This document shows positions 1 through 64,000 of a stretch of DNA of 64,000 nucleotides, piece by piece. Origin of the DNA: Macrostomum hystrix (taxonomy: Eukaryota; Animalia; Platyhelminthes); assembly GCA_950097015.1 (NCBI GenBank), contig CATNEN010000032.1, positions 1 to 64,000 of the forward strand, given 5' to 3'. Each line of letters starts with the position of its first letter. The first letter of the stretch is position 1. The position numbers were made by a program, and so were the translations under genes. The notes under the pieces are model-generated. The model was not told where the DNA came from, did no database searches, and saw nothing but the letters and a program-made list of their open reading frames with translations.

Positions 1-3000
1 TGCACATCTCCCTGAGGTCAGTTCTATTAAGTGAAATCAAAAAGTCAGAGACTTTTCGGTTAATGATCGGCATGGCCATACGGGTCTGCCTATAGTCGGT
101 GCAGCTACTCCAGTGGAGCTGGTGTTGCTGATTTAGCCACCTGTCAACAGTGCGGTTGATGAGGGATTTAGGTACCGGTACCCTGATCGGGCGGTGGTTG
201 TTGTCCGGGTTGCTGCCATCCTTGGCGAGTTTGTCCGCGAGTTCGTTGCCAAGGATGTTGCTGTGGCCTGGGATCCAGATTAGGCTGATCCTGTTAAGGA
301 CCGCGAGTGACTGCAGGTCTCGGTGGCAGTCAGAGACCGTCCGAGTGGAGAGTTTGACGGCAGACAGAGCCTTGAGGGCGGCTTGACTGTCAGAATAGAT
401 GCAGATGTTGAATCTGCTGACGTTGGCATTGAGGAGGTGTTTGGCGCATTGGTTAATGGCGTAGATTTCGGCTTGGAAGACCGACGTGTTCTCACCAAGG
501 TGAAGGCTCTCCTGAAGGAGCGCCTTACCCTCATGGAAGATGGCAATGCCTGCTCCGGCTAGGCCGTTGCTCAGCGAGCCATCGGTAAAGCAGTGGATAC
601 CCTGGCTGCGCTGGTTTACGCCGACGTCCAGCTGAGTGCTACCACGGTCAGGGATGACGGCGCTAAAACCCCTCCTGAGGATGAGGGAGGGAGGCTGGCT
701 ATCCACATCGTTGGGGTCGATGTGGATGTGTGCAAGGTCACGGCGGACATAGTCCAGATGCGGAATGAGAGATTTGTCAGGAATAAATCCGGTTGGCGTA
801 TTCTTAATGGATTTATCGCAGATAAGCCGGTAGGCGCACTTCATAGCCTCCGCCCTAATAAACAAATAGAGCGGAGGCATGTTTAAGATAGTATTAAGGC
901 CCTCGTATGGGGTGGAGGGGTACGCACCTGCAATGGCACGGCAGATGCTGCCCTGCAGCTGGTAGAGTCGGTCGCGGGCGGTTTTCTGTTCCAGTACGCT
1001 GGACCAGATGAGGCTCGCATACGTAATACTCGGTCTAATGATACCGGTGTAGATCCAGCGGACCGTTCTCGGGGTGAGGCCCCAGGTCGGTCCAATGGCC
1101 CTACGAACTTGGGCGAAGCAGCGTTTTGCTCGTCCGATGATGTTTCCAAGGTGTTTTGTCCAGCGCAGATCGTGCGTGAGCGTTACACCTAGGTACTTGG
1201 TTTCCTTTTCGAAAGGGATGTTCCTACCATACATGGTGAGGTTTTGCATGTCCCACTTACGTTTTCGAGTGAAGACAATTGCTACCGTCTTGGTGACGCT
1301 GATTTTGAGGCCATGCTGGGTGGCCCAGTTTCCTGCCTTGTTGGCGAATTGCTGTAGCAGGTTACGCAGGGTGCTGGTGTCTGGCCCGCTGACCACCGCG
1401 GCGACGTCATCGGCATAGCCGGCCCTGGTGACACTGCTAGGTACATCAGCCGTCAGGAGCTCGTCCATGACGAGGTTCCAGAGCAGCGGGGTAAGCACAC
1501 CGCCCTGGGCGCCACCTTTCATCACTGCGCGGGTGCAGGTGATGTTCATGAGCGTGGAGGTAACGGATCTGTTGCGGATCATGAAGTCGATCCAGCGAGT
1601 TATGCTGGGTCTGACGCCTCTGTCTGAAAGGGTATCTCTGAAGGAGCCAAAGTTGACGTTGTCAAAGGCCCCTTCGATATCAACAAACAGCCCGAGAGCG
1701 AGTTGCTTGCTAAGGATGGCTTTCTCAATAGCAGAAGTAATAACATGGAGCGCGTGCTCGGTAGTTTTACCAGGTTGGAAAGCGAACTGGTACTTACTAA
1801 TGGGGGCTGACCGCAGGTCGCAGTCTCGGAGCCTCCATAGAATGAGCCTTTCCATCAGCTTGACGCAGAAGGAGGTGAGGCTAATGGGGCGGAAAGATTT
1901 CACGTTGGTATAGTCGCCCTTCGCAGGTTTGGGGATGAAGACAACCCTGGAGGTTCTCCAGGTGGTAGGTATGTAGCCTGTAACAAAACAGTCAATGATC
2001 AATTTTGAGAGAGCTTCAGAGAAACTCTGAAGTTTAAGCGCCTCCTGTAGGATACAGGGGCTGATCTTGTCCGGGCCTGGGGCCTTAAAAGGCTTGAAGG
2101 AGTCAGCCGCTAGCCTCAGCAGGCTCGGCGAGGCGCATTGCTGAAAGAGGTCGCGATCCTGTGGTCTGTGGTCGTTCACCACATTTTCGGGGTTTTCAAC
2201 CTGTGGAAAACAGGTAGAGAATAACAGATTTAAGGATTCTTCTGCGGTGCTGGTGTAGTTACCGTCCAGATGCAGGAGAGAGTTGCACTGAGCGAGGTTG
2301 TCGTGCCTGAGTGACCTGATCAGCCGTGCCGTAGGGTGCTGACCCTCCAGGCTGGCACAGTAGGCCTTCCAGGTGTTCTTCTTCGCCCGTTGGATGCTGC
2401 TTTTGTAGATCCTTAGGGCAGAGTGGTAGTTCTCCCAGTCCACCGGGGTGTTGCTGCTGTGCGCAAGGCGTTGCAGCCGGCGCGAGGTCTTTTTCAAGCG
2501 GGTGAGCTCGGGGTTCCACCAGGGCGAATATTTCTTCCTGTGCTTTACCTTGGGGGCGTTTTCACGAATGGCGGTATGTAACAGGTTAGTGAGAGTATTG
2601 CAGCGGTTTTCGATGCTGGGCAGATCAGTTCCCTGCAGGGCCTCGGTTGCCTCGGCCAGGAGGTTGCTTAGGTCTCTGCGGAACCCGGGCCAATCAGCCT
2701 TCTTCAGGTTGGGGCGGTCGGCGCAGGGCAGGCGGGATCCTTCGGCGGAGATTCGGTACTGAATGTACGAGTGATCCGAGAGCGAGGGTATGTCGTCCCT
2801 GACCATCCAGTTCTGGACATGGTTCAGGGCGTTACTAGAGGCCAAGGTTAGGTCTATAACATCACGTCTGTTAGAAATAACAAAGGTGGGCTTTCTGCCT
2901 CTGTTGCAGATATGCATGGTAGAGGCGTTAATGAAATCAATGAGCAGGTCACCTCTCCTGTTTGTGTCACTGCTGGACCATGCAGTGTTGTGGGCATTGG

Positions 3001-3499
3001 CATCACAGCTAATGATGAGCTTCCTGTTCTCCAGGTTGCAGAAGTCAGCCAGCTCTTGCAAGCGTGGTGGCGGGACCTCCTCCTGGATGTCTAGGTAGGC
3101 AGACGCCAGAATTACGTCGAAAGCAGCGAAGGTACATATGTCCTTAGAGCAGTACATGGGCATCATGGTGACTGGTATGTCACTTTTCACGAGGGCAATA
3201 GCCCTAGGAGTTTCATCGGTACAATAATAAAGGGTTTGGTACCCGTTTGGCAAACAGGCCGGCTTGCCTCTGCGGGTATATGGTTCCTGAATGAGGTAGA
3301 TATCAACGTCTTTTCCATCGAAGACGCCGGTTAGATTATTTGAGGCTGCAGTTGCATGATGCAGGTTGATCTGGACAATGTGCAGATTTAGCGCGTTACC
3401 AGTAAGCGAAGAAAGTGTATTACTGGTAGTATTGCGTGTTGAAAGATCATCACTGGGCTGGCCCGTGGGACCCGCCCTCAGACGATCACGCCTCATCAT
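1..3499 (-). CDS. LINE ORF2 (pol): APE endonuclease - reverse transcriptase - RNase H; 3'-partial
   Basis: Hand translation from ATG 3499: MMRRDR...HIVQINLHHATAAS...IQEPY...CDANAH...SDH (APE); KAPGPD, FRPISL, DIEGAFD, GAQGGVLTPLLWN, YADD, KYLGV (RT); FTDGS, VFQAEIYAI, SDSQAAL, WIPGHSNILGNELADKLAK (RNase H). I saw no stop. The frame is still open at position 1, which explains its absence from the ORF track. Confidence 0.92.
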   Translation of the reverse strand, partial: MMRRDRLRAGPTGQPSDDLSTRNTTSNTLSSLTGNALNLHIVQINLHHATAASNNLTGVFDGKDVDIYLIQEPYTRRGKPACLPNGYQTLYYCTDETPRAIALVKSDIPVTMMPMYCSKDICTFAAFDVILASAYLDIQEEVPPPRLQELADFCNLENRKLIISCDANAHNTAWSSSDTNRRGDLLIDFINASTMHICNRGRKPTFVISNRRDVIDLTLASSNALNHVQNWMVRDDIPSLSDHSYIQYRISAEGSRLPCADRPNLKKADWPGFRRDLSNLLAEATEALQGTDLPSIENRCNTLTNLLHTAIRENAPKVKHRKKYSPWWNPELTRLKKTSRRLQRLAHSSNTPVDWENYHSALRIYKSSIQRAKKNTWKAYCASLEGQHPTARLIRSLRHDNLAQCNSLLHLDGNYTSTAEESLNLLFSTCFPQVENPENVVNDHRPQDRDLFQQCASPSLLRLAADSFKPFKAPGPDKISPCILQEALKLQSFSEALSKLIIDCFVTGYIPTTWRTSRVVFIPKPAKGDYTNVKSFRPISLTSFCVKLMERLILWRLRDCDLRSAPISKYQFAFQPGKTTEHALHVITSAIEKAILSKQLALGLFVDIEGAFDNVNFGSFRDTLSDRGVRPSITRWIDFMIRNRSVTSTLMNITCTRAVMKGGAQGGVLTPLLWNLVMDELLTADVPSSVTRAGYADDVAAVVSGPDTSTLRNLLQQFANKAGNWATQHGLKISVTKTVAIVFTRKRKWDMQNLTMYGRNIPFEKETKYLGVTLTHDLRWTKHLGNIIGRAKRCFAQVRRAIGPTWGLTPRTVRWIYTGIIRPSITYASLIWSSVLEQKTARDRLYQLQGSICRAIAGAYPSTPYEGLNTILNMPPLYLFIRAEAMKCAYRLICDKSIKNTPTGFIPDKSLIPHLDYVRRDLAHIHIDPNDVDSQPPSLILRRGFSAVIPDRGSTQLDVGVNQRSQGIHCFTDGSLSNGLAGAGIAIFHEGKALLQESLHLGENTSVFQAEIYAINQCAKHLLNANVSRFNICIYSDSQAALKALSAVKLSTRTVSDCHRDLQSLAVLNRISLIWIPGHSNILGNELADKLAKDGSNPDNNHRPIRVPVPKSLINRTVDRWLNQQHQLHWSSCTDYRQTRMAMPIINRKVSDFLISLNRTDLREMC

Positions 3500-3529
3500 G
3501 TTTCAGATGGCATGATGCTGAGAACATGC

Positions 3530-4465
3530 TTACGCATCGTTCTCTGAGCCATCCGAGCTCTCGGATTCCCCTCGGCGTCGCTCGCCGCCGGTGTGCCTGC
3601 GCCTGGACAGGATGTGGAAAACGACCTTCCACGCTCCCATGTAGACGGCGAACTCGCTCCTCTGCAGGGCGGCCTCCCATTCGGCAGACAGTCCCATGTA
3701 GAGCGTCTTGCCGGCTGCATCCTTGGCGGGGACCTCCTTGAAGGCCCGGATTCCGTCCTGCGGTAGGTCGGGGTGTTTGCTGAGGAGTCGCGCACGGATC
3801 TCCTCGATAGTTCTCGGGCCCGAGTAGAAGGCTCGGTAACGCTTGCACGGTGGCGGGGGGCGGGCTCGCTCAACGACGATCTTGGGAAGGGCCAAGTCGT
3901 CGAGGTCCCACTCGATACACTGGAGGCAGGCGAGCGCCTTCTCCAGGTAAGCCTCGTCCTTAAAGGTGAGGATGATATTGCCGTTGGCGTAGCGAATCGA
4001 CTCGATCTGAATGTCGAGTGTGTCATTGTCCCAGAGGAAGCTGTCGATCTTGTTGGTGGCAGCTGTCGTCTGGGTCTCGCTCAGCGTTCCGCTTTCGGCG
4101 CGGATGCAGATTTTAAACTTCGGCTCGGCCGCAACCTTGGCGTACGAGCCGGTGGTCTCTTTGCCCTTTGTTCTTTTCGGGTCAAGGGGGGTGGCGGTGC
4201 GGTCATCCGGCTGCTGCCTCTTCCGCTCCGAGTTTTTCACGTTGGGCCTATTCGGCCGTCGGTGGGTGACGAGGCGGTAGTCTTCGACGGTGGGCTCACC
4301 CCGTAGGGGGGTGGAGTTGAGTGCTCCGGGTTGGAGCTGAGAGTTTACCGCGGCGTTCGCGGCAGTTGGGTTTTCCTCCGGGTTGGAGGGTTGGGGGATA
4401 GACGGACCCCCGTCCGCGGGAATTGACGGCTCCCGAGCCGAGTCAGGATTTGTTGTAGTACTCAT
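3530..4465 (-). CDS. LINE ORF1 (gag-like), about 311 aa
   Basis: First ATG of track ORF 3530..4783 is at 4465 (MSTTTNPDS...). Stop at 3530, 31 nt before the ORF2 ATG. The C-terminal half ([13 protein letters not shown]...[32 protein letters not shown]) resembles, by eye, the DUF4780-type region of LOA ORF1 proteins. Confidence 0.75.
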
Positions 4466-4990
4466 GCAGTGCTGGAAAGGTGAGGCGAAAAATATAGAAA
4501 AATGGGTGGGTAACCGGTCGGGGGCTAGATAAACCCCTAGCCAGCTTCCGAGGAAGCTACCCTCCGCCGCGGTAAACAGCATTGGGCTTTGGGTTGCCGT
4601 CTTTCGGTAGGGATTGCTCCCTTGCGAGGCTCGGGCGGCCCCCAGTCCACACTCTGCAAAATCAGGGGCGGGGGCTGGTGGCAGGTTTGGGATAACGGTG
4701 CCAGGTCGGGTTGACAGCCGGCACCGCTCACCCTCCCCTACTGGGCCAGCGCTCGTGAACCCGTGTGGTACCAGTTGCAACACAGGCTGTCGATGGGCGA
4801 CTGACGCTTAGTCAGCAGTCAGACGCTTAGCAGCCACCTACCCTGCAAAAAAACAGCAGGGGGGAAACCGTCCGTCACCAGCAAAAGCGAAAGGGAAGAA
4901 GGGGGAAACCCTTCTTCGCGAAAAAAAAAACGAAAGCGAAAAGCTGGTAACCGTCACAGATTCCCTCGGTTTAGGTTGCCTTTGCCCCCC

Positions 4991-7900
4991 TGGTTAAGCC
5001 ATGATTCAGACTCTGGTTTAGCCATGATTCAAACTCTGCTTTAGCCATGATTCTGACGCTGGTTTAGCCATGATTCAGACTCTGGTTTAGCCATGATTCA
5101 AACTCTAGTTTAGCCATGATTCAAACTCTGGTGTAGCCATTATTCAAACTCTGGTTTAGCCATTATTCAAACTCTAGTTTAGCCATGCTGATGATGATGG
5201 TTTAGCCATGATTCAAACTCTAGTTTAGCCATGCTGATGATGATGGTTTAGCCATGATTTAGTCTCTGGTTTAGCCATGATTCAAACTCTGGTTTAGCCA
5301 TGATTCAGACGCTGGTTTAGCCATGATTCAAACTCTGGTGTTGCCAATATTCAAACTCTGGTTTAGCCATGATTCAAACTCTGGTTTAGCCATGATTCAG
5401 ACGCTGGTTTAGCCATGATTCAGACGCTGGTTTAGCCATGATTCAAACTCTGGTTTAGCCATGGTTCAAACTCTGGTTTAGCCATGATTCAGACTCTAGT
5501 TTAGCCATGATTCAGACTCTGGTTTAGCCATGATTCAGACTCTAGTTTAGCCATGATTCAGACTCTGGTTTAGCCATGATTCAGACTCTGGTTTAGCCAT
5601 GATTCAGACTCTATTTTAGCAATGATTCAGACTATGGTTTAGCCATGATTCAGACTCTAGGTTAGCCATGATTCAAACGTTGGTTTAGCCATGATTCAGA
5701 CTCTGGTTTAGCCATGACTCAAACTCTGGTTTAGCCATGATTCAAACTCTGGTTTAGCCATGATTCAAACTCTGGTTTAGCCATGATTCAAACTCTGGTT
5801 TAGCCATGATTCAAACTCTGGTTAAGCCATGATTCAAACTCTGGTTTAGCCATGATTCAGACTCTGGTTTAGCCAAGATTCAAACTCTAGTTTAGCCATG
5901 ATTCAAGATCTGGTTTAGCCATGATTCAAACTCTGGTTTAGCCATGATTCAAACTCTGGTTTAGCCATGATTCAAACTCTGGTTAAGCCATGATTCAGAC
6001 TCTGGTTTAGCCATGATTCAAACTCTGCTTTAGCCATGATTCAAACTCTGCTTTAGCCATGATTCTGACGCTGGTTTAGCCATGATTCAGACTCTGGTTT
6101 AGCCATGATTCAAACTCTAGTTTAGCCATGATTCAAACTCTGGTGTAGCCATTATTCAAACTCTGGTTTAGCCATTATTCAAACTCTAGTTTAGCCATGC
6201 TGATGATGATGGTTTAGCCATGATTCAAACTCTAGTTTAGCCATGCTGATGATGATGGTTTAGCCATGATTTAGTCTCTGGTTTAGCCATGATTCAAACT
6301 CTGGTTTAGCCATGATTCAGACGCTGGTTTAGCCATGATTCAAACTCTGGTGTTGCCAATATTCAAACTCTGGTTTAGCCATGATTCAAACTCTGGTTTA
6401 GCCATGATTCAGACGCTGGTTTAGCCATGATTCAGACGCTGGTTTAGCCATGATTCAAACTCTGGTTTAGCCATGGTTCAAACTCTGGTTTAGCCATGAT
6501 TCAGACTCTAGTTTAGCCATGATTCAGACTCTGGTTTAGCCATGATTCAGACTCTGGTTTAGCCATGATTCAGACTCTGGTTTAGCCATGATTCAGACTC
6601 TATTTTAGCAATGATTCAGACTATGGTTTAGCCATGATTCAGACTCTAGGTTAGCCATGATTCAAACGTTGGTTTAGCCATGATTCAGACTCTGGTTTAG
6701 TCATGACTCAAACTCTGGTTTAGCCATGATTCAAACTCTAGTTTAGCCATGCTGATGATGATGGTTTAGCCATGATTCAAACTCTAGTTTAGCCATGCTG
6801 ATGATGATGGTTTAGCCATGATTTAGTCTCTGGTTTAGCCATGATTCAAACTCTGGTTTAGCCATGATTCAGACGCTGGTTTAGCCATGATTCAAACTCT
6901 GGTGTTGCCAATATTTAAACTCTGGTTTAGCCATGATTCAAACTCTGGTTTAGCCATGATTCAGACGCTGGTTTAGCCATGATTCAGACGCTGGTTTAGC
7001 CATGATTCAAACTCTGGTTTAGCCATGGTTCAAACTCTGGTTTAGCCATGATTCAGACTCTAGTTTAGCCATGATTCAGACTCTGGTTTAGCCATGATTC
7101 AGACTCTAGTTTAGCCATGATTCAGACTCTGGTTTAGCCATGATTCAGACTCTGGTTTAGCCATGATTCAGACTCTATTTTAGCAATGATTCAGACTATG
7201 GTTTAGCCATGATTCAGACTCTAGGTTAGCCATGATTCAAACGTTGGTTTAGCCATGATTCAGACTCTGGTTTAGCCATGACTCAAACTCTGGTTTAGCC
7301 ATGATTCAAGATCTGGTTTAGCCATGATTCAAACTCTGGTTTAGCCATGATTCAAACTCTGGTTTAGCCATGATTCAAACTCTGGTTAAGCCATGATTCA
7401 GACTCTGGTTTAGCCATGATTCAAACTCTGCTTTAGCCATGATTCTGACGCTGGTTTAGCCATGATTCAGACTCTGGTTTAGCCATGATTCAAACTCTAG
7501 TTTAGCCATGATTCAAACTCTGGTGTAGCCATTATTCAAACTCTGGTTTAGCCATTATTCAAACTCTAGTTTAGCCATGCTGATGATGATGGTTTAGCCA
7601 TGATTCAAACTCTAGTTTAGCCATGCTGATGTTGATGGTTTAGCCATGATTTAGTCTCTGGTTTAGCCATGATTCAAACTCTGGTTTAGCCATGATTCAG
7701 ACGCTGGTTTAGCCATGATTCAAACTCTGGTGTTGCCAATATTCAAACTCTGGTTTAGCCATGATTCAAACTCTGGTTTAGCCATGATTCAGACGCTGGT
7801 TTAGCCATGATTCAGACGCTGGTTTAGCCATGATTCAAACTCTGGTTTAGCCATGATTCAGACTCTAGTTTAGCCATGACTCAAACTCTGGTTTAGCCAT

Positions 7901-10870
7901 GATTCAAACTCTGGTTTAGCCATGATTCAAACTCTGGTTTAGCCATGATTCAAACTCTGGTTTAGCCATGATTCAAACTCTGGTTAAGCCATGATTCAAA
8001 CTCTGGTTTAGCCATGATTCAGACTCTGGTTTAGCCAAGATTCAAACTCTAGTTTAGCCATGATTCAAGATCTGGTTTAGCCATGATTCAAACTCTGGTT
8101 TAGCCATGATTCAAACTCTGGTTTAGCCATGATTCAAACTCTGGTTAAGCCATGATTCAGACTCTGGTTTAGCCATGATTCAAACTCTGCTTTAGCCATG
8201 ATTCAAACTCTGCTTTAGCCATGATTCTGACGCTGGTTTAGCCATGATTCAGACTCTGGTTTAGCCATGATTCAAACTCTAGTTTAGCCTTGATTCAAAC
8301 TCTGGTGTAGCCATTATTCAAACTCTGGTTTAGCCATTATTCAAACTCTAGTTTAGCCATGCTGATGATGATGGTTTAGCCATGATTCAAACTCTAGTTT
8401 AGCCATGCTGATGATGATGGTTTAGCCATGATTTAGTCTCTGGTTTAGCCATGATTCAAACTCTGGTTTAGCCATGATTCAGACGCTGGTTTAGCCATGA
8501 TTCAAACTCTGGTGTTGCCAATATTCAAACTCTGGTTTAGCCATGATTCAAACTCTGGTTTAGCCATGATTCAGACGCTGGTTTAGCCATGATTCAGACG
8601 CTGGTTTAGCCATGATTCAAACTCTGGTTTAGCCATGGTTCAAACTCTGGTTTAGCCATGATTCAGACTCTGGTTTAGCCATGATTCAGACTCTGGTTTA
8701 GCCATGATTCAGACTCTGGTTTAGCCATGATTCAGACTCTGGTTTAGCCATGATTCAGACTCTATTTTAGCAATGATTCAGACTATGGTTTAGCCATGAT
8801 TCAGACTCTAGGTTAGCCATGATTCAAACGTTGGTTTAGCCATGATTCAGACTCTGGTTTAGTCATGACTCAAACTCTGGTTTAGCCATGATTCAAACTC
8901 TAGTTTAGCCATGCTGATGATGATGGTTTAGCCATGATTCAAACTCTAGTTTAGCCATGCTGATGATGATGGTTTAGCCATGATTTAGTCTCTGGTTTAG
9001 CCATGATTCAAACTCTGGTTTAGCCATGATTCAGACGCTGGTTTAGCCATGATTCAAACTCTGGTGTTGCCAAAATTCAAACTCTGGTTTAGCCATGATT
9101 CAAACTCTGGTTTAGCCATGATTCAGACGCTGGTTTAGCCATGATTCAGACGCTGGTTTAGCCATGATTCAAACTCTGGTTTAGCCATGGTTCAAACTCT
9201 GGTTTAGCCATGATTCAGACTCTAGTTTAGCCATGATTCAGACTCTGGTTTAGCCATGATTCAGACTCTAGTTTAGCCATGATTCAGACTCTGGTTTAGC
9301 CATGATTCAGACTCTGGTTTAGCCATGATTCAGACTCTATTTTAGCAATGATTCAGACTATGGTTTAGCCATGATTCAGACTCTAGGTTAGCCATGATTC
9401 AAACGTTGGTTTAGCCATGATTCAGACTCTGGTTTAGCCATGACTCAAACTCTGGTTTAGCCATGATTCAAGATCTGGTTTAGCCATGATTCAAACTCTG
9501 GTTTAGCCATGATTCAAACTCTGGTTTAGCCATGATTCAAACTCTGGTTAAGCCATGATTCAGACTCTGGTTTAGCCATGATTCAAACTCTGCTTTAGCC
9601 ATGATTCTGACGCTGGTTTAGCCATGATTCAGACTCTGGTTTAGCCATGATTCAAACTCTAGTTTAGCCATGATTCAAACTCTGGTGTAGCCATTATTCA
9701 AACTCTAGTTTAGCCATTATTCAAACTCTAGTTTAGCCATGCTGATGATGATGGTTTAGCCATGATTCAAACTCTAGTTTAGCCATGCTGATGTTGATGG
9801 TTTAGCCATGATTTAGTCTCTGGTTTAGCCATGATTCAAACTCTGGTTTAGCCATGATTCAGACGCTGGTTTAGCCATGATTCAAACTCTGGTGTTGCCA
9901 ATATTCAAACTCTGGTTTAGCCATGATTCAAACTCTGGTTTAGCCATGATTCAGACGCTGGTTTAGCCATGATTCAGACGCTGGTTTAGCCATGATTCAA
10001 ACTCTGGTTTAGCCATGGTTCAAACTCTGGTTTAGCCATGATTCAGACTCTGGTTTAGCCATGATTCAGACTCTAGTTTAGCCATGATTCAGACTCTGGT
10101 TTAGCCATGATTCAGACTCTGGTTTAGCCATGATTCAGACTCTATTTTAGCAATGATTCAGACTATGGTTTAGCCATGATTCAGACTCTAGGTTAGCCAT
10201 GATTCAAACGTTGGTTTAGCCATGATTCAGACTCTGGTTTAGCCATGACTCAAACTCTGGTTTAGCCATGATTCAAACTCTGGTTTAGCCATGATTCAAA
10301 CTCTGGTTTAGCCATGATTCAAACTCTGGTTTAGCCATGATTCAAACTCTGGTTAAGCCATGATTCAGACTCTGGTTTAGCCATGATTCAAACTCTGCTT
10401 TAGCCATGATTCAGACGCTGGTTTAGCCATGATTCAGACTCTGGTTTAGCCATGATTCAAACTCTAGTTTAGCCATGATTCAAGATCTGGTTTAGCCATG
10501 ATTCAAACTCTGGTTTAGCCATGATTCAAACTCTGGTTTAGCCATGATTCAAACTCTGGTTTAGCCATGATTTAAACTCTGGTTTAGCCATGATTCAAAC
10601 TCTGGTTAAGCCATGATTCAGACTCTGGTTTAGCCATGATTCAAACTCTGCTTTAGCCATGATTCAAACTCTGGTTTAGCCATGATTCAGACTCTGGTTT
10701 AGCCATGATTCAAACTCTAGTTTAGCCATGATTCAAGATCTGGTTTAGCCATGATTCAAACTCTGGTTTAGCCATGATTCAAACTCTGGTTTAGCCATGA
10801 TTCAAACTCTGGTTTAGCCATGATTCAAACTCTATTTTTGCAATGATTCAAACTCAGGTGTGCTATGATT
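4991..10870. repeat. 23-bp satellite (TGGTTTAGCCATGATTCARACTC)n with 2162-bp higher-order period
   Basis: Monomer directly visible; marker TGTTGCCAA at 5339, 6351, 6903, 7731, 8513, 9065, 9893. Confidence 0.97.
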
Positions 10871-11468
10871 TATGATATTTTATTTACGTAATGAAAAAAA
10901 TAAATTAAAATAGTCTTCAATCACTACTGGCTGAAAATTAGTCTAAAATGATTTGACACAGTGCAGAATCGAACCCTAGCCTAGCCTATAACCTATTCCT
11001 AGTGCCTACACATCGGCTATTCCGACTGTTGGTTAGTGGGTGCAAAAATCAGCCTTATAAAATGAATTCTCCAAGTTCTGGCTTTGTAAAATGAAGTGAG
11101 AAAATAGAGTACACTCAGTCTCGCGGTTGGTTGTGTACATTTATTTCCAATTTGTCTCCAGAGTGCAGGCTTCTAACTCAGTCAGCGAGGGGGTGTTGCG
11201 CAATTTGACGATGAAATTCCAATTCAGCGGCAGTGAGTAAAATTCTCAATAGGCCAAGATGGTTTGACCTTTGAAAAATCATGTTTTTCGAATATTTAAT
11301 CCCTTTAGCAATAAAGTTAAGCTTAATAAAAATACGTGTATAATTGTCCCCATATTTGGCATCTTTTGGTGAAGAAATGGTGAAAATCGGTTGAGCCGTT
11401 CTGGAGAAAATCAATTACAAGCAAGCAACCAACCAACCAACCAACCATTTCATTTTTAGTATAGTGGA
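4991..11468 (-). mobile_element. Helitron-like unit A (3' part cut off by the LINE)
   Basis: 5' TC at 11468. About 600-bp unique 5' region (10870-11468) is shared with units C and D, then the 23-bp array runs to the LINE junction. Confidence 0.7.
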
Positions 11469-11561
11469 CTAGCAAGTTTTGCACCCCTTCGGGGAGCAGA
11501 AATACTTTTAATTCGTCTAGTATATACTTTTTAGCAGCTGAATTTACAGCTTTTTAAAGCT

Positions 11562-12885
11562 ACAATGAACCCCCAGTTGACAATGATCCCCCAGTTGACA
11601 ATGAACCCCCAGTTGACAATGAACCCCCAGTTCACAACGATCCCCCAGTTGACAATGGTCCCCCAGTTGACAATGATCACACAGTTGACAATGATCCCCC
11701 AGTTGACAAAGATCCCCCAGTTCACAATGATCCCCCAGTTGATGATGATCCCCCAGTTGATGATGATCCCCCAGTTGAAAATGATCCCCCAGTTGACAAT
11801 GATCCCCCAGTTGAGAATGATCCCCCAGTTGACAATGATCCCCCAGTTGACAATGATCCCCCAGTTGACAATGATCCCCCAGTTCACAATGATCCCCCAG
11901 TTGATGAAGTCTCCCCATTGATGATGATCCCCAGTTAACAATGTTCCTCCAGTTGACAATGTTCCCCCATTGATGATGATCCCCAGTTGATGATGATCAC
12001 CCAGTTGACAATGTTTCCCCAGTTGACAATGATCCCCCAGTTGATGATGATCACCCAGTTGACAATGATCCCCCAGTTGACAATGAACCCCCAGTTGACA
12101 ACGATCCCCCAGTTGACAATGATCCCCCAGTTGACAATGATCCCCCAGTTGACAATGATCCCCCAGTTAACAATGATCCCCCCAGTTCACAATGATCCCC
12201 CAGTTGATGAAGTCTCCCCATTAATGATGATCCCCAGTTAACAATGTTCCTCCAGTTGACAATGTTTCCCCAGTTGACAATGATCCCCCAGTTGATGATG
12301 ATCACCCAGTTGACAATGATCCCCCAGTTGACAATGAACCCCCAGTTGACAACGATCCCCCAGTTGACAATGATACCCCAGTTGACAATGATCCCCCAGT
12401 TGACAATGATCCCACAGTTGACAATGATCCCCCAGTTGACAAAGATCCCCCAGTTCACAATGATCCCACAGTTGACAAAGATCCCCCAGTTCACAATGAT
12501 CCCCCAGTTGATGAAGATCCCCCAGTTGATGATAATCCCAAGTTGATGATGATTCCCCAGTTGACAATTATCCCCCAGTTGACCATTACCCCCAGTTGAC
12601 AATGATCCCTTAGTTCACAATGATCCCCCACTTGACAATGATCCCCCAGGTGACAATGATCCCACAGTTGACAATGATCCCCCAGTTGACAAAGATCCCC
12701 CAGTTCACAATGATCCCCCAGTTGATGATGATCCCCAGTTGATGATGATCACCCAGTTCACAACGATCCCCCAGTTGACAATGATCCCCCAGTTGACAAT
12801 TATCCCCCAGTTTACCAAGATCCTCCAGTTGACGATTATCCCCCAGTTTACCTTGATCCCCATTTTGATGATGACTCCCCAGTTG
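11562..12885. repeat. 18-bp minisatellite (CCCCCAGTTGACAATGAT)n, unit B
   Basis: Monomer directly visible; source of the VNWGII/QLTMIP/QLGDHC pseudo-ORFs. Confidence 0.96.
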
Positions 12886-12895
12886 ACGTTGATTT

Positions 12896-14090
12896 TTCAA
12901 ACGCTGGGTTAGCCAAGATTCAAACTCAGGTTTCGCCATGTTTTAAACCCTGGTGGGCTATGATTCAAACTCTCGTTTTACCATGATTCAAACTCTAATT
13001 TAACTATGATTCAAACTCTGGTTTAGCCATGATTCAGACGCTTGTTTAGCCATGATTCAAACTCTGGTTTAGCCATGATTCAAACTCTGGTTTAGCCATG
13101 ATTCAAACTCTGGTTTAGCCATGATTCAAACTCTGGTTTAGCCATGATTCAAACTCTGGTTTAGCCATGATTCAAACTCTGGTTTAGCCATGATTCAAAC
13201 TCTGGTTAAGCCATGATTCAGACTCTGGTTTAGCCATGATTTAAACTCTGGTTTAGCCATGATTCAAACTCTGGTTTAGCCATGATTCAAACTCTGCTTT
13301 TGCCATGATTCAAGCTCTGGTTTAGCCATGATTCAGACTCTGGTTTAGCCATGATTTAAACTCTGGTTTAGCCATGATTCAAACTCTGGTTTAGCCATGA
13401 TTCAAACTCTGCTTTAGCCATGATTCAGACTCTGGTTTAGCCATGATTCAAACTCTGGTTTAGCCATGATTCAGACTCTGGTTTAGCCATGATTCAAACT
13501 CTGGTTTAGCAATGATTCAGACGCTGGTTTAGCCATGATTCAGACGGTGGTTTTGCCATGATTCAAGCTCTGGTTTAGCCATGATTCAGACTCTGGTTTT
13601 GCCATGATTCAAACTCTGGTTTAGCCATGATTCAGACTCTGGTTTAGCCATGATTCAAACTCTGGTTTAGCCATGATTCGGACTCTGGTTTAGCCATGAT
13701 TCAAACTCTGGTTTAGCAATGATTCAGACTCTGGTTTAGCCATGATTCAAACTCTGCTTTAGCCATGATTCAGACGCTGATTTAGCCATGATTCAGACGC
13801 TGGTTTAGCCATGATTCAGACTCTGGTTTAGCCATGATTCAAACTCTGGTTTAGCAATGATTCAGACGCTGGTTTAGCCATGATTCAGACGGTGGTTTTG
13901 CCATGATTGAAGCTCTGGTTTAGCCATGATTCAGACTCTGGTTTAGCCATGATTCAGACTCCAGTTTAGCCATGATTCAGACTCTGGTTTAGCCATGATT
14001 CAAGCTCTGGTTTAGCCATGATTCAGACGCTGGTTTAGCCATGATTCAAGCTCTATTTTTGCCATGATTCAAACTCAGGTTTGCTATGAT
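12896..14090. repeat. 23-bp satellite, unit B
   Basis: Same monomer as 4991-10870. Confidence 0.96.
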
Positions 14091-14263
14091 TTATGATATT
14101 TTATTTACGAAATGAAAAAAAAAATCAAAATAATCTTCAATCACTACTGGCTGAAAATTAGTCTAAATGACTAGCAAGTTTTGCCCCCCTTCGGGGAGCA
14201 GAAATATTTTTAACTCGTCCAGTATATACTTTTTAGCAGCTGTATTGTCAGCCTTTTTTGCGC

Positions 14264-15845
14264 TACAATGATCAGTTGACAATGATCCCCCAGTTGATAA
14301 TGATCCCCCAGTTGACAATGATCCCCCAGTTGATAATGATCCCCCAGTTGACAATGATCCCCCAGTTGACAATGATCCCCCAGTTGACAATGATCCCCCA
14401 GTTGATAATGATCACCCAGTTGACAATGATCCCCCAGTTGACAATGATCCCCCAGTTGACAATGATCCCCCAGTTGACAATGATCTCCCAGTTGACAATG
14501 ATCCACCAGTTGACAATGATCCCCCAGTTGACAATGATCCCACAGTTGACAATGATCCCCCAGTTGACAATGATCCCCCAATTGATAATGATCACCCAGT
14601 TGACAATGATCCTCCAGTTGACAATGATCCCCCAGTTGACAATGATCCCCCAGTTGACAATGATCTCCCAGTTGACAATGATCCACCAGTTGACAATGAT
14701 CCCCCAGTTCACAATGATCCCCAGTTGGCCATGATCCCCTAGTTGACAATGATCCCACAGTTGACAATGATCCCCCAGTTTACAATGATCCCCCAGTTGA
14801 TGATGATTCCCCAGTTTACAATGATCTCCCAGTTGACAATGATCCCCCAGTTGACAATGTTCCCCCAGTTGACAATGATCCCCCAGTTCACAATGATCCC
14901 CAGTTGGCCATGATCCCCTAGTTGACAATGATCCCACAGTTGACAATGATCCCCCAGTTTACAATGATCCCCCAGTTGATGATGATTCCCCAGTTTACAA
15001 TGATCTCCCAGTTGAAAATGATCCCCCAGTTTACAATGATCCCCCAGTTGACAATGATCCCCCAGTTGACAATGATCCCCCAGTTGACAATGATCCCCCA
15101 GTTGACAATGATTACCCAGTTGACAATGATTACCCAGTTGACAATCATTCCCCAGTGGACAATGATCCCCCAGTTTACAATGATACCCCAGTTGACAATG
15201 ATCACCCAGTTGAAGATGATCCCCCAGTTGACAATGATCACCCAGTTCACAATGATCCCCAGTTGGCCATGATCCCCTAGTTGACAATGATCCCACAGTT
15301 GACAATGATCCCCCAGTTTACAATGATCCCCCAGTTTACAATGATCTCCCAGTTGACAATGATCCCCCAGTTGAAGATGATCCCCCAGTTGACAATGATC
15401 ACCCAGTTCACAATGATCCCCAGTTGGCCATGATCCCCTAGTTGACAATGATCCTACAGTTGACAATGATCCCCCAGTTGACAATGATCCCCCAGTTGAT
15501 GATGATCCCCCAGTTTACAATGATCTCCCAGTTGACAATGATCCCCCAGTTGAAGATGATCCCCCAGTTGACAATGATCACCCAGTTCACAATGATCCCC
15601 TAGTTGACAATGATCCCCCAGTTGAAAATGATACCCCAGTTGACAATGATCCCCCAGTTGACGATGATCCCCCAGTTGACAATGATCCCCCAGTTGACAA
15701 TGATCCCCCAGTTGACAATGATCCCCCAGTTGACAATGATCCCCCAGTTGACAATTATCCCCCAGTTTACCATGATCCCCCAGTTGACGATTATCCCCCA
15801 GTTCACCATGATCCCCATTTTGATGATGACTCCCCAGTTGACGTT
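14264..15845. repeat. 18-bp minisatellite, unit C
   Basis: Same monomer; internal 161-359-bp duplications marked by TTGGCCATG. Confidence 0.96.
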
Positions 15846-15849
15846 GATT

Positions 15850-18800
15850 TTTCAAACACTGGGTTAGCCAAGATTCAAACTCAGGTTTCGCCATGTTTTA
15901 AACCCTGGTGGGCTATGATTCAAACTCTCGTTTTGCCATGATTCAGACTCTGGTTGGCTATGATTCAAACTCTGGTTTAGCCAAGATTCAAACTCTGGTT
16001 TAGCCATGTTTTAAACCCTGGTGGGCTATGATTCAAACTCTCGTTTTGCCATGATTCAGACTCTGGTTTAGCCATGATTCAGACTCTGGTTTTGCCATGA
16101 TTCAAGCTCTGGTTTAGCCATGATTCAGACGCTGGTTTAGCCATGATTCAGACTCTGGTTTAGCCATGATTCAGACGCTGGTTTAGCCATGATTCAGACT
16201 CTGGTTTAGCCATGATTCAAACTCTGGTTAAGCCATGATTCAGACTCTGGTTTCGCCATGTTTTAAACCCTGGTGGGCTATGATTCAAACTCTCGTTTTG
16301 CCATGATTCAGACTCTGGTTTTGCCATGATTCAAGCTCTGGTTTAGCCATGTTTCAAACTCTGGTTTAGCCATGATTTAAACTCTGGTTAAGCCATGTTT
16401 CAAACTCTGGTTTAGCCATGATTTAAACTCTGGTTAAGCCATGATTCAGACTCTGGTTTAGCCATGATTTAAACTCTGGTTTAGCCATGATTCAGACTCT
16501 GGTTTAGCCATGATTCAAACTCAGGTTTCGCCATGTTTTAAACCCTGGTGGGCTATGATTCAAACTCTCGTTTTGCCATGATTCAGACTCTGGTTGGCTA
16601 TGATTCAAACTCTGGTTTAGCCAAGATTCAAACTCTGGTTTAGCCATGTTTTAAACCCTGGTGGGCTATGATTCAAACTCTCGTTTTGCCATGATTCAGA
16701 CTCTGGTTTAGCCATGATTCAGACTCTGGTTTTGCCATGATTCAAGCTCTGGTTTAGCCATGTTTCAAACTCTGGTTTAGCCATGATTCAAACTCTGGTT
16801 TAGCCATGATTCAGACTCTGGTTTAGCCATGATTCAGACTCTGGTTTAGCCATGATTCAGACGCTGGTTTAGCCATGATTCAGACTCTGGTTTAGCCATG
16901 ATTGAAACTCTGGTTTAGCCATGATTCAGACTCTGGTTTAGCCATGATTTAAACTCTGGTTTAGCCATGATTCAGACTCTGGTTTAGCCATGGTTCAAAC
17001 TCTGGTTTAGCCATGATTCAGACGCTGGTTTAGCCATGATTCAGACTCTGGTTTAGCCATGATTCAAACTCTGGTTAAGCCATGATTCAGACTCTGGTTT
17101 CGCCATGTTTTAAACCCTGGTGGGCTATGATTCAAACTCTCGTTTTGCCATGATTCAGACTCTGGTTGGCTATGATTCAAACTCTGGTTTAGCCAAGATT
17201 CAAACTCTGGTTTAGCCATGTTTTAAACCCTGGTGGGCTATGATTCAAACTCTCGTTTTGCCATGATTCAGACTCTGGTTGGCTATGATTCAAACTCTGG
17301 TTTAGCCATGATTTAAACTCTGGTTTAGCCATGATTCAGACTCTGGTTTTGCCATGATTCAAGCTCTGGTTTAGCCATGTTTCAAACTCTGGTTTAGCCA
17401 TGATTTAAACTCTGGTTAAGCCATGATTCAGACTCTGGTTTAGCCATGATTTAAACTCTGGTTTAGCCATGATTCAGACTCTGGTTTAGCCATGATTCAA
17501 ACTCAGGTTTCGCCATGTTTTAAACCCTGGTGGGCTATGATTCAAACTCTCGTTTTGCCATGATTCAGACTCTGGTTGGCTATGATTCAAACTCTGGTTT
17601 AGCCAAGATTCAAACTCTGGTTTAGCCATGTTTTAAACCCTGGTGGGCTATGATTCAAACTCTCGTTTTGCCATGATTCAGACTCTGGTTTAGCCATGAT
17701 TCAGACTCTGGTTTTGCCATGATTCAAGCTCTGGTTTAGCCATGTTTCAAACTCTGGTTTAGCCATGATTCAAACTCTGGTTTAGCCATGATTCAGACTC
17801 TGGTTTAGCCATGATTCAGACTCTGGTTTAGCCATGATTCAGACGCTGGTTTAGCCATGATTCAGACTCTGGTTTAGCCATGATTCAAACTCTGGTTTAG
17901 CCATGATTCAGACGCTGGTTTAGCCATGATTCAGACGCTGGTTTAGCCATGATTGAAACTCTGGTTTAGCCATGATTCAGACTCTGGTTTAGCCATGATT
18001 TAAACTCTGGTTTAGCCATGATTCAGACTCTGGTTTAGCCATGGTTCAAACTCTGGTTTAGCCATGATTCAGACGCTGGTTTAGCCATGATTCAGACTCT
18101 GGTTTAGCCATGATTCAAACTCTGGTTAAGCCATGATTCAGACTCTGGTTTCGCCATGTTTTAAACCCTGGTGGGCTATGATTCAAACTCTCGTTTTGCC
18201 ATGATTCAGACTCTGGTTGGCTATGATTCAAACTCTGGTTTAGCCAAGATTCAAACTCTGGTTTAGCCATGTTTTAAACCCTGGTGGGCTATGATTCAAA
18301 CTCTCGTTTTGCCATGATTCAGACTCTGGTTGGCTATGATTCAAACTCTGGTTTAGCCATGATTTAAACTCTGGTTTAGCCATGATTCAGACTCTGGTTT
18401 TGCCATGATTCAAGCTCTGGTTTAGCCATGTTTCAAACTCTGGTTTAGCCATGATTTAAACTCTGGTTAAGCCATGATTCAGACTCTGGTTTAGCCATGA
18501 TTTAAACTCTGGTTTAGCCATGATTCAGACTCTGGTTTAGCCATGATTCAAACTCAGGTTTCGCCATGTTTTAAACCCTGGTGGGCTATGATTCAAACTC
18601 TCGTTTTGCCATGATTCAGACTCTGGTTGGCTATGATTCAAACTCTGGTTTAGCCAAGATTCAAACTCTGGTTTAGCCATGTTTTAAACCCTGGTGGGCT
18701 ATGATTCAAACTCTCGTTTTGCCATGATTCAGACTCTGGTTTAGCCATGATTCAGACTCTGGTTTTGCCATGATTCAAGCTCTGGTTTAGCCATGTTTCA

Positions 18801-19348
18801 AACTCTGGTTTAGCCATGATTCAAACTCTGGTTTAGCCATGATTCAGACTCTGGTTTAGCCATGATTCAGACTCTGGTTTAGCCATGATTCAGACGCTGG
18901 TTTAGCCATGATTCAGACTCTGGTTTAGCCATGATTCAAACTCTGGTTTAGCCATGATTCAGACGCTGGTTTAGCCATGATTCAGACGCTGGTTTAGCCA
19001 TGATTGAAACTCTGGTTTAGCCATGATTCAGACTCTGGTTTAGCCATGATTTAAACTCTGGTTTAGCCATGATTCAGACTCTGGTTTAGCCATGGTTCAA
19101 ACTCTGGTTTAGCCATGATTCAGACGCTGGTTTAGCCATGATTCAGACTCTGGTTTAGCCATGATTCAAACTCTGGTTAAGCCATGATTCAGACTCTGGT
19201 TTAGCCATGATTTAAACTCTGGTTTAGCCGTGATTCAGACTCTGGTTTAGCCATGATTCAAACTCTGGTTTAGCCATGATTCAGACGCTGGTTTAGCCAT
19301 GATTCAAACTCTGGTTTAGCCATGATTCAAACTCAGATTTGCTATGAT
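15850..19348. repeat. 23-bp satellite, unit C, with 1051-bp higher-order period
   Basis: Marker GCCATGTTTTAAACCCTGGTGG recurs at 17102/18153 and 17215/18266. Confidence 0.96.
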
Positions 19349-20033
19349 TTATGATATTTTATTTACGAAATATAAAAAATAATATAAAATAATCTTCAAT
19401 CACTACTGGCTGAAAATTAGTCTAAATGATTTGACGCAGTGCAGAATCGAACCCTAGCCTAGCCTAACCTATTCCTAGTGCCTACACATCGGCTATTCCG
19501 ACTGTTGGTTAGTGGGTGCAAAAATCAGCCTTATAAAATGAATTCTCAAATTTCTGGCTTTGTACAATGAAGTAAGAAAATAGAGTACACTCAGTCTCGC
19601 GGTTTGTTGTGTACATTTATTTCCAATTTGTCTCCAGAGTGCAGGCTTCAAATTCAATCAGCTGGGGGTCGTTGCGCAATTTGACGATGCAATTCTAATT
19701 CAGTGGCGGTGAGTAAAATTCTCAATAGGCCAAGATTGTTTGACCTTTAAAAAATCATGTTTTTCGAATATTTAATCCCCTTAGCAATAAAGTTTAGCTT
19801 AATAAAAATACGTGTATAATTGTCCCCATTTTTGGCATCTTTTGGTGAAGAAATGGTGAAAATCGGTTGAGCCGTTCAGGAGAAAATCAATTACAACCAA
19901 CCAACCAACCAAGCAAGCATTTCATTTTTAGTATAGTGGACTAGCAAGTTTTGCCCCCCTTCGGGGAGCAGAAATACTTTTAATTCGTCTAGTATATACT
20001 TTTTAGCAGCTGAATTTACAGCTTTTTAAAGCT

Positions 20034-21105
20034 ACAATGAACCACCAGTTGACAATGAACCCCCAGTTGATGATGATCCCCCAGTTGATGATGATCCCCC
20101 AGTTGACAATGAACCCCCGGTTGACAATGATCCCCCAGTTGACAATGATCCCCCAGTTGACAATGATCCCCCAGTTGACAATGATCCCACAGTTGACAAT
20201 GATCCCCCAGTTGACAAATATCCCCCAGTTCACAATGATCCCCCAGTTGAAAATGATCCCCCAGTTGACAATGATCCCCCAGTTGACAATGATCCCCCAG
20301 TTGACAATGATCCCGCCCGTTGACAATGATCCCACAGTCACAATGAACCCCCAGTTGACAATGATCCCCCCAGTTGATGATGACCGCCCAGTTGACAATG
20401 ATCCCCCAGTTGACAATGATCCCACAGTTGACAATGAACCCCCCAGTTGACAATGATCCCCCAGTTGACAATGATCCCCCAGTTGACAATGATCCCCCAG
20501 TTGACAAAGATCCCCCAGTTTACAATGATCCCCCAGTTGATGATGACTCCCCATTGATGATGATCCCCAGTTAACAATGTCCCCTCCAGTTGACCATGTT
20601 CCCCCAGTTGACAATGATCCCCCAGTTGACAATGAACTCCCAGTTGACAATGATCCCCCAGTTAATGATGATCCCCCAGTTGACAATGATCCCCCAGTTG
20701 ACAACGATCCCCCAGTTGACAATAATCCCCCAGTTGACAATGATCCCACAGTTGACAATGATCCGGCCCAGTTGACAATGATCCCCCAGTTCACAAATAT
20801 CCCCCAGTTGATGATGATCCCCCAGTTAATGATGATCCCCCAGTTAATGATGATCCCCCAGTTGACAATGATCCCCCAATTGACAACGATCCCCCAGTTG
20901 ACAATAATCCCCCAGTTGACAATGATCCGGCCCAGTTGACAATGATCCCCCAGTTCACAAATATCCCCCAGTTGATGATGATCCCCCAGTTAATGATGAT
21001 CCCCCAGTTGACCATTACCCCCTAAGTTGACAATGATCCCCCAGTTGACAATTATCCCCCAGTTTACCATGATCCCCATTTTGATGATGACTCCCCAGTT
21101 GACGT
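20034..21105. repeat. 18-bp minisatellite, unit D
   Basis: Monomer directly visible. Confidence 0.95.
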
Positions 21106-21111
21106 TGATTT

Positions 21112-21845
21112 TTCAAACGCTGGGTTAGCCAAGATTCAAACTCAGGTTTCGCCATGTTTTAAACCCTGGTGGGCTATGATTCAGACTCTGGTTGACTATG
21201 ATTCAAACTCTGGTTTTGCCATGATTCAAACTCTCGTTTTACCATGATTCAAACTCTGGTTTAGCCATGATTCAAACTCTGGTTTAGCAATGATTCAAAC
21301 TCTGGTTTAGCCGTGATTCAAACTCTGGTGTAGCCATGATTCAAACTCTGGTTTAGCCATGATTCAGACGCTGGTTGGCCAGGATTGAAATTTTGGTTTA
21401 GCCATGATTCAAACTCTGGTTGGCCAGGATTGAAATTTTGGTTTAGCCATGATTCAAACTCTGGTTTAGCCATGATTCAAACTCTGGTTTTGCCATGATT
21501 CAAACTCTGGTTTAGCCATGATTCAGACTCTAGGTTAGCCATGATTCAAACGTTGGTTTAGCCATGATTCAGACTCTAGTTTAGCCATGATTCAAAATCT
21601 GGTTTAGCCATGATTCAAACTCTGGTTTAGCCATGATTCAGACGCTGGTTTAGAATGATTCAAACTCTGGTTTAGCCATGATTCAAACTCTGGTTTAGCA
21701 ATGATTCAGACTCTGGTTTATCCATGATTCAGACTCCAGTTTAGCCATGATTCAAGCTCTGGTTTAGCCATGATCCAGACTCTGGTTTTGCCATGATTTA
21801 GACTCTATTGTTGCAATGATTCAAACTCAGATTTGCTATGATTTA
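21112..21845. repeat. 23-bp satellite, unit D
   Basis: Monomer directly visible. Confidence 0.95.
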
Positions 21846-22424
21846 TGATATTTTATTTACGAAATGAAAAAAATAAATCAAAATAATCTTCAATCACTAC
21901 TGGCTGAAAATTAGTTTAAATGATTTGACGCAGTGCAGAATCGAACCCTAGCCTAGCCTATAACCTATTCCTAGTGCCTACACATCGGCTATTCCGACTG
22001 TTGGTTAGTGGGTGCAAAAATCAGCCTTATAAAATAAATTTTCAAAGTTCTGGCTTTGTACAATGAAGTAAGAAAATAGAGTACACTCAGTCTCGCGGTT
22101 GGTTGTGTACATTTATTTCCAATTTGTCTCCAGAGTGCAGGCTTCAAATTCAATCAGCTTGGGGTTGTTGCGCAATTTGACGATGCAATTTCAATTCAGT
22201 GGCAGTGAGTAAAATACTCAATAGGCCAAGATGGTTTGACCTTTGAAAAATCATGTTTTTCGAATATTTAATCCTCTTAGCAATAAAGTTAAGCTTAATA
22301 AAAATACGTGTAAAATTGTCCCCATATTTGGCATCTTTTGGTGAAGAAATGGTGAAAATTGGTTGAGCCGTTCGGGAGAAAATCAATTACAAGCAAGCAA
22401 GCATTTCATTTTTAGTATAGTGGA

Positions 22425-22752
22425 CTAGCTGCCTTCGCTACCCTCTGGGTAGCCTCACTGGAGTTCTTATCAGTGCGTTATCAAAACTGGCTCTGATGCA
22501 ATCATTAAAATTGGCACTGGAGGCCTCACTGTGCACAAGCTGAAAACAAGAATGCATTAGAAAAGCCTATTTAAAACTGTTTTTCGAATATTTAATCCCC
22601 TTGCCAATGGAATTAAGCTTAATAAAAATACGTGTATATGTGTCCCCATATTTGGCATCTTTTGGTGAAGAAATGGTGAAAATCGGTTGAGCCGTTCGGG
22701 AGAAAATCAATTACAAGCAAGCAAGCAAGATTTTCATTTTTAGTATATTAGA
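22425..22752 (-). mobile_element. Helitron-like unit E, 328-bp mini element with a different 3' end and no satellite
   Basis: Minus-strand 3' end GCTACCC-AGA-GGGTAGC + GAAGGCAGCTAG. The 5' about 170 bp is homologous to the A/C/D 5' end. Confidence 0.7.
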
Positions 22753-22849
22753 CTAGCATGTTTTGCCCCCCTTCGGGGAGCAGAAATATTTTTAATTCGT
22801 CTTGTATATACTGTTTAGCAGCTGAATTTACAGCTTTTTAAAGCTAAAA

Positions 22850-24365
22850 TAAACCCCCAGTTGACAATGATCCCCCAGTTGACAATGATCCCCCAGTTGA
22901 TGATGATCCCCCAGTTGACAATGATCCCCCAGTTGACAATGAACCCCCAGTTGACAATGATCCCCAGTTGACAATGATCCCCCAGTTGATGATGATCCCC
23001 CAGTTGACAATGATCCCCCAGTTGACAATGAACCCCCAGTTGACAATGATCCCCAGTTGACAATGATCCCCCAGTTCACAATGATCCCCTTGTTGACAAT
23101 GATCCCCCAGATGACAATGATCCCACAGTTGACAATGATCCCCCAGTTGATGATGATCCCCCAGTTGACAATGATCCCCCAGTTGACAATGATCCCCCAG
23201 TTGACAATGATCCCCCAGTTGACAATGATCTCACAGTTGACAATGATCCCCCAGTTTACAATGATCCCCCAGTTGACAATGATCCCCCAGTTGACAATGA
23301 TCACCCAGTTGACAATGATCTCACAGTTGACAATGATCCCCAAGTTGACCATGATCCCCCAGTTGACAATGATCCCCCAGTTGACAATGATCACCCAGTT
23401 GACAATGATCCCCCAGTTGACAATGATCCCCCAGTTGACAATGATCCCCCAGTTGACAATGATTCCCAGTTGATAATGATACCCCAGTTGACAATGATCC
23501 CTCAGATGACAATGATCCCCAAGTTGACAATGATCACCCAGTTGACAATGATCCCCCAGTTGACAATGATCCCCCCAGTTGACAATGATCCCCCAGTTGA
23601 CAATCATTCCCAAGTTGACAATGATCCCCCAGTTGATAATGATACCCCAGTTGACAATGATCCCCCAGTTGACAATGATCCCCCAGTTGACAATGATCTC
23701 CCAGTTGACTATGATCCCCCAGTTGACAATGAACACCCATTTGACAATCATTCCCAAGTTGACAATGATCCCCCAGTTGATAATGATCCCCCAGTTGACA
23801 ATGAACACCCATTTGACAATCATTCCCAAGTTGACAATGATCCCCCAGTTGATAATGATACCCCAGTTGACAATGATCCCTCAGTTGACAATGATCCCCC
23901 AGTTGACAATGATCACCCAGTTGACAATGATCCCCCAGTTGACAATGATCCCCCAGTTGACAATGTTCCCCCAGTTGACAATGATCCCCAGTTGACAATG
24001 ATCCCCCAGTTCACAATGATCCCCTTGTTGACAATGATCCCCCAGTTGACAATGATCCCACAGTTGACAATGATCCCCCAGTTTACAATGATCCCCCAGT
24101 TGATGATGATCCCCCAGTTGACAATGATCCCCCAGTTGACAATGATCCCCCAGTTGACAATGATCCCCCAGTTGACAATGATCTCACAGTTGACAATGAT
24201 CCCCCAGTTGACAATGATCCCCAGTTGACAATGATCCCCCAGTTGACAATGATCACCCAGTTGACAATGATCCCCCAGTTGACAATGATCCCCCAGTTGA
24301 CAATGATCCCCCATTTGATGAGGACTCCTTATTGATGATGATGCCCAGTTGACAATGTTGCCCAG
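22850..24365. repeat. 18-bp minisatellite, unit F
   Basis: Monomer directly visible. Confidence 0.95.
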
Positions 24366-24507
24366 TTGCCCAGCTTCTTTTGTAGAAAATTGAGAAGAAC
24401 AACAATGAAATGATTATTAGGCAAAATATTTATCATACAAATATATATCATTATGACGTTATGAGATAACAAACTCAAAATTCAATTCAATGACAAAAGA
24501 AAAATTT

Positions 24508-26641
24508 TGCCATGATTCAAACGCTGGTTTAGCCATGATTCAGACTCTGGTTTAGCCATGATTCATACTATGGTTTAGCCATGATTCAGACGCTGGTTTA
24601 GCCATGATTCAGACTCTGGTTTAGCCATGATTCAGACTCTGGTTTAGCCATGATGCAAACTCTGGTTTAGCCATGATTTTAACTCTGGTTTAGCCATGAT
24701 TCAAACTCTGGTTTAGCCATGATTCAGACGCTGGTTTAGCTATGATTTAAACTCTGTTTTAGCCATGATTCAGACTCTGGTTTTGCCATGATTCAGACTC
24801 TGGTTTAGCCATGATTCAGACTCTGGTTTAGCCATGATTCAGACTCTGGTTTAGCCATGATTCAGACCCTGGTTTAGCCATGATTCAAACTCTGGTTTAG
24901 CCATGATTCAGACTCTGGTTTAGCCATGATTTAAACTCTGTTTTAGCCATGATTCAGACCCTGGTTTAGCCATGATTCAAACTCTGGTTTAGCCATGATT
25001 CAGACTCTGGTTTTGCCATGATTCAGACTCTGGTTTAGCCATGATTCAGACTCTGGTTTAGCCATGATTTTAACTCTGGTTTAGCCATGATTCAAACTCT
25101 GGTTTAGCCATGATTCAGACGCTGGTTTAGCTATGATTTAAACTCTGTTTTAGCCATGATTCAGACTCTGGTTTAGCCATGATTCAAACTCTGGTTTAGC
25201 CATGATTCAAGCTCTGGTTTAGCCATGATTCAGACGCTGGTTTAGCCATGATTCAAGCTCTATTTTTGCCATGATTCAGACTCTAGTTTAGCCATGATTC
25301 AGACTCTGGTTTAGCCATGATTCAAACTCTGGTTTAGCCATGATTCAGACTCTGGTTTAGCCATGATTCAGACTCTGGTTTAGCCATGATGCAAACTCTG
25401 GTTTAGCCATGATTCAGACCCTGGTTTAGCCATGATTCAGACTCTGGTTTAGCCATGATTCAGACCCTGGTTTAGCCATGATTCAAACTCTGGTTTAGCC
25501 ATGATTCAGACTCAGGTTTAGCCATGATTTAAACTCTGTTTTAGCCATGATTCAGACCCTGGTTTAGCCATGATTCAAACTCTGGTTTAGCCATGATTCA
25601 GACTCTGGTTTAGCCATGATTCAGACGCTGGTTTAGCCATGATTCAGATTTAGACTCTGGTTTAGCCATGATTCAAACTCTGGTTTAGCCATGATTCAAA
25701 CTCTGGTTTAGCCATGATTCAGACTCTGGTTTAGCCATGATTCAAACTCTGGTTTAGCCATGATTCAGACCCTGGTTTAGCCATGATTCAAACTCTGGTT
25801 TAGCCATGATTCAGACTCTGGTTTAGCCATGATTTAAACTCTGTTTTAGCCATGATTCAGACCCTGGTTTAGCCATGATTCAAACTCTGGTTTAGCCATG
25901 ATTCAGACTCTGGTTTTGCCATGATTCAGACTCTGGTTTAGCCATGATTCAGACTCTGGTTTAGCCATGATTCAAACTCTGGTTTAGCCATGATTCAAGC
26001 TCTTGTTTAGCCATGATTCAGACGCTGGTTTAGCCATGATTCAAGCTCTATTTTTGCCATGATTCAGACTCTGGTTTAGCCATGATTCAGACTCTGGTTT
26101 AGCCATGATTCAAACTCTGGTTTAGCCATGATTCAGACTCTGGTTTAGCCATGATTCAGACTCTGGTTTAGCCATGATGCAAACTCTGGTTTAGCCATGA
26201 TTCAGACCCTGGTTTAGCCATGATTCAGACTCTGGTTTAGCCATGATTCAGACCCTGGTTTAGCCATGATTCAAACTCTGGTTTAGCCATGATTCAGACT
26301 CTGGTTTAGCCATGATTTAAACTCTGTTTTAGCCATGATTCAGACCCTGGTTTAGCCATGATTCAAACTCTGGTTTAGCCATGATTCAGACTCTGGTTTA
26401 GCCATGATTCAGACGCTGGTTTAGCCATGATTCAGATTCAGACTCTGGTTTAGCCATGATTCAAACTCTGGGTTAGCCATGATTCAAAATCTGGTTTAGC
26501 CATGATTCAAACTCTGGTTTAGCCATGATTCAGACTCTGGTTTAGCCATGATTCAAACTCTGGTTTAGCCATGATTCAAACTCTGGTTTAGCCATGATTC
26601 AAACTCTGGTTTAGCCATGATTCAAACGCTGGTTTTGCCAT
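24508..26641. repeat. 23-bp satellite, unit F, with a 788-bp internal duplication
   Basis: Markers TATTTTTGCC at 25261/26049 and GATTCAGATT at 25641/26429. Confidence 0.95.
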
Positions 26642-26883
26642 GAGAACTAATTTCCCCAGCAGCAGAGAACTAATTCCCCTCCAGCAGCAGAGAACTAATT
26701 TCCCCAGCAGCAGAGAACTAATTTCCCGAGCAGCAGAGAACTAATTCCCCCAGCAGCAGAGAACTAATTTCCCCAGCAGCAGAGAACTAATTTCCCGAGC
26801 AGCAGAGAACTAATTCCCCCAGCAGCAGAGAACTAATTTCCCCAGCAGCAGAGAACTAATTTCCCCAGCAGCAGAGAACTAAT
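26642..26883. repeat. Second 23-bp minisatellite (GAGAACTAATTTCCCCAGCAGCA)n, unit F
   Basis: About 10 copies directly visible. Confidence 0.95.
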
Positions 26884-28306
26884 GTTCTCCAAACAGAAGA
26901 GAACCTCCATAATACCAGAATGGAGGCTACTTGCAGGCTACCAAACTCGCAGCAAGAAATGTTTGCCCTTTTTCTTTGACAGGAAACCATTGCCCCCAAA
27001 TAGCATAGAAACGATGTGTCCATCGTTTTACTCAGCCCAGAAGGCAACAAATATCTCCTGTTACATCTCCTGTTACATGTGGCACGGTAGATACATTTAG
27101 AAAACTGTTAAACACATTTAGAAAATCGTTGGACACATTTAGAAAATCGTTGAGCACTTTAGAAAACGGTTTCGATCAGTGTTCGTCGAATAAAGTTTTA
27201 TAATTATTATTATTAAATAAGCTATTTTTTTGATAGAATAACGCTTTAAACAATGCTCAAAAAAAATTTGAAATAATTTACGCTCTTAGCTGCGCTCAAT
27301 ATTTTTTTCTTGCAGTTCTCAATTGTGATATCGCCTGCAGCTATGCACAAAAATATTTCCTTAGTTTTATTATCGAATTCCCGATACTCGAAAAAACTTA
27401 TACTATTTTCTGAAAGGGAGTACAGGAATAATAAAGCTAACAAATATCTGCTTCGACAGTAGCTAACCAAAATCGCTTACTATTTATACTCGAACCAAAA
27501 ATGCCCAAAAAGTACAAATAAATAGGAACTTACGTTTTTAACTGCTGATGATTAGAAGATTAAAAGAAAAAGAAGCAGTAACAAAACCGATGCTGAAATT
27601 CTACCTGCATTCTACAAAAGCATTAAAGTACTTTACTTCGGAGCTAGATGAAAAGAAAGCGGCACAATGATCGAAGTCGAGACAAGGTTTGACAATAGAA
27701 AGGCTGCAGTTTTATGGATAGAAAGGAGGAAGAGAGGTCTCGCTAGCATTGAGCATCATAAAAGCCCAATCATGAAATCTGATATGTACGTTTTGCGTAT
27801 TCAAATCAAATCACTCGATCAGCCAAGAGACAAATTTATAAACGTACGTACGGGTCGAAAAGCAGTGACGCAATCCTATTCAATTGAGAGTATCGGGCCC
27901 TGTTCTGTGCTATACCAATGCACGCGCGGGCGAGAAAAAGCACCGATGCAATCTAATAAAACTGACAGTGTCCGGCCCTATTCTAATTTAACCTTGTTTG
28001 GCCTCCTATTAAAAGCAATAGGAAAACTCGTTTTTCGAATATTTAATATTTTTAGCATTGAAGCAGACTAACGAAATTTTCAAGGTCTCATGCCAGTAAA
28101 ATTTGGCATGTTTAGCAAAAAACGCGATCAAATTTGGTTGAGGCATTTAGCCTGTGTATCGAAATTCCACAGACAGACAGACAGACAGACTTTAGAGATT
28201 TAGTATAGTTGGACTAGCAAGTTTTGCCCCCCTTCGGGGAGCAGAAATATTTTTAATTCGTCCAGTATACACTTTTTAGCAGCTGTATTTTTAGCCTTTT
28301 TTACGC

Positions 28307-29086
28307 TACAATGATCAGTTGACAATGATCCCCCAGTTGATAATGATCCCCCGGTTGACAATGGTCCCTCAGTCGACAATGATTCCCAGTTGATGATGAT
28401 CCCCCAGTTGACAATGATCCCCCAGTTGACAATGATCTGGGACAATGATCCCCCAGTTGACAATGGTCCCCCAGTCGACAATGATTCCCCAGTTGACAAT
28501 GATCCCCCAGTTGATGATGATCACCCAGTTGACAATGATCCCCGAGTTGATGATGATCTCCCAGTTGACCATGATCCCCCATTTGATGATGACTCCCAAA
28601 CGATGATGATCCCCATTTGACAATGATCCCCAGTTGACCATGATCCCCCATTTGATGATGATTCCCCAGTGTACAATTATCCCACAGTTGACGATTATCC
28701 CCCAGTTCTGGTTTAGCTTTGATTCAAACTCTGGTTTAGCCATGATTCAGACTCTGGTTTAGCCATGATATAAACTCTGGTTTAGCCATGATTCAGACGC
28801 TGGTTGGCCATGATTCAAACGCTGGTTTAGCCATGATTCAAACTCTGGTTTAGCCATGATTCAAACTGTGGTTTAGCCATGATTCAAACTCTTGTTTAGC
28901 CATTATTCAAACTCTGGTTTTGCCATGAATCAAACTTAAATTTAGCCATGATTCAGACTCTGGTTTAGCCATGATTTGAGCTCTGGTTTAGCCATGATTC
29001 AGACTCTGGCTTAGAATGATTCAGACTCTGGTTTAGCCATGATTCAAACTCTGGTTTAGCCATGATTCAAACGCTGGTTTTGCCAT
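28307..29086. repeat. Short 18-bp array (28307-28705) followed by short 23-bp array (28706-29086), unit G
   Basis: Monomers directly visible, more degenerate than in B-D. Confidence 0.93.
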
Positions 29087-29487
29087 GAGAACTAATTTTC
29101 CCAGCAGCAGAGAACTAATTCCCCCAGCAGCAGAGAACTAATTTTCCCAGCAGCAGAGAACTAATTCCCCCAGCAGCAGAGAACTAATTCCCCCAGCAGC
29201 AGAGAACTAATTTCCCCTGCAGCAGAGAACTAATTTCCCCAGCAGCAGAGAACTAATTTCCCCAGCAGCAGAGAACTAATTCCCCCAGCAGCAGAGAACT
29301 AATTTCCCCAGCAGCAGAGAACTAATTCCCCCAGCAGCAGAGAACTAATTCCCCCAGCAGCAGAGAACTAATTTCCCCAGCAGCAGAGAACTAATTCCCC
29401 CAGCAGCAGAGAACTAATTTCCCCAGCAGCAGAGAACTAATTTCCCCAGCAGCAGAGAACTAATTTCCCCAGCAGCAGAGAACTAAT
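29087..29487. repeat. Second 23-bp minisatellite (GAGAACTAATTTCCCCAGCAGCA)n, unit G
   Basis: About 17 copies directly visible. Confidence 0.95.
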
Positions 29488-31228
29488 GTTCTCCAAACAG
29501 AAGAGAACCTCCATAATACCAGAATGGAGGCTACTTGCAGGCTACCAAACTCGCAGCAAGAAATTTTTGCCCTTTTTCTTTGACAGGAAACCATTGCCCC
29601 CAAATAGCATAGAAACGATGTGTCCATCGTTTTACTCAGCCCAGAAGGCAACAAATATCTCCTGTTACATCTCCTGTTACATGTGGCACTGTAGATACAT
29701 TTAGAAAACTGTTAAACACATTTAGAAAATCGTTGGACACATTTAGAAAATCGTTGAGCACTTTAGAAAACGGTTTCGATCAGTGTTCGTCGAATAAAGT
29801 TTTATAATTATTATTTTTAAATAAGCTATTTTTTGATCGAATAACGCTTAAAACAATGCTCAAAAAATAGAATAATTTGAAATAATTTACGCTCTTAGCT
29901 GCGCTGAATACTTTTTTCTTGCAGTTCTCAATTGTGATAACGCCTGCAGCTATGCACAAAAATATTTCCGAAGTTTTATTATCGAATAAAACTTGCTGCT
30001 TTACTCGAAAACGAATACTATTTTCTGAAAGCGAGTACAGGAATAATAAAGCTAACAAATATCTGCTTCGACAGTAGCTAACCAAAATCGCTTACTTATA
30101 CTTACTCGTATTTATACTCGAACCCAAAAATGCCCAAAAAATACTAATAAACAGGAGCTTACGTTTTTTACTGCTGATGATTAGAAGATTAGAAGAAAAA
30201 GAAGCAGTAACAAAACCGATGCTGAAATTCTACCTGCATTCTACAAAAGCATTAAAGTACTTTACTTCGGAGCTAGATGATTAAAGTACTTTACTTCGGA
30301 GCTAGATGAAAAGAAAGCGGCACAATGATCGAAGTCGAGACAAGGTTTGACAATAGAAAGGCTGCAGTTTTATGGATAGAAAGGAGGAGGAGAGGTCTCG
30401 CTAGCATTGAGCATCATAAAAGCCCAATCATGAAATCTGCTATGTACGGTTTGCGTATTCAAATCAAATCACTCGATCAGCCAAGAGACAAATTTATAAA
30501 CGTACGTACGGGTCGAAAAGCAGTGACGCAATCCTATTCAATTGAGAGTATCGGGCCCTGTTCAGTGCTATACCAATGCACGCGCGGGCGAGAAAAAGCA
30601 CCGATGCAATCTAATAAAACTTACAGTGCCCGGACCTATTCCAATTTAACCTTGTTTGGCCTCCTATTGAAAGCAATAGGAAAAATCGTTTTTCGAATAT
30701 TTAATATTGTTAGCATTGAAGCAGACTAACGAAATTTTCAAGGTCTCATGCCAGTAAAATTTGGCATGTTTAGCAAAAAACGCGATCAAATTTGGTTGAG
30801 GCATTTAGCCTGTGCATCGAAATTCCACAGACAGACAGACAGACAGACAGACAGACTTTAGAGATTTAGTATAGTTGGATTATTATAAATAGCTCTATTC
30901 AAGCATTGAACGTGTGAGTGATGTCATAAGTTGCCATCATGCAAATTTCAAGCCTAAAAAGGCTGAAACTATGCAGAACCGATTTAGCGCAAATTCACAT
31001 TAAAATAACTTTATTCAATAAACCAGGAGATTGCCCTTAATTTGAATTCCGTGCTGATCCGATTACATAGAACGAGCTCGTAGTGCCAAACAAAAATATG
31101 TTCAATCATGCAATAAAAAATTCTTAAGTTGCAATTCTGTAAGTTCTTTTAAAAAAGGAAATAAAGATTAAAAAAGAGCTGCTCAAACAAGTTCACACTC
31201 GTACGCGGGATTTAAAAAAAATCACACC

Positions 31229-34200
31229 TTACGCATCGCCAGCACTGGTCATGAGACCGATCTGCTGCTTGAGTGCATTGGTCAGTTCAAGGCTCAGTCG
31301 CATCGCACGCCTGCAGTAGCCGCCGAGCTCGCCGAAGCGACCGTCACGAGCCGCAGCCAGCAATGGCTCAGGATTGAAATGCAGCGAAATGTCGCACACG
31401 GGCTGCGGCTCCGTCTGAGTGTCTCCGCCCATGTGCAGCGAGCCGATAGTGACGCAAACCATCGGCCATGCACCTTCGTCTGGCCGGTGGAATCGTCGGA
31501 CAATAGAACGCTCCCGTCTAGCCAAAACAATGACGGACTTTGGCACCCGATCGCTGACAACAACTTTGCCAGTTCCCGGATCCCGAGCCAAATAGGGAAA
31601 CTCCTCACCGTCCGGGAACAATGCTCGGTGCATGTCGGACCCGGCTTGCAATGGCCGGCATGCCGTCAAGCCGATGCGCATGTCCAGCAGTTCCTGATAC
31701 CCAGCCTCTGCAACGAACCGTCCAGCCTCACTGTCATTCTGAACCTCGTCACCAGTTGCGCGCGTGACTTCACTCTCACCAGCAGCAGCTTTCTGTTCCG
31801 TTGTTCGCCCCTCCTTCCTGCGTGCGGATGTGTATTTTTTGTTTCGTTTCTTCTTGCCTTGGCGATTGACTTCGTTTTCAGTAGATTCACTGCGACTCGC
31901 GGTAACCGTATCTTGCTGTATATTCATCACGCCTGTACCTTTGCTGAGTTTCGCGATCTCATTTAGTGAGTCTCTCTCCCCAGGTCTATCCGAGTCAAGA
32001 ATATTGGCGTAGATGCAATTCAGTGGACGCTCATAGACGCGAACGAGACGCAACTCGAGATCATGCTGGAGGTGCACCTCGTATGAAGCGCTGAGTCTGA
32101 CAGACACTTTCCAACCTGTCACAAATTTCTGTTGCACCTCAGTCGTCTCAATGAATTTCAAAGATTTGAGTGCCTTCTCATAAACCTTCACGATGGTGTC
32201 GGTGCGGAGCTTCTTTAGGTCAGCCGCTATTCCCGCCAGAAATCCGACGCCTAGACGATATCGCTTTCGATGGCGTGGCTTTGCAGCCTTTTCTAGTTGA
32301 ATCGGTAACGATGCACCTCGGAGCTTGTCATTTGGGTTTCCTAGACTGACCATTGGCTCATTGCAGGACGAAGCTGCGGCGGCTTCAGGAGCGGCCCGGT
32401 GTATAAACTCGCTTCGCTCACTTCGCTTGCGGAACTTCCGGCCAGCAGCCAAAGCTGCAGAGAGCTCAGAAATGGAAAGGCTTCTCCGACCTTCAGGAAG
32501 GCCGGAAGTTGTGTTTAAAAAGTAAATTCGGCCTGGGCGAACTGAAAACTCTAAGTCGCTTACAAGAGACAATTGAGGCTCAGTTGATTTTGACTGTCGC
32601 AGACGAATGAATTGAGAGCACACGAGATTAAATAGACGACGCGCTGCTTCATCGGCCCAGGTAGCCATGTCGACTCCATCAGTTCCTAACAGCAGAGGAA
32701 CGCAAGTATCATGCAGTCGATGTTCTGCGTTAACTAAATCGAAGTAGTCTCGCAGCTCGACTCTGCAACTGTCCGACAAGCATCGTGTGCCTAAAATTAT
32801 CCCGCCACCCTCCAAGAAGTAGGGATTAGTGTTTCTGTACTTTCTTGTCCAGTTGCCTGACAAGCCAAATCTAGAAGCCAGCTCGCGAAGCTCCGTACGA
32901 AGCCGATCAATAGCTGAGGGGGCTCCGGAAGCTCGCAAGAAAAGACGACGTGAGCCGGTAATCTCTTCGAGGTGCAGAGCATCGCACCCAGTTGTCAAGC
33001 GCAAGCGAATTTCGTGAAACTGTAAAGAACGCATCATTTCGTCGCTAAGAAGTCCAGGTAAACGTTGAGTTAGTCGAACAGCACGACCTGAGCGACCAGA
33101 CATAGCGCGTACTAAGGACAAGAGAGCAGCCGCGTCATGACTGTAAGTGAGACAGCGGATAGCTATATTTGCTAGCTCAGCAGCACCACGAACAACTTCA
33201 GCTGTAATGTGGACCTCAGGAGCCGATTTAACTTTCTTCCACGTGTATCTTACGAAATCATTTAGCTCTGTACACGAGCGAAAGAATTGAAGCATATAGC
33301 TGCCGATTCTTGCAAAGTTTGCCTCGATGTCACAATTCAGTCGATCAACCAGCAGGGCCAAATGCTCTGTCAACGGCAAGTCAATTAGGTCCGGATCATC
33401 TCCATCTGTGTCGCAATCTGGCAGGCAATACAACATCAGTGCATAAAACTCCGCAGTCGGCATCAGAGCCTGAGAGTCATCTGCTGACGGCACAATACCA
33501 GCCGCCCTGGCCCACTGAACCAGCAGCCGGAACAGGGGAAGTCGCCAGGGAGAGCGACTGTACAAGCTCAGCAGATGGCGCGTCTTGCCGAGCCCGATAT
33601 GGTTCATAGTGACATCACACTGTTGACCCTCATCTATGTCTTCGCCTCCATCCAGACACAGGCGACATCGAATCAGAGGAACTTCTCTGTCTAGATGGCG
33701 AGTCTTCTCTAGCACTGAGGCATCCAAAGCAGGCCAAACAAGTGTCTCAAGCCAGTGACGGTGACAATTGACTTCTCCCAATACAGCAACCTCTACAGGC
33801 AGAAATGATTCTGAAGTTGCCTTCGGTTGGGGCAGTACGCACAGATCAATATCGGATACGTTCTCGTCACACAGAAAAATTGATGCTGAGCCATAGACCC
33901 TGCATTTTAGAACTCCGGGACAGTGTAGAGACAGCCGGCCGTCCACCAATGCGGCGGCAGCATCGGCTCGCCCAACGGCATCACGCAAGCCTTGGAGTGA
34001 ATCGCGAAAGTAGGCGAAGACGGAGCGACCGATAGAGGTCTCAATACCTCCTCCTACTTGGCTCCCTTGAAGAGCTGTGTCTGTCAGTGGTGATTGGACA
34101 GTCATCGAGTGTGCACGAATGTCACACAAAACATCGCTTATGACCCATGGGAAGCTGAGACCTCGTGGTTTCATTTTCTGTTTATGCAAATCTTGGTTAC

Positions 34201-37200
34201 GGTATGCAACGGAAAACCATGCTGCTGCCTGCGCCCTCCGCTGATCGTGATTATCGCCAGCGAGTTGATCGAAAATACGTCGATACTTGTTTCCTAGCGC
34301 TTCAAAGGCAAGTCGCATAGCAGTATGAGCCCGACCACGCTCGGCTCGAAGCAGAGGATGCCACTGAAAGCAGCGACCGAGCTCAAATTCTCGTTCATTC
34401 TTGGTACCCCACTGAGCCATCAGTGCACGCAGATCACACCGGTAGAGTTGGTGCAATCGTTGAGCGCTGTTTAAAAAAAATTCATGACCAGGCCACGTAA
34501 CTTCGAACCGTTCGTTGCTACAATTGCTGACATCCAAGATATCCCAGTCGAGGTCGCATGAACAGCATCTTCGATACAGCTGGCCCAACAACTTCTCAGA
34601 GGAGTAAGATACTGAGCGCTCCATAAAATCCGGATAGCCTTTCCCTTGCACTAGTTTTACTGCCCTTTCAGGAACCTCAGGAACGATCCCAGTCTTTGGA
34701 AAGTCAACTGCTATCGACTGCGCACTTGCAACTTTGATTGCAAGCTGGTTGAGGGCTCCACCAGGCAGTTGGTCACAGACGGCCAGATGCAAATTCGCCA
34801 CTCGACCTAGAAAACTGTTGGCAAAGTTTTGGGCACAGAAGGTGGCCAGTCTCTCAGGATCCGTCACATTAGCTCCTTCAGGTAGCAGAGGCTCGCCTGC
34901 TGCCAGGTCGGCATAGTTTAAAGGCTTCTGAATTGCTTCTAGAGGTGGAATGAGTTCCGGATCCCATACAACTCCAAATTGGTCTCCATCGAGGTCCCCG
35001 CCACTACAGTCTGCAGCCAGAGAGCTGCTGCAATCAGACCTCGAGGGGAAAAGCAGCAGATTGATCCACCCTGCCAGTTCTGGACAGGACACTGCTCGCA
35101 CAACGCGGACGTCGCCTGGGTGAAGGCACGGGTTCCGATAAACCAGGACTGGGCCTTCAATCTGCTCGACTTGATCGCTTGGATGCCGCCTGATGCGTAG
35201 AAAGACCTCACCTTCACTCAGAACCTGTAGCGGATCAGGGGCAGCCATCACGCGGCAGCCGAGTTTGCCTACAGGCAGAGCCGCTCGCTTTCGAAGGTCC
35301 AAAAGACGAAAGCGGAACATGCAACGCAGCAGGCCGAGCCAGTGCGGATCAGTCAGCATGTCAAAGTGCTTTGCAACGTTCAGCACTCTAGATTTAGACG
35401 ATGCTGGTTGGTCGATGAAGTTGCAAAGTGCTGCAGCTGCATCAGCGGGATTCGCTAGCGCCTCGGCTGTCCTGCGGAGTTCCGAATCCAGAATGCTTCG
35501 CAGATGTTGCGCTGGATTCCAGTTTGAGCACTGATATGATAGTGCCTCCAACAGAGTTATGATTTCACGATTTAGGAACAGTGGACCACACTGATATGCT
35601 CCCACAATGCACAGTTTGTTATCCGAGCTCTCGAACTTCTCCGTCGATGGTCTCAGAGAGATGCCATGGTTTGAGCCAAGCTCTGGATCATCGTTCAATA
35701 CTGTTGTGAGGACTCCTTTTGCTCCAGCAAAGCGAAACTGATAGGCAGATGGAGTGTATGGCAGCTGAAGTTGAGCCGCGATGGAATCGGCAAGCGCCGT
35801 GCTGATTTTTCCACTACCTGAAATTTAAAAAAGAATTAATTACAACATTAGTACAGTAGCGTAACGTTTAAATGTTAGCGCAATGCAAAAATTCGAACTA
35901 ACCGTCTGTCACAAGATCATTGTTCCTTGCACGTCGGTCGGCGCATCTTGAAACTTGATGGTGCGCGAGTTCAGCCACTGGCGTGTCTGAAGTATGAAAA
36001 AGTCCCAAGCGAGAGAGATACTTGGATACTGAACGAAATTTATCCGGCTTCTCCACCAGTTGGTCTCGCAATCGCTGGACCTCCTCAATGGTTTCAGCGG
36101 CTACAAAGTAGCATCTGCTTGCCCGCAGCTGGCCACTGCTGGCCGAAAAAAATCGATAATGACGACCAGCCAGGAGCAGGCCATCGAGCAAGACGCGACG
36201 AAACCGATCTCCCACCAAAGCAGATGAGGCAACGTTGCCTCCACCCCGCACGGGTCCGCAGGACTCGTCAGTGAAGGCGACCAGGACGAGCCTGTCTGGA
36301 GGTATTCGACGAAGGAGGCGACTTGAAGCGACAGGAATAGCAGGAAACAGAACTACTCTGGTTGGAGTGACCGCCGCTCGCTTTACAAGCACGGAACCAG
36401 CAGGAACAAGAGAATCAGCCACAGCTTTGCCAGCATCATTCGCACCGTTCTCTAAAATGTTCAAGATTGAGCGCAATTTGCGTCCGAATACATCCGTTAG
36501 AAAGGCATTATGACCACTATCAGCTGAGAGCGCTAGAAGCGCATGAGACAGTCGAATAAGATTTTTCTGCCAGCTTTCGCCTGCGCCTGTGGCAGCGTCC
36601 GTGATTCGATTTGAAAGATTATTCGCAGCTTCTTTAGTGATGCAAAATTGACGACTATCGATCAGCGCTTGGGCTAGCCAGCGACACCCGAATTCTGCTT
36701 CAGAAGGTGCAGACAGGAATTCCGGCACGTGCGGGCAATGGAGAATGGGTGGCAATGGATCAGTTAAATGGCTGCCAGTCCCAAGGAGTTCCAGACGAGT
36801 ATCAAGCAGAGGCACTGGAAATGCTGCGCGTAGTCTCATCCAGTCGAGTGGCTCAGCCGACTCAGCAGCTGGCAGGTGCAAGATGAGTACAGGATTACTG
36901 TTGAGATGACGCCGAACTGTTTCATCGAGATCCGACTCTACAGATGCCGGATCAGAAAATATATCATTGAAAGTCCAATCGTTTATTGTTAGATCGTCGT
37001 TTCCTCTAGAAATTTTACTGACCGTGGGTGCAACTCGAATCGGTATGACCAGAAGTCCTTGTGACCAGTCAACGAATGCGAATCCATTGGTTCCAGCAGC
37101 AATTGACAAAGTCAACGAAATTTCACTTGCACCGAGAAAAACGGTTAGAAGACCTCGAGTCGAATCTATCTGAAGACTGACATTTCCTTCTGTGACTCTC

Positions 37201-40050
37201 AGCGATTCAACGAGCTTGATCTCTGTTTGAAACTGTCCCAAAGCGACACCGGTCAAGTTATGATCGCTCTTAATTGTTTCGCTGCTGTTATTATCGCCGG
37301 GAGAAGGTTCAGCTAGTCGGATATCAGGGATAAAAAAAAGAGGTCTACCTGCTATTCTAAAGGACCAGCAGCGTGCGAAAGAGTGATATGCAGACAGAAT
37401 AGGCTCTGCAGAAGCTGAAGTAAAGCACACGACTGCCGTGGTTGTATCAGGTGGGAAGACACCAGATGGCAGACAATTGTTTTCAGCATCATATTGCAGT
37501 AGATCAATACGGTGCACTTTTAAATGGCTTTTGGCTTCAATTTCCTCTTTTAGGTGGTCCTCCATATCTTTCGAGTCGAGTTGCAGCACAGAACTGTACA
37601 CTTGCACCACAAGTTGTCGCCCCATCGACCCGCCTACTTTTAGCAGGGGACGCGCCTCGATAGCTTGCACAGATTGGACAGTAAAATGCCTTACGACTTC
37701 TTTTGTCTTCTCAGAAGGAACGCCACTATTTAATGAATGTTCCTTTACCAATTCATTCAACAGTTTTTCTCTTTCGTGAAGCTCCTTAGCAGCAGCAGCC
37801 TCCTTTTCGTCTACAATTACAATGAAACGACTGTTCTTTTTGCGAGCTCGACCACGACTCTGCAATAGTTGCACAAGAGAATTCGGAGCGTCGAATCGAA
37901 CCACAATGTCGCATGCGCTGACGTCGAGACCCTCTTCAAGGACAGCCGTGCTCACAATTAGACGACTGAAGCCTTCGTTGAATTTACTCACAGCTACTGA
38001 CTGCTCGCCTTCCCAGTCCATGCCATCCGTGCCACCGCGTCCAACGACCAGCTGAGGCTTCAGACTCCGGAAGCGCTCAGACAGACGGGCGTGCACTAGA
38101 CGGGCAGTTCGTCGAGTCCAAGTCAGCACTAGGAGTCGGGACTCCTCATTCACGGACTCCAACGATGCAGCCTCCATCTCTAAAATCTGCATTCGCATAG
38201 ACACATCTTTGGCCCAGGAGGGGTCGGAGCGAAATTTCATTTTGTCGGAAGAAAGACAACGAAGATCTTGCAGAATTGCTTCTGCTTTAGCTACTCCAAC
38301 AACTTCGGACACTTCTATGGCGGCCAGAATGCAGAGGAGGTCGCGCATTTGCTCACGGTTTTGCCGAAACTGTGGTAAATCGCTGTAGATTAGGTTGCGT
38401 AACTGACCAGCTACATTTCGGAGTTGATTTCGCGGCAAAATCCCAGCTTTACCTAACGGTAGGCCAAAATCCAGTGAATTGTTACTTTCCCGAAGAACTT
38501 GCATCGCATCTTCAGAAAATTGAATTTGCAACTCCGTCTGACTGCACACCCGAATTTCAGTCTGAACTTGTTCTGCCGCCTCAGCTGCCTCGGTTGGACG
38601 GAGTGCGACGCAGTTCGATGAGAAGTGAGCCAGAAATGTTTGAAGCTTCTGAGCTCCCTCTTTAAGGCAATCTCCTGGTTCTACTGGGGATGCAGTTAAG
38701 CCAAGCAGGCGCGGTCGTCGACCATCGGGAAGTTTCCGGTGGACCGAAAGAACAGCTTGAAAGTTGTGACAGTAAGAATTAGCATGGTGACATTCGTCAA
38801 TAACTATGCAGGAAAATGCACTCAGGTCCGGTACACGTCGGTTCTTCAAGAGCGAAAGCAGGGCTCCTGCTGTGATCACAACCTGCGAATGTTGAAAGAA
38901 TTTCATTTTAGGTCTTCCTTCGCCATTATATCTTAAACAATATCGTGCAATAATGTAATAATGTACATTAAGTACATTTATCGTACACTACTTCCTTATG
39001 CTTGCATAATTGACCTCTATACGCACTCACAAAGTAGACCCAGCAATCAACATTTAACTGTAAATATTAATCAACCAAATCTAAGCTTGAGGGACAAACT
39101 ACAAACAATAATTTACTCAATTCAGCATGTGATTACGAGTAAGCTTATTAGATCTGAAAGATTCATAAGTAAAAGTCTATATCTGTCTCAAATTATATTC
39201 GCCACAAATTTTCGGATGATAAATCAACAGGCTGGTCATGAATAAGTAAGCTCCATCAACTCACTAGATCATGCGCTCCATCCAGTAGCTCCCGAATCTT
39301 CCAAGTCGTCATGTTCTCGCCACAGAGAGCGGCCACTCGAAGTCCAGTGTCCACCTCCAGCGCCTTCGCCTGCTGGAACACAAGCGGCACCCGCTCCACC
39401 AACAATGCGCCCATTAGGCCAGGGTTGATGGCCCGCATTCGAGCTAGTAGCAGAGCAGCTACCAGCGTCTTTCCTGAACCAGTTGGTAAAACCAGAACTA
39501 GATCTCTCTGCAAAGCTTCGGCAAAAGCTTCTATCTGGTACGGTCGGGGCACTTTTTCAGACGCCAGGAGGTCTGACCACTCAAAGTGCTCTGCAGTGGA
39601 AGCGAATCTAATAACAGCAGTTCGCGCAATTAAACTTGACCATCCGGTAAACTCAGAAACTATTGGTCGGCCATAGAAATTGCTCATATCCACCTGCTCT
39701 ATGACATGTCCAAATCTACGTATTAGTTTCACTGAAATTTTGTCTCTTGGTTCACAGCGGATGCCACCAACAATAACCTTCTTCTTTCCAAACGAGATGA
39801 AGTTAGAACCATGAGGTCCAAATGGAAGTTGAACTCCAACACTAGTCTGACAACTGCTGCAATTCACTACATACTTGGTCCCCTCTTTTTTAATGACCAG
39901 CTTTTTCATTGCTGCTTCAACGAACTGATTTTTTACCGATATGTATACTTCATTTTCAGCCTTCCTGAAGAAGCAAGCAAATTTAGCAGGCAATAAGCGC
40001 CTTCTACACAGGCCACAATCAATGCCAATTTCACTTTGTCGTGATGCCAT
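31229..40050 (-). CDS. Multidomain RNA-silencing protein: Zn module - Dicer/RIG-I-like helicase - cellular RdRP - Cid1/TUTase-like nucleotidyltransferase - KH-like - unknown C-terminus (predicted 2784 aa, 3 exons)
   Basis: Exons 40050-39265, 38882-35903, 35817-31229. Intron 1 (GTGAGT...TTCGCAG, 382 bp, phase 0) joins HDL|VVITAG, helicase motif Ib region. Intron 2 (GTTAGT...TTTCAG, 85 bp, phase 1) joins VTD-G-SGKIS, rebuilding the RdRP TDGxGxIS motif. Total CDS 8355 nt. Confidence 0.9.
33150..33960 (-). other. Pol-beta superfamily nucleotidyltransferase, Cid1/GLD-2/TUTase type
   Basis: VYGSASIFLCDENVSDIDLCV (GS + DxD), VPLIRC, QCDVTMNHIGLGKTRHLLSLY (third Asp), LPLFRLLVQWARAAGI, MPTAEFYALMLYCL, IGSYMLQFFRSC, in the order expected for this family. 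Confidence 0.8.
34110..36390 (-). other. Cellular (QDE-1/RDR/RRF-type) RNA-dependent RNA polymerase domain (spans intron 2)
   Basis: VTPTRV, SSRLLR, YRFFSASSGQLR, KYLSRLGLF, TDGSGKIS, AYQFRFAGAKGVL, RNPCLHPGDVR, SGGDLDGDQF (catalytic, about 34982-34996), AVDFPKTG, YPDFME, LLGQLYR, AAAWFSVAY, LSFPW. Confidence 0.95.
37810..39550 (-). other. SF2 DExD/H helicase domain, Dicer/RIG-I/DRH type (spans intron 1)
   Basis: PRPYQIEAF (Q), LPTGSGKT (I), VIDECHHA (II), GLTASP (III), STAVLEEGLDV (V), QSRGRAR (VI); all intact. Confidence 0.92.
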
Positions 40051-41317
40051 ACATTCTGAAAATTGTATGAAAATGAGGATTAAATTGAGAGCCAATCGTT
40101 GATAGCGATCTTATATGAGATGATATGATGAGTAAATGACTATATGACTAAAAATGTCCAAAAAAGATCATAAAAGTATACCTACTGAAACTATATCTTC
40201 ATTCTTCAATAAAAATATATATGTGGGAAACAAAGCTTCAATTAAATTTTTACTTCAATAATGAGTAGACTAGCACTAAATCATCTAGCGAAATTGCGAT
40301 TTTTGTTTAGAAGTGGGGACTAAGACAAAAATTTAATATAAATAACTTTACTAGAAAAGAGTTAATCATAAAAACTATAGGGTTTCAAAATTTATTTCGA
40401 AACTATTTCACAATTTATTTCGAAACTATTCAAAAATTTGTTTCGAGAAACTATTTCAAAATTTTTTTGAAACTATTTCGAAATCACAAAATAAGCTATA
40501 TCTGACACGCTATTGCATATAGATGCGACAAAATACTGAAATACTGTAGTTTTAGTGAATGCCTCAAAAGAATGCCTTAAATATTTAGTTACATATGCAC
40601 TACGATCATTATAATGTTCGATCCAAAACACAATTTGATTATTTTTGTGATATCTGTACCAGCAAGAAGTTGAAAAAATGTAATAAAATATGTAATGCTA
40701 CGTCTTAATTTATCAACAAAGTACGAATTCCCTCACGAAAACGAAAATTTTCGCTTTTGATATTTAAATTTTACACTAATCAAGTCATTTTGCTTCACTT
40801 AATCAAACTTTTCTGTCATATAAAATTTCAACACAATGGATTAACGTTATTTGTAGAGTGAACTGTTTTTAATATAATAAAAAACATAAATTTAAGCACG
40901 AAAACCCTACTCTACGAGTATAATATTAATTAAATTGAATGTGCAGAATCTGATTCGCGATGGTTGTCGTGCGAGAACATCTATAAACGCAGAATGCATT
41001 TTACTCGTATTTGTTACTAACTCTTACAATTCTGCTAGCCTTTACTAGCCTATATCTTAATGAATTACTAACTTGTTTCAATATAGAAGTCAACTTTTGC
41101 ACATGCTATTTTAGAATGTTTGTATGTTTACAAAAGTCTACTTGACACTGTACATCAACAAAGTAATAACTTGCGTTGCAATTGTACATATTCATTGTAG
41201 TTTTCAGTCCTTAAATTCCGGTCAATGGCGTCATCTTCCTAAAAAACCATATTTAAGTGACTGCTGCTAATTTGGGGTCCCTGACGGTATTACTTTGTCC
41301 GCTACCACTGCAGGCCA

Positions 41318-41566
41318 ATGCGCTGCAGGTGCGCCTCCATTGCGTTTCTGCTTGCTGCTTTCGCTGTAGCAGTCTCACTCCATTCAAATACATCTGTATC
41401 CTTTCTCCCGTTATCTCCTATACCTCGCCTACATCGTGTCTCTTTTAAATGTATTAAAAGTATTAAATGTGCAGTAATTTGCGAATTGTTCGACGTTACA
41501 TCACTGCCACAAGTACAACTTAAGAACAGTTGTCCTTGCACTGCCACTGCGAAATTGTGCTGTTAA
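41318..41566 (+). CDS. Candidate small secreted cysteine-rich peptide (82 aa)
   Basis: True ATG; signal-peptide-like MRCRCASIAFLLAAFAVAVSL; C-terminal C-x5-C-x3-C-x16-CPC-x6-CC*. No homology or expression evidence. Confidence 0.35.
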   Translation: MRCRCASIAFLLAAFAVAVSLHSNTSVSFLPLSPIPRLHRVSFKCIKSIKCAVICELFDVTSLPQVQLKNSCPCTATAKLCC

Positions 41567-43773
41567 ATGATGGCCTCGTGCACAACAATCCGGTCTGGCG
41601 AATGGAAAATACGCATAACTATGCTAAAATGGTCTGAACATTGGCCTTGACAAGTCCAATATTGAGCTGCATTAAAATTACTTAATTGTCTAGATGTGGC
41701 GTTAGAATCCAGACTTTAAAATAAATTTAAATCTTTTATTTTGAAACTGATTTATTACATACATTTTGCAAGTAACAACTCAGAGAATTTTGTTTGAATC
41801 GAGATTATTAAAACGGTATAATAAAAATGTCTTATTTGAAACGGGACTTGACATTTTTTAAAGAAAAATTAATGAAGTTCTGTTCAGTTTAGTTCAAATC
41901 AAAGCAGGGTAAAAATGTAATAAATTGCTGGATACTTTAAAGCTTAGTAAAATAGAATGTATTAGGTCGTAGATGATTTTTTTGTACATCTACAATTCAA
42001 AACTGGTAATAGTTGTTGCCGTGCTGCTTATTTAGAATAAATAGTCCCATTCTTCACTACTGTGTAGTTGTAATTCAAAATTTTGCTTCAACATTTAAAT
42101 ATGTAAGTTGACATTACAGTCTTGTTTGACTGATTAGATTTACATTGAGTATTTTATATATACTTTAAGTCTGCCTTTCACTTACTTCTGTCTGAAATTT
42201 AGAGTACATACTTATAATATGACTAAAACTATAATTGCTAGCTTTTTGTGCTCATGATTATGAAAGAAAAAGTATTGCTCACAAGCACTTAAAACATCAA
42301 AGATTGCTCCTATTGATTGTTAGACTCAGCTAGTACTTGCATTTAATTATACAGTTAGTCAGTTAGGCTTTTTAATAAAATGTGGATGAGTAGCTACTTT
42401 TTTTACATTAACTTTTTTACTAATGTTTTTTTAACTCAAGAATTGCTAGTTTCTCTACTCTAGTATTCTATTTAGAGAGTAAGCAGCTATGTACATTAAA
42501 TGGTCAATTATTTTTACCTTTTTTAGTTGTACCCAAGCCTACCCAGTTAATCCGTGTCTCAGTGTTTCATGAATGAAAATATTTTTTTAATTCATAACAG
42601 TTGTGGTCTTACCTTTTCTTATAGTATGGTTAGTATTCTAATCTACTAAGATTATACAATTTTTAGATTGAACCATATGTTTCTTATGTTATAGTTAGTC
42701 TTGTATATCTCCTAAGTATTTAAGTGAGAAGTAATGTGTTTAAGGGGGTGAGTGGGTCAGCGGCTAATGTCGCCACCCAACTTTCCAATGGTCACTGGTT
42801 TGTTCCTCCCTCCAAGTCACAATTATTTCTGGGCTTAGTTAGGGGTCTGCAAAGTAGTGACTTGCGGAGATACACCTTATTATGTGCAACCAAAGCTAAC
42901 TTAAAAATAGCTTAACCCCTGCCTTCTGCATGCCTGCTTGTTTGTGTTTGTGTTTGTGCATTGGGCCGGATATGAGGCAATGTATGGGGGGTGGGGCGGG
43001 TGTGCACCAGCCATGTGTGTTCTGATGGGCGAGGTTTCACCAACCATCTGTGCGCATGGCTTGGTCCTCTCATCCCTACCCTTCAGGCATCTAAGTTCTC
43101 CCCTTGTTTGGTCAGCTCTGTGCATGTGTGGGCCTGGGGTGAGAGGCACTCTGGCTGCTGCCCCCTTCCCCACTTGGCTTGCTACTGTGTATGAGGTGCC
43201 TGTGTTCAGGGGTCTAGATGGCACGATGGGCGACTCCTGCCTAGTTTGCCAGCCTGGAGGCATGCCATTCTTGTGCTTGTGCATCAAGTGCCCCGGGCCC
43301 CCTGCAAATAAATAAGTAAGTATATGTGTTTAATATGCTTTTTATTTTGATTTTTTCTTTTAGACGGCTGAATAGCTAATAACAATAAATCTTTTTATTA
43401 GCTTTGTTCTAAAGAAAAGCAAACTTTTTTGTTTTCTATATTTGCAATAAAATATTTCTCTTGAAAATAAAATCTTTGTCATTAATATTTACTCTTTTCT
43501 TAAAAAGAAATTTAAGAAGAGATTTTAGATGTTGCTAGCTGGCTAGAAAGTATTTTGTCCCTACTTGTTTAGAGTTAAAATCTTTATAAATTGTACTTAT
43601 TTTTTATTAATAACACAAAGCAACTAAAACTTATAATTAGGTTTTCTGGCTTTTCATAGAAGGCCAGTTATTTTTTGCTGTTTATTTCCACTTTAAACAT
43701 GTTAAAGAGTCCATCAAAGCATTAAAACTGGTTTAATACTTTTAAGTTTGTTGAATAGTTATTTTTTAATAAG

Positions 43774-46218
43774 TTACTCAGCTTTGATGGCCTGCACTCC
43801 AATAGCAGAGATGGCTGCATTGATCTTGGTGGTAGCTGTTGGCCAGGCTGCTGCAAGAAGGCTCTTACTTACAAAGTTCTGAGTATTACCTAAAATGGGT
43901 ATTTAAAGTCGAATGTATTTACCATTTGAAGTTCCACATGCTCATTAAATATATTTTAGAGGACCAATAGATATTCACTTACCATTGCATACATTTGCCA
44001 CACTAGGCTGCATTGTGTAATATATGTCACTCCTCAACGATCCATCAACTACCTGCATCGGATATTGATCAGCTACATGAAAGTCTTCACAGGTTACAAA
44101 GTACTGAATACTTGAAGGCAGTGCAGTTGATGTCGAGCTTGGGCAGCAAGTGGCAAAGTTGGCACTGCAGTAGCTGTTAACAGCGTCTGTTAGGTAGGTT
44201 CTTGTCGTCTCTTTCATCAGAGTTCCATTCCACTAAAACAATAGGATAATATAATAAGCCTCTGTGGGTAGTCTCTCCATTGTCTCTATTCCAATTTCCC
44301 GAATATTTCAGATATTGTGGCTGTTCTTTCCAATTATTCAGATAAACATGAAATTTCCAATTTGATTGATAGGGTGCGTAGAAGTTATTTAAAACGTTTG
44401 CTTATAGGACCGAAGGGTTTTGACTTCTCCCAGTTAATGCAACAGGTTTTGCAGTACAGAAAAATGTTATCAGTTAATCACGTACATTGGAGTGTAAAAT
44501 TGAGCACTTACAATAGACATATACAGTGGATAGTAACTTGCATAGCGCACTTCTCCAGCGAAGTAGATGGCCAGGCTGTGCTCCTCTTGAATCTTGTTAA
44601 CTGTTATTGAAAAATATATTTAGGATGGGCGGATGTTAGCGTTATTTAGTCATCTACCACTCGTGATTACTGAAACAGAACTGATAGTTTATAAATTAAT
44701 TGTTTCATTGACTCACTCTCGCAACGATAACCTGCGAAGTTAGCTGGACAAACACACTTGCATGTGGTATCAAACATGGTTGGCGTGCCGCCATTTTTAC
44801 AAAACACAGCCTGAGCCTTGCAGTCATTGGGGATTGAGCTTGGAAAGTAGATGTTCTTAGCTGCAATTACAACGATTGTAAAACATTGAAGATTTAATTG
44901 CGTGTAGGTCAGATTTCTCTGCTAAAGATTCAAGATAAGTGAACTTCTTTGCTCAACCAGGCTTCGCTTACAAACGCGAGTGATAATAAATCTCCGCAGT
45001 AATACAATTACTTACTTTCACACCTGACGCCATAGTATCCAGCGGGGCAGGAGCACGAGCAGAACGGTGAAGCCACCAAAGTGCCATAGTTCATGCATTC
45101 CAGCTTGCACTCTGTAACACGGGTCATTTGTTTAGTGCTCCATAAAAATGCGTGAGTGAACAAGAAATCAGAACGCTTTTTAAAGTGGTTATATTGTGGG
45201 TTTAGGTTTAGGTACAGGAACAGAGGTAGGTGAGAAGAAGCGACATGGGGGATCTTTATTTTAACCAGTATATGGAAGTAGAGGCCGAGACTAAGACTGT
45301 CACCAAACCGAAGCGAACTGAAGTATGTCTCACCAAATGGTCCAGGTACTGGTGGTGTTTCTCCTACCAGGATGGCGTAGCAAAGACCTTCCTTATAGTA
45401 CGTTGCATAGCCGTTGCCGCATTTGGTTCCTGGTTCTCCAATTTGGTATGGTGGTGAGCTCCACTCCCTGTGTGCGGTTTCATATTCAGATAATAATGAC
45501 CAAGTTATTGTTTTAAGCGTCTCTACGTTTCGCAAAATATATTTGCCTGATACTCACCTATTAAACTCACAGGCTGCCATGTAGTTACCACTGCAGAATT
45601 GAATGCCGCAACCAACTTTGTTTACACCTGAGGTCGCTATCTGCAGGTAGTGTCCACAAGTAGAAAAGAATGGATATTTGCCTGCACCAACAGTGCAAAC
45701 GCCATCGGTGTGATTGTAGATTTCTCTCTCCAGAAACATGAAGACTAGAATCTCGCTGAAATTCTTTCTGGATCCGAGGTACAGAGTCTCGCCCAGAGAT
45801 GCGTATTCGCCGCCATAGTTGTGCGCAAACACGCAACTGTTGGCCGCTTTCTGGGCCAGGTTCTCCAAGTTTGTGTCCCACAGCTGGAATCGGAGAGTTT
45901 TTTTAGTTTTTTCACCTTTCTTATTTTGCTGCAAAATGCCAGTGGAGGATTTCAAATGACACCTTTTAAATGGACGCTTGTTTCGACACGAAAGGTTTTG
46001 TCACGCCTGTATTTGCGAATTTAAAGCTGCAAAAGTGCCTCAAAAGTTCTTACCAATCCGTTCATGTCGGCCGCGGGCGGTACAACGCTCTTTCTCAAAT
46101 GGTTAATAAACTTGATTGTGTCAGATTTTTCCTGCTCCGACAATTCGCACCTGCCAACGCTGCCGGTTAGGGTCAGGATTAGCGAAACGCACAGCCAGAC
46201 TGTGAAGGTGGAGTCCAT
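43774..46218 (-). CDS. Secreted CAP (SCP/TAPS, CRISP/VAL-like) protein with two EGF-like domains, paralogue 1, about 8 exons
   Basis: Exon 1 46218-46054 (signal peptide, NHLRKSVVPPAADMNGL); exon 2 45883-45558 (LWDTNLENLAQ, FAHN, GETLY, CGHYLQI, VGCG); then PPYQIGEPGTKC exon, EGF exons (CMNYG...CSCPAGYYGVRCE; CKNGG...CVCPANFAGYRCE) and three more exons to TAA at 43774. Coordinates of the 3' exons are approximate. Confidence 0.85.
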
Positions 46219-47827
46219 TTTCGTCTTGAAGTGAGCTGAAGCGGTATAAGTTTTCAGTTCCTAACAGACAATTGCATCCATGAAAGGATTTGTTAATTTA
46301 GCAAAGAATTCGGCGCGCAAATATTTATAGACAAAACTGCAGATTGTTTTTCTGTCGCCACTGTCCGTAATCAGGAAGCACCTGCAGGCGTATGGTTGTT
46401 TTGATCACACCAATGCTCGATGTGTGTATCCGGCGCTAATTTAGCATCACACAGCTACGTGATTGATTATTGGACGATGTTTTTAGCCTATCTTAAGCTT
46501 GTCTCTTAATATCCTTTTTAATCTGCAGCTTTTGTTTTCGCTACCACTTGATTATAATGATATCGTGCAGTGTTGACAGTTCAACTTTGAGTAGGCTGGT
46601 TGTCAAACTATGCTCACTGTAACTTGCTCCGCCCCGCAAGCAGTGTAGGCCCCAGAGCGGAAATTTGTATCGGTTCTCTTATCTTTCCATTCTGTATTGT
46701 CCAATAAAGTTTTCGTATTTTTTGCTCCGATAGTACTGAGCTAAAATACGACTTTTTTCGGTTCATACTACAGGGTAGTCTGATTAATAGTAAACATAGG
46801 AAATTATGTTACTATTTTTTGACTTGGTATTTTACCATTCTTCAAGTTTTAACCTATAATCAAATGGAGTACTAACAATAGTTTTAAATGTTTTTTATAC
46901 TTCATTCATGCTGATCAGTTCTTATAAATGTATTTAAAGGGGTTGAAAACATCAAAGCGACGCGAAGCACAACGAAGCACTTGTTTTGCTTTTTAAATAA
47001 CTTTCGGTTATTGTTCAGAAAAATTTTCTATTTCTTAGTTTTATCATTACAAACCACCATTTTGTCAAATGATCACGTAGACCGAGTTCTCAAAAAGAAC
47101 AGTTTATTGTAAAATATTCCATCAGATGCTCATATAGTTCACGATCGCATCTCAGCTGCACCGGCTTGCGCGCTGTTTTCTTCTTCACTAGCTGACGCGA
47201 ATCACTCGCAGTCCTGTCTCAGTCACTACCGTCTGTTTTATGGAAATCTCTATCGAGTTCCAGGCCTGCATTAGTATGCTCTTGGCCACATAGGCCAATC
47301 CATTGTCTGAAAATAGAAACAGGTAGAAACTTGTAAGGCTTCCTTAGTAACAATGCTATCATGTTTGCAGTGGCGTAGCCAGAGGGGTAAAAGGGGTCAT
47401 GACCCCCAGACGCCAGATTTTTTGGGCTGATTTCCTCTCTAAATGTCTTTCTAATCTTTAATTTTTAAGGGTTCATATTAATCAAGGGGAGAGTTTCGCG
47501 CACAATCCGAAAAATACGTCAGAGACAGTTTTTTAAGTGAACTAGACGTCAGGAAAACTATTACCAACTATCGTAGTGATGCTACTGTCAGAAACTCGAT
47601 GAGAATGATTAGTGGACTCCAACTAGCCGACGACAAACTGGCCAAAAATTCTCTTTGGAACCTGTAGAACCTGGACTTAAAAACGCCCCTAGACCTAGAA
47701 ATGTGACTTCAGTGTTGCGTGCATAGTTCAAGGCATTCTGACAATAGGCAGTCATCCCTTCCCTGATCATGCAATCCTATTCTTAGATCGTAGTTGACTT
47801 CCTAATATGCTGTTCTATCGATCGTTT

Positions 47828-50714
47828 TTATGATTGATTTGTGAAAAAAGCTGAACTGGTTGATTCCCTTAAATTTTCTACTCTGTCCATGTTCTCATGA
47901 ACCATTCTTACTAAGTTTGGATAAGGTGGTTGTTTTTTATGGCAAAGCGAAAAAAAGCAAAAAAACAGGTCCTTACTGCACTGCGTGGCCACCTGGGTGC
48001 TCAGTGTGTAATACACGGTCGCAATCATTGTCCCATCCAAGTCTTGGCTCGGATAGTTATCAGTGTCCCGGAAACTTTCGGCGTCAACAAACGGATTGAT
48101 GGCTTGGCTGGAGTTCGGACAGCACTGTGCAGCATTTGCCAGGCAGAAATTATTTACTCCCGCAGTCAGGGCCTGTTTTACCTGGTTTCGCAGCGTGCTT
48201 GTTGTCCACTACAATGGCAAATCTATGCATTCTATCATCTCTGCTGGGTCTAAAAGAAAATTAACTCTTCAACTGACATTCCGAATTACCTGGGTCACAG
48301 CCACTGGATAGTAACTCTGGTAAATTACTTGTCCTCCAAAGTAAATCGATATACTGTTCTCAATTTGTTGGATGTTAACTGCAATGGCAAAAACCTTATG
48401 TAAAGTTAATAGTGCTTTCTCTTAAGGATCGGCTTTTCACTGGAATTTTTTTTTCAATAGGAGTTTTCTACCGCGACTGCCATTGACAGTACATCTCGCA
48501 CATCTGGATAAGGTTTGATTTCTATCTGCTCGGATCTTCTCCGAGTAAACTCTTCGAAAGAAATGCAACTTTCTTCGAAAGAAAAAAAGTCCATTTTTCA
48601 TGCCCTTTCCCAGGTATAACAAACAGTTTCTAACACTAAGAACATTGCAACGTATTTTTACAGAATCTTCCCTATTATAACTTCTGTGCTCTGGAGTAGC
48701 TCGGAAACCCAAAAAGCGCCATCTTACCTTCGCATCTTTCGCCGCGAAAGTTATTTGGACAGACGCACTTACAGACGGTGTCAAACATTGTTGGAGTGCC
48801 GCCGTTCTTGCATGCTACAGCCTGGGCTAGACAGTCATTTGGCAGCGTACTCTGGTAGTATATGTTTTTGACTACAATTCATTCAGTTTAGTGGCTCATA
48901 AGTGACTAATGATGATTGCAGTGTATTCTACGATCTGCAAGTGCAAATCATTTTTAAGTCTCACTTTCGCATCGAACTCCATAGAATCCGGCTGGACAAA
49001 CACAGCTGCAGAAAGGCATCGTAGTTACGTTCCCGGTGTTCATGCAGATCAATTTGCAGTCTAAAATGTACAGCCAAAGTATCTTGTTGGTGTTTGTTGG
49101 TATCATTAATTGCGCTTCAAACAGAATGCAGTTGCTCACGACCGTGAAATTCTGCGTTAGACAACGTCAGTATTGATGCTTTTTAAAAGGTTCATTACTT
49201 AGGTTTTCGTTCCCTATGATTAATATAGCTCGTAAAATAATATTATAATGTTCATATTGTACTCCTGAACACACGCGCACCCGGATATAGTGTGCGATCA
49301 CACACGTGTTATAGTCAGTTCAGACTTTTTTGACAGGCAGTGTAAGCTCCCACTGTGCCTTGGAGGTTGGCCCTCGATGGCGCAGGTTGCACAACAAGCC
49401 ACCGCGGCTGCTCCCTAGCTGTGGTCATTGATTTGACATGACGAGCTACCTCTCAAAACTTTTGCAGCAGCACATATAGCGTCATGCCACACTCCGCACT
49501 CACCAAGGGGTCCCGGTATCGGTGCCGGATCGCCGGGGAGCATAGCATAGCAGAGGTCTTGCTGGCAGTAGGTTGCATAGCCATTTCCGCACTTGGTGCA
49601 TGGCTCTCCGGTTTGATAGGGCGGATTGGAGTATTGGCTAAGAAGGTTGTGTTATAAAGAAGCAATGTGTCAAGCCTTGTAATTAATTTAAATTATATTT
49701 GCACGACGGCTGTGGGCAATGGCCCATTGAGGAGGCAATTCAGCTCATTCTGCTGACTCCTGAGCACACACTTGGAGGTGTCTTGGAGGTTGGCCTTTGA
49801 TTGCGTAAATTGCACGATAAGCCCCCAAACGTTCTCTCGGCTGCTGCGCCCCAAATGTATCTGGCCTCACCGCGAAATCAAGCTCAGGGACCTTAGTGCG
49901 AGAGGTACTCGTAGACGCGCTTGACCGCTCTGCCACCCACCCCCTGTCAAGCGTCTTACTCTCATTCCGCAATCTCAAACAAGAAAGGCAGCAATTGAAG
50001 AAGTGCTTAACCGGTTATACTCGCAGGCTGCCAGGTAGACATCGTTGCACAGCTGCACTGCGCATCCTATCCTACTAACACTGGCGGAGGCTATCTGCAA
50101 ATAGTGGCCGCAAGTTGTGAAGAACGGATACTTGACGGCCGTGCACTGTCTAGAAGTGTAGTTGTAGTTCTCTCGCTCTAGCACCATGAACATTAGAATG
50201 TGGCTGAAGTTCCGGCTTCCACCTCGGTAGAGCGTCTCCCCTAGAGAAGCATATTCGCCATCGTAATTGTGCTCAAAAACACACCGGTTGGCGGCTCGTT
50301 GAGCCAGGTTCTCCAGGTTGGAGTCCCACAGCTGCAGTTTGACAGTTGACAAAACTTTCTGCTTCCGATTGAAGTTTCTATTTTCTTAATATTCTTATTC
50401 TTGTTTTTTCAAGAACTCTTATTCTTGTTTCTCATCGCTTACATTTTTTTCATAATTTCATGAAATCGCATTATCTAATTTTATGCTAGCATGGTTTGGT
50501 TTGTGACTAAATTTAGCAACCATTGCACAATGAACCCCACGTCACTCACCAAGCCGTTCATATCAGCCGCTTTGGGTACCATGTTTCGTCTCAAATAGTT
50601 AACGAATTGCAGAGTGCTAGCTTTCTCTTGTGCTGTTAGCATCTGGGACTCGCAGCGTTGAGCTAACGCGAATAGGAAACTAATTGTGATGCAACGAACG
50701 AAGATTTCGGGCAT
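47828..50714 (-). CDS. Secreted CAP-EGF-EGF protein, paralogue 2
   Basis: Exon 1 50714-50550, exon 2 50331-50012 (LWDSNLENLAQ, FEHN, GETLY, CGHYLQI), PPYQTGEPCTKC exon (about 49640-49510), EGF exons (about 49070-48960 and 48875-48728) and exons homologous to paralogue 1 down to about 47980. The last exon is uncertain. Confidence 0.82.
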
Positions 50715-51146
50715 CTTTGTAAACTTCTGCGCCTTTAAGTGTGAAAGATTGGACAGAGCCCTAGAATTTCCAAATTGACTATAGCGCTGAGCGCTGTTGC
50801 GTGTTTATATTCTACATTCATTATTCCAAGTACCGATACACTGATAGATTTTCTACAATATATCTTACTTAACGTCTGGTATACCCGAAGCATGTTTCTC
50901 TTGTCGAGTATTTTTTACTTACTCGCTAGGCGCCTCTACTAATGTGTTTTGACTCTTTTGGAGGCACCTGCTTCGCCCTCAAACTGGGCTAGGATAGGCA
51001 CGTTCTGAGTATTAGCGAATAGAATGATTTTTTGTTCGAATGTGCCTGCGTTTGAAAGAGCTGCTCATGCAGAGGTTTTTACTAGGCTCACACCAGACTG
51101 AACTTTTGGTTTCTTTGAAAGAAGTTCGCGGTGAATTTCATCTGTA

Positions 51147-51760
51147 TTAACAGAAGAAGACCACAGGTTGTATTTCAAATACCACATGTTTCTTTTTTCT
51201 GTATCTCCTAAAATATTCAATCAATCGCCGAAAAAACTTTTCCGCTCTATCCGATAAAACAGCTTCCAAAAGAACAGTCTGGTCTAGTCCGTCTAGATAA
51301 AGGTAGGTGACCACCAAAGACGGAGATGATGCAGGCACATTCGGTTGACATGCTGATAAAGTTTGAAGGTCTGGAAAGGCCGCACTGAGGCGCAGTGCAA
51401 ATTCGTGTATAGGGGTGTATGAAATACACTAGCTCTTATGGGAAAAATCGGACCTTCGGCCAGAAACATTGAATATCTCGACGGTCTGAAGAGCTGGCGA
51501 CTTTTTTCTTGTTTCAGAAGATGCGCAACAAAAAGTTGGCCCGTGTTCTTTAGTTTCGTGTGCTTGCATTGTTCCGTTCGGGTGCAGCAAATAATTGTCA
51601 GGGTTCCCCCCTTGGTAGTTCTACTGTTAAATTGTTCATTCTTTCATTTTTCAATCAATATGGATTCGCCGTAGAGCAATGTTAGTTGTCCTTGTCACCA
51701 TGGTCTCCGACTAGAATCGCTGAATATCTCGACGATGCTGACGAAGCTGAAAGTTTGTTC
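51147..51760 (-). other. Possible short coding or degenerate gene divergent from MEIOB (weak SWSAP1-like resemblance)
   Basis: Fragments YSAILVGDHG..., TGQLFVAHLL... and SPSLVVTYLYLDGLDQ...AVLSDRAEKFFRRL; I could not build a clean in-frame exon chain. Confidence 0.2.
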
Positions 51761-52284
51761 ATCGTAAAAAGCGGAAAATTTTGATTCAGATGGTGGACTT
51801 TCACGAAAATCGGTCTTCGGTTTGGGAGCTGTCGTGAAGTAGGCAGTGGGTATCTACAAGTTAGTAAAATACCCCCGTGCTCTTTCAACGTGGTCTTTCT
51901 ATTTTTAAAGAAACTTTCTTTTATTTATCCACTCGTAATTCCTTTAACAAAGGACAGAATGTCTGTAAACGGTGAAATTATTATTTCATTCTAATCTACT
52001 CTTAATGGATAGAATAGAAATTGGACCTAACCAAGTTGGGACCGGATGTTCAACCAGTGACAGCCGCAGCGGAGGACGCCCTACCAACCCGAAATACTAT
52101 CTTAGCTGGTAGCAAATCTGTAGCACTTAGGGAATTAAGTGTCGAGCTCAAGGACACAAATTGTCTCCATTGGGCTGAGATTCGAACTCCTGATCGAGCA
52201 TGTAGCACTAAAAGCTTTCAGCCAGCGTTTATCTGGTATGGATTCCCATCTCCGACCCTCATTAATCCTGTTTCAGCCGAAACA

Positions 52285-55200
52285 ATGTCCAGCTTTCTTC
52301 GCCTGCCCGTGGACTGTCCCCACAGGCGCTTGGACTCCCTGACCATCGGCACCAGCCGGTTCACAGTCCGCGGCCTAGTCATCGCCAAGGAGGCGCCGCG
52401 CCTCGTCAACACCCGTCAAGGCCGACAGTCCAGCGTCCTGACTCTGACACTGCGGGACGGGCCGGCGGCCTACTGCCAGGTTTCCGTCTGGGGCGAGGAA
52501 GTTTACGTAAGAACGGTGAGCCGCGACTCCGCACAGCTCGGCTCGGTGATTGACGTTGTCAACGCGATTGTGCGTCCCCAGCAGCAGGCCCCCTTTGTTG
52601 TCGGCGGTGGCCTTCCAATTAGCCTCAGCGTAAGCGAAGGTCGCGGAGTTGTCGCCCGCTGTTGCCTGACTGTTCCCAGCGAGGTGGCAATGTTTGATAG
52701 GCTGCGGCGGCAGATGCTTCGCCCGGCTGCTGAGCACGTCACATTGGGTCAGGTGCGTATCGCCTTCGAGATTTCGGTTATTTAATCACTGTAATAGCTT
52801 TCCGTGCCTATAGAAAAGGTAGCCCAGTGGTTAGAGCGTCGGACTCACGACTTGAAGATCGGGGGTTCGATTCTCGACTCCACCTGAAGCAATTTATGTC
52901 CTTTAGCAAGACACTTAACTCTGCATTGCTTCAGTTCACTCAGCTGGGTACCAGTATTAGCTGGGGTAATTGAGGGTGGGTGTGGCGCCCCCCCAGTCCA
53001 TGGACTGAACAGCCGTACGCAGTCTTCAAACGCAGGCTGCACATCTGTCCCATTTGGGGCTGGCGTAATCAGTTATTTATTATTGCGCCTATAGGTTTTC
53101 ATGCCTATTGGTTTCCATGTCTAAAGGTTTCCATACTTAAAGGTATCCGCGCCTTTGTTGTTTCAATGCCTAAATGGTTTCCATTCCTGCGAATTTTCCG
53201 TGCCTGCATGCCTGTCTATGGGTTTCATAGCAATGTGGGTTTTGTATCTGTTTGGGTTCCATATCTGTTTGGGTTCCATATCTGTGTGGGTTCCATATCT
53301 GTGTAGGTTCCATATCTGTTTGGGTTCCATATCTGTGTGGGTTCCATGTCTGTGTGGGTTCCATATCTGTTTGGGTTCCATATCTGTGTGGGTTCCATGT
53401 CTGTGTGGGTTCCATGTCTGTGTGGGTTCCATATCTGTTTGGGTTCCATGTCTGTGTGGATTCCATGTCTGTGTGGGTTCCATATCTGTTTGGCTTTTAT
53501 ATCTATGTGGGTTCCTTGCTTCTGTGGGCTTCGTGCTCCTTTGTTTCCTGCCTCTTGAACCAGAACGCTCGTTATCCTCGATCATCGCCTTGCAGGCTCT
53601 CCGCTGCGCCACAGAGCAGCCGCAGTACGCATGCTTGCTGGCGCTGGTCCGCAGGGTCGATCCGCCGCGTCAGCTGACTACAAAGGAGGGCCGCCTCACC
53701 CACAGAGCCGAGCTGCTGCTTTGCGACGCCACCTGCCGGTCGTTCCCGCTGGCCTTTTGGGGACTCGAGGATTGCGATGCCATCGCCGGAATGCGGCCCG
53801 GTCAAGCTGTCAGCGTTGTCGACTGCCGCATCGCCGCCAGCCGGTTCCGCCGCGGAGCCGGCGAGGCTACGGCCGACCGACGCACCGTGCTGATTGCCGA
53901 CCCGCTCTGCTCCGAGGCCGCCACCCTGCTGGCTCAGGCGGCCGACCTGCTGGCTGGCGACGACAACGATGCCGGCGTTGCTAATGACAACAGTAAGTAC
54001 TCCAGCGGCAACGAGGAAGAGGACTCTGACGATCAAACGGCCGCCGAGCATCAGCAGGCTCCGCAGCAGCAGCGTCCCTGGCAGGCAGCCAATCAGCAGC
54101 AGGCTCCGCCGTTGCACACCATCCATAGCGTCCTGACGGCCTCCCAGCTGACCAACTCTCCACCAGCCGGTGTCGAATTCGCCATTGTGTTCGGCTGCCT
54201 CACTGAGCTGGACATTGTTAGCCGGGTGCCACCTGTCATCCTGCACTGCTCGGTCTGCTCTGGTCACTATAGGTAGCTGCCATGGCTTTACTACCCTTCA
54301 GTTTAAAATCTGGGTGGATATTGTGGGTCCGTCTGTGGGTTTTTTGGCTCGATATGATGATGTTTTGGCATATTGTTATTTAATACGAATGTCTTTGATG
54401 CTACTGTTAGCCGGATCTGTGAATTTGAGGATTTTTCATCAACCTTTGTGGATATTGTCGATCAATCTGAGGATCTATTAGGAAAATCTTTGATCAATTT
54501 GGGATCTGTGGGGACATTGCTGATCAATCTGGGGATCTGTGAAGATATTGTTGATCAGTCTAAGGATCTATGGGGATATTGTTGATCGATGAGGATCTAT
54601 GGGGATATTGTTGATCGATGAGGATCTTTGGGGATATTTTTGATCAGTCTGAGGATCTATGGGTATTTTGTCGATCGATGAGGATCTATGGGGAAATTGT
54701 TTGTTGATCGATGAGGATCTATTGGATATTGTTGATCGATGAGGATCTTTGGGGATATTGTTGATCAATCTGAGGATCTCTGGGGATATTGTTGATTAAT
54801 CTGCGGATCTGTAGGGATATTGTTGATCTAATAAGGGATCTGGGGGGTTTCTTGTCAATCTGGGGACCTATGGGGATAATCTGGGACATCTGGCTCGTTG
54901 TTTCAATCGCTACAGCATATCCCATTGGAATGAAACACATCGTAGGCTGCCTCAAGACGATGCGGAGCCGGCCTTGCTGGGCCACGGAGACGGCTCGCCG
55001 GCGGGCTGTCTGAATGCCGACTGCGCTGGAGCCACGCTGCAGCCAACGGAAGTTCCAAGCGCAGTGCTCGAGGCTGCCGATCACAGCGGCACTGTGAGAA
55101 TGCGGGCTCAGGGCCAGGTAATTGGCGCGCCACCTATTGCTGCTCCATTTGTACTTCTCTAGTATGATACTCGTATGAGTGTAGCCACTAAACTAAACTC

Positions 55201-55721
55201 CAAAGCTATAGATTTATCAGTAGAAAGACCACATATAAGTGCGGCGCATCTCCCACAAATATTCAGCCAATCCCCATGAACATGCAGAACACGGGCAAAA
55301 CTTTCCGATAACAAACGATAAAAACAACTTCCAGAATCACAAAACAACGGCATCGTCGTGATATTCAACGATTCTCGTCGGGTGTCTGGTTGCAAAAACC
55401 ACTCATAGTTTTTCACTAGCACTGTTATAAAATATTAAATTTTGCTACTTTAAGTAGTACCTATTTAGGTGAGTCGCCCTCATGCAGCCGACTTCCCCCG
55501 TTCTTCAGGTGCTGCTAGACCTGTGCGGCATAGCCACGGTGCAGCAGTTGTGCAGCTGCAGTCGGCCGCAGTTGTCGCGCATTCGGTCCGGCCTGCTATT
55601 CTCCAGGCGAAAGTTCTACCTGCGCATTGTCCGGGCCACGCATCTGCAGCCGAGGCCAATCATGCAGCTGCTGGCCTGCCTGACAGCTGAGACCGCTGAG
55701 CTGGCCCAGTGCATGCGCTGA
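52285..55721 (+). CDS. MEIOB: Meiosis-specific OB-fold protein MEIOB orthologue, 4 exons, about 509 aa
   Basis: Exons 52285-52752, 53596-54272, 54946-55117, 55509-55721, all GT-AG and in frame. Motifs VRGLVIAK...TLTLRDGPAAYCQVSVWGEEVYV, LLALVRRVDPPRQLTTKEGRLTHRAELLLCDAT...FWG, HCSVC...CLNADC, ADHSGTV and LLFSRRKFYL parallel the MEIOB OB1-OB2-OB3(Zn) layout. Confidence 0.88.
52817..53085 (+). mobile_element. tRNA-derived CORE-type SINE in MEIOB intron 1
   Basis: Pol III A box TAGCCCAGTGG (about 52820) and B box GGTTCGATTC (about 52864), then GTCCTTTAGCAAGACACTTAACTCTGCATTGCTTCAGTTCACTCAGCTG resembling the CORE domain, and a TTATTTATTATT tail. Confidence 0.75.
53225..53520. repeat. 17-bp minisatellite (TTCCATATCTGTGTGGG)n in MEIOB intron 1
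   Basis: Directly visible; gives the 17-aa periodic pseudo-ORFs. Confidence 0.92.
54400..54890. repeat. 29-31-bp minisatellite (GGGATATTGTTGATCGATGAGGATCTATG)n in MEIOB intron 2
   Basis: Directly visible, degenerate. Confidence 0.88.
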
Positions 55722-55931
55722 GAGTCACTGGCGCAACAGTTCTAATATATAATATCTTAATAGATATTTCTAATATTGTTTTGTTTCTCGCTTTTTTCGT
55801 CGCTTTTACTTTGCTTGGCTGCCTAATTTTTACAAATGCATCCTCAGCTTTGCTCTTTTGAGCTCCCTTTTTATACTATTCGGCTAAAAGTACCTTACCA
55901 AGTGGCACTTTTATACTTTCCTTGTTTACTT

Positions 55932-56916
55932 AGGACTGCAGATCCTGAACTCCCAGATCTTCAGGTAGGACTGCAGTATCCTGAACTCCCAGATCTTCAG
56001 GTAGGACTGAAGTGCCCTGAACTCCCAGATCTTCAGGTAGGACTGCAGTGCCCTGAACTACCCAGATCTTCAGGTAGGACTGAAGTGCCCTGAACTCCCA
56101 GATCTTCAGGTAGGACTGCAGTGCCCTGAACACCCAGATCTTCAGGTAGGACTGCAGTGCCCTGAACACCCAGATCTTCAGGTAGGACTGCAGTGCCCTG
56201 AACACCCAGATCTTCAGGTAGGACTGCAGTGCCCTGAACATCCAGATCTTCAGTTAAGGCTGCAGTATCCTGAACTCCCAGATCTTCAGTTAAGGCTGCA
56301 GTATCTTGAACTCCCAGATCTTCAGTTAAGGCTGCAGTATCTTGAACTCCCAGATCTTCAGTTAAGGCTGCAGATCCTGAACTCCCAGATCTTCAGTTAA
56401 GGCTGCAGTATCTTGAACTCCCAGATCTTCAGTTAAGGCTGCAGTATCTTGAACTCCCAGATCTTCAGTTAAGGCTGCAGTATCCTGAACTCCCAGATCT
56501 TCAGTTAAGGCTGCAGTATCCTGAACTCCCAGATCTTCAGTTAAGGCTGCAGTATCCTTGAACTCCCAGATCTTCAGTTAAGGCTGCAGTATCCTGAACT
56601 CCCAGATCTTCAGTTAAGGCTGCAGTATCCTGAACTCCCAGATCTTCAGTTAAGGCTGCAGTATCCTGAACTCCCAGATCTTCAGTTAAGGCTGCAGTAT
56701 CCTGAACTCCCAGATCTTCAGTTAAGGCTGCAGTATCTTGAACTCCCAGATCTTCAGTTAAGGCTGCAGTATCCTGAACTCCCAGATCTTCAGTTAAGGC
56801 TGCAGTATCCTGAACTCCCAGATCTTCAGTTAAGGCTGCAGTATCCTGAACTCCCAGATCTTCAGTTAAGGCTGCAGTATCTTGAACTCCCAGATCTTCA
56901 GTTAAGGCTGCAGTAT
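55932..56916. repeat. 36-bp minisatellite (CTGAACTCCCAGATCTTCAGTTAAGGCTGCAGTATC)n
   Basis: Directly visible; two subtypes (GTAGGACT in the left part, TTAAGGCT in the right part). Confidence 0.96.
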
Positions 56917-57311
56917 TACTCCCAAATATCCAAGTATTTTAAAGTTATAAATTGAAAAAAGTAAGTCCTGTGTTTTTTACTTTTACTTTTAAGTTGGCAA
57001 CAAAGCCAGCAATTGGTTTCTTTTGTATTTTTTGTTTTTGTTTCCGGTCGCATTTTAGCTGGCCGCCTGCCTTCCTTGTACTTTTGCAAGCCGACTTTTT
57101 ACCGGCAGTTTTTCGTTTTGTTACTCCTCAGTAGAGTTTTTCTACTAAAACCTTTTTTCAATAAATAAACAATTTTGAAAGTAAAAAAGTTCTTATAAAT
57201 AAAGGTATTTTGCATGCGGACTAAATTGTCCGCGTGCAATTTTGCTAATTAGTAAGTATAATGCCATGTTCAATAATATAATCTTTTCGGAAGTAAAGAC
57301 TAACTTGAGTT

Positions 57312-58560
57312 AATCTGAGGATCTGGAAAGAGAAAGATCCCAATCTGTGGATCTGGAAGGATGAAGATCCCAATCTGAGGATCTGGAAGGATGAAGATCC
57401 TAATCTGAGGATCTGAAAGGATGAAGATCCCAATCTGAGGATCTGGAAGGATGAAGATCCCAATCTGAGGATCTGGAAGGATGATGATCCCAATCTGAGG
57501 ATCTGGAAGGATGAAGATCCCAATCTGAGAATCTGGAAGTATGATGATCGCAATCTGGGGATCTGGAAGGATGATGATCCCAATCTGAGGATCCGCAAGG
57601 ATGAGGATGCCAATCTGAGGGTCTGGAAGGATGAAGATCCCAATCTGAGGATCTAGAAGGATGATGATCCCAATCTGAGGATCTGGAAGTATGATGATCG
57701 CAATCTGGGGATCTGGAAGGATGATGATCCCAATCTGAGGATCCGCAAGGATGAGGATGCCAATCTGAGGGTCTGGAAGGATGAAGATCCCAATCTGAGG
57801 ATCTAGAAGGATGAAGATCCCAATCTGAGAATCTGGAAGTATGATGATCGCAATCTGGGGATCTGGAAGGATGAAGATCCCAATCTGAGGATCTGGAAGG
57901 ATGAAGATCCCAATCTGAGGATCTGGAAGGATGAAGATCCCAATCTGAGAATCTGGAAGTATGATGATCGCAATCTGGGGATCTGGAAGGATGATGATCC
58001 CAATCTGAGGATCCGCAAGGATGAGGATGCCAATCTGAGGGTCTGGAAGGATGAATATCCCAATCTGAGGATCTAGAAGGATGAAGATCCCAATCTGAGA
58101 ATCTGGAAGTATGATGATCGCAATCTGGGGATCTGGAAGGATGATGATCCCAATCTGAGGATCCGAAAGGATGAGGATGCTAATCTGAGGATCTGGAAGG
58201 ATGAAGATCCCAAACTGAGGATCTGAAAAGATGAAGATCCCAATCTGAGGATCTGGAAGGATGAAGATCCTAATCTGAGGATCTGGAAGGATGATGATCC
58301 CAATCTGAGGATCGGAAGGATGAAGATCGCAAGTCTGAGGATCTGGAAGGATGATGATCCCAATCTGAGGATCCACAAGGATGAGGATGCCAATCTGAAG
58401 ATCTGGAAGGATGATGATCGCAATCTGGGGATCTGGTAGGATGATGATCCCAATCTGAGGATCCGCAAGGATGAGGATGCCAATCTGAGGATCTGGAAGC
58501 ATTAAGATCCTAATCTGAGGATCTGAAAGGATGAAGATTCAAATGTGGGGATCTGGAAGA
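57312..58560. repeat. 30-bp minisatellite (GATCCCAATCTGAGGATCTGGAAGGATGAA)n
   Basis: Directly visible, with recurring variant blocks. Confidence 0.96.
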
Positions 58561-59156
58561 TTAGTGTCCTTGACTCCTTTTGTGATTTCGGTAGGGACTT
58601 TTTTGTGAGCCCCTAAAAGTTCAGTCATTTCGTCGATTTAAACCAGAAGGAGAGCCTAGACGGGTCGGTGAAATTTCGGAACAATATCGCTTCCTGCTCC
58701 CCACCCAATGCGCAAGTTGGTGCAAAATCTGAGACAGACGGATGAAGAACAATTAAACTTTCCTTTCTTCTTTTTTTACACCTTTTAAGCCAGTGACGTC
58801 AACCCCCTATCCCCATTTTGTCTAATCTCCTCCTACCTGGTCGGTAACGTGGCTCTTAATTAGCTATGCAACACTCAAAGTGAGTGCCCACCTGTGAAAC
58901 CAGCACCCACCTGTCACAATTAATCCTTGTTGCGCTATCCCAGATCCTCAGTCCTCCTGACCCGAGGATCCTTCCCGTTTTTTCTCTCCACAATGCAAGA
59001 AAATATAATGGACTTCTTTCGTGGGAAAATGAGTGAAGGTGAGAAAAGTCTTTCTTTATTTCCTTAAAATTTAAGCACCCACAGCTTCTCTGTCCTGAGT
59101 CCCACTTGACGCTTGTGCAGTTTTTCTTTTGTGTACCAGACTCCATATTATAATTC

Positions 59157-60045
59157 TGCCATTCCAGGTTCTAGAACTGCCATTCCAGGTTCTAGATCTG
59201 CCATTCCAGGTTCTAGATCTGCCATTCCAGGTTCTAGATCTGCCATTCCAGGTTCTAGATCTGCCATTCCAGGTTCTAGATCTGTCATTCCAGGTTCTAG
59301 ATCTGCCATTCCAGATTCTAGGTCTGTCATTCCAGGTTCTAGATCTGCCATTCCAGATTCTAGGTTTGTCATTCCAGGTTCTAGGTCTGTCATTCCTGAT
59401 ATTTGTTCTGTCATTCCAGTTTCTAGATCTGCCATTCAAGGTTCTAGATCTGTCATTCAAGGTTCTAGATCTGCCATTCCAGATTCTAGGTCTGTCATTC
59501 CAAATTCTAGATCTGCCTTTCCAGATTCTAGATCTGCCATTCCAGGTTCTAGATCTGCCATTCCAGGTTCTAGATCTGTCATTCCAGGTTCTAGGTCTGC
59601 CATTCCAGATTCTAGGTCTGCCATTCCAGGTTCTAGATCTGTCATTCAAGGTTCTAGGTCTGCCATTCCTGATTCTAGGTCTGTCATTCCTGATTCTAGT
59701 TCTGTCATTCCAGGTTCTAGATCTGCCATTCAAGGTTCTAGATCTGTCATTCAAGGTTCTGGATCTGCCATTCCAGATTCTAGGTCTGCCATTCCAGGTT
59801 CTAGATCTGTCATTCAAGGTTCTAGGTCTGCCATTCCTGATTCTACGTTTGTCATTCCTGGTTCTAGTTCTGTCATTCCAGGTTCTAGATCTGTCATTCA
59901 AGGTTCTGGATCTGTCATTCAAGGTTCTGGATCTGCCATTCCAGATTCTAGGTTTGTCATTCCAGGTTCTAGGTCTGTCATTCCAGGTTCTAGGTCTGTC
60001 ATTCCTGATTCTAGCTCTGTCATTCCATGTTCATCTGTCATGCCT
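59157..60045. repeat. 21-bp minisatellite (CCATTCCAGGTTCTAGATCTG)n
   Basis: Directly visible. Confidence 0.96.
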
Positions 60046-60549
60046 GATGTCTTTCATAAAACGAATTTTTTTAATCAAAGCAAATAAACATAATTAGCTG
60101 CAACACGATCATTAATACTGATGTGTTTGTTGTAGAACAAGCTCGTTGTTTTGTGCAAATAGAGCATCAATGTAGTCCTACTGACTAATTTATCTTAATA
60201 GAAAATGGTAGAAAAAACGCAAGCAGTATATTTTAGCATATAGAGTATTTTTCAAGCACTTTAGCAGGTATCGCTTCCTGAATTGAGTGAAGGGTTTGTA
60301 AATAAGAACAGGTTAGTGAATTTTGTGCAGCTGCTAGTATCTTCGCAAAGTGACAAGGCTAAAGAGTTTGTACTCAAGAAATTCTCACATTGAGTCCTGA
60401 TTACAATAAGCGATTGTTGTTTTGTGAGTTGCTCTCATTGTATGGGGTTCTGTTGAATCTATATGTCTATGGCCTAACCATATGTACTCAATGTTGAGCG
60501 AAATGAATCGGGTAGATGGGAGAATAGGTTGAGTCAGCTCCACCCACTG

Positions 60550-60864
60550 TCACTGTCCGGATGTCAGGCGTCGCTGCTCGCGCTCACAGTCGCCTCCCTG
60601 AACCTCGCGACCCTCCTCGGCCAGCAGCCGCTGCAGCGCGCTGATGTAGGCGATTGCGCCGCGCAGTATTTGCACCTTGCTCAGCCGCCTGGCAGTCTGC
60701 ATTTCTTTGTTGCCATGCGGCAGTGACTCCAGCAGTCTGGCGTATCCGGCGTTCACGCAGCGGACGCGCTCGCGTTCCCGTTCGTTTCGGCGTTGCGTCA
60801 GAGCCGCCCCGCTGCAGCCGCAGCTGCTGGCTGGCTGGTGGGAATGACAGTGCTCCATAGACAT
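60550..60864 (-). CDS. Achaete-scute family bHLH transcription factor (ASCL3/4/5-like), single exon, 104 aa
   Basis: [25 protein letters not shown]...[23 protein letters not shown] is a complete ASC bHLH. RVRCVNxGYARL is typical of the ASCL3/4/5 (ASCb) subgroup. Confidence 0.88.
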
Positions 60865-62309
60865 CTAGAGATGGCTGAGCTGTCGACTGTCTGAGGACTC
60901 ATGCCTGGCCTGCCTAAGCCGAACTTATTGTTGTCCCCCAGTGCTTGCTCACTCCTTACCTACCGCAAGCCTCAGCAACTTCCCTATTGGCTGTGGCCGT
61001 CCCGCCCTTGTGTCAGGCCCGCGATTGGAAGGCTCGCATCGATAGAATCCCATTGTCTGTGCTCCTTGTCTCCGTAGTGTCACTCAATATGCGTGCATCT
61101 CGAAAGTCTCGAAATCAATTTTGGCATATTTTAATTTATCAAAATAAAGCTAATAACTCGTATAGTTAGAGGGGCTTTGTGCTCTCATGTACGCAGGCAC
61201 ACACTTATACAGGTGTGTACATCTGCCCCGACTCTTCTTGGCTCAAATAGGTCAATGCTCATGTTCTTGAAGTCCTGAAATTTAAACTCGTAAATTCTTG
61301 TTAAGCTAGTAAGGCTGCATCGGTAGATATCGACTTAAAAGTACTAGTCTATTTATTCTTTAAATAAGAATTATAGATGTTTCAACTAATCTTTTGTCTT
61401 TTAAGCTCGTACAATAAAACCTTAAATATGCCTACCAGGTAGACACACCTGGCACACACACACTCACACCAGCGTTATATGATTGCTGTCGCGAGCCAAA
61501 TCAAACTTCAAGTGGACTTGGCCACTAGCTGCTGTCCACAAAATTCTCTAACTGTCTGCACGAGCTCTGAGCGAGTAATTTCTATACAACCATCAATAAT
61601 GAAGATGTGGTCTTTGCCAGAGCTTGATCTCTCTACTCAACTCCTCGGTAATTGGGAAGAAATGGGGCCAGACGACTCATTAAGGAGCACTTCAGACTGC
61701 GCATTGTTTGCTTTGAAAGAAAAAAAGCAAAAAAGCACTCGGGCAATAGCGAAACTGAACATTTGAATGACATTTCGAGTTGAAAATGCATCGATTACAC
61801 CCCGAGCTGTCAGTAAACTATTCTCAGATTTTTATATTTTATTTATTGTGCCAATTTTAACAGGTCAAAGTACCTGAGGGGATTATGCAACAGGCAGATG
61901 TGAAACACGACCTTTATCAAAGGCTCCTGAAATCCCTGCTTTGCCAGCAATTGTCAGCTAGATCTTGTCATCAAATTGAGGTCTGTTTACCCCAGACAAA
62001 CAGACACACTCAGGCCTCCGTAAGCCCAAAACTGGGCCAGAGAAAAGCTCCAATCGCCTATGAAATCCCACCTCTATCTGGGGAAGTATGGATGAGTTTA
62101 TTTTGTCCCCACCGAACACAATACGAGTATGATGTTCAACCCACTCTTTTCTTTTGTGTACCAGACTCCATATTATAATTCTGCTCCTGTCTCCTAAGTC
62201 TGCAAATAACTGCCAGAACAATGAGCCCACCGCTCATTGTGTATCAGGATCAAAACTGCTTCTGCCGAATAAACTCTAATTTGATCTGTGAAAATATTCC
62301 TGTAACTCG

Positions 62310-63055
62310 CGTCCTGCCCGTCCCACTCTCATCTCTGCCCGTCCCACTCTCATCTCTGCCCGTCCCACTCTCATCTCTGCCTGTCCCACTCTCATCTCTG
62401 CCCGTCCCACTCTCATCTCTGCCCGTCCCACACTCATCTCTGCCTGTCCCACACTCATCTCTACCTGTCCCACTCTCATCTCTGCCCGTCCCACTCTCAT
62501 CTCTACCTGTCCCACTCTCATCTCTGCCTGTCCCACTCTCATCTCTGCCCGTCCCACTCTCATCTCTGCCCGTCCCACACTCATCTCTGCCTGTCCCACT
62601 CTCATCTCTGCCTGTCCCACTCTCATCTCTGCCCGTCCCACACTCATCTCTGCCTGTCCCACTCTCATCTCTGCCTGTCCCACTCTCATCTCTGCCCGTC
62701 CCACTCTCATCTCTACCTGTCCCACTCTCATCTCTGCCTGTCCCACTCTCATCTCTGCCCGTCCCACTCTCATCTCTACCTGTCCCACTCTCATCTCTGC
62801 CCGTCCCACTCTCATCTCTACCTGTCCCACTCTCATCTCTGCCTGTCCCACTCTCATCTCTACCTGTCCCACTCTCATCTCTGCCCGTCTCACTCTCATC
62901 TCTACCTGTCCCACTCTCATCTCTGCCTGTCCCACTCTCATCTCTGCCCGTCTCACTCTCATCTCAGTCTGTCTCACTCTCAGTCTCATCTCATCTCAGT
63001 CTGTCTCACTCTCAGTCTCATCTCATCTCAGTCTGTCTCACTCTCATCTTAGTCT
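62310..63055. repeat. 21-bp pyrimidine-rich minisatellite (GTCCCACTCTCATCTCTGCCY)n decaying into TCTCA-type repeats
   Basis: Directly visible. Confidence 0.95.
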
Positions 63056-63629
63056 GTCTTTCCTCATCAGTTTGGCCACCCTCATGCGATGTGGTGCTCT
63101 ACAGTCATCCAAATCAAATGTGTCTGAAGTGGACGCTAGCAAAGTCTCTGCTAATCAGATGGGAAAACAAAGACCAAAGAGATTTAGTCTGCGTGAAATG
63201 ACCATCAATTTCGGTCGAGTGGAATTATTATATTAGTCGTTCTGTCTGTCCAACGCTTTGTTTATAAAAGCAATTTGTTACAATAAAAGAACGTCTGCTA
63301 GTTACCTGAACTAACAGTTTAGGCTGGATTTAGCCTGAATCCTTGTAGCCCATCCTATTGCGAGTAGAATAATTTTTTGAGACCATGAGCCTCTATTCAG
63401 AGCAATTGTGTGGTTTATACTCGTAATAAAAACGAACACAGTGAAATCAAACCGATCCAGGTATATTTATTAAAAAAGACCAAACTATAACAAAAATATT
63501 ACAGTAAAAATGTATACTTATGCATAGCAGACACGACATAAATAGTAATGAATCGAAATCACAAAACATAAGCCTAAAAAAGAAATGAAAACAGAGTTCT
63601 TCTGTGCGAGCTAGACTAAAATCATTTGT

Positions 63630-64000
63630 ACATGCACACGCGATCCAGCCAATTACCCCACCTCAGAGATGTACACGCGATCTAGCCAATCACCCCACCT
63701 CAGAGATGTACACGCGATCCAGCCAATCACCCCACCTCAGAGATGTACACGCGATCCAGCCAATCACCCCACCTCAGAGATGTACACGCGATCTAGCCAA
63801 TCACCCCACCTCAGAGATGCACACGCGATCCAGCCAATCACCCCACCTCAGAGATGTACACGCGATCCAGCCAATCACCCCACCTCAGAGATGTACACGC
63901 GATCCAGCCAATCACCCCACCTCAGAGATGTACACGCGATCCAGCCAATCACCCCACCTCAGAGATGTACACGCGATCCAGCCAATCACCCCACCTCAGA
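63630..64000. repeat. 37-bp minisatellite (TGTACACGCGATCCAGCCAATCACCCCACCTCAGAGA)n, continues past the right edge
   Basis: About 10 copies directly visible. Confidence 0.96.

What the first reader, a model, noticed from the sequence alone, without database searches (positions are those of the whole stretch)
31229..40050. One polypeptide fusing a Dicer/RIG-I-type helicase, an RdRP and a TUTase-type nucleotidyltransferase: an RNAi amplification complex in a single gene
Seen: three exons splice in frame into 2784 aa, and each splice rebuilds a conserved motif (helicase HDL|VVITAG; RdRP TD-G-SGKIS). Helicase motifs I-VI, RdRP DLDGD and NTase GS/DxD/D are all intact. RdRP and NTase lie in the same uninterrupted 4.6-kb exon, so that fusion cannot be a gene-model artefact. 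Established: these activities cooperate as separate subunits in S. pombe RDRC (Rdp1, Hrr1, Cid12; Hrr1 is SF1, not SF2), Tetrahymena RDRC (Rdr1 with Rdn1/Rdn2) and C. elegans (RRF-1/EGO-1 with the Dicer-related helicase DRH-3; RDE-3/MUT-2 tails RdRP templates). Helicase-RdRP fusions are known, e.g. Dictyostelium RrpA/B/C. I am not aware of a described helicase-RdRP-NTase triple fusion, but could not search. Inference: a self-contained sense-tail-copy machine for antiviral or transposon silencing in an animal.
Basis: partly seen in the sequence, partly recalled or inferred. Interest (0 to 1): 0.93.

Follow-up and report, generated by a model that had tools for sequence, protein, structure and literature searches.

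The report
Single-chain helicase–RdRP–tailing enzyme gene
A flatworm gene really does encode one 2,784-residue protein that joins an RNA-end sensor, a Dicer-type helicase, an RNA-copying polymerase, an RNA-tailing enzyme and a 5'-triphosphate-tunnel domain, and uncharacterised relatives with the same core architecture occur from sponges and Hydra to dinoflagellates.

Summary
The minus-strand gene 40050..31229 has three exons. RNA-derived contigs from four runs remove both introns at exactly the predicted GT..AG sites. They show no joint inside the 4.6-kb third exon, and they carry the Macrostomum spliced leader 6 nt upstream of the ATG.

Helicase (Dicer/RIG-I type) and RdRP are strong Pfam and PDB matches. 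The NTase is weak in Pfam on this sequence alone (E 0.016-0.07). It is secured by three results:
- a family profile matches GLD-2, TUT4, Tailor and Cid1 (E down to 5e-9);
- an AlphaFold model matches Cid1, CutA and GLD-2;
- GS, DxD, the third Asp and a Lys are invariant in 30 homologues.

- an N-terminal zinc domain with the fold of RIG-I-like-receptor C-terminal domains;
- a KH-like unit (inferred only);
- a C-terminal Cet1/RESC1-2-like triphosphate-tunnel domain.

The architecture is not unique to this worm. About 64 cluster representatives share the NTase-region homology. About 25 of them are near full length. Named hosts include Hydra, a jellyfish, a sponge, an acoel, Artemia, dinoflagellates and a diplonemid. 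All are unnamed or annotated only as RdRP, and I found no paper describing the fusion.

The role as an all-in-one RNAi amplification module is inferred, not shown.

The parts
40056..40057 (-). Spliced-leader trans-splice acceptor (cag|AATGTATGG), 6 nt upstream of the start codon. The mature mRNA therefore carries two upstream ATGs: the SL ATG opens a 41-codon out-of-frame uORF, and a second opens a 7-codon uORF.
   Evidence: A loose 24-nt end at 40056 in X2, X3 and X4 plus the next G equals the last 25 nt of the M. lignano SL (PMC8629364). Sequence; uORFs.
39265..40050 (-). Exon 1, residues 1-262: start codon, N-terminal zinc domain, first part of helicase domain 1.
39658..40038 (-). N-terminal zinc domain (residues about 5-131, CxxC at 12-15 and 64-67) with the fold of RIG-I-like-receptor C-terminal RNA-end-binding domains.
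   Evidence: AF2 model, pLDDT 88. VIA Z: LGP2 CTD 11.3, MDA5 CTD 10.9, RIG-I 10.7, DRH-1 9.9, DRH-3 CTD 9.6. Foldseek top hits are DRH-3, RIG-I and LGP2 CTDs. In the 20-sequence N-terminal alignment, C64 and C67 are invariant and C12 and C15 nearly invariant.
38883..39264 (-). Intron 1 (382 nt, GT..AG).
   Evidence: Skipped in contigs of X2, X3 and X4. Sequence.
37704..39558 (-). Dicer/RIG-I-type SF2 helicase (residues about 165-655, interrupted by intron 1). Motifs: Q172, GSGKT 191, DECH 291, TAS 325, QSRGRAR 603-609.
   Evidence: Pfam DEAD, ResIII and Helicase_C. Best PDB sequence matches are the ancestral Dicer helicase AncD1D2 (2.6e-24), DCL1, LGP2, MDA5 and RIG-I. Motif conservation.
36372..37697 (-). 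Linker region between helicase and RdRP core (residues about 658-1099). It possibly holds the RRM and PH-like accessory domains seen at the N-terminus of plant RDR1/2. This is a lead only.
   Evidence: Atlas feature search scored 0.83 to RRM_RdRP1_2 / PH_RDR2 clusters, below the 0.9 reliability line. No Pfam hit.
35818..35902 (-). Intron 2 (85 nt, GT..AG, phase 1, splitting the Gly codon of TDGSGKIS).
   Evidence: Skipped in contigs of X2-X5. Sequence.
34091..36371 (-). Eukaryotic cellular RdRP (residues about 1100-1831, interrupted by intron 2). Catalytic DLDGD at residues 1530-1534 (window 34982-34996).
   Evidence: Pfam PF05183, E 2e-20 plus 3e-89. Arabidopsis RDR2 structures 7eu0 and 7roz, E 5e-58. 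D1530, D1532 and D1534 conserved family-wide.
33089..34051 (-). Cid1/GLD-2-type terminal nucleotidyltransferase, catalytic plus central domain (residues about 1845-2165). Key residues: G1898, S1899, D1911, D1913, D1990, K2000.
   Evidence: Pfam PF22600 is weak on the window alone (E 0.016-0.07) but matches 19 of 21 homologues (best 4e-13). Family profile against PDB: GLD-2 4.9e-9, TbTUT4 4e-8, then Tailor, CutA, Cid1. Foldseek CutA and Cid1 E about 5e-8. VIA Z 17-20. Invariant catalytic columns.
32861..33079 (-). Small beta-alpha-alpha-beta-beta-alpha unit (residues about 2169-2241), KH-like with a degenerate GxxG loop. This is inferred.
   Evidence: Secondary structure of the AF2 model. The family consensus '...FH...L...TGA.V.I...L.L.A.G....I..L..E' resembles KH. 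Not confirmed by a fold search.
31244..32821 (-). C-terminal triphosphate-tunnel (Cet1-like) beta-barrel domain (residues about 2255-2780), with two disordered inserts (about 2398-2440 and 2546-2630; the second is lysine/arginine-rich and lineage-specific).
   Evidence: VIA Z: trypanosome RESC chains 8fn6_1 20.2 (285 residues aligned) and 8fn4_2 19.1, yeast Cet1 16.5, S. pombe Pct1 14.7. Conserved across the family. No sequence-level match.
30650..31228 (-). 3' UTR (at least about 530-580 nt).
   Evidence: Contigs X3 rec14 and X5 rec23 extend to 30702 and 30650.

Best explanation
The window holds an expressed, SL-trans-spliced, three-exon gene of a Macrostomum flatworm. It encodes one 2784-aa protein with this module order:
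1. RLR-CTD-like zinc domain
2. Dicer/RIG-I-type helicase
3. linker region (possibly RRM/PH)
4. cellular RdRP
5. Cid1/GLD-2-type terminal nucleotidyltransferase
6. KH-like unit
7. Cet1/RESC-like triphosphate tunnel

What is shown: the gene structure, the single ORF, the domain identities, and the conservation of the catalytic residues of helicase, RdRP and NTase across a family that spans animals and protists.

What is inferred: the protein works as a covalently linked version of the RdRP complexes known from fission yeast (Rdp1-Hrr1-Cid12), Tetrahymena (Rdr1-Rdn1/2) and C. elegans (RRF-1/EGO-1 with DRH-3, RDE-3 and the 5' polyphosphatase PIR-1). In this model:
- the zinc domain and helicase find and hold an RNA end or duplex and translocate on it;
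- the RdRP makes the complementary strand, presumably de novo, so with a 5' triphosphate;
- the NTase adds untemplated nucleotides to the 3' end of the template or product, to mark, stabilise or recruit it;
- the C-terminal tunnel grips, or possibly trims, the 5'-triphosphate end.

Because the family does not conserve a Cet1-like ExE pair on the first tunnel strand, binding seems more likely than hydrolysis, as in RESC2.
For: Gene model and transcript.

Helicase type.

RdRP.

NTase.

RLR-CTD-like fold: with conserved Cys pairs.

Tunnel fold. The literature shows that RESC2 uses this fold to bind a 5'-triphosphate and is catalytically inactive (PMC10201420).

Family-wide conservation: 230 columns are at least 90% conserved in 20 full-length homologues, and the window agrees at 206 of them, including all catalytic motifs.

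Same architecture elsewhere: Hydra, Rhopilema, Oopsacas, Convolutriloba, Artemia, Effrenium, Prorocentrum and Sulcionema. Precomputed Pfam for several of them reads DEAD + Helicase_C + RdRP + PF22600.

The recurrent physical association of RdRP, helicase and NTase in S. pombe, Tetrahymena and C. elegans is established knowledge, not tested here.
Against: No functional data were examined: no small-RNA libraries, no knock-down, no enzyme assay.

Pfam on the window's own NTase is below threshold (13.6-15.7 bits against a cut-off of 27).

The tunnel domain is recognised only by fold, on a predicted model, and its metal-binding glutamates could not be mapped.

The KH-like and RRM/PH assignments are weak.

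Two residues nearly invariant in the zinc domain elsewhere (W105, R120) are replaced in the window (I105, V120) and in the M. lignano orthologue, so end recognition may differ in this lineage.

RNA contigs break inside exon 2, so no single assembled molecule spans the whole 8.9-kb mRNA.

Animal RdRPs do not always make siRNAs: Pinzon et al. 2019 (PMC6396948) found no RdRP-dependent small RNAs in Branchiostoma.
Confidence: 0.7

Rival explanations
1. Gene-model artefact. Two or three neighbouring genes (helicase; RdRP-NTase) lie in the same orientation and only appear fused because the ORFs happen to be in frame.
For: Contigs of all runs break inside exon 2 at about 37126-37194. M. lignano database models are two separate partial proteins, P0101 and P0001.
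Against: Both introns are removed exactly as predicted, and the only 5' end seen is the SL at 40056. Exon 2 is one 993-codon ORF that holds both the helicase C-half and the RdRP N-part. In X2 the two contigs overlap by 25 nt. P0101 itself carries DEAD, Helicase_C and RdRP. More than 20 near-full-length homologues, including RefSeq models of Hydra, Rhopilema and Artemia, have the same order.
Confidence: 0.03
2. The fusion is real, but the NTase and/or the tunnel domain are non-catalytic scaffolds (pseudoenzymes). They would position RNA or partner proteins, so the protein is in effect a helicase-RdRP like Dictyostelium RrpA-C with a structural tail.
For: The NTase scores below threshold in Pfam on this sequence. 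The tunnel lacks a recognisable ExExK motif and resembles the inactive RESC1/2 more than Cet1.
Against: GS, SDxD, the third Asp and a Lys are invariant in 30 sequences with 24% mean column identity, which is hard to explain without catalysis. PF22600 is significant in 19 of 21 homologues. For the tunnel this rival is compatible with my preferred reading (binding, not hydrolysis).
Confidence: 0.15
3. The protein is not an RNAi amplifier. It would be an RLR-like innate-immune sensor/effector or an RNA-quality-control enzyme: it detects foreign 5'-ppp or dsRNA and destroys or marks it by copying and tailing, without feeding Argonautes.
For: RLR-CTD-like fold plus RLR/Dicer helicase. A 5'-ppp-binding type tunnel. 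Animal RdRPs can lack an siRNA output (PMC6396948). Fontenla et al. 2017 found no RDE-3 orthologue but did find RdRPs in M. lignano.
Against: Every characterised eukaryotic RdRP of this Pfam family acts in small-RNA pathways (established knowledge). The nearest non-fused relatives are plant RDR6/RDR1. No signalling domain (CARD, death or TIR) was found.
Confidence: 0.12

Closest known systems
S. pombe RDRC (Rdp1 + Hrr1 + Cid12) and Tetrahymena RDRC (Rdr1 + Rdn1/Rdn2)
   Same: The same three activities are combined: RdRP of family PF05183, a helicase, and a Cid1-family non-canonical nucleotidyltransferase.
   Different: Those are separate subunits; here they form one polypeptide. Hrr1 is an SF1 (Upf1/SDE3-like) helicase, whereas this one is an SF2 Dicer/RLR type. 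Neither complex is known to hold an RLR-CTD-like domain or a triphosphate tunnel.
C. elegans RdRP module (RRF-1/EGO-1, DRH-3, EKL-1) with RDE-3/MUT-2 and PIR-1
   Same: DRH-3 is an RLR-type helicase whose CTD binds 5'-ppp RNA, and its CTD is among the best fold matches of the N-terminal domain. RDE-3 is a tailing NTase that recruits the RdRP. PIR-1 handles the 5' triphosphate.
   Different: In the worm all are separate genes. In DRH-3 the CTD is C-terminal to the helicase; here the CTD-like domain is N-terminal. PIR-1 is a cysteine-phosphatase-fold enzyme, not a tunnel fold. No Tudor (EKL-1-like) domain was seen here.
Dictyostelium RrpA/RrpB/DosA helicase-RdRP fusions
   Same: A Dicer-related helicase sits N-terminal to a cellular RdRP in one protein (from my own knowledge; not tested here).
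   Different: No NTase or tunnel domain has been described for them. I did not retrieve or compare their sequences.
Trypanosome RESC1-RESC2 (GAP2/GAP1) and Cet1/Pct1 RNA triphosphatases
   Same: The C-terminal domain has the same beta-barrel tunnel fold (Z 20.2, 19.1, 16.5, 14.7). RESC2 uses the tunnel to bind the 5'-triphosphate nucleotide of guide RNA (PMC10201420).
   Different: There is no detectable sequence similarity. RESC1/2 are stand-alone mitochondrial proteins said to have no homologues outside kinetoplastids. Cet1's metal-binding ExE motif is not evident in the family alignment.
Plant RDR6/RDR1/RDR2 (alpha-clade RdRPs)
   Same: They are the nearest non-fused RdRPs by sequence (E about 1e-62) and by solved structure (RDR2, E 5e-58).
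   Different: Plant RDRs are about 1100-1200 aa, with RRM/PH-like N-termini and no helicase, NTase or tunnel domain. The score falls sharply, from E 1e-71 or better for the fused family to 1e-62.

Membership tests
Eukaryotic cellular RdRP (Pfam PF05183) | Full-length match to the RdRP profile above the gathering score | tested here: met
   73.5 + 300.7 bits against a cut-off of 23.8. Profile positions 1-157 and 167-581 of 582 lie on either side of intron 2.
Eukaryotic cellular RdRP (Pfam PF05183) | Catalytic DbDGD loop | tested here: met
   DLDGD at residues 1530-1534. D1530, D1532 and D1534 are conserved in all full-length homologues.
Eukaryotic cellular RdRP (Pfam PF05183) | RNA-templated RNA synthesis | not testable with these tools
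   Needs an enzyme assay.
Dicer / RIG-I-like (RLR) SF2 helicases | SF2 motifs Q, I, II (DECH), III, VI | tested here: met
   Q172, GSGKT 191, DECH 291, TAS 325, QSRGRAR 603-609. All are conserved in the family.
Dicer / RIG-I-like (RLR) SF2 helicases | Closest relatives are Dicer/RLR helicases rather than DEAD-box or Ski2 helicases | tested here: met
   The top PDB sequence hits are ancestral Dicer helicase (2.6e-24), DCL1, LGP2, MDA5, RIG-I and Dicer-2. The first non-Dicer/RLR entries are Hef and FANCM at 5e-11 and 2e-10.
Dicer / RIG-I-like (RLR) SF2 helicases | Hel2i insertion domain between Hel1 and Hel2 | tested here: inconclusive
   One continuous phmmer alignment covers exon-2 residues 2-391 against AncD1D2 116-524, which spans the insertion region. 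The domain was not modelled.
RIG-I-like receptors proper | Zinc-binding C-terminal RNA-end-recognition domain following the helicase and pincer | tested here: not met
   A domain with the CTD fold and two conserved CxxC pairs is present, but it is N-terminal to the helicase. So the protein is not filed as an RLR.
Cid1/GLD-2-type non-canonical poly(A)/poly(U) polymerases (TENTs) | hG[GS] and [DE]h[DE]h motifs plus a third carboxylate | tested here: met
   G1898, S1899, D1911, D1913 and D1990 are invariant in 30 aligned homologues.
Cid1/GLD-2-type non-canonical poly(A)/poly(U) polymerases (TENTs) | Profile-level sequence similarity to the family | tested here: met
   Window alone: PF22600 E 0.016-0.07, below threshold. 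Family profile against PDB: GLD-2 4.9e-9, TbTUT4 4.3e-8, Tailor 1.6e-6, CutA, Cid1. PF22600 is significant in 19 of 21 homologues.
Cid1/GLD-2-type non-canonical poly(A)/poly(U) polymerases (TENTs) | Bilobal catalytic + central (PAP-associated) fold | tested here: met
   Foldseek: CutA, Cid1, GLD-2 and TUT7 at E 5e-8 to 1e-6, TM(target) 0.5-0.6. VIA Z 17-20 over model residues 30-350. CD-NTases and OAS score lower, at 13-15.
Cid1/GLD-2-type non-canonical poly(A)/poly(U) polymerases (TENTs) | Nucleotide specificity (A, U, or UG as in RDE-3) | not testable with these tools
   Needs a tailing assay or a reliable structure-based mapping of the nucleotide-recognition motif.
Triphosphate tunnel metalloenzymes (Cet1-like RNA triphosphatases) | Antiparallel beta-barrel tunnel fold | tested here: met
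   VIA Z 20.2 and 19.1 (RESC chains), 16.5 (Cet1), 14.7 (Pct1), with 220-285 aligned residues. This rests on a predicted model with pLDDT about 85-93 in the strands.
Triphosphate tunnel metalloenzymes (Cet1-like RNA triphosphatases) | Metal-binding glutamates of motifs A and C (Cet1 E305, E307, E496) | tested here: inconclusive
   The family alignment shows single conserved acidic residues on candidate strands (YFMEG, ERPL, HD.R, FCELSL) but no ExE pair. The window has D where the family has E in the last strand. No residue-level structural superposition was available. For this reason the domain is described as tunnel-fold only, not as a triphosphatase.
Triphosphate tunnel metalloenzymes (Cet1-like RNA triphosphatases) | Basic residues for triphosphate binding | tested here: inconclusive
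   Nearly invariant R and K residues lie on predicted strands (RFG, RK at alignment positions 221-222, R472). Their position inside the tunnel was not verified.

The most novel reading that the evidence does not exclude
This is a member of an ancient, pan-eukaryotic, so far undescribed single-chain enzyme. It unites RNA-end sensing (RLR-CTD-like domain plus Dicer-type helicase), RNA copying, 3' tailing and 5'-triphosphate capture.

If that is right, three things follow:
- The pairing of an RLR-type CTD with a Dicer-type helicase predates animals, because it is present in dinoflagellate and diplonemid members. RLRs are usually called metazoan-specific.
- The kinetoplastid guide-RNA binders RESC1/2, said to have no homologues outside kinetoplastids, share a fold, and perhaps an origin, with an RNAi-type module that diplonemids still carry.
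- The multi-subunit RDRCs of yeast, ciliates and nematodes may be split descendants or analogues of such a fused ancestor.
Probability: 0.3. Interest if true: 0.85.

Novelty: new variant of a known kind. Interest (0 to 1): 0.74.

Why it matters
RdRP, a helicase and a tailing enzyme have been found together, as separate subunits, in every RdRP complex purified so far. A natural fusion conserved from sponges to dinoflagellates is independent 'Rosetta-stone' evidence that this partnership is ancient and obligatory.

It also supplies a single-gene handle for studying RdRP function in animals. Outside nematodes that function is an open question (Pinzon et al. 2019). Macrostomum is amenable to RNAi knock-down and Hydra is a laboratory model, so the prediction is directly testable.

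The two flanking domains point to how such machines might select 5'-triphosphate or duplex ends and hold their own products. They also link RLR-type sensing and the trypanosome guide-RNA binder fold to RNAi machinery.

It also explains why Fontenla et al. (2017) found RdRPs but no RDE-3 orthologue in M. lignano: a tailing enzyme is built into the RdRP.

Tried and rejected
- Pfam on the window's NTase alone gave only a sub-threshold PF22600 hit. phmmer of exon 3 against PDB found no NTase. The domain was secured only through homologues, a profile and a fold model.
- A profile of the C-terminal region against PDB sequences found nothing relevant, and the Atlas feature search on it found nothing above 0.61. 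So the tunnel assignment is fold-only.
- The Atlas search on the helicase-RdRP linker gave RRM_RdRP1_2 / PH_RDR2 at 0.83, kept as a lead only.
- A quick ML tree of the RdRP core (31 sequences, plant RDR1/6 included) pairs the window with M. lignano but leaves the deep branches open, with several rows of deviant composition. The careful search did not finish. It cannot decide between vertical descent and transfer between animals and protists.
- Run X1 (organism A, share 0.05) laid nothing.
- Literature: five searches found no description of a helicase-RdRP-NTase fusion. The one review most likely to mention it (Burroughs, Ando & Aravind 2014, PMC4066877) and Wasik et al. 2015 (PMC4603488) are not held, so prior mention cannot be excluded.
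- A CD-NTase/cGAS-like identity for the NTase was considered and rejected: those folds score Z 13-15 against 17-20 for TENTs, and profile hits are all TENTs.
- A transposon or viral origin was considered and rejected: spliceosomal introns, SL trans-splicing, cellular-type RdRP, conserved orthologues.
Full report
**1. The observation**

The minus strand between 40050 and 31229 carries three long ORF pieces. Reading the sequence at the proposed junctions gives a canonical GT at 39264-39263 and AG at 38884-38883 for intron 1. Intron 2 has GT at 35902-35901 and AG at 35819-35818.

Joined in a script, the CDS is 8355 nt, or 2784 aa, with one terminal stop. The junctions read HDL|VVITAG and TD-G-SGKIS.

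Pfam profile coordinates run on across both junctions: DEAD 1-92 then 98-160, and RdRP 1-157 then 167-581. That is what a correct splice predicts and a chance in-frame join does not.

**2. Transcript evidence**

Four public runs of one organism hold 95-96% of the sampled words of this stretch. Their contigs are 100% identical to the window and skip exactly the two predicted introns, with CT..AC ends on the + strand. They are therefore cDNA-derived.

No joint lies inside exon 3. Contigs of 6332 nt (X3) and 5468 nt (X5) run from the 3' UTR at about 30650-30702, through the stop and the whole of exon 3, across intron 2 into exon 2.

At the 5' end all contigs stop at 40056 and continue with 24 letters that do not match the genome. 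Reverse-complemented and joined to the next G, these are the last 25 nt of the published 35-nt Macrostomum lignano spliced leader (PMC8629364). The mRNA is thus SL trans-spliced at cag|AATGTATGG, 6 nt before the ATG.

The SL's own ATG and a second ATG open short out-of-frame uORFs of 41 and 7 codons.

The one gap is that contigs break inside exon 2 near 37126-37194 in every run. In X2 the pieces overlap by 25 nt. Exon 2 is one 993-codon ORF holding both the helicase C-half and the start of the RdRP, and full-length homologues have the same order. I therefore regard a split as very unlikely, but no single assembled molecule proves continuity.

**3. Organism**

The nearest database proteins are two partial M. 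lignano models, 54-75% identical to the corresponding parts of the window protein. P0101 covers the N-half and carries DEAD, Helicase_C and RdRP. P0001 covers the C-half and carries RdRP plus the NTase region.

With the identical SL tail, the window is most likely from another Macrostomum species. Both M. lignano models confirm the two splice junctions at the protein level.

**4. Helicase and RdRP**

Exons 1 and 2 match DEAD/ResIII and Helicase_C. Against PDB sequences the best hits are a reconstructed ancestral Dicer helicase (2.6e-24), Arabidopsis DCL1, LGP2, MDA5, RIG-I and Dicer-2.

Motifs Q, I, II (DECH), III and VI are intact and conserved in the family.

The RdRP matches PF05183 over its whole length and Arabidopsis RDR2 structures at 5e-58. 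It carries DLDGD at residues 1530-1534.

**5. The nucleotidyltransferase**

On the window alone the only Pfam hit is PF22600 (MTPAP-like central/palm domain), at 13.6-15.7 bits against a threshold of 27. phmmer against PDB finds nothing.

An exhaustive HMMER search with residues 1816-2336 found 64 cluster representatives. Many are 2200-2740 aa long with the match at about 1800-2300.

- In 21 long members, PF22600 is significant in 19, with a best E-value of 4e-13.
- A 30-sequence alignment (A2) has GS, SDxD, the third Asp, a Gly and a Lys invariant at 24% mean column identity.
- The A2 profile hits GLD-2 (4.9e-9), T. brucei TUT4 (4.3e-8), Tailor, CutA, Cid1 and MEAT1 in PDB.
- An AlphaFold model built on A2 (mean pLDDT 75, above 90 over most of this domain) matches CutA, Cid1, GLD-2, TUT7 and mtPAP by Foldseek (E 5e-8 to 1e-6).
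- VIA-align gives Z 17-20 for the same enzymes. CD-NTases, OAS and cGAS score lower, at 11-15.

The domain is a Cid1/GLD-2-type terminal nucleotidyltransferase with a complete catalytic set. Its nucleotide preference cannot be read from these data.

**6.

(a) The same model shows that residues about 2255-2780 form a beta-barrel. Its best structural matches in a Foldseek-independent scan of 48,161 chains are the trypanosome RESC chains 8fn6_1 (Z 20.2, 285 residues) and 8fn4_2 (Z 19.1), yeast RNA triphosphatase Cet1 (Z 16.5) and S. pombe Pct1 (Z 14.7).

This is the triphosphate-tunnel fold. Dolce et al. 2023 (PMC10201420) showed that RESC2 uses it to bind the 5'-triphosphate nucleotide of guide RNA. 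They also showed that RESC1/2 lack two of the three metal-binding glutamates and are inactive.

In the family alignment (A3) the strands carry conserved basic residues: RFG, an RK pair, and an Arg in HD.R. Acidic residues occur singly (YFMEG, ERPL, FCELSL), with no ExE pair. I therefore favour 5'-ppp binding over hydrolysis, with low certainty.

No sequence method sees this domain.

(b) Between the NTase and the tunnel lies a 70-residue beta-alpha-alpha-beta-beta-alpha unit whose consensus resembles a KH domain with a degenerate GxxG loop. This is inferred only.

(c) A second model of exon 1 (pLDDT 88) shows that residues 5-131 adopt the fold of RLR C-terminal domains. These residues carry two CxxC pairs conserved across the family (C64 and C67 invariant, C12 and C15 nearly so), including the dinoflagellate and diplonemid members. 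VIA gives LGP2 Z 11.3, MDA5 10.9, RIG-I 10.7, DRH-1 9.9 and DRH-3 9.6 as the top seven hits. Foldseek's top hits are the DRH-3, RIG-I and LGP2 CTDs.

The CTD-like domain here precedes the helicase instead of following it. Two positions nearly invariant elsewhere (W105, R120) are Ile and Val in the window and are also replaced in the M. lignano orthologue.

(d) The 440 residues between helicase and RdRP may hold RRM and PH-like domains as in plant RDR1/2. This is an Atlas lead at 0.83 only.

**7. Distribution**

Named members of the family:
- Hydra vulgaris, two loci with several isoforms
- Rhopilema esculentum (jellyfish)
- Oopsacas minuta (sponge)
- Convolutriloba macropyga (acoel)
- Artemia franciscana
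- M. lignano
- the dinoflagellates Effrenium voratum and Prorocentrum cordatum/Polarella
- the diplonemid Sulcionema specki
- a partial Rhodomonas (cryptophyte) protein

All are 'uncharacterized', 'unnamed' or automatically called RdRP.

When searching with the RdRP core alone, the 30 best hits (E below 1e-70) all belong to this group. Scores then drop to plant RDR6/RDR1 at about 1e-62. The fused proteins therefore form a distinct RdRP group nearest the alpha clade.

A quick tree could not resolve its deep branches.

About a third of the members end about 240 residues after the KH-like unit rather than about 500. Hydra has isoforms of both lengths. I did not determine whether this is biology or truncated models.

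**8. Mechanism (inferred)**

The domain set reproduces, in one chain, the parts list of known RdRP machines:
- Rdp1-Hrr1-Cid12 in fission yeast;
- Rdr1-Rdn1/2 in Tetrahymena;
- RRF-1/EGO-1 with the RLR-type helicase DRH-3, the tailing enzyme RDE-3 and the 5' polyphosphatase PIR-1 in C. elegans.

The most economical reading has four steps. The zinc domain and helicase recognise and track an RNA end or duplex. The RdRP copies the template. The NTase tails a 3' end. The tunnel holds the 5'-ppp end of the de novo product or of a triphosphorylated target.

Shown here: the architecture, the expression, and the conservation of catalytic residues. Not shown: any activity, any small-RNA output, or any biological target.

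**9. Novelty**

Fontenla et al. 2017 (PMC5594548) reported four RdRPs and 'no RDE-3 orthologues' in M. lignano, without noting the architecture. Pinzon et al. 2019 (PMC6396948) surveyed animal RdRPs and do not use the words helicase, nucleotidyl or fused.

Five full-text searches found no description of the fusion. The review most likely to mention it could not be read.

I therefore rate it a new variant of a known kind: an RDRC-type system as a single polypeptide with two extra end-handling domains. There is perhaps a one-in-three chance that the three-domain core has been noted in passing somewhere.

Noticed in passing
window 40048-40079 (mRNA 5' end): After SL addition the mRNA has two ATGs upstream of the main start. 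The SL's terminal ATG opens a 41-codon out-of-frame uORF that overlaps the main start. A second ATG opens a 7-codon uORF. The main ORF starts at the third ATG.
   Followed up: partly
window 37126-37194: Logan contigs of all four RNA runs break at the same place inside exon 2 (25-nt overlap in X2, 27-nt hole in X3 and X4), although the sequence there looks unremarkable. It could be a polymorphism bubble.
   Followed up: partly
window 31694-31948 (residues about 2546-2630): A lysine/arginine-rich, disordered insert of about 85 residues lies inside the tunnel domain. It is absent from all aligned homologues. A second disordered insert (residues about 2398-2440) lies at a variable, basic linker that is present in most members.
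   Followed up: partly
window 39691-39738 (residues 105 and 120): Trp and Arg are nearly invariant in the N-terminal zinc domain of the family. They are Ile and Val here and are also replaced in the M. lignano orthologue, which suggests altered RNA-end recognition in Macrostomum.
   Followed up: no
homologues P0003, P0005, P0006, P0022, P0090, P0091, P0065; Hydra isoforms P0067 and P0069: About a third of family members end about 240 residues after the KH-like unit, i.e. partway into the C-terminal region. Hydra has both long and short isoforms. It is unclear whether these are truncated models or real short forms.
   Followed up: no
P0001 and P0101 (M. lignano database proteins): The M. lignano orthologue is present in public databases only as two partial, overlapping models. 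P0101 also appears to skip about 140 residues relative to the window.
   Followed up: partly
window 52021-52782 (+): This ORF has a clear MEIOB N-terminal OB-fold match (PF24903, E 5e-16). It is probably an exon of a meiosis ssDNA-binding gene.
   Followed up: no
window 59071-60097 (both strands): Overlapping ORFs of about 320 aa lie here. One matches the 'grass antifreeze beta roll' repeat profile (PF21300, E 4e-26). This looks like a tandem-repeat-driven hit.
   Followed up: no
window 30200-30620: Separate short RNA contigs with several SNP-like differences between runs lie just beyond the 3' UTR. They may be another transcript or a polymorphic UTR extension. A repeat at 30821-30862 was skipped by the read tool.
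   Followed up: no

What the first reader, a model, noticed from the sequence alone, without database searches (positions are those of the whole stretch)
33150..33960. Catalytically intact Cid1/TUTase-like domain directly after the RdRP
Seen: YGS...SDIDLCV, a third Asp in QCDVT, and the helical motifs LFRLLVQWARAAGI and IGSYMLQFF, about 50 aa after the RdRP C-terminal LSFPW motif. Established: this family adds U, A or UG tails to RNA 3' ends. Inference: it may tail templates to prime or recruit the linked RdRP (pUG-like), or uridylate the products. Nucleotide preference cannot be read from the sequence, and I did not recognise a canonical nucleotide-recognition loop.
Basis: partly seen in the sequence, partly recalled or inferred. 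Interest (0 to 1): 0.78.

Follow-up and report, generated by a model that had tools for sequence, protein, structure and literature searches.

The report
RNA-tailing enzyme domain fused to RdRP
A flatworm-type gene encodes, on one spliced and expressed mRNA, an RNA-copying polymerase followed directly by an intact RNA-tailing (Cid1/TUTase-fold) domain. This tailing domain belongs to a branch found only in such helicase-polymerase-tailer fusion proteins, so partners that in yeast and ciliates are separate subunits are here one chain.

Summary

On the window sequence alone the domain is below Pfam threshold (PF22600, 13.6-16.7 bits against 27). An exhaustive search found 64 relatives. All 20 aligned full-length relatives carry RdRP, 18 a helicase C domain and 17 PF22600. 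A profile of 32 members hits GLD-2, TbTUT4, Tailor, CutA and Cid1 (E 1e-10 to 3e-6).

An AlphaFold model (pLDDT 89.8) matches Cid1-family enzymes at Z 18-20. OAS, cGAS and CD-NTases score 10-15. The GS motif and all three Asp are invariant in the 32-member alignment. dN/dS against Macrostomum lignano is about 0.08.

Contigs from four runs of one study splice out an 85-nt GT..AG intron and run unbroken through RdRP, tailing domain and tail.

It departs from canonical Cid1 enzymes in three ways: an invariant Lys replaces the conserved Asn, there is no PAP-associated or nucleotide-recognition signature, and a KH-like module follows.

The most likely function is tailing of RNA 3' ends handled by the adjacent RdRP. 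That function is untested.

The scan noted the same build on another piece of this genome (s1-408095). I found no paper describing it.

The parts
39265..40047 (-). Exon 1. Probable start ATG at 40047, a CxxC...CxxC N-terminal region, and helicase motif I (PTGSGKT).
   Evidence: ORF list. Pfam DEAD/ResIII on ORF aa 181-275. GTGAGT donor right after 39265. 73% identical to the M. lignano locus. The start codon is chosen by analogy with the family consensus M-x-C-x-x-C.
38883..39264 (-). Intron 1 (382 nt, GTGAGT..CAG), predicted.
   Evidence: Read from the sequence. It keeps the frame and restores the family consensus D-x-L-V-x-T-A-G. It was not checked with reads.
35903..38882 (-). Exon 2. Dicer/RIG-I-type helicase core (DECH, Helicase_C), a long linker, and the N-terminal part of the RdRP.
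   Evidence: Pfam Helicase_C 4.6e-12 and RdRP 3.8e-21. PDB hits AncD1D2 Dicer helicase 4.9e-27, DCL1, LGP2, RIG-I, MDA5.
35818..35902 (-). Intron 2 (85 nt, GT..AG), confirmed by transcript-derived contigs.
   Evidence: Contigs in all four runs skip 85 nt here, with CT..AC ends on the plus strand. The junction reads T-D-G-S-G-K-I-S in frame.
31229..35817 (-). Exon 3. One uninterrupted reading frame holding the RdRP C-terminal half, the nucleotidyltransferase, a KH-like module, a conserved extension and the C-terminal tail (stop at 31229-31231).
   Evidence: ORF of 1489 aa. Contigs in two runs (X2, X4) span 31100-35815 in one piece with 0 mismatches; X1 and X3 cover the same stretch in two or three pieces each.
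34145..36371 (-). RdRP domain (PF05183), spanning intron 2. The catalytic DLDGD is at 34982-34996 and the domain ends with LSFPW at 34145-34159.
   Evidence: Pfam 1.6e-74 and 3.8e-21. Motif positions.
33086..34054 (-). Cid1/TENT-fold nucleotidyltransferase domain (ORF aa 549-871): N-terminal helix, palm and helical central domain.
   Evidence: AlphaFold model, pLDDT 89.8. VIA-align Z 18-20 to CutA, GLD-2, mtPAP, TUT1, Cid1, TUT7 and TbTUT4 over model residues 5-327. Profile-PDB E 1e-10 to 3e-6. PF22600 in 31 of 32 family members.
33887..33892 (-). G603-S604 of the h-G-[GS] motif.
   Evidence: Invariant in 32/32 sequences, and 50 of 52 residues present in the 56-row alignment.
33845..33853 (-). 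D616-I-D618, the first two metal-binding aspartates.
   Evidence: D616 51/51, D618 49/50. There are 11 residues between the GS motif and the first Asp.
33614..33616 (-). D695, the third catalytic aspartate.
   Evidence: 54/54. It aligns with the third Asp of GLD-2, TbTUT4 and Tailor.
33584..33586 (-). K705, an invariant lysine where Cid1-family enzymes have the conserved Asn of their N-[TS] dipeptide.
   Evidence: 54/54 Lys. It aligns with the Asn of GVRNS in TbTUT4 and GFCNT in Tailor.
32834..33079 (-). KH-like module (ORF aa 874-955), beta-alpha-alpha-beta-beta-alpha, without a GXXG loop. Tentative.
   Evidence: Secondary-structure order in the model. Only weak, non-significant profile hits to hnRNP K KH3 (E 0.4-0.8). 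Conserved across the family.
32579..32833 (-). Conserved extension (ORF aa 956-1040) with invariant Y960 and H993 and a long terminal helix. Function unknown.
   Evidence: Invariant columns Y416 and H449 of alignment A2. Confidently modelled apart from one loop. No Pfam or PDB sequence match.
31232..32578 (-). C-terminal tail (ORF aa 1041-1489). It holds blocks conserved across phyla and a Lys/Arg-rich low-complexity stretch.
   Evidence: 59-66% identical to the M. lignano locus apart from the low-complexity part. Consensus blocks seen in the 20-protein alignment. No Pfam hit.

Best explanation
Nt 33086-34054 (minus strand) encode a genuine Cid1/TENT-fold terminal nucleotidyltransferase domain that is expressed and under selective constraint. 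It is translated as part of one protein of about 2780 residues: N-terminal Cys-rich region, Dicer/RIG-I-type helicase, cellular RdRP, nucleotidyltransferase, KH-like module, conserved tail. The domain belongs to a distinct branch that I found only in this fusion architecture. Named members come from flatworm, acoel, hydrozoans, scyphozoans, a sponge, dinoflagellates, a chrysophyte and a diplonemid. Shown here: the fold, the intact metal-binding triad, the single reading frame and mRNA, the conservation, and the recurrence of the architecture. Inferred: the domain adds untemplated nucleotides to the 3' ends of RNAs handled by the neighbouring RdRP. The most likely substrate is the template, whose tail would then recruit, position or prime the polymerase. 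The separate nucleotidyltransferase subunits of RdRP complexes are the model for this: Cid12 in fission yeast, Rdn1/Rdn2 in Tetrahymena, Cid1/Cid2 in Paramecium, and RDE-3 in C. elegans. The helicase would feed or remodel the RNA. Which nucleotide is added cannot be read from the sequence, because the pocket is non-canonical: Lys replaces the conserved Asn, and there is no recognisable nucleotide-recognition motif.
For: Motifs and a single ORF shared with the RdRP. Spliced contigs from four runs of one study remove the 85-nt GT..AG intron and cover RdRP, NTase and tail without a mismatch, in a single contig in two of the runs. The exhaustive phmmer search gave 64 relatives. Of 20 full-length relatives, 20 have RdRP, 18 Helicase_C and 17 PF22600. 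Seven of 17 short hits carry a literal RdRP motif (LSFPW-like or DxDGD); the start sequences of four more (P0007, P0023, P0026, P0043) look like RdRP C-terminal consensus by my own reading; six show no RdRP mark. Homologues pass Pfam thresholds for PF22600 and PF01909, and 31 of 32 members hit PF22600. Profile against PDB: GLD-2 1.1e-10, TbTUT4 8.8e-10, Tailor 7e-9, CutA 3e-8, Cid1 3e-6. Model pLDDT 89.8, pTM 0.83. Foldseek probability 1.0 to CutA, Cid1, TUT7 and GLD-2. Z 18-20 for Cid1-family enzymes, 17-18 for canonical PAP, 10-15 for CD-NTase, OAS and cGAS. Catalytic columns are invariant. dN/dS against M. lignano is 0.08 for the NTase, 0.12 for the RdRP and 0.57 for the linker. Literature on RdRP-nucleotidyltransferase complexes: PMC4066745, PMC9276528.
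Against: No enzymatic activity, RNA tail or small RNA was examined. The window's own sequence misses the Pfam gathering score. The domain lacks the PAP-associated signature PF03828 and the usual nucleotide-recognition motif. An invariant Lys replaces the Asn that, from my own knowledge of Cid1-family structures, contacts the incoming nucleotide, so the substrate or chemistry may differ from known TUTases and PAPs. dS against M. lignano is saturated (1.5-3.1), so the dN/dS values are rough. The sequencing runs are not on record as RNA; that they are is inferred from the exact intron removal. All expression evidence comes from one study.
Confidence: 0.7

Rival explanations
1. The domain is active but works on the products rather than the templates. 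It would add a few nucleotides to the 3' ends of RdRP-made strands or of small RNAs, marking them for stabilisation, decay, Dicer entry or Argonaute loading.
For: The fold and catalytic evidence is the same as for the main explanation. The nearest structural neighbours include Tailor, TUT4/7 and URT1, which tail small-RNA precursors and mRNAs. The domain lies C-terminal to the RdRP.
Against: Nothing here distinguishes template from product. In the one system where this was studied biochemically (Tetrahymena RDRC, cited in PMC4066745) the associated uridyltransferase tails the template.
Confidence: 0.18
2. The domain is a non-catalytic scaffold or RNA-binding module. It would keep the fold only to hold RNA or to brace the RdRP, as the inactive N-terminal nucleotidyltransferase modules of TUT4/7 or the NF45/NF90 DZF domains do.
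For: Sub-threshold Pfam score on the window sequence. No PF03828 or nucleotide-recognition motif. The conserved Asn is replaced. NF90/NF45 and Utp22 appear among fold matches at Z 15-16.
Against: GS and all three Asp are invariant in sequences that share only 20-30% identity, which inactive relatives do not usually keep. dN/dS is as low as in the RdRP. Active enzymes score higher than the inactive folds.
Confidence: 0.07
3. The domain is a messenger synthase of the OAS/cGAS/CD-NTase kind. The double-stranded RNA made next door would switch it on, and it would emit an oligonucleotide or cyclic-nucleotide signal rather than tail RNA.
For: It shares the superfamily fold. It is fused to an RLR-type helicase, a class used in RNA sensing. 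OAS1 and CD-NTases are found at Z 13-15.
Against: These families score 5-9 Z units below Cid1-type enzymes. All significant sequence-profile hits are terminal transferases or poly(A) polymerases. Pfam assigns PF22600/PF01909 and never Mab21 or OAS.
Confidence: 0.05

Closest known systems
Cid1/GLD-2/TUT-type non-canonical terminal nucleotidyltransferases (TENTs: Cid1, GLD-2, CutA, TUT1, TUT4/7, Tailor, URT1, trypanosome TUTases)
   Same: Same two-lobed fold (Z 18-20, rmsd 3.1-4.8 A, 250-280 aligned residues). Same h-G-S, D-x-D and third-Asp catalytic motifs. Same helix after the palm carrying a basic residue (W-A-R here, W-A-K / W-S-K in GLD-2 and TbTUT4).
   Different: Sequence identity is only 11-19%. 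No member hits the PAP-associated domain PF03828. An invariant Lys replaces the conserved Asn of the N-[TS] dipeptide. A W-P-x-x-G-x-P consensus stands where the nucleotide-recognition motif would be. It is always covalently joined to an RdRP and followed by a KH-like module. A single-sequence search reached no canonical TENT at E <= 0.001, so this is a separate branch. A tree against named Cid1, Cid12, RDE-3 and Rdn sequences could not be built, because no tool supplied those sequences.
RNA-directed RNA polymerase complexes with separate subunits: S. pombe RDRC (Rdp1, Hrr1, Cid12), Tetrahymena RDRC (Rdr1 with Rdn1 or Rdn2), Paramecium Rdr1/Cid1 and Rdr2/Cid2
   Same: The same three activities are combined: RdRP, nucleotidyltransferase and helicase (PMC4066745; PMC9276528). 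The RdRP keeps its DLDGD site.
   Different: Here the three are one polypeptide on one mRNA. The helicase is of the Dicer/RIG-I SF2 type, not the ZNFX-1-like Hrr1 type (PMC9276528). In that respect it resembles the Dicer-related helicase DRH-3, which partners C. elegans RdRPs (my own knowledge). Whether the nucleotidyltransferase is specifically related to Cid12 or Rdn1/2 is untested.
Dictyostelium RrpA/RrpB/RrpC
   Same: [quoted passage not shown]
   Different: No nucleotidyltransferase domain is described for them in the papers read. I could not fetch their sequences to see whether they carry the C-terminal module found here.
C. elegans RDE-3 (MUT-2) pUG tailing
   Same: A nucleotidyltransferase whose tails turn RNA fragments into RdRP templates (my own knowledge; mentioned in PMC9276528).
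   Different: RDE-3 is a separate protein. Fontenla et al. found no RDE-3 orthologue in flatworms (PMC5594548). Nothing here shows UG specificity.

Membership tests
Cid1/TENT-type terminal RNA nucleotidyltransferases (Pol-beta superfamily) | h-G-[GS] followed after 9-13 residues by [DE]-h-[DE]-h, plus a third carboxylate on a later strand | tested here: met
   Y-G-S at aa 602-604, then 11 residues, then D616-I-D618-L. Third Asp is D695. These columns are invariant in 32 sequences.
Cid1/TENT-type terminal RNA nucleotidyltransferases (Pol-beta superfamily) | Palm (catalytic) lobe plus helical central lobe with the Cid1-family topology | tested here: met
   Model pLDDT 89.8. Z 18-20 to CutA, GLD-2, MEAT1, TUT1, TUT7 and Cid1 over residues 5-327. 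These rank above canonical PAP, CCA-adding enzyme, OAS and cGAS.
Cid1/TENT-type terminal RNA nucleotidyltransferases (Pol-beta superfamily) | Pfam PF22600/PF01909 at the curated threshold | tested here: inconclusive
   The window sequence scores 13.6-16.7 bits against a cut-off of 27. Homologues score 47.6 and 41.2 bits. 31 of 32 members match at E <= 0.01. The Macrostomum branch is long.
Cid1/TENT-type terminal RNA nucleotidyltransferases (Pol-beta superfamily) | PAP-associated domain signature (PF03828) with a nucleotide-recognition motif | tested here: not met
   No PF03828 hit in any of the 32 members. Profile-PDB alignments stop before that region. The family consensus there is W-P-x-x-G-x-P.
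Cid1/TENT-type terminal RNA nucleotidyltransferases (Pol-beta superfamily) | Conserved Asn-[Thr/Ser] after the third Asp, which contacts the incoming nucleotide | tested here: not met
   Lys705 in 54 of 54 sequences, followed by Thr, Ala or Ser. It aligns with the Asn of TbTUT4 and Tailor.
Cid1/TENT-type terminal RNA nucleotidyltransferases (Pol-beta superfamily) | Template-independent nucleotide addition to RNA 3' ends | not testable with these tools
   Needs a biochemical assay.
RdRP complex (RDRC-like) machinery | Cellular RdRP (PF05183) with an intact D-x-D-G-D site | tested here: met
   Pfam 1.6e-74. DLDGD at ORF aa 235-239.
RdRP complex (RDRC-like) machinery | Physical association of a nucleotidyltransferase with the RdRP | tested here: met
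   Covalent: same ORF and same spliced transcript contigs. The same order is seen in 17 of 20 full-length homologues at E <= 0.001.
RdRP complex (RDRC-like) machinery | Associated helicase of the Hrr1/ZNFX-1 type | tested here: not met
   The helicase is present but of the Dicer/RIG-I type: AncD1D2 4.9e-27, DCL1, LGP2, RIG-I.
RdRP complex (RDRC-like) machinery | Required for RdRP-dependent small-RNA production | not testable with these tools
   Needs knock-down and small-RNA sequencing.
OAS/cGAS/CD-NTase messenger synthases | Closest sequence and structure neighbours are Mab21, OAS or CD-NTase enzymes | tested here: not met
   Z 10-15 against 18-20 for Cid1-type enzymes. No such sequence or Pfam hits.

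The most novel reading that the evidence does not exclude
The protein is a self-contained, single-chain RNA-silencing amplifier of ancient eukaryotic origin. Its nucleotidyltransferase branch has a rebuilt nucleotide pocket (Lys for Asn, no recognition motif). It would write a particular kind of tail on target RNA fragments, and the adjacent RdRP would read that tail as its start signal, with the Dicer-type helicase delivering the RNA. If so, the separate-subunit complexes of yeast, ciliates and nematodes would be dispersed versions of one coupled mechanism. Macrostomum would then be an RNAi-tractable animal in which tailing and copying can be studied in one molecule.
Probability: 0.3. Interest if true: 0.8.

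Novelty: new variant of a known kind. Interest (0 to 1): 0.62.

Why it matters
How cellular RdRPs choose and start on their templates is still unclear (PMC4066745 says so explicitly). In every studied system a nucleotidyltransferase is genetically or physically tied to the RdRP, but always as a separate protein. A natural fusion found in flatworms, acoels, cnidarians, a sponge and several protist lineages argues that tailing and copying are mechanically coupled. It also offers one polypeptide for biochemistry and structure work.

It bears on flatworm biology too. Macrostomum is reported as the only flatworm with RdRPs and to lack an RDE-3 orthologue (PMC5594548). The tailing activity may simply sit inside the RdRP gene.

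The altered nucleotide pocket marks a branch of terminal transferases whose specificity is unknown.

Tried and rejected
- **Single-sequence searches were weak.** Pfam gave PF22600 at only 13.6-16.7 bits. PDB phmmer gave only GLD-2 at E 0.32. The word-based protein search gave one hit, the M. lignano protein.
- **The first AlphaFold run failed.** With a two-sequence alignment the model had pLDDT 33 and was discarded.
- **No standalone relatives found.** A word-based search with the 32-sequence NTase alignment, aimed at standalone enzymes of 180-580 aa, found nothing.
- **The suggested phylogeny was not done.** A tree against named Cid1, Cid12, GLD-2, TUT4/7, RDE-3 and Rdn1/2 needs their sequences, and no tool supplied them.
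- **Nucleotide preference is unresolved.** Model coordinates are not exposed to scripts, so pocket residues could only be placed through HMM alignments. These disagree by one residue around the base-stacking position.
- **The KH-like module is only tentative.** PDB profile hits to hnRNP K KH3 are at E 0.4-0.8 and there is no Pfam hit.
- **Distance correlation is only moderate.** Pairwise identities of the RdRP and NTase parts correlate at Spearman 0.50. This is compatible with co-inheritance but is not a test of it.
- **Literature.** No paper found describes the helicase-RdRP-nucleotidyltransferase fusion. The Burroughs, Ando and Aravind 2014 review, the most likely place for it, is not held.
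Full report
**What is in the sequence**

The finding lies inside a 1489-codon minus-strand ORF, 31229-35698. Its first 377 residues match the C-terminal two thirds of the cellular RdRP family PF05183 (E 1.6e-74), with the catalytic DLDGD at residues 235-239.
- YGS at 602-604
- SDIDLCV at 615-621
- QCDVT at 693-697
- LFRLLVQWARAAGI at 722-735
- IGSYMLQFF at 798-806

The RdRP-terminal LSFPW is at 514-518. The GS motif therefore lies 84 residues downstream of it, and the domain's first helix about 34 residues downstream. No stop codon or frame change separates RdRP and nucleotidyltransferase.

**Gene structure and expression**

An upstream ORF (35898-38906) carries a DECH helicase core, Helicase_C and the first 165 positions of the RdRP profile. 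A further ORF (39256-40095) carries helicase motif I. The sequence between the ORFs has consensus splice sites that keep the frame.

Contigs from four public runs of one study match the locus without a single mismatch. They skip exactly 85 nt, 35818-35902, with GT..AG on the minus strand. In two runs (X2, X4) one contig runs unbroken from 31100 to 35815; in X1 and X3 the same stretch is covered by two or three contigs. The runs are not labelled as RNA. Precise intron removal, and total contig sizes of only about 47 Mb, indicate transcriptome data.

RdRP, nucleotidyltransferase and tail are thus on one spliced mRNA. Intron 1 (39264-38883) is predicted only. By coordinate arithmetic the coding sequence is about 8.35 kb, or about 2783 residues.

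**Is the domain a real nucleotidyltransferase?**

On its own the window sequence is weak evidence. PF22600 scores 13.6-16.7 bits against a threshold of 27, and GLD-2 scores E 0.32 in PDB. I therefore ran the exhaustive HMMER search. It returned 64 relatives.

Relatives pass the Pfam thresholds (PF22600 at 47.6 and 41.2 bits, plus PF01909). 31 of 32 aligned members hit PF22600. A profile of the 32 sequences gave these significant PDB matches:

| PDB family | E-value |
|---|---|
| GLD-2 | 1.1e-10 |
| T. brucei TUT4 | 8.8e-10 |
| Tailor | 7e-9 |
| CutA | 3e-8 |
| Cid1 | 3e-6 |
| MEAT1, TUT4/7, URT1, Trf4 | weaker but significant |

With a 56-sequence alignment AlphaFold gave a confident model (pLDDT 89.8, pTM 0.83). 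A two-sequence alignment had failed.

Foldseek and VIA-align place residues 5-327 of the model on Cid1-family enzymes, with rmsd 3.1-4.8 A over 250-280 residues. An all-against-representatives search gives a clear gradient:

| Family | Z |
|---|---|
| Cid1-type terminal transferases | 18-20 |
| Canonical poly(A) polymerase | about 17.8 |
| Trf4 | 16.2 |
| NF90/NF45 | 15.9 |
| CD-NTases, CCA-adding enzyme, OAS1 | 13-15 |
| cGAS-like receptors | 10-13 |

A protein-language-model search also returns only NTP_transf_2 / MTPAP-like / PAP_assoc clusters.

**Conservation**

Across 32 sequences that share 20-30% identity with the window protein, the invariant columns are G603, S604, S615, D616, D618, D695, G702 and K705, plus W820 and three residues further on. 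In the 56-row alignment the counts are D616 51/51, D618 49/50 and D695 54/54.

The M. lignano locus is 69% identical across this exon. Against it, Nei-Gojobori dN/dS values are:

| Region | dN/dS |
|---|---|
| Nucleotidyltransferase | 0.08 |
| RdRP half | 0.12 |
| KH-like part | 0.11 |
| Linker between RdRP and NTase | 0.57 |

dS is saturated, so these values are rough. They still show that the domain is as constrained as the polymerase.

**How it differs from known Cid1-family enzymes**

- No member hits the PAP-associated domain PF03828.
- The profile-PDB alignments end before the nucleotide-recognition region. The family consensus there is W-P-x-x-G-x-P.
- The conserved Asn of the N-[TS] dipeptide that follows the third Asp (GVRNS in TbTUT4, GFCNT in Tailor) is an invariant Lys here. 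From my own knowledge of Cid1-family structures, that Asn contacts the incoming nucleotide.
- The position of the base-stacking aromatic is ambiguous in the HMM alignments.

Downstream of the domain, the model shows a beta-alpha-alpha-beta-beta-alpha unit with type I KH topology but no GXXG loop. Only non-significant hits to hnRNP K KH3 support this. A further conserved extension follows, and the tail beyond it also has blocks conserved across phyla.

**The architecture recurs**

All 20 full-length relatives carry RdRP, 18 carry Helicase_C and 17 carry PF22600 at E <= 0.001, in the same order. Among 17 short hits from short contigs, seven carry a literal RdRP C-terminal motif (LSFPW-like or DxDGD). 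Four more (P0007, P0023, P0026, P0043) start with sequence that, by my own reading, resembles RdRP C-terminal consensus. Six show no RdRP mark, so a standalone form is not excluded for those. No canonical standalone TENT reached E 0.001.

Named members:
- Flatworm: Macrostomum lignano
- Acoel: Convolutriloba macropyga
- Hydrozoans: Hydra vulgaris (three loci), Hydractinia symbiolongicarpus
- Scyphozoans: Rhopilema esculentum, Sanderia malayensis
- Sponge: Oopsacas minuta
- Dinoflagellates: Effrenium voratum, Prorocentrum/Polarella
- Chrysophyte: Dinobryon divergens, with an extra dsRNA-binding domain
- Diplonemid: Sulcionema specki

All named records are called 'uncharacterized', 'unnamed', 'hypothetical', or simply 'RNA-directed RNA polymerase'. 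In a tree of the domain the Macrostomum pair sits on a long branch, which explains the sub-threshold Pfam score.

The helicase is of the Dicer/RIG-I type: AncD1D2 4.9e-27, DCL1, LGP2, RIG-I and MDA5.

**Mechanism**

Shown here: an intact, constrained, expressed Cid1-fold transferase covalently tied to an intact RdRP and a Dicer-type helicase.

Inferred: it tails RNA 3' ends for the neighbouring polymerase. The basis is the repeated pairing of RdRPs with separate nucleotidyltransferases:
- Cid12 with Rdp1 and Hrr1 in fission yeast.
- Rdn1 or Rdn2 with Rdr1 in Tetrahymena, where the uridyltransferase's template-tailing activity influences initiation.
- Cid1 and Cid2 with Rdr1 and Rdr2 in Paramecium (all in PMC4066745; Hrr1 and Cid12 also in PMC9276528).
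- RDE-3 pUG tailing in C. elegans (my own knowledge).

Rival readings are product tailing, a non-catalytic scaffold and a messenger synthase. They are ranked lower for the reasons given in their entries.

**Novelty**

Fontenla et al. reported four RdRPs in M. lignano and no RDE-3 orthologue. They do not mention a nucleotidyltransferase domain in the RdRP genes (PMC5594548). Pinzon et al. surveyed animal RdRPs and noted only an AAA_12 domain in one amphioxus protein (PMC6396948). Dictyostelium Rrp proteins are described as helicase plus RdRP (PMC3661229).

No paper I could search describes the three-part fusion or this transferase branch. The 2014 Burroughs-Ando-Aravind review could not be read. 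The domain combination is visible in precomputed Pfam annotations, so it is undescribed rather than hidden.

This scan also noted the whole-gene fusion on this window (s1-268078). A paralogue on another piece of the same genome (s1-408095) has a follow-up that reached the same view.

**Verdict**

The functional interpretation is plausible but untested. I class it as a new variant of a known kind.

Noticed in passing
window 26500-30730: A tandem duplication of about 2.6 kb lies just downstream of the gene's 3' end. It holds arrays of a 23-nt satellite and two nearly identical 134-codon ORFs (27667-28071 and 30325-30729; 95-99% identical copies).
   Followed up: partly
window 31232-32578 (minus strand): The C-terminal tail after the nucleotidyltransferase and KH-like module has sequence blocks conserved from flatworm to cnidarians and protists, for example V-R-F-G-x-F-Y-L and E-R-P-x-x-W-x-H. 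It has no Pfam or PDB match and its function is unknown.
   Followed up: partly
window 39600-40047 (minus strand): A Cys-rich N-terminal region (CxxC ... CxxC) precedes the helicase and is conserved in the 20-protein alignment. I did not test that; Pfam gave nothing significant.
   Followed up: no
L001 7298-16648 (M. lignano contig NIVC01001144.1): The deposited M. lignano gene model BOX15_Mlig023635g1 (1486 aa) is truncated. The contig encodes the helicase exons upstream and the conserved tail downstream, colinear with the window gene. The alignment breaks at window exon-3 residues 1075-1078, and about 1 kb of extra sequence sits in the low-complexity part.
   Followed up: partly
P0124 (Dinobryon divergens, 3298 aa): This family member carries an additional dsRNA-binding domain (PF00035) according to the precomputed Pfam list.
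   Followed up: no
window 45008-45955 (minus strand): Two adjacent ORFs are rich in conserved cysteines and end in an EGF-like C-x-C-P-x-G-Y-x-G-x-x-C motif. This may be an exon pair of a secreted CAP/EGF-type protein.
   Followed up: no
window 1-4000, 52001-54000 and 62001-64000: G+C rises to 0.54-0.55 in the first two stretches, against about 0.40-0.45 elsewhere. GC skew is strongly negative (-0.43) in the last 2 kb.
   Followed up: no
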